From: Candidatus Thorarchaeota archaeon | GTDB lineage: Archaea > Asgardarchaeota > Thorarchaeia > Thorarchaeales > Thorarchaeaceae | NCBI GenBank assembly: GCA_004524445.1 | Contig: SDNP01000036.1 | Span: 1-27,101, forward strand | Direction of reading: 5' to 3' | DNA length: 27,101 bases | Part shown: positions 1 through 27,101 of the stretch, one piece after another | How positions within the stretch are numbered: the first letter of the stretch is position 1 | Layout: every line of letters starts with the position of its first letter | Notes under the pieces: model-generated | What the model was told of the DNA's origin: nothing | The model's input: the letters and a program-made list of their open reading frames with translations, nothing else | Databases searched by the model: none | Made by a program: the position numbers and the translations under genes

Positions 1-2
1 GC

Positions 3-95
3 ATATTCAGCGCATCATATCAGGGGCAATCTTCTCCGAAAGTGCTCAGGGTTGAGAAGGATAGAAAAATTGAAGTAATTGAATTGAATGCTTGA
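3..95 (+). CDS. 3' end of a gene truncated by the window edge, possibly a PPP-family (Ser/Thr phosphatase-like) metallophosphoesterase
   Basis: Frame 3 is open from base 3 to TGA at 93-95 and reads IFSASYQGQSSPKVLRVEKDRKIEVIELNA*. 'IFSASY' resembles the C-terminal (T)xFSAxNY motif of PPP phosphatases. Only 30 codons are visible. Confidence 0.3.
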   Translation: MFSASYQGQSSPKVLRVEKDRKIEVIELNA

Positions 96-254
96 CTGCA
101 GCTTAAGTAAGAAGCATAAACAGATTTGACTGGTGTATGGCGAGTATCAACAAGAGCATAGTACTATTGTTGCTACGAGGACATATTATTAAGTGATGTA
201 AGATTCCCCGAATTTGGAATCAGTAGATAGCATTTACCGAACTATAATAGCGGG

Positions 255-1346
255 ATGAAAGGTATGACAAAGGTTGCAGTAGTTGAAACATCTCCGAAGA
301 CTGTATTCGATGATATCGCCAGACTTCTTGACCTGGCCGAATACGATAAGTATGTATCAAAGGACGTCGTTACAACCATCAAGCTCAACCTTTCATGGAG
401 CAAGTTCTATCCTGCTTGCTCGACAAACCCGTATATCTTCGATGGCCTGCTCCGGAAAATGATTGCTGATGGATTCGACAACCGAAGAATTCAAGCCGTC
501 GAGAACGAAACTGTTGTTACAAATATCTACGAGGGAACTCACGGAAATAATTGGTATCCTGTGATAAAGAAGCATAAAATCAAATTTCTACCACTAATCG
601 AGGCAGAATACGTCGATGTTGAACTACCAAGAGAAACCATTGTTCTAGAAGATACTTTCGGAGAAGTTATTGCTCCCAAGGAGATATTTGGTACGAATAT
701 CATTCATCTCCCCACCATAAAGACACATGGCCATACAGAGATGACCGGGGCGATGAAGGATTCCTTTGGTCTATATCTAACTAAGAATCGACATCTGGCA
801 CATCTAAAAATTCACGAAGTTCTGGTTGACCTGTTACTTTTGCAGAAGACAATATCGCATTCCGAATTCGTACTTACTGATGGATCTATTGTTGGTGATG
901 GGGCTGGCCCCAGGACAATGGAACCGAAAATCGGGAACGTCCTGCTGGCAACTAATGACATGGTCGCAGCCGATACCGTTCAAACTAGACTGATGGGTAT
1001 TGACCAAAGAAAGGTGCACAAATTGCAGATTGCGAGTAGATTGGGCCTGGGAGAATCAGACCCAAACAAGATAGATATTGTTGGTGATTTCGAATCCTGG
1101 GAAGATTTGCCTAACTTCCATCTCAACACAGGCAAAAGCCCAGTAATAACGTGGAATAGAGGGTTTTTGAGATTTCCAGGCATGGAAACATTGCTCTTTC
1201 GCTCACCACTTATGTGGCTTCCAACACAGTTATCGGGCCTTTATCATGATGGAATTTGGTTACCATTGAAAGGAAGGAAGTGGGTAAATTGGTTCCTTGA
1301 AGAAACAGAATGGGGAGAACTCTGGAAATCATATAATGAGGAATAG
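255..1346 (+). CDS. DUF362 domain protein
   Basis: 363-aa ORF (alternative ATG at 264) with DUF362-like motifs IKLNL, HLPTIKTHGHTEMTGAMKDSFG, LTDG..GDGAGP and DMVAADTV. It has only one Cys and no ferredoxin module. Confidence 0.8.
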   Translation: MKGMTKVAVVETSPKTVFDDIARLLDLAEYDKYVSKDVVTTIKLNLSWSKFYPACSTNPYIFDGLLRKMIADGFDNRRIQAVENETVVTNIYEGTHGNNWYPVIKKHKIKFLPLIEAEYVDVELPRETIVLEDTFGEVIAPKEIFGTNIIHLPTIKTHGHTEMTGAMKDSFGLYLTKNRHLAHLKIHEVLVDLLLLQKTISHSEFVLTDGSIVGDGAGPRTMEPKIGNVLLATNDMVAADTVQTRLMGIDQRKVHKLQIASRLGLGESDPNKIDIVGDFESWEDLPNFHLNTGKSPVITWNRGFLRFPGMETLLFRSPLMWLPTQLSGLYHDGIWLPLKGRKWVNWFLEETEWGELWKSYNEE

Positions 1347-1347
1347 T

Positions 1348-1352
1348 GGAGG
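1348..1352 (+). promoter_or_regulatory. Shine-Dalgarno site for the UbiA-family gene
   Basis: GGAGG lies 8 nt upstream of ATG 1361, just after the DUF362 stop. Confidence 0.65.
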
Positions 1353-1360
1353 CTCTAAAC

Positions 1361-2314
1361 ATGGCGGCAATTGATTACATAAAACTCATGCGGGTGCATC
1401 AGTGGTACAAGAACCTTCTTGTGTTTCTGGCAATAATTTTTGTTGAGCTACCTAGTGAGTGGCCCTGGGAAACACTCCCCGCAGTATTGAACCTAGCCAA
1501 TTATCCACCTCTAATTCTTGGATTTTTGGCCTTATGTGCAATGTCCAGTGCTGGCTATATTGTAAATGATTTCAAGGACATGGAACAAGATGCACAACAC
1601 CCTGAGAAGAAGGAGCGGCCGCTACCCTCAGGTTCAGTATCTAAGACGACTGCACTATCACTGGCTGCAGTCTTAGCCATTGGCAGTCTGACGCTATCTT
1701 ACATTTTGAATGGCATGTTCTTTCTAATAGTAATCCTCTATGTCTTCAACTCACAGGCGTATAATTACTTCTTGAGAAAATGGGCAGTTGTGGATGTCAC
1801 AACAATAGCCGTTGGATTTATCCTAAGAGCTGTAGCAGGCACATTCTTGATAGGTGTTGAGTTTACTTCGTGGTTAATAATCGGTGTATTCTTTGTTGCG
1901 CTCGTTCTAGGGTTTGGTAAGCGAAAAAATGAGCTTCAGCTTTTAGGTGAAGATGCTGCTGATCATAAGTATGTATTCACGCAGTACAATGAGAAAATCC
2001 TCGATCAAGCCATAGTGATGTCCTCAACATGGGTTGTGTTGTTCTACGCACTCTACTGCTATCGTAACTTCCTTGACGTGATGGATACACAACCAATCAT
2101 GCTTACTATTCCCATTGTTGCAGGTATCGTTCTCCGCTATGTATATCTCATTCAGACAGGCAGTCCGGTGGGAAGAAAGCCACATTTAGCAATAAAAGAC
2201 AAGGGCATACTGGTTGGGGGAGTTCTTTTCGCTGTGGCACTTGCTATCACGCTCTTCTTCTGGACTCCCATTATGCTATTCATCCAAGGCCTCTTTCCGC
2301 CGGTTAGTCCATAG
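1361..2314 (+). CDS. UbiA-superfamily membrane protein of the polyprenyl-phosphate phosphoribosyltransferase (DPPR synthase, Rv3806c-like) subfamily
   Basis: Carries the subfamily motifs MRVHQWYKNLLVF, YIVNDFKDMEQDAQHPEKKERPLPSG, GFILRAVAG and GKRKNEL, and has multiple hydrophobic segments. The start was moved from GTG 1346 to ATG 1361 because of the SD. Confidence 0.85.
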   Translation: MAAIDYIKLMRVHQWYKNLLVFLAIIFVELPSEWPWETLPAVLNLANYPPLILGFLALCAMSSAGYIVNDFKDMEQDAQHPEKKERPLPSGSVSKTTALSLAAVLAIGSLTLSYILNGMFFLIVILYVFNSQAYNYFLRKWAVVDVTTIAVGFILRAVAGTFLIGVEFTSWLIIGVFFVALVLGFGKRKNELQLLGEDAADHKYVFTQYNEKILDQAIVMSSTWVVLFYALYCYRNFLDVMDTQPIMLTIPIVAGIVLRYVYLIQTGSPVGRKPHLAIKDKGILVGGVLFAVALAITLFFWTPIMLFIQGLFPPVSP

Positions 2315-2321
2315 GTGTAGA

Positions 2322-3005
2322 ATGATGAGTGAACGTCTATCAGCCTTTGATTTCCATACACATAGCCTACACTCAAAGGATGGGCTGAATAAACCGAAAG
2401 ACCTCTTTAAACTGATGAGAAAGAAGAATCTGAGAGGCATTGCCCTCACTGAGCATTGGAGAGCATCAACCCTCGATGTAATCGAAAAAGATGATAGGTT
2501 CATTCTTCCTGCAGCTGAGTTCAAGTCTACTGATTACGGGGAGCTCATAGGCGTGTTCACTCAAAACCATATTGAGAACAGGAGATTTATTGAGATTGCA
2601 GAAGATGTACATGACCAGGGCGGGTTCACCATCTTACCGCATCCCTGTGACCCAATACGAGGACAGACTGCAATAAGAAAGAGGCTTCCAGACTGGATTA
2701 TCGATAAGCACGTTGACTTCATTGAAGGAATCAATTCTAGATGCTTCATACCCCTGTTCAATAAGTGGGCACAAGATTTGGCAGACAAGCTCGAAAAACC
2801 CATGACAGCAGGGAGCGACGGACATTCCTTCCTAGAGGTTGGAAATGCGAAGACTTGGCTTCAAGATATATCAACTGCAGAGGATATCTATAGAGAATTG
2901 AAGAGAGGAAGAACCCAGATAACAGGGCATTGTTCGTTCTTGTTTGTGCATATTCCCACATTCATTTGGCAAAGAGCGAGGAGAGTGGCCTATGATGGTT
3001 GGTGA
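2322..3005 (+). CDS. PHP-domain phosphoesterase
   Basis: Has PHP metal motifs DFHTHSLHSKDG, LTEH (TDH variant), PHP, EGINSR and AGSDGH. The start is ATG 2322 or 2325 after AGGTG at 2313-2317. The ORF-track start at 2214 overlaps ubiA and is unlikely. Confidence 0.85.
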   Translation: MMSERLSAFDFHTHSLHSKDGLNKPKDLFKLMRKKNLRGIALTEHWRASTLDVIEKDDRFILPAAEFKSTDYGELIGVFTQNHIENRRFIEIAEDVHDQGGFTILPHPCDPIRGQTAIRKRLPDWIIDKHVDFIEGINSRCFIPLFNKWAQDLADKLEKPMTAGSDGHSFLEVGNAKTWLQDISTAEDIYRELKRGRTQITGHCSFLFVHIPTFIWQRARRVAYDGW

Positions 3006-4032
3006 AGATCAAGTTACCCAGGAAGAAGATTCTTTCATTAGTACGGGACGATTGGTTGCCTTCGTTCTAATTGGAATGGTCATCTACCTGCTAATGGCGA
3101 TTCTAGACCAGTGGGACCAAGTCATAGCCACTATTGCGGCGATTGAGTGGTGGTGGATTGTACCCACAATGATGGGGCTTTCATTTCTTAACTATTTGAT
3201 TCGTTATGGCAAATGGCAATACTATTTGCGACAGATTGATGTCAATATTTCACATACAGACAGCTTCAGCATTTTCCTAGCTGGCTTTACGCTGACAATT
3301 ACACCAGGGAAAATCGGAGAGGCAATAAAGGGCTATTTTTGTAGAGAGGTGAATGGTTCCCCTATTGCGAAGACAGTTCCGGTCGTCATCTCTGAGAGGG
3401 TCACCGATCTCTTGGCGATGGTTATAATTTCGGTCTTATCCTTTGCAGCTATTTTAACATCAGGAAATCAGTTGTTGCTGGTATTGTTTGCAGGCGCACT
3501 AGTACTGGTTGGAGCCATTGTCCTCACAAATAGCAAATTCTACAACCGAATTCTGAAGAAACTCACAACCTTTGGACCTTTGAAGCGTTTTGAGGAAAGT
3601 GTTGATCAGGTAGAAGACACGATGGTGAGAACGCTTTCACCCAAGCCCATGATCATAGGCACTTTGATCAGTGTTCCTGGTTGGTTTATGGAGTGCTTAG
3701 AATTATGGTTGCTGTTGAGCATAGTGACAGGGGCCGGACTTCCTGCTTTTACATCAACTTCCTTGTTCCTTCTCGCACAAGCAACATTTGTTCATGCCAG
3801 CGCATCGGCTGTCGGGGCCATTCTTGTCTTTCTCCCTGGGGGCCTTGGAGGCTATGAAATTTATGCAAGAAGTGTTCTGACAACATTTGGAATATTGGCA
3901 GCTGTTGCAACTGCGTCTGTATTCTTAATCCGTTTTGTGACGCTCTGGTTTAGCGTTATTGTTGGATTCGTAGCGCTGGCGTTCGTAACTAGAAGAAATC
4001 GTGAACGTGAATGCCAAACCCAGCAAGCTTAA
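2992..4032 (+). CDS. Flippase-like membrane protein (lysylphosphatidylglycerol synthase TM / UPF0104 family)
   Basis: Family motifs RYGKWQYYL, TPGKIGEAIK, ERVTDL, LPGGLGGYE and LIRFVTLW, with multiple TM segments. GAGGAG at 2978-2983 precedes ATG 2992, which overlaps the end of the PHP gene. Confidence 0.85.
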   Translation: MMVGEDQVTQEEDSFISTGRLVAFVLIGMVIYLLMAILDQWDQVIATIAAIEWWWIVPTMMGLSFLNYLIRYGKWQYYLRQIDVNISHTDSFSIFLAGFTLTITPGKIGEAIKGYFCREVNGSPIAKTVPVVISERVTDLLAMVIISVLSFAAILTSGNQLLLVLFAGALVLVGAIVLTNSKFYNRILKKLTTFGPLKRFEESVDQVEDTMVRTLSPKPMIIGTLISVPGWFMECLELWLLLSIVTGAGLPAFTSTSLFLLAQATFVHASASAVGAILVFLPGGLGGYEIYARSVLTTFGILAAVATASVFLIRFVTLWFSVIVGFVALAFVTRRNRERECQTQQA

Positions 4033-4050
4033 AACAAACCTAGTTTGTTT
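4032..4050. terminator. Short inverted repeat at the end of the four-gene operon (candidate terminator or operator)
   Basis: AAACAAAC-CTA-GTTTGTTT: perfect 8-bp arms with a 3-nt spacer, starting at the last base of the TAA stop. Confidence 0.35.
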
Positions 4051-4119
4051 CAACACATATGGTTAACAGGCGATACAAAAAATCGAGCTAGTATAATCAG
4101 TGAAAAAGTTGTGAAATAG

Positions 4120-5157
4120 ATGAGTGGAATGGATCAGAAAATTCCAGACAAGAACGATATTGAAACTGCGGTTCAAAATGCAGAAGAGGTTGTAACAAAG
4201 GAAGAAATTCAAGACATTATTTCTAGAAAGACGTTTAACTTCTATTATGGAACAGCACCCACAGGACCGTTTCATTTTGCATATCTAATTCCCCTCAATA
4301 AGCTGATTCAACTGGCAGATATAGGCGGTAGAGGAACGATTCTTCTGGCAGACTACCATGCACACTTGGACAGCCAGAAAACCTCCTTTGAACTTATGGA
4401 GATTCGTTCAAAATACTACGAGGAATGCATTCGAGGGGTATTGGGAAAAGACGCCAATAAGCTTGATTTCGTTCGCGGCTCGTCATATCAACACGAACGA
4501 GATTATGTAGAAGACCTCTACAAGATTGCGGCCAAGGTAACAACTACCCGAGCAAAGAGAGCGGCAAGTGAAGTAGTAAGAATGAGGGGTGATGCTAAGG
4601 TCTCCGAATTGCTATATCCACTCTTACAGATACTGGACGTTAAGTATCTCGACGCGGATATTACCGTTGGCGGGATAGACCAAAGAAATATCTACATGCT
4701 TGGCAGGGAGCTCCTCGAAGATGTGGGGGGTAAGAAAGGAGCATACATCTTCATGCCATTGCTTCCTTCGCTTCGCGGTGGGGGAGCAAAAATGTCTGCG
4801 AGCGATGCACTATCTCACATCAGAGTAACCGACGATCCCAACGAGATAAGATCAACAATCGAAAAGGCCTATTGCCCAGCTGAAGACCTAGATGATAATG
4901 CTATCACGTCCACAGTCAGATACATTATCTTTCCGCGAACCGGCAAAATTGTAATCCCACGGAAGGAGAAATTTGGAGGCGATATCGAATTCTCAAGAAT
5001 TGATGAATTCGAAAAGGCATACACTTCTGGAAATCTTCATCCCCTTGACGTAAAACAGGCAGTTAGTGGATATCTTATTGAGCTTCTCGCACCCGCCAGG
5101 AAGTATTTTGAGAGGCACTCAGATTTGCTTGAAGAGATTGAAACAACGTTTGATTGA
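4120..5157 (+). CDS. tyrS: Tyrosine--tRNA ligase, archaeal/eukaryotic type
   Basis: Class I motifs YYGTAPTGPFHFAY (HIGH equivalent) and KMSAS (KMSKS). TyrRS-specific motifs LADYHAHLD, LLYPLLQILD, GGIDQR and LHPLDVK. Confidence 0.95.
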   Translation: MSGMDQKIPDKNDIETAVQNAEEVVTKEEIQDIISRKTFNFYYGTAPTGPFHFAYLIPLNKLIQLADIGGRGTILLADYHAHLDSQKTSFELMEIRSKYYEECIRGVLGKDANKLDFVRGSSYQHERDYVEDLYKIAAKVTTTRAKRAASEVVRMRGDAKVSELLYPLLQILDVKYLDADITVGGIDQRNIYMLGRELLEDVGGKKGAYIFMPLLPSLRGGGAKMSASDALSHIRVTDDPNEIRSTIEKAYCPAEDLDDNAITSTVRYIIFPRTGKIVIPRKEKFGGDIEFSRIDEFEKAYTSGNLHPLDVKQAVSGYLIELLAPARKYFERHSDLLEEIETTFD

Positions 5158-5200
5158 CCTTTGAATCGTCTTATCTATCAGTTCAGCAGGTACGATCGGT

Positions 5201-8200
5201 TCAATCCCAATCAAGTCCGAGACTCTCGAGCAAAGCTAAGATATCTGCCTTTGACAAGCCTTTAGCTTCTTCTAGAATGAGGTCTATCTCATCCTTCGGA
5301 AGCCCTTTCTTAAGCAGCTTTGACCTTAGATCTTCCATATCCTCTGGTCTTTGTTCAAGAGATTCCTCGCTTGCTGCTTCACTCGGGACTTCTTTCTCAG
5401 CCAGCTCATCAGCCCGGCGAGCTTCCTCCTGTTCTATGACCTCTTTTAGGAATCCGGGGCGCTCACTAGCTTTCATTCGCGATAGGTCACGCCTAAATGC
5501 CTGGATTTCTTCATCACTCAGACCTGTGATTTCCACAAGTCTAGCAAGCAGTTCGTTCACTTCTGGTGCTCTGATATCAATTGGGATTTCGGCCACTTCG
5601 GCCGCGGTCTTCTTTATGGATACAGACTTAATCTCTTCATTGACTGCTGACAAGACGGTTGCTTGCCTGGAGGGGACATCAGCAGGGTCAGGTATTTTGC
5701 CCTTTGAGAGCGCTTTTATCATCTTATTCATTTTTCGAACGATCTTGGGAATGCTCCACACCTTGACATACAGCACAACCAATACTGCAATAATCATCAA
5801 TGATGTACCGCCACCGACTATGGCATTCTGCTGTGCTTGCTGTGCAGGGGTCAAATCGGAGAATACAGTGAATTCCACAGATTGAGTCTGATAATCCTTC
5901 TTGGCAAATTGCACATCGATATACATCGTATATGCCTGCAGAATCTCGAAATACAATTCGTAGGTCCCATTATCATAATCCGTGAGTCTGTCAGGATAAT
6001 ACCTTATTTCGCCTTCTGTGACGCTGACTGTTGGAACTACACCTGTTATGCCAGTATCATGGTCTGTGTCTAAATACGTAATGCGAATTGTGACCGGGGC
6101 ACCCGGGTATGCATCGATTTGGGTCCGAGCATAGATTAAATCTGTGTAGACCTGCCGCACGTTGAGAAGTATTTCATGTGATGGAACTCTGTAGAGATTT
6201 GTGGAAAATGTCAATGCGACACGATACTGACCTATTGGTAGATCACCGGGAACTGAGAAGGAATAACTACCATTTTCAAGAGGAATCAATTCAGTACTTC
6301 CAAGTGTTTCCCAAATTGCTAAAGCGTTGACGCCACCGACCACTTCATTGGTGAATTCATTGACGAGGTTCACGATGACGGTTGCAGTATCATTCACAGG
6401 AATGTCGATTTGAGATATTGCATCTATGAAAGCGTCGGTTGGTTTTACAAGCAGCCCCACAGTAATAGAACTGCTCTGGTAATTGAGCTTTGTAACTGAG
6501 ATTGTAACATCATATAGTCTGGGAATAGAATTATTGACGAAAATGGAAATTACATAGCTTCCATTTTCCAAGTCATATGCGGTTCCTGTGCCGCCTGTCC
6601 ATTCTATATCTACATTGGCACCCACTATTGGGGCATTAGTGTGTGTGTCATTCAGGTAGATTGTGTAATTTACAGTATCTCCTCTATATGCGTCATTCGT
6701 CAATACATTCGCAGCGGTTTCTGTAGGAATAGCCAAGATATTGAATGGCTGAGTTCTAGATGCCTGGGCATAGCCATCTTTTCGCGCAATGACCCTAAGA
6801 TACAGAGTTTGTGCTGAAAAGAGCGAGCTATTTATCTCGCCATAGTAGCGCCCATCTGGAAGCTGTTCCATTGAGGCAGTATAGCCTCCCAGTACTAATG
6901 AAATGTTTGCGCCATCGAGATAGCCACCATAGTAGGTATCGTTGTACTCAACATAGATTCCCAGAACATCACCGTATGTCACTGACAAAGAAGTAGTGCC
7001 TTCCTGCACGAGTATGCTAGTGGGAATTGGGGTCACTATTACATCCACAGATATACTGAGAAATTGATGATTCTCAGCACTGGCATATATCTGCAAGTCG
7101 TAAGTACTAATTGAGAATCCCGAAACATTGAGCGGCCCTTCGTAGAATCCTGTTGTGCCATTTCCGCTTAATGAAACTATCGTATTATTCCAGACCATAT
7201 AGACAGTTGCATCAGCAACAGGTTCATTGTTGGTAGTATCGTTCAGATAGATCCATAATGAAGACTCTGTTTCTCGTACAATCTGGATCGATGAGCTTTC
7301 TGGGAGAATTTGGCCCGTTGCTCTGTAAATTACGAGTGTAAACTCACGTTGTCTTGTTTGATAATACTGTCTGGAAACCGTAATCAGTGGACTGTAAACT
7401 CCGTAGCTCACCTGAGAAGTATCCAGATTTACATAATATGTCCCATTGCCCGCATCGATGCAATTGTACAACGTATCGTTGAACGATATTGTGGCAGTCA
7501 TGCCAGAAAGCAGGGTGCCATAATAGGAGTCTGTGACAGTGAAGCTAACCATCTTCATCTGACCCCAGTCGGAATAGTATGTGGACTTCTGCAAGTTGAT
7601 CTGAACGGTCGGGGCACCCGGCTGAATAGAGGGACTAACTTGGCTTTCTTCATAGTACTGAAGTGTTGCAGTAATGGTGAAACCATATTCTTGTGCAATC
7701 AACCCCGTTGTATTCAGCACTACCTGGTATCGACCTCCTGAGAATTCTACCACAGTGTAACTACGTCCGTACAAGTCCGCCCAATCGCTAGAGATAGTTG
7801 CACCCTCGATTCCTACCTCGTGGTCGGTATCTGTATATGTTACATTAACGCGGAATGGGTCGCCAATGGGAATCACGCCTGCAGGAGGTGTCTCATAAGA
7901 GATTGATGTAAGGATGTTGCGGATTGTTGCAGGGATATTTCTAGCAGTTCGGGATGCGTAAAATGGAATGCCATCCTTGGTAAATGTAACCTCGAAATGG
8001 AGTTTGCCAGTCTGTCCGAATTGCCCACTGGGTATTAACAGGCGATACAAGCCATCTCCTAATTCTATTGTATAATTCACGAAAGAAGTCAGATTAGTGG
8101 AGCTGACAGCTAATTCTGCACCTTCGATTCCTTCATCTGACAAGTAATCGATATAGCTAAGCTCAATAGTGATATTGTCGCCCAGAGGTGTATCTTGTAT

Positions 8201-11200
8201 TAGCGGGAATTGAATCTGCGTCGGACGTTCGATGGTGGTAGCAAGAACCGTCTTAGACCTTGCTGAGTAGTATGGCAGAATGCTGCTTCTGTTAATGAAG
8301 ATTCGAACCGTGTGTCCAGATACAAGTGCTGAATCATCGAGAAGAGTTGAATTGAATTCTATCTCGTAGTAGTCGGAAAATTGGGTCAGTAGGAATGAAT
8401 TATAGGGTATGAGGATTTCACTCTCACCATGTGACAATATGATGTATGATTGGTCAATATCAATTAGTTCACTTGTTAGAAAGTCCTCGAACTTGAACCG
8501 AATTGTCATATTCTCTAGAAAAGCTACGCTACCCGGCGTCTTGGTTATGAGAATTTGAGTTGGTCGTTCGATAACACGAGCATTCATACTTTTGACGACA
8601 TTGGCATAGAAGGGGGCTCCTGACTTCGATGCAGTCACATTCAGCGAGTAATCAGCAGGAGCACCTAATGATGAGCTGTTCAGTAGAATGGTATACTCGC
8701 CGGGGCTGGTTTCTGAAACCCAGTAATCTGTGTTAAAAACAAGAGTCAGAGGATCGGATGTCACAATTATGGATGCACCACTAATGCCCTCACCCGTTGA
8801 ATCATCGGTATAGCTCACAAGTATTGTGAAGTTCTCAAGGTATGCCGTTTCATCCGGGCTCTCGTATCCTAGCTGAGTATTTCTCTCGGAAACTGTCAGC
8901 GTGAAAATATCCAATGCGTCTGCCTCATAATTTCCCCCAGAGTACGATATTGACGCATTGATTGTGAATTGACCCACAGTGCCATTGAAAGATGTATTCA
9001 GAGTGACCCTATAGTGTCCTTGCCCAAGGTATTCGACGTCATAATATGAATCCGAGATATTTAGTGATAGGTTTCCCGTCATGCCGTCGGAACTACCGGA
9101 CAGCCGGTCCGTGTATTGGAAGTCGATAGTGATATTATTTGCATACTGACCCGGAGTGAATGGATCATGAGTCAGCTGGGTAGGTCGCAAGGTAACCATG
9201 ACTAAGAATTCTTTGTTTTGTATGGAGTCATAATATGGTGTACCAGTCCATGTAACGTTCAGATGGAGAGTGAAATCGCCCACACCACCGAGAGATGCAG
9301 AGTCTATTGTAACGAAGAATGTCTGACTTGCAGCGCTGTATGCAATTGTATAACCCACTGTTACCTCGTTGATTGATACCTGCAAGCTAGTTGAGTTCTC
9401 AATTACCATCGTGGTGAGGGAATCAATGAATTGGAATTGTAGAGTAGTTGTTTCACCATACGCCGTTGATGGAACGGGATTAGTATCTAGGTACGTTGGT
9501 CGACTGAGAGTAAGAAGGTTTACTGTGAGGGTCTGATTCTCATAAAGCGGGGCAGTAGCACTACGCCATCCGAAGAAAATCTCGAAGCTAAAGGTACCGA
9601 GCCCTTGCAATCGAGAGCTATTCAAAGTGAAATAGTAGAGACCCGGTTCAGTTACTGATTCCCAGACCACGAAGTCGCTCTGGACAGCAGGATTTTCTTC
9701 TCCTAAAGCTGTCACCATCAGGATGACATTCTCTGAAAAATTCGATATCTGAGATGAATTCACAGCATCTAGATATACAATACTGAATGAGAAGTTCTGA
9801 AGATAGTTCACCGCTACCGGTGCGTTTTCAAGATAGAGGTCTGTCTGACGCCCAATCAATCTGACTCTTGTATTGATTTCCTTTGATTCATATTTTCCAG
9901 ATAGAGAATCAATACTGATTGTGAGATTTTTCCACCCTATGGTTGACCATTGTGTGCTATCTATGGAGATATTGTAATGCCCGGTGCCAAGAAGAGAGTC
10001 GGTTACTGAGAATGTGATAGAAGACAATTCAGGAGTTGCCAGAGTAATCAGCAGATCGCCGGTGTCATTTGAAATACCTACGTCCAAGTCGGTATCCTCA
10101 AAGAAGACAAGGATGATAATATCATTGCCATGGTCGGTCTGCTGTACAGGCTCATCCAGCAGGAACACAGTCTTGTGTTGCTTGACGATTACATCAATGA
10201 CAAATGTCTGGTTTTGTATCTGATATCCTGTCAAATCGAATCGTACGGGATACGTTGCTAATGCATCATTATCAACAGTATAAATAGTTACATTGTAGGA
10301 TCCAGGACTGACTTCTTCCACTGTGTAGTTCATATCACCTTGCACGTGATTAAGGCTCCAGTTCGACACAATTGAGTTATTCATCCCAGTCATAGGTTCA
10401 TCATGGTCTACGTCTAACCATTCCACGGTGAATGAACGTGCCTCGCCAACAGGAATATCCAGAACGTTCTGTAGATATGTCGCTCTAGTATAGAGTTCTC
10501 GCACCGTAACATAGAGAAGACGGCTTTGAGGAAGAATAAAGTCTGCTGTGGCGGTTAGATTCACAACATAATCATCGAGTTCCATACCAGTTGTGTCGAA
10601 AGCCACGTCGAAGGTGCCAGGGCTTCCGCTGACTTCAGCGATATAGTATGGATTGCTCCAATTCGTTGTGAGCTGCCCATCATCAATCCCAGATCCGAAA
10701 TAGTCCTCGAATCGGATTCTGAAGGTCAGATTATCTCCAATTGGACCATCTTGCGAAGGTGAATCAGGAGATATAATGATAATACTCCCATCCAGATTTA
10801 GGTTCACTGTAAGGGTTTCGCTTATCGAATCGAAATTGGGATGATTCCATTCAATATCGATGATATACTGTCCTTTCGCACCCAGGTCGGTTGAGTCCAG
10901 TGTAACAATGTATTCGCCATCACCATTGTCCCCAAACTGGTTTATGCCATCAGTCCAATTGTATGTCATGACGCCCCCTGGTACAGTGACTCCAGGAATA
11001 TCCGTATCATTTACTAATATCCGCACCAGGAACAAGTCAGGATATGTCACGTTTGTGATCCAAGTAGATATGGCATCGGTTGGACTCAACAAAGTGGCAG
11101 TAGAAGAGTGGATAATATTGAAGCTTCGAACAAAGAATCCTGTCTTGTTCCATGCCGACCCTGCCAAGCTATTGTTTAGAATGGCTTGAACCTGCCATTC

Positions 11201-12874
11201 TCCAGCACTGGAATTAGTGCCGAAAGTAAGCACAGAGGTCGCGGCGTGACCTGTTGAATTGATAACTGCAATCTCTGAGTACCATTTAGAGCCTGATGGG
11301 TCGAATACGGTGATATTCACCGGTAGGCCAGAGAATTGAGAGTCATGAACAGTCACGAAACTGGACTTGTCATTAGCTCTCAAATCAATCTGTTGTGCAA
11401 CCTCACCTGTGCCTTCATGGTGCATCAACAGATTCTGGACCATATTTGGCGCATCGCTTCTTATCAGCCAGTATCCCCACCTATCATCGTGATCATATGC
11501 AGGAATCCTTGCCCACCATTCACCCTCATTCCATTCCGATAGACTCTGCGTTGTCAAAAGCGGAGAACCAACATAGTACACATCGCGATTCTGCGGAAGT
11601 GTTATGTTGAAATCGTATCGGTTATCGTATCCGTCTGGAATTTCTGCAAAGAACCAAGTTTCATAATTGACTGCTGAGGCATTTGTGACAGAATATGTTT
11701 CTCCATATGCAGTTGGGCTCTGAGTGAGAACAGTCATGTTATTTGCTCTTGCGTAGAGATTTGTGGTAACTGAGAAGTCAACTCTGATTTGCCTGTCGGG
11801 ACTGGGAGGAAGAGGATCGGGAGTCCAGCTGAACTCAATGGAAACCGGACTGGATGTCCAGGTGCTGGATGGCGTGTATGACAAGTTACCCAACCCATAT
11901 TGAGTTGTACCACCAATTGTGTAATTGTTTACATCATTGTCTTCGGCTTTGAGATTTACATTGCTAGGGGCTGCAAGTGTCTTCAAGTATAGCTCCACAT
12001 TGTCAACTCTAGCCTCAGGGTCTAGATTAGGATCATAGTTTACCGTTTGCTGGCTATACAATCCGACCTCAATATAGACACCATCTGACAAGTCAAACGG
12101 AGTCAAGTCGTCGATTTCAATCAATCCGCTATCAAACCATGCTCGAGCTGTATCAACATCATTGAATGACTTTTGCCACACTCGTTGGTTGTAGTTGCCA
12201 GTTTCAACGGTAACATAAATTGCCACAAATCCATCTCCACCTGACCACGATGAGTCGATCCAATAATCAAGCCTAAGTCCAGCCCAGACTACATCTCCAC
12301 GAGGTACGGTCATGGTTTGTGAAGCATAGGCTATTTTACCCTCATTGGGATCGCCAGTATAGCTAAATTGCGTGCAGTTATCATCAGTGCCATGACCACC
12401 CTCAAGCCATGAGGCGTCACCACTGACATCAGTCAAAGTCCACGACGATGGTGAAGTTTCCATGTCAGGGTCTTGTACCCAGGTTCTATTCTCGGTTAGG
12501 TCATTCACGGACAAAAATACGTTATATCCTTCCCAGCCATTACCCAAAGGAATTTCTACAGATGTATTGGTGGTTGCTTGACTAGTGCTATTGTATGTCA
12601 TCTGATTAGCAGAAAATGTATCAGTTCTGTTCCCGTATTCAGTGACAGGTAGACCGGAGGAACTGCCCTCCCATGACGACATAGCTTCTGATGGTGTCGC
12701 ATAGTTGTTTGTATCAAATTGCGGAGGAGCATCTCTCCTTTCAGTTATAAAGTCATGACTAGGTAGTGCATTCTGTTTGCCAGTTGACCCTGATATGGTG
12801 AAGACAGAGCTGAATATTGGCAATATCAGTATTGCCGCGAGAACGAGTGAAACGATTATTGTTTTCCTATTCAC
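5201..12874 (-). CDS. Giant type I membrane surface glycoprotein A (2557 aa): signal peptide, CBM-like plus MG2-like head, 17 Ig-like repeats, TM helix, 184-aa cytoplasmic tail
   Basis: N-terminus MNRKTIIVSLVLAAILILPIF. The ectodomain is Thr/Ser/Asn/Tyr-rich with many N-x-S/T sequons. Single TM at about aa 2351-2373 (nt 5756-5824), followed by a charged helical tail. GTG start with a perfect SD. Confidence 0.9.
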   Translation of the reverse strand: MNRKTIIVSLVLAAILILPIFSSVFTISGSTGKQNALPSHDFITERRDAPPQFDTNNYATPSEAMSSWEGSSSGLPVTEYGNRTDTFSANQMTYNSTSQATTNTSVEIPLGNGWEGYNVFLSVNDLTENRTWVQDPDMETSPSSWTLTDVSGDASWLEGGHGTDDNCTQFSYTGDPNEGKIAYASQTMTVPRGDVVWAGLRLDYWIDSSWSGGDGFVAIYVTVETGNYNQRVWQKSFNDVDTARAWFDSGLIEIDDLTPFDLSDGVYIEVGLYSQQTVNYDPNLDPEARVDNVELYLKTLAAPSNVNLKAEDNDVNNYTIGGTTQYGLGNLSYTPSSTWTSSPVSIEFSWTPDPLPPSPDRQIRVDFSVTTNLYARANNMTVLTQSPTAYGETYSVTNASAVNYETWFFAEIPDGYDNRYDFNITLPQNRDVYYVGSPLLTTQSLSEWNEGEWWARIPAYDHDDRWGYWLIRSDAPNMVQNLLMHHEGTGEVAQQIDLRANDKSSFVTVHDSQFSGLPVNITVFDPSGSKWYSEIAVINSTGHAATSVLTFGTNSSAGEWQVQAILNNSLAGSAWNKTGFFVRSFNIIHSSTATLLSPTDAISTWITNVTYPDLFLVRILVNDTDIPGVTVPGGVMTYNWTDGINQFGDNGDGEYIVTLDSTDLGAKGQYIIDIEWNHPNFDSISETLTVNLNLDGSIIIISPDSPSQDGPIGDNLTFRIRFEDYFGSGIDDGQLTTNWSNPYYIAEVSGSPGTFDVAFDTTGMELDDYVVNLTATADFILPQSRLLYVTVRELYTRATYLQNVLDIPVGEARSFTVEWLDVDHDEPMTGMNNSIVSNWSLNHVQGDMNYTVEEVSPGSYNVTIYTVDNDALATYPVRFDLTGYQIQNQTFVIDVIVKQHKTVFLLDEPVQQTDHGNDIIILVFFEDTDLDVGISNDTGDLLITLATPELSSITFSVTDSLLGTGHYNISIDSTQWSTIGWKNLTISIDSLSGKYESKEINTRVRLIGRQTDLYLENAPVAVNYLQNFSFSIVYLDAVNSSQISNFSENVILMVTALGEENPAVQSDFVVWESVTEPGLYYFTLNSSRLQGLGTFSFEIFFGWRSATAPLYENQTLTVNLLTLSRPTYLDTNPVPSTAYGETTTLQFQFIDSLTTMVIENSTSLQVSINEVTVGYTIAYSAASQTFFVTIDSASLGGVGDFTLHLNVTWTGTPYYDSIQNKEFLVMVTLRPTQLTHDPFTPGQYANNITIDFQYTDRLSGSSDGMTGNLSLNISDSYYDVEYLGQGHYRVTLNTSFNGTVGQFTINASISYSGGNYEADALDIFTLTVSERNTQLGYESPDETAYLENFTILVSYTDDSTGEGISGASIIVTSDPLTLVFNTDYWVSETSPGEYTILLNSSSLGAPADYSLNVTASKSGAPFYANVVKSMNARVIERPTQILITKTPGSVAFLENMTIRFKFEDFLTSELIDIDQSYIILSHGESEILIPYNSFLLTQFSDYYEIEFNSTLLDDSALVSGHTVRIFINRSSILPYYSARSKTVLATTIERPTQIQFPLIQDTPLGDNITIELSYIDYLSDEGIEGAELAVSSTNLTSFVNYTIELGDGLYRLLIPSGQFGQTGKLHFEVTFTKDGIPFYASRTARNIPATIRNILTSISYETPPAGVIPIGDPFRVNVTYTDTDHEVGIEGATISSDWADLYGRSYTVVEFSGGRYQVVLNTTGLIAQEYGFTITATLQYYEESQVSPSIQPGAPTVQINLQKSTYYSDWGQMKMVSFTVTDSYYGTLLSGMTATISFNDTLYNCIDAGNGTYYVNLDTSQVSYGVYSPLITVSRQYYQTRQREFTLVIYRATGQILPESSSIQIVRETESSLWIYLNDTTNNEPVADATVYMVWNNTIVSLSGNGTTGFYEGPLNVSGFSISTYDLQIYASAENHQFLSISVDVIVTPIPTSILVQEGTTSLSVTYGDVLGIYVEYNDTYYGGYLDGANISLVLGGYTASMEQLPDGRYYGEINSSLFSAQTLYLRVIARKDGYAQASRTQPFNILAIPTETAANVLTNDAYRGDTVNYTIYLNDTHTNAPIVGANVDIEWTGGTGTAYDLENGSYVISIFVNNSIPRLYDVTISVTKLNYQSSSITVGLLVKPTDAFIDAISQIDIPVNDTATVIVNLVNEFTNEVVGGVNALAIWETLGSTELIPLENGSYSFSVPGDLPIGQYRVALTFSTNLYRVPSHEILLNVRQVYTDLIYARTQIDAYPGAPVTIRITYLDTDHDTGITGVVPTVSVTEGEIRYYPDRLTDYDNGTYELYFEILQAYTMYIDVQFAKKDYQTQSVEFTVFSDLTPAQQAQQNAIVGGGTSLMIIAVLVVLYVKVWSIPKIVRKMNKMIKALSKGKIPDPADVPSRQATVLSAVNEEIKSVSIKKTAAEVAEIPIDIRAPEVNELLARLVEITGLSDEEIQAFRRDLSRMKASERPGFLKEVIEQEEARRADELAEKEVPSEAASEESLEQRPEDMEDLRSKLLKKGLPKDEIDLILEEAKGLSKADILALLESLGLDWD
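5855..11110 (-). repeat. 17 tandem Ig-like beta-sandwich repeats of about 100 aa in protein A (protein-level repeats)
   Basis: Recurrent consensus T-x-L...G...(I/V)x(V/F)x(Y/F)xD...(G/P)IxGA...W...(E/D)...GxYx(I/V)x(L/I)x(T/S)...Y, counted by eye over aa ~589-2340. Confidence 0.75.
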
Positions 12875-15800
12875 TCTTCATCACCTCCAAGTTGATCCAA
12901 AAGCGCTTGTATTTCGGGCTTTGTCAAGCCTCTTGCCTGCTCAACCATTAATTCCACTTCGTCCTCTTCAATTCCCATTTTCATGAGCTTGTTTCTGATG
13001 TCGTCCAGTTCTTCTTCTGTGAGCTTCTCAGGACCCATCTCTTCTACAAGTTCTTCTTCTCGTGCAGTTTCTGCGATTTCTTTTGCACGCCGGGACTTCT
13101 CTTGTCTGAGAACCTCGCCAATGAATCCCGCGCGTTCACTTGGTGCCATCTTTTCTAGGTCGTCTCGCAAGACAGACAGGTCATCTGCAGTGAGTCCTAC
13201 AACAACCGCGAGCTCATCAAGAAGCTCTTCAACGTCCAGAATGCTAACATCTAACGTCGATGGCGCTACATCATCAATGACCTTCCTAATGCCTAAAGGC
13301 TCCAAATTCTCATTCATGGTTTTCAGCAGCATGGTTCTCCGGTCATTGACATCTGCTCTCTCTGGAATTCTTCCCTTTTCCAGGGTTGAAACCATTGACC
13401 TAAGTTTTCGAAGGAGCTTGGGAATCGAAAGCACCCTGAAGTACAAGGCTGCTAGTGCAGCCAGCACAAGGAGAATGAGAGTTCCGTTAAAGAATGTCTG
13501 TACCAACAAAGCTTGTTCAGGGCTGATTTCTGAGTAAATGGGGATTGAAACAGTGCTAGACTGATAATCTCTCTTATCTAGGGTTATCTCGAGGGAATAC
13601 AGGGCGGCTTGGCCAGCCACGAATCTGAATACATAGGTTCCATTGTCATAATCTATTTCTTCATCTTCCAGCCGAGTTAGTCCAAGACCAGCCGCTGTAA
13701 TAGTGGATGTCGTATTCGATGCATCCAGAACAGCCATGTCGTGATCCAAATCCCAATATGTAACCGTTACGGAGAATGGCTCACCTGAATATATTATGCT
13801 GGGACTTACATCCCACAATAACTCAGTCAGAATGGCTCTAATTGTAATTTCCACAACAAGTTCTCCGGTACTATAGTTGCCCTTTGTGAGAAGAATTCGA
13901 ACCACATATGGTTGATTTCTGATCTCAAGCCGACTGAGATTAGTTTCGGCTGGACCGAACCGGTAGGAGCCATTTCCTAGATTCGCCAAGCTTAGGCCCC
14001 CAAATTCCCAAATCGCACTCGATGACGCATCACCTATTAGTACGTCATTCAGCGTATCATTGAAAGTGAATATGACCGAGTAGTCATCACCAACTGGAAA
14101 GACCCACTCTTGCGCGCCAATAACCTCTGTAGTGATAGGATTGACCAAGAGCTTAGCTTGAGTTTGTGCTTGTTTGTGTGCACTCTTTGCAAGAGTTATG
14201 GTGATATCATATGGAACCAGTCCTGCGCTAACGACACTTGTATTCACAACAAGCGAATAGTTACCGTTTCCAAGGTCGGAGAGAACTCCTACTGTATCCT
14301 CAAGCTGGAATGTGCTAGTTGCATCGGGAACACCCACAGCATTATGGGTATCATTGAGGAATAGATAGAAGGTTACATTTTCACCATAATACGCTTCTTG
14401 CAGAACATCTCCTAGAACTAAGATTCTTGTGGGGATCGGGTCAAGGTCCAAAGTAAAATCAAGTGATGATGTGGTGTATCCGGGCTTCGAACCAAAGATG
14501 GTAAGAGTCCATGTTCTTAAGTCTAGGCCTGTTGTGTTTACATCGGCCCTATAGTATCCGTCACCAGTTTCAGTTAGATTTCCAGTGATATCACTGACAG
14601 AGAATGAGAGGGTGGCACCGACAACAGGTAGAGAGAGGTCAGTGTTATTGAGAAATACCTGGATTGGTATTACATCTCCAATGATTCCTGAAACAACTGT
14701 TGTGTCTTCGACTGATACTATCTGAGTTGTCACCTCACGTATTTCGATATTAAGCGGAACAGTGAGGGATTTGTAATTCGCAGACTTTGCAGTTACAATT
14801 ATGAGATGATTTCCAGCAGGAACGTCTGACACAATGAAATGTCCAATGTATAGCTCTTGGGTTTCATTCCAAATCAGTGTGCCTTGACCATATGTCCAGC
14901 TGAACGAAACGGTACCTACTGCAATGGATGTGCTATTTGCAGTTACTACATAATCAGCCGTGATTGTCAAATTCTGTCCACTTACAGCTATTACTGGATC
15001 AATATCTGCAGAGAGAGATGATGCCGCTTTTTCAATTCTGATTGAAAAATCACGGCTTCTGGATTCATGGTCCTCCAGCTCAAATGCCACGGTGATCGCA
15101 TATTCACCTGCGCTTACCACAGAGGAAGTTATGTTTCTACCGTAGAGACCCTCACCTAGTTCCTGCAACTCGTAGACAACGCCACCTAGAGTTATATTCA
15201 CATTCCCACCAAGTACAGGGCTGTCATCGCGACTATCCGTGATATTTGCTACGAACTCTATTTCATCCCCCCAAACAGGTGCGATTGGGGTCAACCCCAA
15301 ATTGATTGAGATGGGCGTTGGTGAGAGCAGCAACTCTATAGCCACTGTTCTGTTGACGTGAAGGTACTTAGACGCGTTTATTGAGAAGGAATATGATTGA
15401 GCGGATAGACCTGATGTTTCTAATGTTAGCTGATATATGCCGTTTCCAATTTCTGTCAAGGAATATGGGTTCCCAACTGCAACACCCCAGTCGGTACCAA
15501 CGGCAGCGTCCTCTATCCCGATACCTTGAGAAATGTCGGAGTACGAAATGTTCACAACAATTGTATCACCAGTGTAGTATGTACTACCTGGTTCCAAGTC
15601 TAAAGTCAGTGTCGTCGACACCGGATTCACTGTTAGGCTAAACTGGACAGAAGTCAAGTTGGCATAGAATGGAGAACCTAAATACGTGATGTTCGCTAGA
15701 AAGATGTACTTGCCCAGCTCGCTTAGATCCGTGGTGTTGATGATGATTTCATACGTTCCGTCCCGCCTATCAGTTATCCAGTGCCCAAACGAAGAAACGT

Positions 15801-18800
15801 TCTCACATGAAACTGAAATCTGAGCTCCTGCGATAGGGTCACCACTGAGATAATCCGTGTATTCTATTATTGCGGTTCCATTGAAGTTGATGAATGCAGG
15901 CGGTGTTGATAGTACTGCTGCTTGGGTAAATCTAGCAGTTATAGCGACCTCAGTAGAAGCACTTGCATTGGAATAGAAGGGAGCTTCATCGCCCCATTGA
16001 ATCTCAACAAACAGCGGGTAACCCTGAACAAGTTCAGCAACCAGAATTGTTGAATTTATTGAGATGATGTATACTCCTGAGCTGCCCGTGAGAACATATT
16101 CAGAATCCAGCAGAAGAATATCTGAACCATGTTTCAAGACTAGGTGGCTCTTATTGATGCTAACTAGAGATTCAACAAGAGAGTCTGTCACTGTAATTTC
16201 GAATGTAACATTCTGTAGATATGCAGTATTCAGTGGTGATTCTGAAACGGATAATTCGAGCGGTCGCCGAGAAACCTCAATATCAACACTAGTTGACCGC
16301 TGAGTAAAGAACGGAGAACCTGTGTAGTTCACAATGATATCAATTGCATATGAGCCAAATGTGCCCAATGCTTCTGTTGAAATTCGTATTCTGTAATTGC
16401 CATCACCCAGAGAATCAATCCAGTAATTCACATCTTTTTCTAGAGTTTCAGCTGAGGTTTCTGATGAAATGAAAACATTTGCATTCTCGATGCCAAATCC
16501 ATTATTATCATCAATGTACTGAATCGTGATGTTAGCTTGAGTCAGGAAGGGGGCCAAGTCCGGCAAATCGCTAGTTAACTGAGTACGTCTTCTACTCAAG
16601 GTGAGGTAGAAGTAATCGGAAGCATTGGCCGCAAAGCGATCACCGCCATAGATGATAGTGGCATTGACTCTATAAATTCCAAGTGATGCAAAGGCGGTCG
16701 TATTTAGTTGAATTGTGTATGTGCCATCACCATTGTCATGAACGGTATAGTAATCACTCAACCATGAATCCAGTGTGAGCTCAGCGCCATCCATTCCTGA
16801 TAAGGAGTTGTCATCCAAGTCGGTGTAGAAAAAGTCCAGCGTCAAATTGTTACTGTATTGAACGGAATCGTAGCTACCATGAGTGAGGGAAGTGTACCTA
16901 TACCTTAGCTCTATGGTGATTGCAATTCCTGTTCTATTTTGATAAAAGGGAGAACCACTCCAGATAACATTAAGATGGAATTCAAATGTCCCGACATCGC
17001 CCCAATAAGTGGTATCAATGCTCAAGACAAAGAGTGCACTTGTTTCGAGATAGTATGTATCTAGTACCACGCCACCTTCTGAAACAGATATTTCTATGCT
17101 AGAGCTGTTTTCTATTCTCGAACTGCTTAGAACGTCATTATAGCTGAATGTGAAGTTTACAGGTTTGTCATAGGCTGTAATGGGCAATGGCGTGTACTCA
17201 ATCGAAGTCTGACGGTATATTGTTCGTACAGTAACTGAGAGAGATGCATTTGAATACAGTGGCAATTCCCCTTTCGTCCAGTTAGCGTAGACTCGTAAGT
17301 CACATGTTGTGATTCCTGAGAGATAGTTGGTACTGAATTTGATTTCATACTCTCCCGAACCAATTTCAGTCACCATAATCAACGAGCTATTGAGTTCATG
17401 GCCACTACTCAGTACAAGGACGTACATACTTACATTGAATGCGTACGGACCAGTCGAATTCACGATACCGGAGTCGGCTGCTACGTCCCAGTAGAAAACA
17501 GTGAAGGTAATATTTTCTCCATAGGGGGTTGAAACAGGATTGTTGCCAATAAACAGAGTTGCAGGCGTATCAGATATCCGGACACTGGTTGAGATAGTCC
17601 CGTTTCCATATTTCTCGATCGATCCTGTCCAATTGGCGAAAATCTCAAGGTCTTTCCAACCAATAGAACCCCACTGGTCTGCAGCAATCTCGATGATATA
17701 TTCGCCAAGTGTCGTGCCATTATAGACCGTGTACTCAATTCCTGGAACCTCGTCCGACAAAATGTAAATCAGCACATTATGTCCATTAGCAGTTCCGTTC
17801 CCAATTCCTGTCTCCAGTGTCACGTCATAATAGCTGACCGTTACGATGATAGTGCCTGTATAGGGTGTTGGCTCTATTGGGTTTACTAATGAAAATGTAG
17901 ATAGGTGAGATTGAATATCTACATCTATGTTGAAGGTATGATTTTGAGCCCCGTATTTTCTGACTTGAAATTGAACAGGATGGCTACCTATGAAATCGGT
18001 TTCCACCGAATAGAAGTCAACCCTGTATTCTCCCGGACTTATTTCAGTCACTGTGTAATTTGAATCTCCTTGAGCATGATAGTCAGACCAATTGCAAGAA
18101 ATAGCGCCGGCGGCACCTGTTATTGGTTCGTTATGGTCGGTATCCGTGTAGGTCAATGTTATAGAGCCTTGGGTCCCAACAGGCAATGGTAAGTAACTTG
18201 AAGATACAGCAATTGAGGTAAAGAGCTGTCTAACCTCTAAGAATACTGTAGTCTGAGATGTGATGTAATAATCAGCTACTGCAGAAATGACGATCGCGTA
18301 AGTATCAATCATCGCTGTTGATGTTGATAAGTTGAGCATATAATGACCCGGGCTACCGGCCACGGGACTAACAGAATATTGACCATCTGTCCAATTGCAT
18401 ATGATTGTGGCGTCCGTTATTCCTGCATTATCTTGATCATTGAATACTACTTCAATGGTTGCACTGGAACCTAGCGGAGTTTCAACACTAGGAGCATCTG
18501 GAGAATAGAGAGAGGTTTCTTCAACAATATTGATTGTGAATATTCTCTCTATCGGGTCATAATGCTGTAATGACCATGTGATGGTAATTTCGTAACTGCC
18601 TCTGCCCGGTAAATCAGAGGTATCTAATACAACGCTGTATTCGCCGGTGCCCATGTCGCTTAGAGGCTGCGTGCCCGTAGTCCAATTATATGTGGTTATC
18701 CCTCCGGGTAGCAAATCAGCATTATCGGAATCGTTTACTCTAACTTGTAATAACATCTCTTGACCAAGTGTCAGATTTTTTGTCCATGTACTCTCCGAGC

Positions 18801-20637
18801 CCTTCGGATAAGTTAGGCTCATTTGTGTAGAGTGTTGAATTCTGAAATTCCGAGAGTACATGCCGATATTATCAATCGGGCGTCCTGAAATAGAATCATT
18901 AACTATAGCTTGCACAGTCCAATATCCGACTTCAGCATCTGTCGCGTCAAGGATGATATCCGAACTCTCAGCATAACCAGAACCATTTACCATTGCAGTG
19001 GTTGTGGTCCATATATCTCCGGTCGTATTGTAGAGATAATAGGTTACGGTACATCCCGAATAAATGCTATCAAGCTGTGCCCTTAACCGAATGGCCTCAT
19101 TAGCTCTATAGACCGACGTTGTTTCCCAAGTTGCATCAGATAGCATTCTCAGGTCAGATATCATATTGGATGAGTAAGACTCAATTTTCCAGAACCCGTT
19201 TTGATTACTTCCCGTGACACCTTCATAGACTGAAATATTTAGATAGTCACCAACAATACTCCAGTATGGGAAATTCTCGCCAGGTTTTGAAGGTTCAGCA
19301 ACAGCATCGACTATACGCCCCCCCGGATTTGTCACGTTAAAGTGAAAGACATCAGAATAGCCATTCGGCACGGCCACGTAGTAATAAGAGAGCCATTCAA
19401 CCTGAGAGGCATTTTCGACCTCAAAGTGCTCGCCATAACTACTGACTTCTGCTTGATATAGAGTTGGTTTGTTCAGTTTTTCTGCTGTAAGTGTGATCTC
19501 GGCATCGAATGTGACGAATATGTCAATATCTGGACTTGGTGGAGAGGGAGTTGGCGTCCAAGTGAAATTCGCATCCACTGGACTTGAAGTCCAAGGTAGC
19601 AGTGGCTCTTGTGTGACCTGACCCAAGCTCCAAATGGTATGAGTTCCATTTTCAACATCAAGAACATCTAGACTGTTCACTTGGAGGTTTACATCACTTG
19701 GTGTGGCTCTTGCCTTTATGAAGACCCGGATATTATCGAGTCGAACCTCAGGATAAAGGCGAGGTCTCGCGCCGAATGTTCGGGTTGTACGCATTCCAGC
19801 TTGAATTGTTAGGTTTGGCAAGTTAATCAAGTTATGGTCAGCTTCAACAAGTCCACTTGAATACCAAGTACTGATGCTTTGCACGTCGCTGAATTGGATG
19901 TCCCATAGATGATTTGAAACAACATCATCGGTACCAACTTGAACATAAAGCTCCCAGAAGCCAATAGGAGGGTTTCCCCAATCGTCATATACCCAGTAGT
20001 CTACGGATACTCCAGCCCAAGTGACTTCACCTCTATCAACGCTAATATCTTGCTCAACATAGGCTCTGTCACCCTCATCGAACCGGAAGTAATTGCTGGA
20101 GTCTTGGCCAAGCATCGTGAACTGTGCATATTCACCGGTTATCTGCGATGTTATTGAGTTTGAATAAATGCCAACATCATCCGTACCAGTAGTCCAGTTA
20201 TCAGTGGAACCAAAACCGGGATTCTGTAACCATGTCCTGTTTTCCTGCAGGTTTGTCACATTCACAAACATCTCGGTGCCTTGCCACTGAGCGCCCATAG
20301 GAACCTGAGTAACTTGGTTCGATGTTGAGCTAGTTGCTGAGTCGTATTGCAGGGAGATATCATTGAAGGAATCTACTCGGACTCCATGTTCTGAAGCATT
20401 CTGAGCTGTTGCAGTTCCAGAATGGGTATCAGGTGCCTGAGAAAGTGTGTAGACGTAGAGCGATTCATCCGGAGCCAATGGTATTTTCTCGCCACCTACA
20501 TCCACCATTTTCTCATTGATGACATCCGTATTATCTCCTTCATGAGTACTTGAAGAATAAGATGGCACCATGAAAGATCCAAGCATGAGAATAATCACGA
20601 CAGAAACTAGCACGCAGATTGAGCCTGATTTTTTCAA
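12871..20637 (-). CDS. Giant type I membrane surface glycoprotein B (about 2588 aa), full-length paralogue of A
   Basis: Probable TTG start at 20637 (GGAGG 9 nt upstream) gives the signal peptide MKKSGSICVLVSVVIILMLGSF. Same domain order as A. TM at nt ~13429-13497 and a 185-aa tail. The ORF-track start at 20724 adds 29 residues that do not look like a signal peptide. Confidence 0.9.
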   Translation of the reverse strand: MKKSGSICVLVSVVIILMLGSFMVPSYSSSTHEGDNTDVINEKMVDVGGEKIPLAPDESLYVYTLSQAPDTHSGTATAQNASEHGVRVDSFNDISLQYDSATSSTSNQVTQVPMGAQWQGTEMFVNVTNLQENRTWLQNPGFGSTDNWTTGTDDVGIYSNSITSQITGEYAQFTMLGQDSSNYFRFDEGDRAYVEQDISVDRGEVTWAGVSVDYWVYDDWGNPPIGFWELYVQVGTDDVVSNHLWDIQFSDVQSISTWYSSGLVEADHNLINLPNLTIQAGMRTTRTFGARPRLYPEVRLDNIRVFIKARATPSDVNLQVNSLDVLDVENGTHTIWSLGQVTQEPLLPWTSSPVDANFTWTPTPSPPSPDIDIFVTFDAEITLTAEKLNKPTLYQAEVSSYGEHFEVENASQVEWLSYYYVAVPNGYSDVFHFNVTNPGGRIVDAVAEPSKPGENFPYWSIVGDYLNISVYEGVTGSNQNGFWKIESYSSNMISDLRMLSDATWETTSVYRANEAIRLRAQLDSIYSGCTVTYYLYNTTGDIWTTTTAMVNGSGYAESSDIILDATDAEVGYWTVQAIVNDSISGRPIDNIGMYSRNFRIQHSTQMSLTYPKGSESTWTKNLTLGQEMLLQVRVNDSDNADLLPGGITTYNWTTGTQPLSDMGTGEYSVVLDTSDLPGRGSYEITITWSLQHYDPIERIFTINIVEETSLYSPDAPSVETPLGSSATIEVVFNDQDNAGITDATIICNWTDGQYSVSPVAGSPGHYMLNLSTSTAMIDTYAIVISAVADYYITSQTTVFLEVRQLFTSIAVSSSYLPLPVGTQGSITLTYTDTDHNEPITGAAGAISCNWSDYHAQGDSNYTVTEISPGEYRVDFYSVETDFIGSHPVQFQVRKYGAQNHTFNIDVDIQSHLSTFSLVNPIEPTPYTGTIIVTVSYYDVTLETGIGNGTANGHNVLIYILSDEVPGIEYTVYNGTTLGEYIIEIAADQWGSIGWKDLEIFANWTGSIEKYGNGTISTSVRISDTPATLFIGNNPVSTPYGENITFTVFYWDVAADSGIVNSTGPYAFNVSMYVLVLSSGHELNSSLIMVTEIGSGEYEIKFSTNYLSGITTCDLRVYANWTKGELPLYSNASLSVTVRTIYRQTSIEYTPLPITAYDKPVNFTFSYNDVLSSSRIENSSSIEISVSEGGVVLDTYYLETSALFVLSIDTTYWGDVGTFEFHLNVIWSGSPFYQNRTGIAITIELRYRYTSLTHGSYDSVQYSNNLTLDFFYTDLDDNSLSGMDGAELTLDSWLSDYYTVHDNGDGTYTIQLNTTAFASLGIYRVNATIIYGGDRFAANASDYFYLTLSRRRTQLTSDLPDLAPFLTQANITIQYIDDNNGFGIENANVFISSETSAETLEKDVNYWIDSLGDGNYRIRISTEALGTFGSYAIDIIVNYTGSPFFTQRSTSVDIEVSRRPLELSVSESPLNTAYLQNVTFEITVTDSLVESLVSINKSHLVLKHGSDILLLDSEYVLTGSSGVYIISINSTILVAELVQGYPLFVEIQWGDEAPFYSNASASTEVAITARFTQAAVLSTPPAFINFNGTAIIEYTDYLSGDPIAGAQISVSCENVSSFGHWITDRRDGTYEIIINTTDLSELGKYIFLANITYLGSPFYANLTSVQFSLTVNPVSTTLTLDLEPGSTYYTGDTIVVNISYSDISQGIGIEDAAVGTDWGVAVGNPYSLTEIGNGIYQLTLETSGLSAQSYSFSINASKYLHVNRTVAIELLLSPTPISINLGLTPIAPVWGDEIEFVANITDSRDDSPVLGGNVNITLGGVVYELQELGEGLYGRNITSSVVSAGEYAITVAFELEDHESRSRDFSIRIEKAASSLSADIDPVIAVSGQNLTITADYVVTANSTSIAVGTVSFSWTYGQGTLIWNETQELYIGHFIVSDVPAGNHLIIVTAKSANYKSLTVPLNIEIREVTTQIVSVEDTTVVSGIIGDVIPIQVFLNNTDLSLPVVGATLSFSVSDITGNLTETGDGYYRADVNTTGLDLRTWTLTIFGSKPGYTTSSLDFTLDLDPIPTRILVLGDVLQEAYYGENVTFYLFLNDTHNAVGVPDATSTFQLEDTVGVLSDLGNGNYSLVVNTSVVSAGLVPYDITITLAKSAHKQAQTQAKLLVNPITTEVIGAQEWVFPVGDDYSVIFTFNDTLNDVLIGDASSSAIWEFGGLSLANLGNGSYRFGPAETNLSRLEIRNQPYVVRILLTKGNYSTGELVVEITIRAILTELLWDVSPSIIYSGEPFSVTVTYWDLDHDMAVLDASNTTSTITAAGLGLTRLEDEEIDYDNGTYVFRFVAGQAALYSLEITLDKRDYQSSTVSIPIYSEISPEQALLVQTFFNGTLILLVLAALAALYFRVLSIPKLLRKLRSMVSTLEKGRIPERADVNDRRTMLLKTMNENLEPLGIRKVIDDVAPSTLDVSILDVEELLDELAVVVGLTADDLSVLRDDLEKMAPSERAGFIGEVLRQEKSRRAKEIAETAREEELVEEMGPEKLTEEELDDIRNKLMKMGIEEDEVELMVEQARGLTKPEIQALLDQLGGDEE
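12881..12888 (-). promoter_or_regulatory. Shine-Dalgarno site of gene A, embedded in the last codons of gene B
   Basis: The minus strand reads GGAGGTGA, 6 nt before GTG 12874. The GTG start overlaps the TGA stop of gene B (GTGA, 12871-12874). Confidence 0.8.
13528..18834 (-). repeat. 17 tandem Ig-like repeats of about 100 aa in protein B (protein-level repeats)
   Basis: Same consensus as in A, with 17 units counted by eye. Confidence 0.75.
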
Positions 20638-20646
20638 TGGAATGTT

Positions 20647-20651
20647 CCTCC
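20647..20651 (-). promoter_or_regulatory. Shine-Dalgarno site for gene B
   Basis: The minus strand reads GGAGG-AACATTCCA-TTG. Confidence 0.65.
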
Positions 20652-20734
20652 GGAAGATAAGGCGGTGAGACCTAGATTCGACCCATAAGCCGAATCTCAT
20701 TTGTTCAGTAAAGATGCTACACACTTATGGATAA

Positions 20735-20748
20735 AAAGGAATTCCTTT
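20735..20748. promoter_or_regulatory. Perfect 14-bp palindrome in the divergent intergenic region (candidate operator)
   Basis: AAAGGAATTCCTTT is its own reverse complement. It overlaps a TTTTTAT TATA-like element on the minus strand (20731-20737). Confidence 0.4.
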
Positions 20749-20842
20749 GAAAGTAGTTCTACAAATCGAAAATGTTTACGATATTAAGAAAGGTATACCA
20801 ACAACCTCTTGAGGAATAAGGCGAAAGTGAAACTGATGTATT

Positions 20843-21202
20843 ATGGTTGAATTCTACCAATTAGATAAGGCTGAAAGCGCTTCTAGAGAAGGATACATAG
20901 CAAGCTATGTTGGTGATATTGTCTTCAAAGAACCTTCTAATACAGCAGGGGTGATCATGATCGAACTCGGTGTGGGGGCAACGACAAGACCACATGCTCA
21001 TGAAAACCTACAAGAGGTCTTTGTTGCACTCGGTGATATGAAGGCAACTGTCGCAGGAGAGAACTACATCCTTCATCGCGGGGATATTCTATTGGTAGAA
21101 CCTGGCGAATTTCATTCTTTCCAGGCATATCCAGCACAGGCTGCTAGCATGATAGCAGTCAAAATTCCTAACCTGAAAGATGACAAAGTAAAATCGAATT
21201 GA
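20843..21202 (+). CDS. Cupin domain protein (Cupin_2-like)
   Basis: 119 aa with motif 1 PHAHENLQEVF and motif 2 GDILLVEPGEFHSF, giving the H-x-H...E...H metal ligands. Confidence 0.85.
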   Translation: MVEFYQLDKAESASREGYIASYVGDIVFKEPSNTAGVIMIELGVGATTRPHAHENLQEVFVALGDMKATVAGENYILHRGDILLVEPGEFHSFQAYPAQAASMIAVKIPNLKDDKVKSN

Positions 21203-21221
21203 TGTCGGCTACAAATCCAAT

Positions 21222-21638
21222 CTACTCGCCATCGTCATCCTCTTCAAATTCCCTAAACAGAGAATCTGTACTGCTTTTTGGAAATCGATTTCTGGTGGGT
21301 ATCACACGTTTGAAAAGACCTTCGAGTTCCCTCCACTCTTTGTATCGCTTTCGACGCCCAAGTATACCAGCAGTTGTAACAGCAATAAAAGATACTAAAC
21401 CACTGAAGTACAAATGTAAACGATCGTCGAAAATTGATGATACAACCATAAGACCAGCTACCACAACAGTACCAAGGATTAGGGTGTTGACGAAGCAATC
21501 ACATGTGACACCGCTCTGCGGCGGGCCTACTCTGAAGTCGTCAGGATCTGCACCCGGAGCCCAGTTCAAGTAATAGTTGAAGATTGCAGCTGCTAGAACA
21601 CCAAGCGCAATAATAACCACGAATAGTGGATTCATCAC
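21222..21638 (-). CDS. Small hypothetical membrane protein (about 3 TM)
   Basis: Three hydrophobic stretches, a CDC motif in the first loop, basic RRKR after the last TM, and an acidic C-terminus. It fills the gap between the cupin and PIN genes. Start is GTG 21638 or ATG 21635. Confidence 0.7.
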   Translation of the reverse strand: MMNPLFVVIIALGVLAAAIFNYYLNWAPGADPDDFRVGPPQSGVTCDCFVNTLILGTVVVAGLMVVSSIFDDRLHLYFSGLVSFIAVTTAGILGRRKRYKEWRELEGLFKRVIPTRNRFPKSSTDSLFREFEEDDDGE

Positions 21639-21655
21639 AGCTCACACTTCATTCA

Positions 21656-23482
21656 TTATGCTTCTTCAGGGCTAGTAACCTTCAGGTAGCTGAATCCATG
21701 CTCTCCCTCGTAAGAAACCTCGGCTTCTTGCGTAGGTGTTATCAATAGGACAACCGAATGCTTCTTGACATATTCCGGTGGTGCCTCTTCAACTTTGAAT
21801 TCACCACGAGTGAGGGCAACCTTGTAGCCAGATTTGAGTTTCTTTATCTCAGGATGGACTGATACGTCTATTCCGATTCTAACCTGTAAATCCTCATTCC
21901 TGACAATTAGCAACTCTTGGTCGTCTATTTTCTCAGCAGACAACACATTCATCCATCCTCGAAGCTCTTCGCTCAGCTCCTCCAAATCAGCCGGTTCTCC
22001 ATGAAGCTCTATATCAAGGTCTTTCGCATCTTTCACATTGCCTTGGACCTCATTGAGGATAGGGGTTATTTCAGTTGTGTCCCAGCCCTTTTTCACGAAC
22101 ATCTTCAGCGCATGTTCTGCAATCTTTTCTAATGCAGGCTTAAGTCGGTCATGTGATGATGAGGATATTTTATAGAGATTAAGAAAGCTTGATAGTGCAC
22201 CCTCTTCCTTCCCATATGCTGCTCCTATTTTGTAAGCATTAACCGAGAGTTGCCACGCATTATCATAGTCGTCGAACTGGATACAGTACTTGGCAATATC
22301 ATTCAGCAGTCTGATTGTCACCTCGGGATATTCCAGTTTTGTCTTTGTTAGAGAAAAGCCACCCATGAACTTTCGCAGAATCTGCATAGAAACATACAGC
22401 CCTTCTGAGGTTTCCATCATCTCCGCAAGATTCGTTCTCTTCAGCATTGAATCGTATAGGCTGTAAAAGTAATCTATTTCCTCGTAATCCTCTCTGATTA
22501 ACGCAATTACAATACGGACAAAGAAAACCGATGCTTTTAGTGCGTCGTCTGAAACGCCAGTGAACATGAGCAACCGAAATGCCTCATCACTTATTTTCAA
22601 AGCCTTCTCAACGCCTTCTCGGGTCCCTCTGTATAGGTAGCACATCATCTCAAGGAAGTAGAGAAACAGTGTAAGGTCATTTGCATGGTCCACCAATTTT
22701 TCATGGGTTTGCGAGTCTTCTGTCAATGTCGACACGATTAGGAGGCGTTCAATTTCATTCTGGACAGCAGATATCTCATTGGCTAGTACTTCATATCGGC
22801 CTTCTTGGAAATCTTCAAACATGTCAGGAATTCCAGCCTTGATATCTTCAAGAAAATCGAGAACAAAAAGTGGTTGTCCCTTCGAGAGATCCTTATCGAG
22901 GGTGTCAGCGGGTCGCTTGACAGTTCGCAGTACTCGCATAGCGTGATCTTCAATAATTCTTATTCGGGTGACCGGATCATAAGAAGCACTCCTTTTAATG
23001 CTATATCGAACTTCTTGAGTATAGATTCGCTCCCTAATTTTCCTGAGGTCTTTCTTCAGCTTGTCGGAGTCAATCTGTTCAATGAGCTCTAACATGAAGG
23101 CTGAGCCAACTATCCCTTCCGCTTTCACATTTTTGAGGTCTTGAATTGTATTGAGCAATTTTAAATCGCTTGTGACAACTTTGGAATTCTTGGCACGCAT
23201 GGCTGCAAGAATAAGAGACATATCATTAGGCTGCGGCAGAGAACTCTCTGGTCGATTTATGCTCTCCATGAATTGTTTGATGTCCTTCTTTAAAGTTTCA
23301 TCAATCTTTATTATTTTCTCTACTTCTCGTCGCAAATACCATCTTAATTCCTGGAAAACCTGTCGGGTAATCCACAGTTCAATATCCAGCGCATCCGCGG
23401 CCTCTTTTACAGTATAGACATCCTTTGGCCTATCGCTGAAGCCGCTTATGAAGAAATTTGCATCCAGGTATGCTCTCATCAA
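21656..23482 (-). CDS. PIN-domain nuclease fused to a long alpha-helical region and a C-terminal beta-rich (OB-like) domain
   Basis: PIN acidic tetrad D7 (YLDAN), E45 (VFQEL), D87 (NDMSLI), D106 (VTSD). The middle of the protein is helical. GGAG at 23490-23493 lies upstream. Start is TTG 23482 or ATG 23479. Confidence 0.8.
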   Translation of the reverse strand: MMRAYLDANFFISGFSDRPKDVYTVKEAADALDIELWITRQVFQELRWYLRREVEKIIKIDETLKKDIKQFMESINRPESSLPQPNDMSLILAAMRAKNSKVVTSDLKLLNTIQDLKNVKAEGIVGSAFMLELIEQIDSDKLKKDLRKIRERIYTQEVRYSIKRSASYDPVTRIRIIEDHAMRVLRTVKRPADTLDKDLSKGQPLFVLDFLEDIKAGIPDMFEDFQEGRYEVLANEISAVQNEIERLLIVSTLTEDSQTHEKLVDHANDLTLFLYFLEMMCYLYRGTREGVEKALKISDEAFRLLMFTGVSDDALKASVFFVRIVIALIREDYEEIDYFYSLYDSMLKRTNLAEMMETSEGLYVSMQILRKFMGGFSLTKTKLEYPEVTIRLLNDIAKYCIQFDDYDNAWQLSVNAYKIGAAYGKEEGALSSFLNLYKISSSSHDRLKPALEKIAEHALKMFVKKGWDTTEITPILNEVQGNVKDAKDLDIELHGEPADLEELSEELRGWMNVLSAEKIDDQELLIVRNEDLQVRIGIDVSVHPEIKKLKSGYKVALTRGEFKVEEAPPEYVKKHSVVLLITPTQEAEVSYEGEHGFSYLKVTSPEEA

Positions 23483-23774
23483 GTTGTGTCTCCGTAGTTA
23501 TAGTTGGCTCTTATTCGGATTTACTCCAAACAAAATCTCTGCTATGAGATATAGTGCACTTGATAAAGTGTGACATAAAGCAGTTTCGCTACAACTAAGC
23601 GAAATGCAAAAAGAATGTCCATTAAGGGGTCCATTGACGGTATTTCTTGCGTTCTTCCGCCTCTTCATCGAGATCTGGAATCATGCAACTCCTTTTCTCC
23701 ATCTCGCACCTGTACGGATACACTACTCTTAAATCGGTGACATAATCAACTCGTCAGAGCCCGGTGCACGAATA

Positions 23775-25217
23775 ATGTCCGCCCCAAAGCGTCCTACTCT
23801 ACAAGAAGTACTCGATATTGAATCAGTTGCCATTATCGGTGTATCTGCAAAACTTGGGTACTATTGGGCGCATTCAATGCTTCAGTGGAATCATGACTTG
23901 AATGTCTGGCTTGTATCCCGGAGTGCTGGAAATGTGCTCGGACATGAGATTCTTATTGACCTGAATGATGTTCCTGAGCCTATTGACTATGCAATCGTGG
24001 CGGTTCCCTACAAATATGTACCAATTGTTGTTAAACAGGCGGCTGAGAAGGGAGCAAAAGGAGTGACCATTTTCACAAGTGGGTATTCCGAATTAGGCAC
24101 CGAAGAAGGAAAAAAGAGAGAAGAGGATTTGGCGAAACTCATTCATTCTCTCCCTCTAAGGGCATTGGGGCCAAATTGCATGGGACTATGTGATCCTAAA
24201 CTAGGCTTCGCCTTCATGCCCACAGTCAAGAGAGGAATAGGGGACGTGGGCTTCCTCTCACAGTCGGGTGGAGTTGCCATAGCGACGTATACTGCCGGAG
24301 TTGAATCTGGTATTGGATTCAGCAAGCTGTTCAGTTTCGGCAATCAGATTGACATCGGTCCAGCTGAGATTGTTGATTTCTTTATCAGTCATGATGAAAC
24401 GAAAACCGTAGGTGGCTATCTTGAAGGGACTCATCATGGTCGAGAATTGTTCAACAGCCTGAGGAATTTGTCCGAAGAGAAGCCCGTAGTACTCTTGAAG
24501 GGAGGAAGGTCTCAAGAGGGCACTCGAGCAGCATCTTCACACACTGGAGCGCTTGCAGGGAGCAATGAAGTCTGGAATGCAGCGTTCAAACAGGCTAATG
24601 TGCAGACCGTAAAGACTCTCGAGGACCTAGTAGCAACGCTGTCCGTTTTCTCACTCAGCCCAGCCCCTCGCAGTAGGAACGTTGGTTTACTTACAATAAG
24701 CGGTGGCACAAGCGTTATCTACACTGATATGTCGATTGAGAGCGGATTGAGTGTTCCAAAAACGTCACCTGAAACAATCAAGCAGCTGGACCCATTGATC
24801 CGAGACGTGGGAACCGGTTTGGGGAACCCAATTGACCTCGCAGCAGATTATTATCAAGATCAGACAATCTCTGATGTTATCAGAATCTTAGGCGATGAAT
24901 CTCGATTTGATTCTATTATCATTGAAGCGGATGTGCACAACATCCACCAAGTTTCATCAATAATGGATGCAGCGGATGTGGTCGAATACTTCTGGACAGC
25001 CATGGCTGCTGCAGGAGCAAAGACTTCGAATAAGAAAGGAAAGCCGGTACTGGTAGCTCTCCCCGATGTTGCATACCAGTCAGCACGAGCAGAAGCATGG
25101 AAAATTTTCGTCGAACACGGTCTTCCCGTATTCCGTAGCTTCAAAGAAGCAGCAGATGCACTGGCTCGAGTATGTGAGTATTATGAAACCAAAGAGGCAA
25201 GAAGTAAGAACATATAG
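23775..25217 (+). CDS. Acyl-CoA synthetase (NDP-forming) alpha subunit-like CoA-binding protein
   Basis: CoA-binding N-terminus (SVAIIGVS, IDYAIVAVP), plus SGYSE, GPNCMG, SQSGG, GNQID, phospho-His motif ASSHTGALAG and NPID. There is no ATP-grasp domain. Confidence 0.85.
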   Translation: MSAPKRPTLQEVLDIESVAIIGVSAKLGYYWAHSMLQWNHDLNVWLVSRSAGNVLGHEILIDLNDVPEPIDYAIVAVPYKYVPIVVKQAAEKGAKGVTIFTSGYSELGTEEGKKREEDLAKLIHSLPLRALGPNCMGLCDPKLGFAFMPTVKRGIGDVGFLSQSGGVAIATYTAGVESGIGFSKLFSFGNQIDIGPAEIVDFFISHDETKTVGGYLEGTHHGRELFNSLRNLSEEKPVVLLKGGRSQEGTRAASSHTGALAGSNEVWNAAFKQANVQTVKTLEDLVATLSVFSLSPAPRSRNVGLLTISGGTSVIYTDMSIESGLSVPKTSPETIKQLDPLIRDVGTGLGNPIDLAADYYQDQTISDVIRILGDESRFDSIIIEADVHNIHQVSSIMDAADVVEYFWTAMAAAGAKTSNKKGKPVLVALPDVAYQSARAEAWKIFVEHGLPVFRSFKEAADALARVCEYYETKEARSKNI

Positions 25218-25233
25218 GCAGAGGACCCCTCAT

Positions 25234-26364
25234 TCACCCTTGGCTAAGCTCAATTCTCTGGTAGACATATGTTTGTAAACTCTTTGAGAAGCTTTCCTTG
25301 AAGGATTCCAATTCTGCTGGGTCTTCCGTTTCATTAATGCATAGACCAGCAACTTGGAGGCAGTCTCCCAGTTGTTCAAAGCCTGTATCCATTGTTTCTA
25401 ATCCCAAGCCCACTGCGCGAATCATCTCGTATCCATAGTAGGTGAGTACCAAGCCAGAGAGATCATAGGAATTGCCCTGTTTGAAAACAGGAGCTTCGGA
25501 AACCTCTCTCTTCCTCCTCTCAGCTAGTTGGGGAGTCAGCAGACTAGCTCGGGACTCAGCAATCTTCTCCGAGTCAAGAAACAAAGTAGAATGTCCATTT
25601 TTTATTTGTTCCTTGAGTAAATTGGCTGAAGTATCCAAAATCACGTCACGGACGGATTCAAGCGAATCTTCCGCATGGAGTTCAGACAACAAATCTTCTG
25701 GTTCACCATCATATCCGCCAAGCTCCTCAAGACCAAAAGCCGCCATGAGTCCCCGTTGCAAAGGAAATCTGTCGGAGGCTTTTGCCATTTCCAATATCTG
25801 ATGTATTGATGACAATATTTTCGGTAGTCCGTAGTCACCAATCTGTTCTTCTACTGTAGCCCAATGTATCTTGGGTGAATAGTGCATGGAATCTAAGGAG
25901 TCAGTGAGAGAAATTATAGACAAGTCGCTCAATTTCAATAGATATCTGTAAATCAGACTCAGAATTACCTTTGTACCTCTCCTGAGTGAAATTCTTACCT
26001 TGGGAAAGACCGGCGTAATATCAACTGATTCCAGAGGATTCGCGGAGAGGTCTAACGAATCCAATGTGGAGATTACCTGGAGAGGATACAAATCAAGAGT
26101 ATGCAGTCTATTTGAAGAGATGTCTAGGGCTTGCAGGCAACCGCAGGTTGCTAGCGGTGTTAAGTCAATTTGCTCAATCAGATTACCGCCGAGGTCAAGT
26201 CTTTCCAATTGTTTGCAGCCTGCCAATCCTGAGAGGTCAATCCTCTGTATCGACCTGTTCTTCAAGCTGATGTGGGATGCCTCAGATGTTTCTATGGTGT
26301 ATTGCTGTCTTCCCTGCGTTCCCCAGTGAGTGATAACGAGTTCTGTCATGGTCTGAAACACCAT
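25234..26364 (-). CDS. Leucine-rich repeat protein with an uncharacterised helical C-terminal domain
   Basis: Four 24-aa units LxxLDLxxNxLxx(I/L/V)DLxPL at aa ~29-119 (the first is degenerate). The true start may be ATG 26349, which has GGTG 9 nt upstream. Confidence 0.85.
   Translation of the reverse strand: MVFQTMTELVITHWGTQGRQQYTIETSEASHISLKNRSIQRIDLSGLAGCKQLERLDLGGNLIEQIDLTPLATCGCLQALDISSNRLHTLDLYPLQVISTLDSLDLSANPLESVDITPVFPKVRISLRRGTKVILSLIYRYLLKLSDLSIISLTDSLDSMHYSPKIHWATVEEQIGDYGLPKILSSIHQILEMAKASDRFPLQRGLMAAFGLEELGGYDGEPEDLLSELHAEDSLESVRDVILDTSANLLKEQIKNGHSTLFLDSEKIAESRASLLTPQLAERRKREVSEAPVFKQGNSYDLSGLVLTYYGYEMIRAVGLGLETMDTGFEQLGDCLQVAGLCINETEDPAELESFKESFSKSLQTYVYQRIELSQG
26008..26280 (-). 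repeat. LRR array, 4 x 24 aa
   Basis: Conserved Asn at aa 61, 85 and 109, spaced exactly 24 apart. Confidence 0.8.
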
Positions 26365-26377
26365 GAGGATTAGAGGA

Positions 26378-27100
26378 CTAGAGCAATCCTACTTCTTCAT
26401 TGAATTCACGGATCTTGTCATCAATCTTGGGAACCATCCCGCGGATTTGTCCCCAATACTTTTCGTAGTCATACCATTGGCGATTGAGTTCTTCAAGTTC
26501 GAATCCCTGTTGTTCGATCCATGTGAAGTACTTCAGATGGTGGATCCGCTTTCTATCATAATAGTCTAATTCGATCATGGCGTCAGTCTTCTGTCCGCGA
26601 AGATGTCGGTGGAAGTCTCGAATTGCATCTTTCTCAGTATATTCCCCGTGCTTCTCCCTAGCCTCGGCCATTCTAGAATTATACATCTCCATTGAATCCG
26701 TGAACACTGTGATTATGACATCATCTTCAGTCAATTCGTAGTATTTGGCATACTTGATGCACATCAAGACATTTGCAATGCTGGAAATACCGAGCAGGTC
26801 TAATTTGGATACAAGTTCTTCAGGTACACCAGCCTCCTTGATTAGATACTCCCGACCTACTTGCTCGTTGAATAAACGCATCAATCGCATAGTATCCTCA
26901 TCATCAATTGCTATGATCAGGTCGGCATTCTTGAGGTTGTGAATCCAAGGCACATGCTTATCGCCAATCCCCTCAATACGATGCCCGCCATACCCGTTGA
27001 GCCATAATGTTGGGCATTGTACGGCTTCACCAGCCGCAATCTTTGAAGCAGGATACTGTTCTTTCAGGAAATCACCGCAGGCGATTGTTCCTGCCGAGCC
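26378..27100 (-). CDS. PLP-dependent enzyme, fold type II (cysteine synthase / TrpB-like), 5' truncated by the window edge
   Basis: The frame stays open from 26953 to the edge and reads GSAGTIACGDFLKEQYPASKIAAGEAVQCPTLWLNGYGGHRIEGIGDKHVPWIHN. GSAGT (PLP-phosphate loop), HRIEGIG and GISS match cysteine-synthase-like motifs. Confidence 0.8.
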   Translation of the reverse strand, partial: GSAGTIACGDFLKEQYPASKIAAGEAVQCPTLWLNGYGGHRIEGIGDKHVPWIHNLKNADLIIAIDDEDTMRLMRLFNEQVGREYLIKEAGVPEELVSKLDLLGISSIANVLMCIKYAKYYELTEDDVIITVFTDSMEMYNSRMAEAREKHGEYTEKDAIRDFHRHLRGQKTDAMIELDYYDRKRIHHLKYFTWIEQQGFELEELNRQWYDYEKYWGQIRGMVPKIDDKIREFNEEVGLL

Positions 27101-27101
27101 A

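Follow-up and report, generated by a model that had tools for sequence, protein, structure and literature searches.

A conserved pair of giant paralogous surface proteins with matched tip types in Thorarchaeales: a candidate two-subunit surface tether

Two overlapping genes for giant surface proteins

The window, by which we mean the whole 27,101-nucleotide stretch of DNA analyzed here, is contig C35 of a 2.8-Mb, 90% complete genome of a thorarchaeon, an archaeal relative of eukaryotes (the host genome). Two intact open reading frames, gene B upstream and gene A downstream, fill positions 5201-20637 on the minus strand (Table 1). A preliminary description had read them as intact paralogs of about 2.6k aa that align end to end, and this is borne out by a single BLAST alignment of 2608 columns at 31.7% identity and by dN/dS values, measured against a same-genus genome, of 0.09 for A and 0.08 for B. 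TTG 20637 is taken as the start of B because the orthologue from the same genus has ATG at that position; GGAGG lies 9 nt upstream of it and the signal peptide follows directly.

Table 1. Features of the A/B locus, in coordinates of the window
Feature	Position	Strand	Remarks
Gene B (upstream)	12871..20637	-	2588 aa, TTG start, single-pass type I membrane protein
B ribosome-binding site GGAGG	20647..20651	-	
B head, type II	18784..20445	-	residues ~65-618
B jelly-roll (CBM/MAM-like) domain	19708..20220	-	residues ~140-310, by alignment to A
B stalk, 17 Ig-like repeats	13498..18783	-	residues 619-2380
B transmembrane helix (13479-13423) and cytoplasmic tail	12874..13479	-	
Coupling junction: GGAGGTGA within the last Gly-Gly codons of B, and GTGA stop/start overlap	12871..12888	-	
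Gene A (downstream), paralog of B	5201..12874	-	2557 aa, GTG start
A head, type II	11060..12697	-	residues ~60-605, model pLDDT 90.5
A jelly-roll domain, CBM/MAM fold	11978..12490	-	residues 129-299
A stalk, 17 Ig-like repeats	5840..11059	-	residues 606-2345
A transmembrane helix (5821-5765) and tail	5204..5821	-	model pLDDT 88.5

The stop codon of B and the start codon of A overlap as GTGA (12874-12871), and GGAGGTGA lies at 12888-12881, 6 nt ahead of the GTG of A, which confirms the overlap and the Shine-Dalgarno sequence reported before. Since overlaps of this kind are frequent in the host genome (76 of 686 co-directional neighbours, or 11%, about half of them with a Shine-Dalgarno sequence), the overlap by itself is unremarkable; its conservation is not chance. 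Overlap and Shine-Dalgarno sequence are retained in 47 of 48 pair junctions from Thorarchaeales genomes, which are kin to one another, and the first codon of the terminal Gly-Gly of B is GGA in 18 of 18 cases, the figure for other sites of these genes being 16-43%. This bias suggests that the ribosome-binding site embedded in the end of B is under selection. The 3' end of the 16S gene, which holds the anti-Shine-Dalgarno sequence, was not found in the host assembly. One metatranscriptome run yielded short contigs of a near relative on A, B and their neighbours, with none across the junction, and such contigs cannot tell level, strand or joint transcript.

Architecture of the two proteins

A and B share a plan consisting of a signal peptide, a beta-sandwich head with a CBM/MAM-like jelly roll, 17 Ig-like repeats, a transmembrane helix and a tail. 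This is the plan outlined previously, tail length of about 185 aa included, and the iterated HMM and the sequence features agree on it. In both proteins the hydrophobic N-terminus covers residues 6-24 and there is one C-terminal transmembrane helix (A 2352-2370, B 2387-2405), while the iterated HMM finds 17 repeats of ~100 aa in each, with the same result from three independent seeds. N-glycosylation sequons number 69 and 72 in the two proteins, all but one of them outside the tail, and cysteines number 2 and 6. Scaled from a reference of 54 domains in ~250 nm (10.1101/2025.07.22.663070), the 17-repeat stalk would measure about 75 nm if extended.

The head of A and its first repeat are modelled as beta domains (pLDDT 90.5), in the order of a long-stranded beta domain with the jelly roll inserted, a further beta domain and an MG2-like domain. 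Compared with PDB structures, the jelly roll reaches Z 12.0 to 8zqf (rmsd 4.0, 164 aligned), Z 11.4 to the MAM domain 8yt7 and Z 11.1 to the CBM16 domain 2zew, so that CBM and MAM tie at Z 11-12; residues ~476-588 match the MG2 domain of alpha-2-macroglobulin (Z 10.3), and the Pfam MG2 match is weak. Sugar binding would not follow from the modelled jelly-roll fold alone. Searches of the PDB with the head sequence gave no match, NCBIfam gave none for A or B, leads from an ESM Atlas feature search with the head were all under 0.9, and the best row of the shape search, at TM 0.45, was a Promethearchaeota cluster.

The tails, of ~185 aa each, are acidic-ended and all helical in the model, and belong to the best conserved parts of the two proteins. 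In the model of the A tail (pLDDT 88.5), two juxtamembrane helices are followed by two three-helix units, which are related to each other (E 4.6e-5), with an acidic linker between them. Comparison with the PDB by sequence, Foldseek and VIA returned nothing beyond the level usual for helical bundles (best Z 6.9), the Pfam matches (RecX_HTH1, Pex14_N and similar) were weak and all below cut-off, and an ESM Atlas feature search gave no usable match. When the units were compared with UBA/CUE domains, the three-helix units were found in the model and B has MGI, as against the MGF-type loop of UBA, and UBA is absent from the 25 Pfam families most often matched by a set of 61 members. The tail, found in 261 clusters among 1.8 billion proteins, thus appears from sequence and model to be a folded domain outside all known families. 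Complex prediction with the transmembrane-plus-tail segments of A and B gave a score of 0.01 (mark 0.32), which speaks neither for nor against contact between them. The terminal three-helix unit is repeated several times in the relatives P0001, P0020, P0056, P0069 and P0117-P0119, which suggests a modular binding or spacer unit.

Inheritance of the pair across Thorarchaeales

We surveyed 87 Thorarchaeales genomes for the pair. The A-type tail is present in 67 of them and the B-type tail in 54; all 54 genomes with B also have A, and none has B without A. Among the 13 genomes with A only, the locus is cut by a contig end in 12 and breaks ~590 nt from a contig end in the thirteenth. Each gene is single copy, except in one genome with the arrangement B-A-B-A, and the order B to A is fixed; some good genomes, such as G003 (96% complete), are without the pair in their assembly. 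Every complete copy of A and B has exactly 17 repeats, spanning 1644-1674 aa; other paralogs with the same anchor have 4-44. As the genomes are kin, the counts describe inheritance under constraint and not 48 separate events.

In trees of both stalk halves, with a sister-family genome included, A and B are split with support of 98 and 97. Because the split holds with that genome included, the duplication that gave rise to A and B would be older than the divergence of the two families sampled. The test put forward in the preliminary description, namely whether A-type and B-type proteins form two separate, co-occurring clades, thus comes out in favour of the pair, with order, coupling and stalk length kept. 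An independent duplication in the sister family had been suggested by a first C-terminal tree, which paired the two genes of that genome, and was rejected when longer stalk trees assigned them to A and B.

The locus has stable flanks (TyrRS, cupin and flippase-like genes) and a genome-like GC content. Were the two genes cargo of a mobile element, as are the tandem giant genes of aloposon type, the stable housekeeping flanks, the genome-like GC, the single copy and basal halves that follow the genus would be hard to accommodate; no tRNA is found in the window or any pair locus, nor any ParA/MinD-like neighbour, and we regard this origin as very improbable.

Several neighbours deserve mention. 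Convergent with the pair, window positions 255-4032 (plus strand) hold overlapping DUF362, UbiA, PHP and flippase-like genes; the UbiA gene is close to decaprenyl-phosphate phosphoribosyltransferase, just below cut-off, and the cluster possibly serves lipid-linked pentose glycosylation of surface proteins. The downstream neighbour of the pair in most relatives is a flippase-like or TyrRS gene. On the other side, in 30 genomes that include both tip types (see below), a gene of > 478 aa (L200:6417-7850, minus strand) lies directly upstream of B and in the same direction; it has no Pfam or NCBIfam match, is absent from the window, has a homologue on host contig C43 and is a candidate partner. The window itself encodes upstream of the pair a protein of 608 aa that consists of a PIN-like domain at the N-terminus and a long helical portion (21656-23482, minus strand) and is found upstream of the pair in genus g7 too, and a 376-aa leucine-rich-repeat protein (25234-26364, minus strand) 4.6 kb upstream of B. 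An open reading frame behind a partial B (L097:9931-13233), A-like for 255 aa and then unrelated, is probably a scaffolding artefact.

Matched tip types

The heads fall into two types, and in the window both A and B are of type II. Across genera, type II heads are 59-63% (A) and 52-60% (B) identical to each other, as against 36-48% to the rest. Tip types are matched in all 45 scorable pairs, 14 of them II/II and 31 non-II; left out of this count were G243, whose locus is broken and chimeric, and G199, G145, G193, G240, G016, G112 and G225, each of which has one head missing. In trees of the basal halves, type II turns up at three positions, with nesting inside genera g5 and g2. The basal half of B separates the two tips along the DNA, and for this segment a single type II clade can be rejected (p-AU 1e-49), with at least 3 changes needed. 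The type signal stops at repeats 3-5 in both genes, the basal repeats track the genus, and within g5 the flanking genes are the same for both tip types.

When four close g2 genomes are compared over the first 450 aa, differences affect 35-75% of four-fold sites and 7-38% of residues in A and B alike; along the stalks the values are mostly 5-45% and 1-15%. The heads of A and B are near saturation at four-fold sites among close kin, with dN well below dS. Since dN stays that far below dS, the head variants look like old alleles moved by recombination rather than products of fast positive selection. These patterns are most simply read as joint selection on the two tips, with the tip facing a variable partner. 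The matched tips, which are a new result for this pair, would thus be indirect evidence that A and B work together; the independent events behind them are few (at least 3), and part of the matching can be put down to linkage.

How linkage might do so is illustrated by the genome with two pairs (G002:C22; L002, L003), in which two whole pairs stand in tandem, type II followed by non-II, with basal halves more alike than the tips. This is a possible intermediate of tip exchange: from such a state, a whole pair could be transferred, the basal halves converted and one pair lost, and the tips would end up matched with no contact between the proteins needed. The second pair of this genome, together with G307 and G225, may represent a third jelly-roll type.

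On the strength of this tandem state one could regard A and B as two separate homomeric or monomeric adhesins in one operon, their order, overlap and matched tips being kept by linkage and whole-pair exchange. The 11% of host-genome neighbours that overlap would fit such a history, as would the common unpaired family members, C25 of the host genome included, and an NHL propeller that has been gained or lost in B alone with A unchanged (both described below). We think it unlikely, as both proteins have held to exactly 17 repeats since before the family split while free paralogs vary, neither gene is ever lost alone, and recombination between homogenized B halves has left no mixed pair. Joint action of A and B, in one form or another, is probable.

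A linked two-gene locus with matched types, deep head polymorphism among close kin and a conserved stalk might also serve recognition in trans, in which matching A and B, each on a different cell, bind one another for kin or self recognition and the tails relay the contact. Equal length would suit a spacer between membranes, the head-plus-Ig plan resembles the RPTP-mu ectodomain (Z 11.1, rmsd 15.5), and TgrB1/TgrC1 are an example in which one polymorphic membrane protein is the receptor and a second is its ligand (PMC11088635, PMC12142906). Virus pressure or a change of substrate, however, predict polymorphic outer domains equally, dN in the heads lies far below dS, the tail is the same on both partners and has no catalytic or known signalling domain, and the concordance of A and B alleles is resolved at the level of the two types; trans recognition is on these grounds improbable.

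A wider Asgard family

A profile of the transmembrane-plus-tail region matches 180 of 301 genomes of the phylum and a head profile matches 170 of 301, with no profile match in the searched genomes of several families. Examples from other families have a signal peptide, a head, 0-10 repeats, a transmembrane helix and the juxtamembrane motif, some of them with the last three-helix unit. By this sequence evidence, the A/B pair would belong, as a single branch, to a broader Asgard family that shares its anchor. Single, unpaired members are common in this family, and among relatives that share both head and anchor the number of repeats ranges from 0 to 44; the host genome itself encodes a third full-tail paralog of > 4918 aa (C25) and further distant members.

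Added domains are found in some of these proteins. Seven B orthologues have an NHL propeller of ~290 aa inserted at residue ~157, within the jelly roll, and longer paralogs contain ConA/LamG and DUF2341 domains. The NHL insert occurs in scattered lineages, part of g5 included (L004, L005, L007, L010, L013, L015 and L019), and also in L169, L172 and L173, with none seen in A. Another tandem pair (L066:874-17170; 2655 and 2659 aa) has the same juxtamembrane motif and a tail of ~450 aa, with no overlap. Minimal members of ~870 aa, with a head, 0-1 repeat, a transmembrane helix and a tail with the last three-helix unit (L069:4337-6943 and L073:2849-5467), are encoded one in a complete 1.4-Mb genome and the other in another family, and would be good small targets for structure determination.

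A possible mode of action

An operon-like unit, a coupling signal under selection, export and anchoring, a stalk fixed at 17 repeats and a conserved folded tail can be read from the sequences themselves; the evidence for pairing is wholly evolutionary. The account we favour, although we put it slightly short of an even chance, is that A and B form one two-subunit surface tether with a variable tip and a cytoplasmic docking tail. Coupling by the overlap would yield similar amounts of A and B, each exported by its signal peptide and anchored by one predicted C-terminal helix. Two glycosylated rods could then stand side by side, ~70-80 nm tall if extended, with their heads meeting at equal height, and the paired heads would make up a composite, lectin-like binding tip, its sequence varied by recombination. 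A head-to-head fit would force the tips of A and B to change jointly. In the tail, membrane-lying helices and the two three-helix bundles might cluster the rods or dock them on a cytoplasmic scaffold, so that the mode of action would be that of a heteromeric adhesion or recognition tether, not of an enzyme-linked receptor. The jelly-roll head and the NHL or ConA/LamG modules of relatives are suggestive of a tether. Cultured Asgard cells are covered by long unordered surface proteins and 3-nm fibres, with no lattice (PMC9834061; 10.1101/2025.07.22.663070), and none of the Asgard cells imaged in these reports is a Thorarchaeon.

The same genomic data are accounted for nearly as well by a two-component, S-layer-like canopy, in which the heads of A and B interlock as a lattice or mesh held high by the Ig stalks, to form a cell coat and not a tether. 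Fixed equal stalk length, coupling, matched heads and ~70 sequons in each protein all fit a canopy, as does a stable chromosomal place beside TyrRS and the UbiA/flippase-like cluster; variable heads would be consistent with escape from viruses, and the known PySLP, of 292 kDa, combines 19 Ig-like domains, a stalk and a transmembrane anchor with a diverging outer face (10.64898/2026.08.21.746120). Yet a PySLP-type tail is short and basic, compared with the folded, conserved 185 aa here, no lattice has been seen on cultured Asgards, none of them a Thorarchaeon (PMC9834061, PMC11284389), relatives with the same head and anchor vary between 0 and 44 repeats, and by a crude codon-bias score actin stands at the 98th percentile and the two genes of the pair at the 66th-70th. 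A canopy seems unlikely to us.

If A and B do form a tether, its interest lies partly in the cell biology of the group. Asgard cells crawl by actin-dependent adhesion, for which no transmembrane link is named in the reports (PMC9834061, PMC13716822), and the host genome encodes an actin. As a candidate for such a link in Thorarchaeales, the pair is near-universal and sits at a single locus; other Asgard families share its head, repeat and juxtamembrane motif. In a stronger version, which we rate as rather unlikely, A and B would bind each other only with matching tips, as a receptor in cis or in trans between cells, and the tail, of a family found in several Asgard lineages, would couple this contact to the cytoplasm, possibly to the actin cytoskeleton; if that were true, allele-matched A and B would be a prokaryotic design parallel to the adhesion and self-recognition receptors of eukaryotes. 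The matched, recombining tips make matched-only binding of the heads a sharp and cheap test, and the tail, as a compact and well-modelled domain, is usable as bait.

Comparison with known systems

In our literature searches we found neither the pair nor its tail nor the matching of the tips described in any paper. The LOKIASV2_19760-type proteins of Nerearchaeum marumarumayae, compared here by description, are Asgard proteins with a signal peptide, a long Ig/Fn3-like array, a membrane span and, on some, propeller heads; these adhesin-like proteins are single genes, for which no fixed pair, matched tips or conserved folded tail is reported (Nobs et al., 10.1101/2025.07.22.663070). Tandem, mutually similar giant genes in Thorarchaeota MAGs are mentioned in passing by Wu et al. 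2022 (PMC8813620), with no architecture, clades or function given, so that comparison is again by description; they may be members of the A/B family or its paralogs of 3-6 kaa. The aloposon giants Otus and Ephialtes of that study (PMC8813620) have 3,000-6,000 aa and lie at tRNAs with a ParA/MinD gene, unlike A and B with their 2,600 aa and stable locus, and a downstream tRNA integration site and an upstream ParA/MinD cluster are absent from the window and the pair loci.

Among eukaryotic systems, TgrB1/TgrC1 of Dictyostelium are likewise encoded as a linked pair, and the two polymorphic single-pass proteins have to match (PMC11088635), a feature that A and B possess at the level of two types; receptor and ligand differ there, whereas the same tail is on both proteins here, and no homology is claimed. 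Type IIB RPTPs (RPTP-mu, MAM-Ig-FN3) share with A and B a jelly-roll head on an Ig/FN3 rod, one transmembrane helix and a cytoplasmic part, although A and B have 17 repeats and no phosphatase domain, and the likeness is one of fold only, at ~10% identity. The preliminary description had compared the design with integrin or cadherin receptors, an analogy that proves loose: the single pass, the long ectodomain and a conserved tail are shared, as would be the heteromeric state if the favoured account holds, whereas motifs and domains are not. At E<=0.1 there is no Pfam match in A or B to integrin FG-GAP, VWA/betaI with MIDAS or EGF, the integrin tail motifs GFFKR and NPxY are in neither tail, and neither the cadherin EC motifs DxNDN/LDRE nor cadherin Pfam families match. 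A and B moreover are paralogs with a jelly-roll head, whereas integrin alpha and beta are not paralogs of each other.

Closer in plan is PySLP of Pyrobaculum arsenaticum, with ~290 kDa, an array of 19 Ig-like domains, a stalk and a distal region, a C-terminal transmembrane helix and a divergent outer face; it differs in its homomeric lattice, short basic tail, membrane-proximal hairpin and richness in cysteine, and is confined to Thermoproteota in that study (10.64898/2026.08.21.746120). Signal peptide, tandem Ig-like domains and C-terminal transmembrane helix are all present in A and B; the short basic tail ending in Lys is not, their tail being 185 aa long, folded and acidic-ended. Bacterial fibrillar adhesins (SiiE, LapA-type repeats, PrgB, SraP) also combine a tandem Ig-like stalk with distal CBM- or lectin-like domains, and gave weak multi-domain Foldseek matches. 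They are single-gene proteins, anchored in the wall or outer membrane, with a variable number of repeats, and are not known to have a cytoplasmic domain. Judged by fold, A and B have the Ig-like stalk, the distal binding-type domain and the anchor of this plan. By the features tested, then, the pair appears to be neither integrin, cadherin, RPTP nor aloposon, and its predicted architecture suggests a mode of action like that of fibrillar Ig-repeat adhesins or of colossal S-layer proteins.

Follow-up and report, generated by a model that had tools for sequence, protein, structure and literature searches.

A folded and conserved cytoplasmic tail common to three types of giant surface protein in Thorarchaeia-like Asgard archaea

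Why should two giant surface proteins of an archaeon each carry a long tail on the inner side of the membrane? Prokaryotic surface proteins and adhesins usually terminate at or directly past their membrane anchor. The window analyzed here (the whole stretch of 27,101 nucleotides, contig SDNP01000036.1) is from a Thorarchaeon, one of the Asgard archaea, and encodes two neighboring giant surface proteins, A and B, each with a tail that is C-terminal of a single C-terminal transmembrane (TM) helix. A sequence-only reading had described each tail as two related, UBA/CUE-like three-helix units in tandem, separated by an acidic linker, and had proposed docking of ubiquitin-like modifiers, cytoskeleton or trafficking machinery, or oligomerization. 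Its tail coordinates are exact, and the four unit sequences that it quoted are present in the translations. The features are as follows.

12874-13428, minus strand: tail B, the C-terminal 185 of the 2617 aa of protein B
13429-13482, minus strand: TM helix of protein B, TLILLVLAALAALYFRVL, from hydropathy and translation
13063-13428, minus strand: proximal cytoplasmic domain of B (modules 1 and 2), collinear with that of A
13018-13062, minus strand: acidic linker of B, net charge -4, where alignment gaps are located
12874-13017, minus strand: module 3 of B, the C-terminal three-helix unit, ending ...LLDQLGGDEE
5204-5755, minus strand: tail A, the C-terminal 184 of the 2557 aa of protein A
5756-5815, minus strand: TM helix of protein A, GGGTSLMIIAVLVVLYVKVW, from the C-terminal hydropathy maximum and translation; the boundary where the cytoplasmic tail begins
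5705-5755, minus strand: basic juxtamembrane helix of A, the first part of module 1, SIPKIVRKMNKMIKALS, from AlphaFold2 (AF2)
5390-5755, minus strand: proximal cytoplasmic domain of A (modules 1 and 2), tail residues 1-122
5348-5389, minus strand: acidic linker of A, poorly conserved and flexible, VPSEAASEESLEQR, from AF2 and charge
5204-5347, minus strand: module 3 of A, the C-terminal three-helix bundle, with a conserved end (...LLESLGLDWD)

The ectodomains contain 69 (A) and 72 (B) N-x-S/T sequons and the tails contain none. The net charge directly C-terminal of the TM helix is +6 in A (30 residues) and +4 in B. Genes B and A are translationally coupled through a GTGA overlap. The first unit of the sequence-only reading (5438-5554) sits inside the proximal domain of A, as does the M..SER.GF..EV..QE..R stretch discussed below, and the second (5219-5332) inside module 3.

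The tails had been called conserved between the paralogues, and the evidence for this is stronger than was claimed. Tails A and B are 41% identical (E 2e-45), compared to 32% for the whole proteins, and of 56 full-length relatives, 55 show higher conservation in the tail than in the ectodomain. Among 55 orthologues, tail A is the best-conserved region of the protein: its mean identity is 0.56 against a median of 0.45 over 184-aa windows, and it ranks fifth of 2374 such sliding windows, the few better ones overlapping it. The stretch M..SER.GF..EV..QE..R, described earlier as shared by the two tails, is invariant in 61 tails and also in 13 B-type tails. P3, R7, M12 and P22 of the juxtamembrane module are likewise invariant in the 61 tails, and both tails of the window carry these four residues, the M..SER motif and the C-terminal bundle. 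The invariant columns of the B proximal domain are common to 12 B-type orthologues. In searches of the genome, a profile of the tail found A with an E of 2.7e-81 and B with 1.0e-65, and a profile of module 3 found the B unit, which is 43% identical to that of A, with an E of 1.7e-18.

AlphaFold2 predicts helical domains for the tail, neither disorder nor a plain coiled coil, and the two three-helix units proposed earlier hold in the models. The model of the whole tail has a pLDDT of 79.8. The juxtamembrane helix (residues 2-17, pLDDT 84-94) is amphipathic and basic; after it come a KGKIPxP...R turn and another helix, at tail residues 30-41. Three helices close the proximal domain (residues 64-77, 81-92 and 99-122), which has a pLDDT of 78-94 per ten-residue block. 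The linker is acidic, as had been noted (net charge -3 in A), with a pLDDT below 50 at tail residues 123-131, and its length and sequence differ between protein types. Helices 137-149, 154-164 and 169-178 make up the C-terminal bundle of the full-tail model. Predicted in isolation from 106 diverse units, the bundle spans ~45 residues with helices at 4-17, 21-31 and 36-45 (pLDDT 85, pTM 0.62). It is strongly acidic, with a mean net charge of -5 and nearly invariant E6 and E23. Two candidate short motifs were set aside by eye. In the K-G-K-I-P-x-P-x-x-V-P-x-R turn, which might have been an SH3 ligand, conservation is limited to P22 and R30, and neither tail of the window has PxxP. The invariant Ser of M..SER, as a candidate phospho-site, is Asp in distant relatives and fits a helix N-cap. 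A MIM-like motif in the conserved C-terminal helix is a further, speculative candidate.

The idea that the two units are related to each other survives only as a distant relation. Pairwise scores of unit 1 against unit 2 are not above those of shuffles (z 0.7-2.5), and an HMM of the C-terminal unit has no match in the proximal region. Profile comparison of the two units with hhalign gave a probability of 1.5% from A-type alignments alone, but 81.8% with diverse alignments (70 and 106 sequences; score 27.5 over 31 columns). None of 150 column shuffles reached that score (mean 10.3, sd 2.3, maximum 17.6), and a reversed alignment scored 9.3. This alignment matches helices 2-3 of unit 1 to helices 1-2 of unit 2, so the register is one helix off the pairing proposed earlier. 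We infer that the 'GLSxxEI' likeness between the units reflects a recurring helix-capping turn.

Listing the membrane proteins that carry the tail, as had been suggested, gave three paralogous types of giant single-pass protein, with 80 A-, 17 B- and 67 C-type cluster representatives. All three types are present in this genome, and the ectodomains of carriers reach 5.5k aa. In full-length relatives (proteins or open frames of up to 5599 aa) the tail match ends at the C-terminus; the shorter carriers, whose contigs are short, seem to be fragmentary. Neither Pfam nor NCBIfam has a model of the cassette, and NCBIfam also lacks one for the ectodomain halves. The distribution of the cassette is narrow: 1.84 billion proteins yielded just 117 cluster representatives. 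The C-terminal bundle, which ends the giant proteins in 1 to 4 copies (tandem repeats in some C-type proteins), occurs in 81 of 86 genomes of one order (80/85 of the family, 1/1 of a sister family), and among 400 Asgard genomes only marginal matches fall outside that order. In this genome it is confined to three giant proteins, and no soluble carrier was found. The proximal part (modules 1 and 2) is the region that matches most C-type giant proteins, and it has weak matches in a second Asgard family, in whose tails unit-1-like hairpins appear by eye to be repeated two or three times. By itself, module 1 occurs in two other Asgard families, in smaller proteins with a single membrane pass, and this genome has it in a 193-aa frame. 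As in the window, two tail matches on one strand are separated by ~7.7 kb in at least 28 genomes, and no conserved small cytoplasmic gene adjoins the A/B pair in the four other genomes examined. In the proteins P0173 and P0169, the final 35-50 tail residues follow unrelated N-terminal parts; by eye, these two are probable assembly chimeras and were set aside. Short contigs that derive from the gene or from a close relative are present in two metatranscriptome runs (one has 167 nt over 5416-5582, with 3 differences), but RNA libraries can contain DNA, so transcription does not follow from them.

Could the tail read ubiquitin, as its resemblance to UBA and CUE domains had suggested? The C-terminal bundle does have the size of UBA (PF00627) and CUE (PF02845) domains: it is a compact three-helix bundle of ~40-45 residues in the AF2 model, with a Gly-hydrophobic pair in loop 1 and a Leu-rich last helix. 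Archaea also generally have beta-grasp proteins of the SAMP, ThiS/MoaD and Urm1-like kinds that such a domain might bind. However, the loop-1 motifs of UBA (M-G-F/Y) and CUE (M-F-P) are not conserved. The loop-1 consensus of 106 units is K/R-G-hydrophobic, with only the Gly and the hydrophobic residue kept (KKG(M/L) in A-type, (K/R)G(V/I)P in C-type, and M-G-I in B-type units only). Neither domain is among the matches shown when the tails were scanned with Pfam (E cut-offs of 1 and 10) or among the 25 families, of 125, most often matched by the 106 units. A genome-wide search with PF00627 (E up to 0.1) matched one unrelated frame and neither tail, and at E 1e-4 the model matched 0 of 61 Asgard genomes. 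Among structures, the Foldseek list for the bundle (all E >2.8) has no UBA or CUE chain and VIA-align against 48,161 chains has none in its top 50 (best Z 5.6), in searches where small helical bundles score weakly; the other Foldseek and VIA-align lists for the tail include none either.

The modifier itself is also missing from the lineage. The ubiquitin model PF00240 matched none of 86 carrier-family genomes. Outside the carrier lineage, by contrast, it matched 146 of the 148 other Asgard genomes with a completeness of at least 90%; as a positive control, 146 of 189 Asgard genomes of that completeness match. In that sample the 39 other genomes of the carrier family, this genome and the two nearest families are all negative. 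Ubiquitin was likewise found to be absent from the carrier lineage by Hatano et al. (bioRxiv 10.1101/2021.08.17.456605). The UBA/CUE and ubiquitin reading of the tail is thus not supported, and it is very improbable that the bundle is a UBA-like reader of ubiquitin or of another beta-grasp modifier. Discarding this reading removes a tempting but very probably wrong eukaryote-like annotation.

Other searches gave little that bears on function. The profile and structure searches suggested earlier for the tails yielded a folded helical model, but no informative homologue. Fold searches returned generic three-helix bundles only (Z up to 5.6 for the bundle and 6.6 for the proximal part), so structure offers no functional hint. 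A feature search of the ESM Atlas found no usable match and a shape search found generic helical matches only. PDB profile searches gave only designed helical repeat proteins, the uS15 N-terminus and a borderline match to RAP D3. The tandem domains D1-D3 of RAP are, like the tail, three-helix bundles strung on flexible linkers. D3 is the best, though borderline, PDB sequence match of the tail profile (tail positions 71-142, E 0.0095), and RAP D1 and a RAP-megalin complex match the bundle with Z of 4.5 and 4.1. However, RAP works as a soluble chaperone in the ER lumen of eukaryotes and these scores are within the generic helical background; homology to the tail is unlikely. The most frequent weak Pfam match is RecX PF21982 (48 of 106 units, best E 2.3e-4). 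The three-helix domains of RecX (PF21982, PF02631) are also tandem-capable units of ~45 residues, but RecX is a soluble RecA regulator whereas the bundle is in a membrane-protein tail. The RecX matches shown in detail cover ~20 residues from the end of helix 1 through helix 2 and score 12.9-18 bits against a gathering cut-off of 26, and a PDB profile search at E up to 10 contained no RecX chain. Matches to the SAP/HeH motif (PF02037) are weak as well, with 6 of 106 units matched (best E 0.008) and one tail at 13.9 bits against a cut-off of 23.9.

Weak matches of the same sort raise the question of whether the acidic bundle binds a cation or metal, as do the cytoplasmic three-helix domain of VIT1 and EF-hand-like units. 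The charge of the bundle and its nearly invariant E6 and E23 would suit such a role, Pfam VIT1 matches 19 of 106 units below threshold, structures of the VIT1 metal-binding domain appear at Z 4.1-4.2, and a polycystin-2 EF-hand is the top, non-significant Foldseek row. All of these VIT1 and EF-hand matches, however, are below threshold and within the generic three-helix background, and the bundle lacks both the EF-hand loop consensus and conserved His, Cys or Met ligands. We regard metal binding as highly unlikely.

What remains of the earlier proposal is a docking or oligomerization module that is conserved, folded and common to three types of giant protein, stripped of its ubiquitin/UBA version. 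Reasoning from this architecture, we put at about an even chance that the tail is a lineage-specific cytoplasmic cassette serving as the intracellular docking or assembly handle common to the heavily N-glycosylated giant single-pass proteins at the surface of Thorarchaeia-like Asgard archaea. We postulate that the basic juxtamembrane helix would lie along the inner face of the membrane, and that the proximal domain and the tethered bundle could recruit one shared cytoplasmic partner or assembly factor. Such a partner would tie all of the giant surface proteins to the same intracellular machinery, and the number of bundles might tune avidity. The conservation of the tail could be equally compatible with a role in biogenesis, membrane retention or self-assembly.

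In self-assembly, A-, B- and C-type tails would bind each other under the membrane as homo- or hetero-oligomers. Three-helix bundles and long charged helices often mediate oligomerization, and the translational coupling of B and A, the paired tail matches in at least 28 genomes and the lack of a soluble bundle-bearing protein in the genome are all in keeping with partners that are the tails themselves. On the other hand, in the full-tail model (pTM 0.38) the two domains are not confidently packed against each other, and one tail on three different ectodomains suits a common external partner equally well. A predicted complex of tail A with tail B, both given as alignments, scored 0.00 in a run without controls, which weighs in neither direction. 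We consider self-assembly unlikely, and the same applies to its consequence that the giant proteins would be clustered as pairs or a lattice with A and B as an obligate heteromer.

The tail might instead serve biogenesis or retention, with the basic helix and the proximal domain serving as stop-transfer, quality-control or sorting determinants of very long secreted chains rather than as a platform for signaling or docking. It is the juxtamembrane module that reaches furthest (to the two other Asgard families and the 193-aa frame) and holds the invariant P3, R7, M12 and P22, which would fit such a role. But 185 folded residues are more than a stop-transfer signal needs, and a duplicable C-terminal bundle on a flexible linker is left unexplained, making a role in biogenesis or retention quite improbable.

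The handle can be compared to the ways in which other surface proteins meet the membrane. Like the PGF-CTERM/archaeosortase and short-tailed TM anchors of archaea, it belongs to a large N-glycosylated surface protein with a C-terminal membrane anchor. Typical archaeal anchors, however, end a few residues past the membrane, or a lipid takes their place, whereas here 185 folded and conserved residues lie beyond the TM helix. In outline the proteins also recall the general architecture of integrin beta subunits and classical cadherins: a giant glycoprotein that crosses the membrane once, Ig-like units repeated along its ectodomain, a membrane-proximal segment that is conserved, a distal docking region (putative here), a tail more conserved than the ectodomain, and paired subunits encoded together. 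This is an architectural analogy only; no sequence or fold relation was found, and we know of no talin-, kindlin- or catenin-like partner in the carrier lineage.

A folded tail of 185 residues that is better conserved than 2,300 residues of ectodomain, and that is present on every giant surface protein found, makes for a receptor-like design among the archaea that are closest to eukaryotes. Going further, the tail could be the intracellular half of an adhesion-receptor-like system in which paired giant surface glycoproteins are coupled to a cytoplasmic scaffold, although we think this unlikely. Candidate scaffolds, just as doubtful, would be Asgard actin and its regulators, ESCRT, or a lineage-specific adaptor. 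If true, the tails would be an independently evolved prokaryotic counterpart of integrin and cadherin tails, and through them surface contacts would act on cell shape, or vice versa. As a domain family so far without annotation, the tail is a marker of one Asgard order, and with three separable modules and a free C-terminal bundle, it is a concrete bait for connectors between the surface and the interior of these cells.

Proteins A and B are adjacent giant surface proteins, and the tail of each is the part that follows its single C-terminal transmembrane helix.

5201-12874, minus strand: protein A, 2557 aa, adjacent to B (tail, 5204-5755)
12871-20724, minus strand: protein B, 2617 aa (tail, 12874-13428)

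The GTG start of A and the stop codon of B overlap within GTGA, and the two proteins align end to end with 32% identity. Each contains an N-terminal hydrophobic signal, a repeat-rich ectodomain of ~2,350 residues and one transmembrane helix, followed by the 184- or 185-residue tail. The ectodomains have only weak Ig-like Pfam matches (e.g., filamin and MG2) and contain 69 and 72 N-x-S/T sequons; the tails contain none. Net charge is +6 and +4 over the 30 residues behind the transmembrane helix. Based on the positive-inside rule and the distribution of sequons, the tails of A and B are probably cytoplasmic.

The sequence-only reading had described the tails as clearly conserved between the paralogues. 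Its coordinates and quoted sequences agree exactly with the translation, and the A and B tails are 41% identical (E 2e-45). The tail is also the best-conserved region across relatives. Tail identity exceeds ectodomain identity in 55 of 56 full-length relatives, and the tail ranks fifth among 2374 sliding 184-residue windows (mean identity 0.56 vs a median of 0.45), with the few higher-scoring windows all overlapping it. Mean column identity is 73% over 61 aligned tails, in all of which P3, R7, M12, P22 and the M..SER.GF..EV..QE..R stretch are invariant. Thus, the possibility that the tails are not conserved among orthologues clearly fails.

An AlphaFold2 model of the tail, made from the 61-sequence alignment, has a mean pLDDT of 79.8 and the following predicted elements.

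Tail residues 2-17: juxtamembrane helix
Tail residues 30-41: conserved turn, then second helix
Tail residues 64-77, 81-92 and 99-122: three proximal helices (unit 1)
Tail residues 123-136: acidic linker, low confidence
Tail residues 137-149, 154-164 and 169-178: three short C-terminal helices (unit 2, the bundle)

The pTM of the full-tail model (0.38) would fit two domains on a flexible tether. Modelled alone from 106 diverse units, the last 51 residues are predicted to form a three-helix bundle (pLDDT 85, pTM 0.62). Both models argue against a disordered tail and against a plain coiled coil, in keeping with the helical units proposed earlier. By eye, the bundle of A (window 5204-5332) has a 14-15-residue periodicity, LRSKLLKKGLPKDE / IDLILEEAKGLSKAD / ILALLESLGLDWD, with G-L-x-K-x-D/E closing each helix. 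It may have originated by triplication of one helix-turn unit.

The two units had been read as related to each other, and of this a distant relation of their cores remains plausible, but neither the pairwise likeness nor the proposed register, which was one helix off. Pairwise comparison shows no relation between the units (z 0.7-2.5 against shuffles), no A- or B-type tail has a second match to an HMM of the C-terminal unit, and a narrow profile-profile comparison gives a probability of 1.5%. However, hhalign with diverse alignments of the units assigns a probability of 81.8% and, over 31 columns, a score of 27.5, above all controls (column shuffles, maximum 17.6, mean 10.3, sd 2.3, n=150; reversed alignment, 9.3). 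Helices 2-3 of unit 1 pair with helices 1-2 of unit 2, and the aligned core consists of LS-x-x-E-h-x-x-h-R-x-x-L, a loop, and a second helix with a Q-E or Q-A end. Given this score and helix pairing, a helix-loop-helix core of distant common origin is plausible. We suspect that the 'GLSxxEI' likeness is a recurring helix-capping turn.

The units had also been likened to UBA and CUE domains, with docking of ubiquitin-like modifiers as one proposed role. No Pfam or NCBIfam model covers the tail. The commonest weak Pfam match among the 106 bundle units is RecX_HTH1 (48 units, best E 2.3e-4), followed by Bap31_C, RecX_HTH2, VIT1, cwf21 and Pex14_N; those shown in detail are each below their cut-off, and UBA and CUE are absent among the families listed. 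Foldseek against the PDB found nothing below E 1 with either the full-tail or the bundle model. The best VIA-align Z among 48,161 chains is 6.6 for the proximal helices and 5.6 for the bundle, values that the tool describes as common for helical bundles. The matches listed include no UBA or CUE and are generic three-helix proteins (an adenylosuccinate lyase subdomain, paramyxovirus P X-domains, RAP D1, designed HHH mini-proteins and the VIT1 metal-binding domain). With VIT1 in both sets of matches, at these levels, we regard a cation-binding acidic module as a very improbable reading of the bundle.

In none of the 86 genomes of the carrier family (the archaeal family whose genomes carry the bundle) was the ubiquitin family, PF00240, found. 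It is present in 146 of 189 sampled Asgard genomes that are at least 90% complete, and is missing from the window's genome, all 39 other sampled carrier-family genomes and the two nearest single-genome families. Outside that lineage only two sampled genomes are negative (146 of 148 positive), a pattern of clean lineage-wide loss or absence. Hatano et al. (bioRxiv 10.1101/2021.08.17.456605) likewise concluded that Thorarchaeota lack ubiquitin. Because of this absence, with which their conclusion concurs, a ubiquitin-docking role of the tail is very unlikely, and we give hardly any credence to the bundle as a UBA-like reader of modifiers.

Just 117 proteins emerged from an exhaustive profile search covering 1.84 billion cluster representatives, and every named relative is annotated as a Thorarchaeota, Sifarchaeia or Promethearchaeota MAG protein. 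The tail is C-terminal in full-length relatives (proteins up to 5,543 aa); most of the shorter matches lie on short contigs and seem to be fragments. By type, cluster representatives include 80 A-type, 17 B-type and 67 of a third paralogous type, C. The window's genome has one of each, the C-type giant being a 4,918-codon open frame with a longer tail linker on another contig (C25:14027-14758; L003, L027). No giant single-pass protein identified in this genome lacks the tail cassette, and a genome search found the bundle in no frame beyond these three. Across 400 Asgard genomes, the bundle profile matches 80 of 85 in the carrier family and the one sister-family genome; elsewhere matches are marginal (4 of 31 and 2 of 5 genomes of two families, E ~1e-5). 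The cassette could be a biogenesis or retention signal, which we consider improbable.

Judging from these sequences, the tail modules can occur separately. The bundle is in tandem, in up to four copies, in a C-type subgroup. In a second Asgard family, the proximal domain is matched weakly, with E from 1e-5 to 1e-9, by the ends of frames ~1.4k-2.7k codons long, whose tails seem by eye to have two or three recurring unit-1-like hairpins. The juxtamembrane module alone is found in proteins of 566-607 aa from two further families, as well as in a 193-codon frame of the window's genome (C62:45177-45311; L005). This frame consists of a short N-terminus, one transmembrane helix and a copy of the module (..IEKGKDPPTLQVSTRQDIITEIF..). 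With E 0.004 across the genome and 9e-6 in a small local search, the match is weak; the frame resembles a mini relative that has a tail but no ectodomain. Three small proteins, all on short contigs, have the proximal part without a transmembrane helix. In two metagenome clusters, P0173 and P0169, the last 35-50 tail residues are fused to unrelated N-termini, one resembling a bacterial permease and the other an HTH-plus-transmembrane protein. These are probably chimeric assemblies and not real domain transfers.

At least 28 genomes have, like the window, two tail matches on the same strand at a distance of ~7.7 kb. In one genome (G371, C22:6012-30114) four matches follow one another on one strand at spacings of ~7.7-8.1 kb, suggesting two tandem B-A pairs; here the giant pair seems to have duplicated as one unit. 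Self-assembly of the tails with one another, an A-B heteromer included, is a less likely but appreciable alternative. No conserved small cytoplasmic gene that might encode a partner was seen beside the pair in the genomes compared. Around the pair (window 255-5157 and 20843-27100; L034-L038), a TyrRS gene adjoins the A-type tail in three other genera; a DUF362-UbiA-PHP-flippase cluster is next to that tail in two of these genera and upstream of B in the remaining one. Genes for a cupin, a 138-aa membrane protein, a PIN-helical 608-aa protein and a CoA-binding protein flank B in the window. In two genera they are found on the opposite side of the glycolipid cluster, indicating rearrangement. 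None of the window's neighbour genes was found in the sister-family genome. Two salt-lake metatranscriptome runs contain short contigs of the A gene or a close relative (~2-8% differing; window 5416-5582, 5893-6400), and a freshwater-sediment DNA run contains a relative with ~4% of positions different, hinting at transcription and a wider habitat range.

Conserved docking tails are already known from single-pass surface receptors. We found no description in Pfam, NCBIfam or the papers found of a conserved docking-type tail on archaeal giant surface proteins, and the tail is an assembly of unannotated modules. We favor, with middling confidence, a common docking or assembly handle, because of the probable cytoplasmic site, the predicted fold, a constraint stronger than elsewhere in the protein, the one cassette shared by all three giant-protein types, the duplicable terminal bundle on its predicted flexible acidic tether, and the restriction to one order. 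In such a handle, the basic juxtamembrane helix would rest on the membrane, with the proximal domain and bundle serving to recruit a shared partner.

Follow-up and report, generated by a model that had tools for sequence, protein, structure and literature searches.

Two adjacent giant Ig-like proteins of Thorarchaeota, probable tandem duplicates of one 17-domain surface-protein gene

In this study, two collinear giant genes on the minus strand of a Candidatus Thorarchaeota contig (SDNP01000036.1; the window analysed is its whole 27,101-nt stretch) were examined, and we consider it probable that they are ancient tandem duplicates of one 17-domain surface-protein gene, now forming one translationally coupled operon whose products are most likely co-deployed. 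The products of the upstream paralogue U and the downstream paralogue D can be aligned end to end by BLASTP with 32% protein identity and 3% gaps, and no contrary evidence was met for the ancestry part of this explanation. The features of both genes are collected in Table 1.

The true start of U is probably an ATG lying a few codons inside its first GTG. Orthologues of U were found at 46-89% identity across the whole class, and about 40 full-length homologues of D (2528-2588 aa) are present among public proteins, all of them named "hypothetical protein [Candidatus Thorarchaeota archaeon]". Neither Pfam, NCBI names nor a PDB sequence search gave a family assignment for the stalk, the head or the tail. 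The two proteins carry 72 and 69 sequons, respectively, against 27±4.7 in shuffled sequence. Their tails end in GGDEE (U) and GLDWD (D), and among 251 genomes of the phylum that were searched, the U/D-type tail is confined to families f1, f2 and f12.

Table 1. Features of the U/D gene pair, with positions numbered along the window and residues along each protein
Feature	Position	Strand	Basis
Gene U (upstream paralogue), 2617 aa	12871..20724	-	ORF list and translation; length counted from first GTG
U N-terminal hydrophobic signal/anchor segment, aa 33-53	20566..20628	-	Hydrophobic run behind basic residues
U head, aa 59-639: CBM/lectin-like jelly-roll, then two beta-sandwich domains	18808..20550	-	AlphaFold2 and Foldseek
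U stalk, 17 non-identical Ig-like repeats, aa 640-2400	13525..18807	-	Repeat HMM; fold of r7-r9
U repeats r1-r17, starting at aa 640, 738, 836, 942, 1055, 1172, 1277, 1380, 1489, 1601, 1704, 1805, 1902, 2002, 2100, 2201, 2299; end aa 2400			
U transmembrane helix, aa ~2416-2434	13423..13479	-	Sequence; aligns with the transmembrane helix of all paralogues
U cytoplasmic tail, ~183 aa, acidic, helical	12874..13422	-	Tail alignment; common to the whole giant-protein family
U/D junction: GGAGG at 12884-12888 in the last codons of U, 9-nt spacer, D start GTG at 12872-12874 overlapping U stop TGA at 12871-12873 (GTGA)	12871..12888	-	
Gene D (downstream paralogue), 2557 aa	5201..12874	-	ORF list and translation
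D signal segment (aa 4-24) and head (to aa 597), three-domain plan as in U	11084..12865	-	Collinear BLASTP; joint head alignment
D stalk, 17 Ig-like repeats, aa 598-2341	5852..11083	-	Repeat HMM
D repeats r1-r17, starting at aa 598, 699, 796, 902, 1011, 1126, 1231, 1332, 1439, 1551, 1658, 1754, 1861, 1954, 2050, 2148, 2243; end aa 2341			
D transmembrane helix, aa 2351-2370	5765..5824	-	Sequence; aligned with paralogue transmembrane helices
D cytoplasmic tail, ~187 aa	5204..5764	-	Homologous to U tail, ~39% identity

The AlphaFold2 model of U r7-r9 (pLDDT 94.5, pTM 0.78) consists of three all-beta domains in tandem, with titin Ig triplets as the top Foldseek matches together with FdeC, filamin and NCAM (E 1e-12 to 1e-9), and this modelled fold supports a stalk of tandem Ig-like beta-sandwiches arranged as beads on a string. 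Among the Pfam Ig-type families tested (Filamin, CarboxypepD_reg, MG2 and Big/InlK), every best match stayed below the gathering threshold, the best scores being 21.8 bits for Filamin (cut-off 26.9), 21.0 for CarboxypepD_reg (32.3) and 21.9 for MG2 (32.8). The U head was modelled with a pLDDT of 87.3, and its Foldseek matches include CBM4/CBM61, Eph ligand-binding, MAM-Ig-FN and S-layer Ig arrays. The number 17 counts the members of one repeat family; the head adds two beta-sandwich domains, of which the last is MG2/Ig-like.

The original prediction held that the two stalks are matched at 17 and 17 Ig-like domains, and that each repeat resembles its counterpart in the other protein more than its own neighbours. 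Counting with an iterated repeat HMM (unit about 100 aa) gave exactly 17 repeats in U and 17 in D, and the motifs quoted for individual repeats (of proteins then called A, here D, and B, here U) were all found in the translations, while the stalk lengths, put at about 1769 and 1752 aa, came out here at 1761 aa for U and 1744 aa for D. By all-against-all Smith-Waterman comparison, 16 of the 17 U repeats had their cognate as the top match among the D repeats, with scores of 62-252 on the diagonal and mostly 25-100 off it; the exception was U13, which scored 62 against D13 and 64 against D15. Global percent identity separates cognate (32%) from non-cognate (25±4%) repeats poorly, since the background rises when alignments are forced to be global, and local scores and trees were used in its place. 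The maximum-likelihood tree of all 34 repeats, in which sister pairs had been expected, recovered 16 of 17 U_n/D_n pairs, 10 of these 16 being starred, and none of 200 label shuffles did as well. Repeats clustered by position rather than by protein also in a tree of 170 repeats taken from five U and five D proteins of different genera, where each of the 17 positions formed a single clade.

The full-length tree resolved U and D as separate clades (SH-aLRT 100 each) whose topologies mirror each other, with the copy of a sister-family genome (G025) basal in both. The tandem duplication predates the radiation of the class, and by then the 17 domains had already become different from one another. 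We propose that the ancestor was one gene whose product was a giant archaeal surface protein with heavy N-glycosylation and a single membrane pass, comprising signal peptide, lectin-like head, 17 differentiated Ig-like domains, a transmembrane helix and a conserved cytoplasmic tail, and that this gene was duplicated in tandem to give U and D before the common ancestor of the Thorarchaeota class. On this view U_n resembles D_n because both were inherited from one 17-domain gene, so that register is a matter of inheritance, with nothing aligning the repeats of U and D today. The order of the positions arose before the pair itself, since unpaired giant paralogues of 3-6 kaa carry it too, as 3-4-5-6-7-x-8-9-10-...-17 interrupted by block insertions; the orthologue groups of these paralogues each keep a repeat count of their own. 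Each position of the domain array had acquired its own identity before the radiation of the family, and later change has been limited to rare block insertions; block duplications are seen in paralogues, which shows that mutation can add domains in this giant-protein family.

Repeat counts in orthologues, proposed earlier as a check, were 17 for U and 17 for D in all of the complete orthologues studied, which came from about 15 genera and a sister family. The stalks measured 1733±5.5 aa in U and 1723±4.3 aa in D, a standard deviation of about 0.3% that is held across the class although the sequences differ by about 50%, and repeat lengths are conserved among orthologues position by position. 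Under the proposed ancestry, neither copy would have gained or lost a domain since the duplication in any of these complete orthologues. TRF found no tandem period of about 300 nt, and direct DNA repeats of more than about 17 identical bases were absent, the longest being short and imperfect; unequal recombination therefore has no substrate. U and D share one position-specific conservation profile, which suggests purifying selection on every domain. Low mutational opportunity together with such per-domain selection would be sufficient to explain the constant count, and the absence of any count change in both lineages is equally expected under a ruler or pairing constraint.

An overlap of the ATGA/GTGA or TAATG type with an internal upstream GGAGG was found in nearly all of 19 loci (the window and 18 others), this Shine-Dalgarno site lying 8-10 nt upstream. 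U adjoins D in roughly 37 genomes, wherever both share a contig; one genome (G002) carries the arrangement U-D-U-D and another (G003) is without both genes, so that duplication and loss affect U and D together. The conserved overlap with its Shine-Dalgarno site, the adjacency, the co-inheritance and the correlated conservation profiles support a coupled function of the predicted proteins. As one operon with coupled translation, U and D would be made together in similar amounts, and most likely they act as two subunits, or as two components deployed together, in one tall glycoprotein surface structure that is anchored through the C-terminal helix; their common tail would probably contact one cytoplasmic partner.

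It had further been predicted that selection fixes length and register, as for side-by-side pairing or a molecular ruler. Clustering by position and the fixed count of 17 came out as this reading predicts, but selection for pairing or for a ruler is not singled out by them, because the duplication predates the class and the 17 domains were already different, so that simple descent predicts the same. The strongest rival is an in-register hetero-oligomeric stalk, in which domain n of U packs on domain n of D and selection forbids any change of count. Apart from the 17/17 repeats in every genome examined, the coupled translation, the strict adjacency and the behaviour of the pair as a unit, this reading is favoured by the correlation between U and D of the conservation profiles (rho 0.82) and of the median domain lengths per position (r 0.91), and lateral in-register packing of archaeal Ig stalks has a precedent in PySLP (bioRxiv 10.64898/2026.08.21.746120). 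However, every one of these supporting features is also expected from common ancestry plus an operon, and the constancy is not special to the pair, as the unpaired paralogues are equally constant in count. Small differences in stalk length between U and D do not co-vary positively (r = -0.58 in 13 genomes), a coefficient that lacks phylogenetic correction and is not interpretable as a sign of coevolution. An NHL propeller occurs as an extra domain in U alone in several genera, which makes the chains unequal in total height. The conserved sequons lie where strand B begins, where strand E ends and midway along strand F, sites that in the canonical Ig topology are spread over both sheets; as an argument against packing this is weak, since PySLP is also thought to be glycosylated. 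A head-head co-fold of U 98-503 with D 65-460, using their own orthologue alignments, scored 0.01 against a mark of 0.32, without controls, and speaks neither for binding nor against it. On balance we regard in-register packing as doubtful, and the same tentative standing applies to its fullest form, in which U and D would build a hetero-oligomeric Ig pillar or fibre, the chief glycoprotein coat of Thorarchaeota and ~60-70 nm tall, with the tails coupling the envelope to an intracellular partner. If the packing were real, it would be the first heteromeric Ig-pillar envelope and the equal domain number would be a structural requirement, and a pillar with a tail partner would provide an Asgard-specific transmembrane link from surface layer to cytoplasm; if there is no pairing, the match of 17 with 17 is an ordinary outcome of gene duplication and the interest shifts to the protein family.

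Alternatively, each protein might serve as a ruler or spacer without pairing, holding its head or canopy at a fixed height over the membrane (~60-70 nm if straight) under selection on total length and not on the single domains. The near-invariant stalk length fits this idea, as do the heads, which vary (with or without an NHL propeller) above a stalk that does not, and fixed-length archaeal stalks are known from Staphylothermus (~70 nm), SlaB (~30 nm) and PySLP (37 nm) (bioRxiv 10.64898/2026.08.21.746120). A pure spacer, however, would tolerate domain swapping or homogenisation, whereas each position keeps its identity even in paralogues of other lengths, and family members of 6 to more than 30 repeats are encoded in the same cell, so that no single height is preferred; we therefore find this reading unlikely. 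The height of 65-70 nm predicted for the stalk is reasonable as an upper bound for a straight rod and as nothing beyond that bound.

Gene conversion or concerted evolution still at work between the adjacent genes could also keep their repeats in register, and the adjacency and collinearity of U and D, as well as the copies in G025, which are more alike than those in family f1, would be in line with it. No U/D gene conversion was found, however: U and D form clean separate clades with only 32% protein identity and no common DNA repeats, and in family f1 the similarity of U_n to D_n within a genome equals that between genomes at every position. Gene conversion is thus effectively refuted for family f1 and highly improbable as the general explanation. 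Chance resemblance or an assembly artefact, such as a duplicated contig segment, is refuted by the outcome of the label shuffles and by the presence of the pair in independent assemblies of dozens of genomes and metagenomes.

Among the known architectures close to U/D is that of the "colossal" S-layer proteins of Thermoproteota of the PySLP type, which like U/D are of about 290 kDa and consist almost entirely of tandem non-identical Ig-like domains, with an N-terminal distal part, an Ig stalk, a C-terminal transmembrane helix and putative N-glycosylation. The S-layer protein of Pyrobaculum arsenaticum, PySLP, is a homo-hexamer in which Ig7-Ig14 of the six chains lie alongside one another as an in-register pillar, and proteins of this type are marked by a hexameric lattice and a conserved membrane-proximal beta-hairpin (bioRxiv 10.64898/2026.08.21.746120). 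PySLP is encoded by a single gene, whereas U/D are two paralogous, translationally coupled genes; its tail is short, highly basic and ends in Lys, unlike the long acidic, helical tails of U/D, and the U/D head is a CBM-like jelly-roll without the PySLP crown or plate domains. A phmmer search of U against all PDB chains gave no match. In titin, as in cadherin-23 and protocadherin-15, array positions are conserved across species above their likeness to neighbouring domains, and the U/D array offers a prokaryotic parallel to such positional conservation. Titin-style arrays have a fixed number of domains, and their length acts as a ruler or tether. These arrays, however, are eukaryotic, and titin is intracellular and has no duplicated gene pair; the likeness is one of fold and evolutionary pattern only, the identity of U r7-r9 to titin Ig triplets being 9-13% (Foldseek). 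Giant bacterial adhesins (SiiE, LapA/MpIBP-type RTX, Bap, FdeC/invasin) share with U/D an extender of Ig-like domains of about 100 aa beneath a ligand-binding region. The repeats of these adhesins are frequently near-identical in DNA sequence and their number is strain-variable, Acinetobacter Bap being an example (PMC4647330). U/D, unlike RTX/Bap adhesins, have neither a DNA repeat nor count variation, and bacterial giant adhesins are exported by a T1SS, autotransporter or sortase route and lack the transmembrane helix with cytoplasmic tail of U/D. Sulfolobales SlaA/SlaB resemble U/D as an adjacent gene pair, and build a surface layer with an anchored Ig-containing stalk (bioRxiv 10.64898/2026.08.21.746120). 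They differ from U/D in being neither paralogues nor collinear, and in that only SlaB is anchored, its stalk being largely coiled coil.

To our knowledge, no Thorarchaeota has been cultured or imaged and no lattice is known for any of them. A literature search for a giant Ig surface protein of Asgard archaea or Thorarchaeota found no description of the U/D family, and the envelopes of these phyla are described as sparsely characterised in S-layer reviews (PMC8559796). Within a lineage-specific family of giant single-pass glycoproteins, U/D is the member retained most widely, which makes the pair a prime candidate for the principal surface structure in these Asgard archaea.

Several apparent departures from the constant count or the adjacency were traced to other causes. 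A D protein with 16 repeats (G002b) is an HMM artefact in which one repeat was missed (194-aa spacing), and a U protein with 18 repeats (G007) is another, with one repeat split (63+44 aa). The non-adjacent remnants r11-17 and r3-17 of G082, which might pass for unequal counts, and the lack of a pair in G044 are no counter-examples: both genomes, though given as single-contig, are N-gapped scaffolds in which the truncated ORFs begin at N runs. Separately, in G052 the U gene is split over four reading frames, yet all repeats from r1 to r17 still follow in sequence next to an intact D, and the gene may be either a pseudogene or the product of sequencing error.

The two giant proteins of the minus strand, products of the upstream gene U and the downstream gene D, are collinear (32% identity and 3% gaps in an end-to-end alignment) and share a common plan, in which an N-terminal hydrophobic signal segment is followed by a head of ~580 aa, a stalk of Ig-like repeats (r1-r17, numbered from the membrane-distal N-terminal side), a single C-terminal transmembrane (TM) helix and a cytoplasmic tail of ~185 aa. 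The head model (pLDDT 87) comprises a CBM/Eph-type jelly-roll and then two more beta-sandwiches, so that 17 is the count of one repeat family and not of every sandwich domain. N-glycosylation sequons number 72 and 69 in the pair against 27±4.7 in shuffled sequence, a 2.6-fold enrichment, and cysteine is almost missing, a composition that fits an archaeal extracellular glycoprotein. Public homologues carry the name 'hypothetical protein [Candidatus Thorarchaeota archaeon]'. The locus is flanked by genes for a 376-aa leucine-rich-repeat protein (25234-26364, minus strand) and a 608-aa PIN-domain protein (21656-23482, minus strand), and a DUF362-UbiA-PHP-LPG_synthase_TM cluster lies upstream on the plus strand (255-4032), with TyrRS next.

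Locations and sizes of the giant genes, their tails and their relatives (G, genome; C, contig; L, locus)
Feature	Location	Strand	Size
Gene U	12871-20724	minus	2617 aa ORF
Gene D	5201-12874	minus	2557 aa ORF
U tail	12874-13422	minus	
D tail	5204-5764	minus	
Giant paralogues	G000:C25; C28:32376; C38:28698; C17; loci L061-L080		at least 4918 aa; 1956 aa; 1555 aa; at least 1738 aa
NHL-bearing U orthologues	L043, L045, L047, L050, L054, L056, L058; e.g. L054:14540-17374	minus	2882-2919 aa

The original prediction that both stalks have 17 Ig-like domains and that every domain has an identity set by its position was borne out by the repeat HMM, the score matrix, the trees and the fold model, and the motifs it quoted were all found in U and D, the proteins it called B and A. 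An HMM iterated from one seed recovered exactly 17 units in each protein, and an AlphaFold2 model of U r7-r9 (pLDDT 94.5) folds into three beta-sandwiches, which in structure most closely resemble titin Ig triplets, the adhesin FdeC and filamin. Repeat n of one protein is indeed nearest to repeat n of the other: in all-against-all local alignment 16 of 17 U repeats had their cognate as the top-scoring D repeat, with cognate scores of 62-252 over a background mostly of 25-100, the exception being U13, which scored almost equally against D13 and D15. In a maximum-likelihood tree built from the 34 repeats, 16 of 17 cognates came out as sister pairs, ten of them strongly supported, a pairing that no label shuffle matched. 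When four further U and four further D from other genera were added to the window pair (170 repeats), all 17 positions, position 13 included, formed single clades. Within U, r4 and r5 (17212-17901, minus strand) align with a Smith-Waterman (SW) score of 133, equal to their U/D cognate scores, unlike D r4 and r5, which score only 35; this could mean that r4 and r5 stem from an old duplication and D r5 has drifted faster, or that local conversion took place in U.

The count proved constant among relatives. Of 87 genomes searched within the class, most have a U and a D orthologue, and every complete orthologue extracted (~15 genera plus G025, the single sister-family genome) has 17 repeats, with neither independent variation of count between U and D nor clustering of repeats by protein. 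Two apparent non-17 counts came from the HMM, which missed a repeat in one case and split a repeat in the other, and two further candidate exceptions, G082 and G044, are N-gapped scaffolds. Domain length is conserved at each position, and stalk length is 1733±5.5 aa for U and 1723±4.3 aa for D while sequences have diverged to ~47-52% identity; the small length differences show no positive U/D co-variation. Public protein data contain about 40 full-length homologues of D, with lengths of 2528-2588 aa. In one genome (G052:C3:351500-369500, L083), U lies in four reading frames (r1-5, r5-14, r14-16, and r17 plus tail), with r1 to r17 still in order, beside an intact D of 2612 aa; the broken U is either a recent pseudogene or a product of assembly indel errors.

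The register traces to the ancient duplication of one gene whose 17 domains were already differentiated. In a full-length tree of 37 sequences, the U and D proteins form two cleanly separate clades with mirror-image subtrees, and G025 has one basal member in each, which places the duplication before the class. The 17 domains were thus already distinct when U and D separated, and the likeness of cognate repeats is inherited orthology. Gene conversion as keeper of the register is ruled out within family f1, where each U repeat is equally similar to its cognate D repeat from its own genome and from other genomes at all positions. In G025 (L057, C33:5500-22600), U and D are markedly more alike than in f1 at nearly every position, by up to 159 SW units at r4, owing either to slower divergence or to past gene conversion in that lineage.

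The original prediction attributed fixed length and register to selection for side-by-side pairing or a molecular ruler. The count is indeed invariant across the class, but unpaired giant paralogues are constant too, so that constancy in U and D alone is no specific evidence for either kind of selection. Further family members in the same genome have about 6, 9-11 and at least 30 repeats, and their orthologues in other genera keep the count of their own group; in the ~5060-aa group, the first repeat always lies near aa 1500-1540 and the last near aa 4730-4770. Position-specific HMMs showed that the unpaired paralogues have the same ordered backbone, 3-4-5-6-7-x-8-9-10-11-...-17, expanded by block insertions (such as a duplicated 6-7-x-8-9 segment or extra 8- and 10-type units), and the positional code therefore predates the U/D pair. 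Repeats usually change in copy number, and homogenise, through similarity at the DNA level. Tandem Repeats Finder detected no ~300-nt period, the repeats being without DNA-level similarity, and the longest direct DNA repeats are short and imperfect, so the usual driver is missing. Domain number has changed only through rare block events, which define the paralogue groups, and zero changes in U and D against this low family baseline are not surprising.

This single-pass family is lineage-specific and reaches about 6500 aa in relatives, several genes standing in tandem in other genomes; heads differ, and the repeat type and the TM-plus-tail module are common. The module occurs in nearly all giant paralogues, and of 251 genomes of the phylum only those of this class and of one other family (f12) carry it, which suggests a common cytoplasmic partner. 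The tail, which had no match in Pfam, contains a pair of related helical units (…LTxLSxEELxxFxxDLxKMxxSER… and …EELxxLRxxLxxxGxxxxEIDxIxEQAKxL…).

Coupled expression and co-inheritance make a joint function of U and D likely. The genes are adjacent, with U upstream, wherever they share a contig (roughly 37 genomes). GGAGG lies within the last codons of U, 8-10 nt upstream of the D start, which overlaps the U stop (GTGA in the window, ATGA or TAATG elsewhere), a junction kept in nearly all of 19 loci and the classic set-up for coupled, near-equimolar translation. The codons for the conserved C-terminal '…LGG…' of U supply this Shine-Dalgarno sequence (12884-12888, minus strand), so the end of U is constrained at both protein and RNA level. 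In G002 (C22:1-31000, L041 and L042), four giant genes stand in a row as U-D-U-D with differing phylogenetic affinities: the first pair clusters with G017 of the same genus, while the second branches elsewhere in both trees, so that the whole pair either arose by an old duplication or came in together. The pair behaves as a unit. A search of G003, 96% complete, revealed neither gene, and the same-genus G097 has a U fragment. Conservation profiles along the stalk are alike in U and D (Spearman 0.82), membrane-distal r1-r9 being more conserved than r12-r17 in both. In at least six genera U, and never D, has gained an N-terminal, six-bladed NHL beta-propeller of ~300 aa (PF01436, E 1e-34), its 17-repeat stalk unchanged.

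Among described systems the closest is PySLP, which forms the S-layer of Pyrobaculum arsenaticum; this 292-kDa protein combines 19 Ig-like domains with a C-terminal TM helix, and Ig7-Ig14 of six chains make up an in-register pillar that keeps the lattice at a height of 37 nm over the membrane (bioRxiv 10.64898/2026.08.21.746120). The likeness is one of architecture, with no demonstrated sequence relation, and U and D differ in being two coupled paralogues with a lectin-like head and a long, acidic, helical tail, where that of PySLP is short and basic. The pillar is a real precedent for side-by-side stalks, and in-register pairing of U and D is a testable if rather doubtful possibility. The ~4 nm rise per domain behind the predicted 65-70 nm stalk agrees with PySLP, but that length is only a fair maximum, for 17 domains in a straight rod. 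Bacterial giant adhesins have the extender logic in common with U and D but differ in repeat dynamics and anchoring. Titin domains show positional conservation, a pattern like that of U and D, whose r7-r9 model in U also matched titin in fold.
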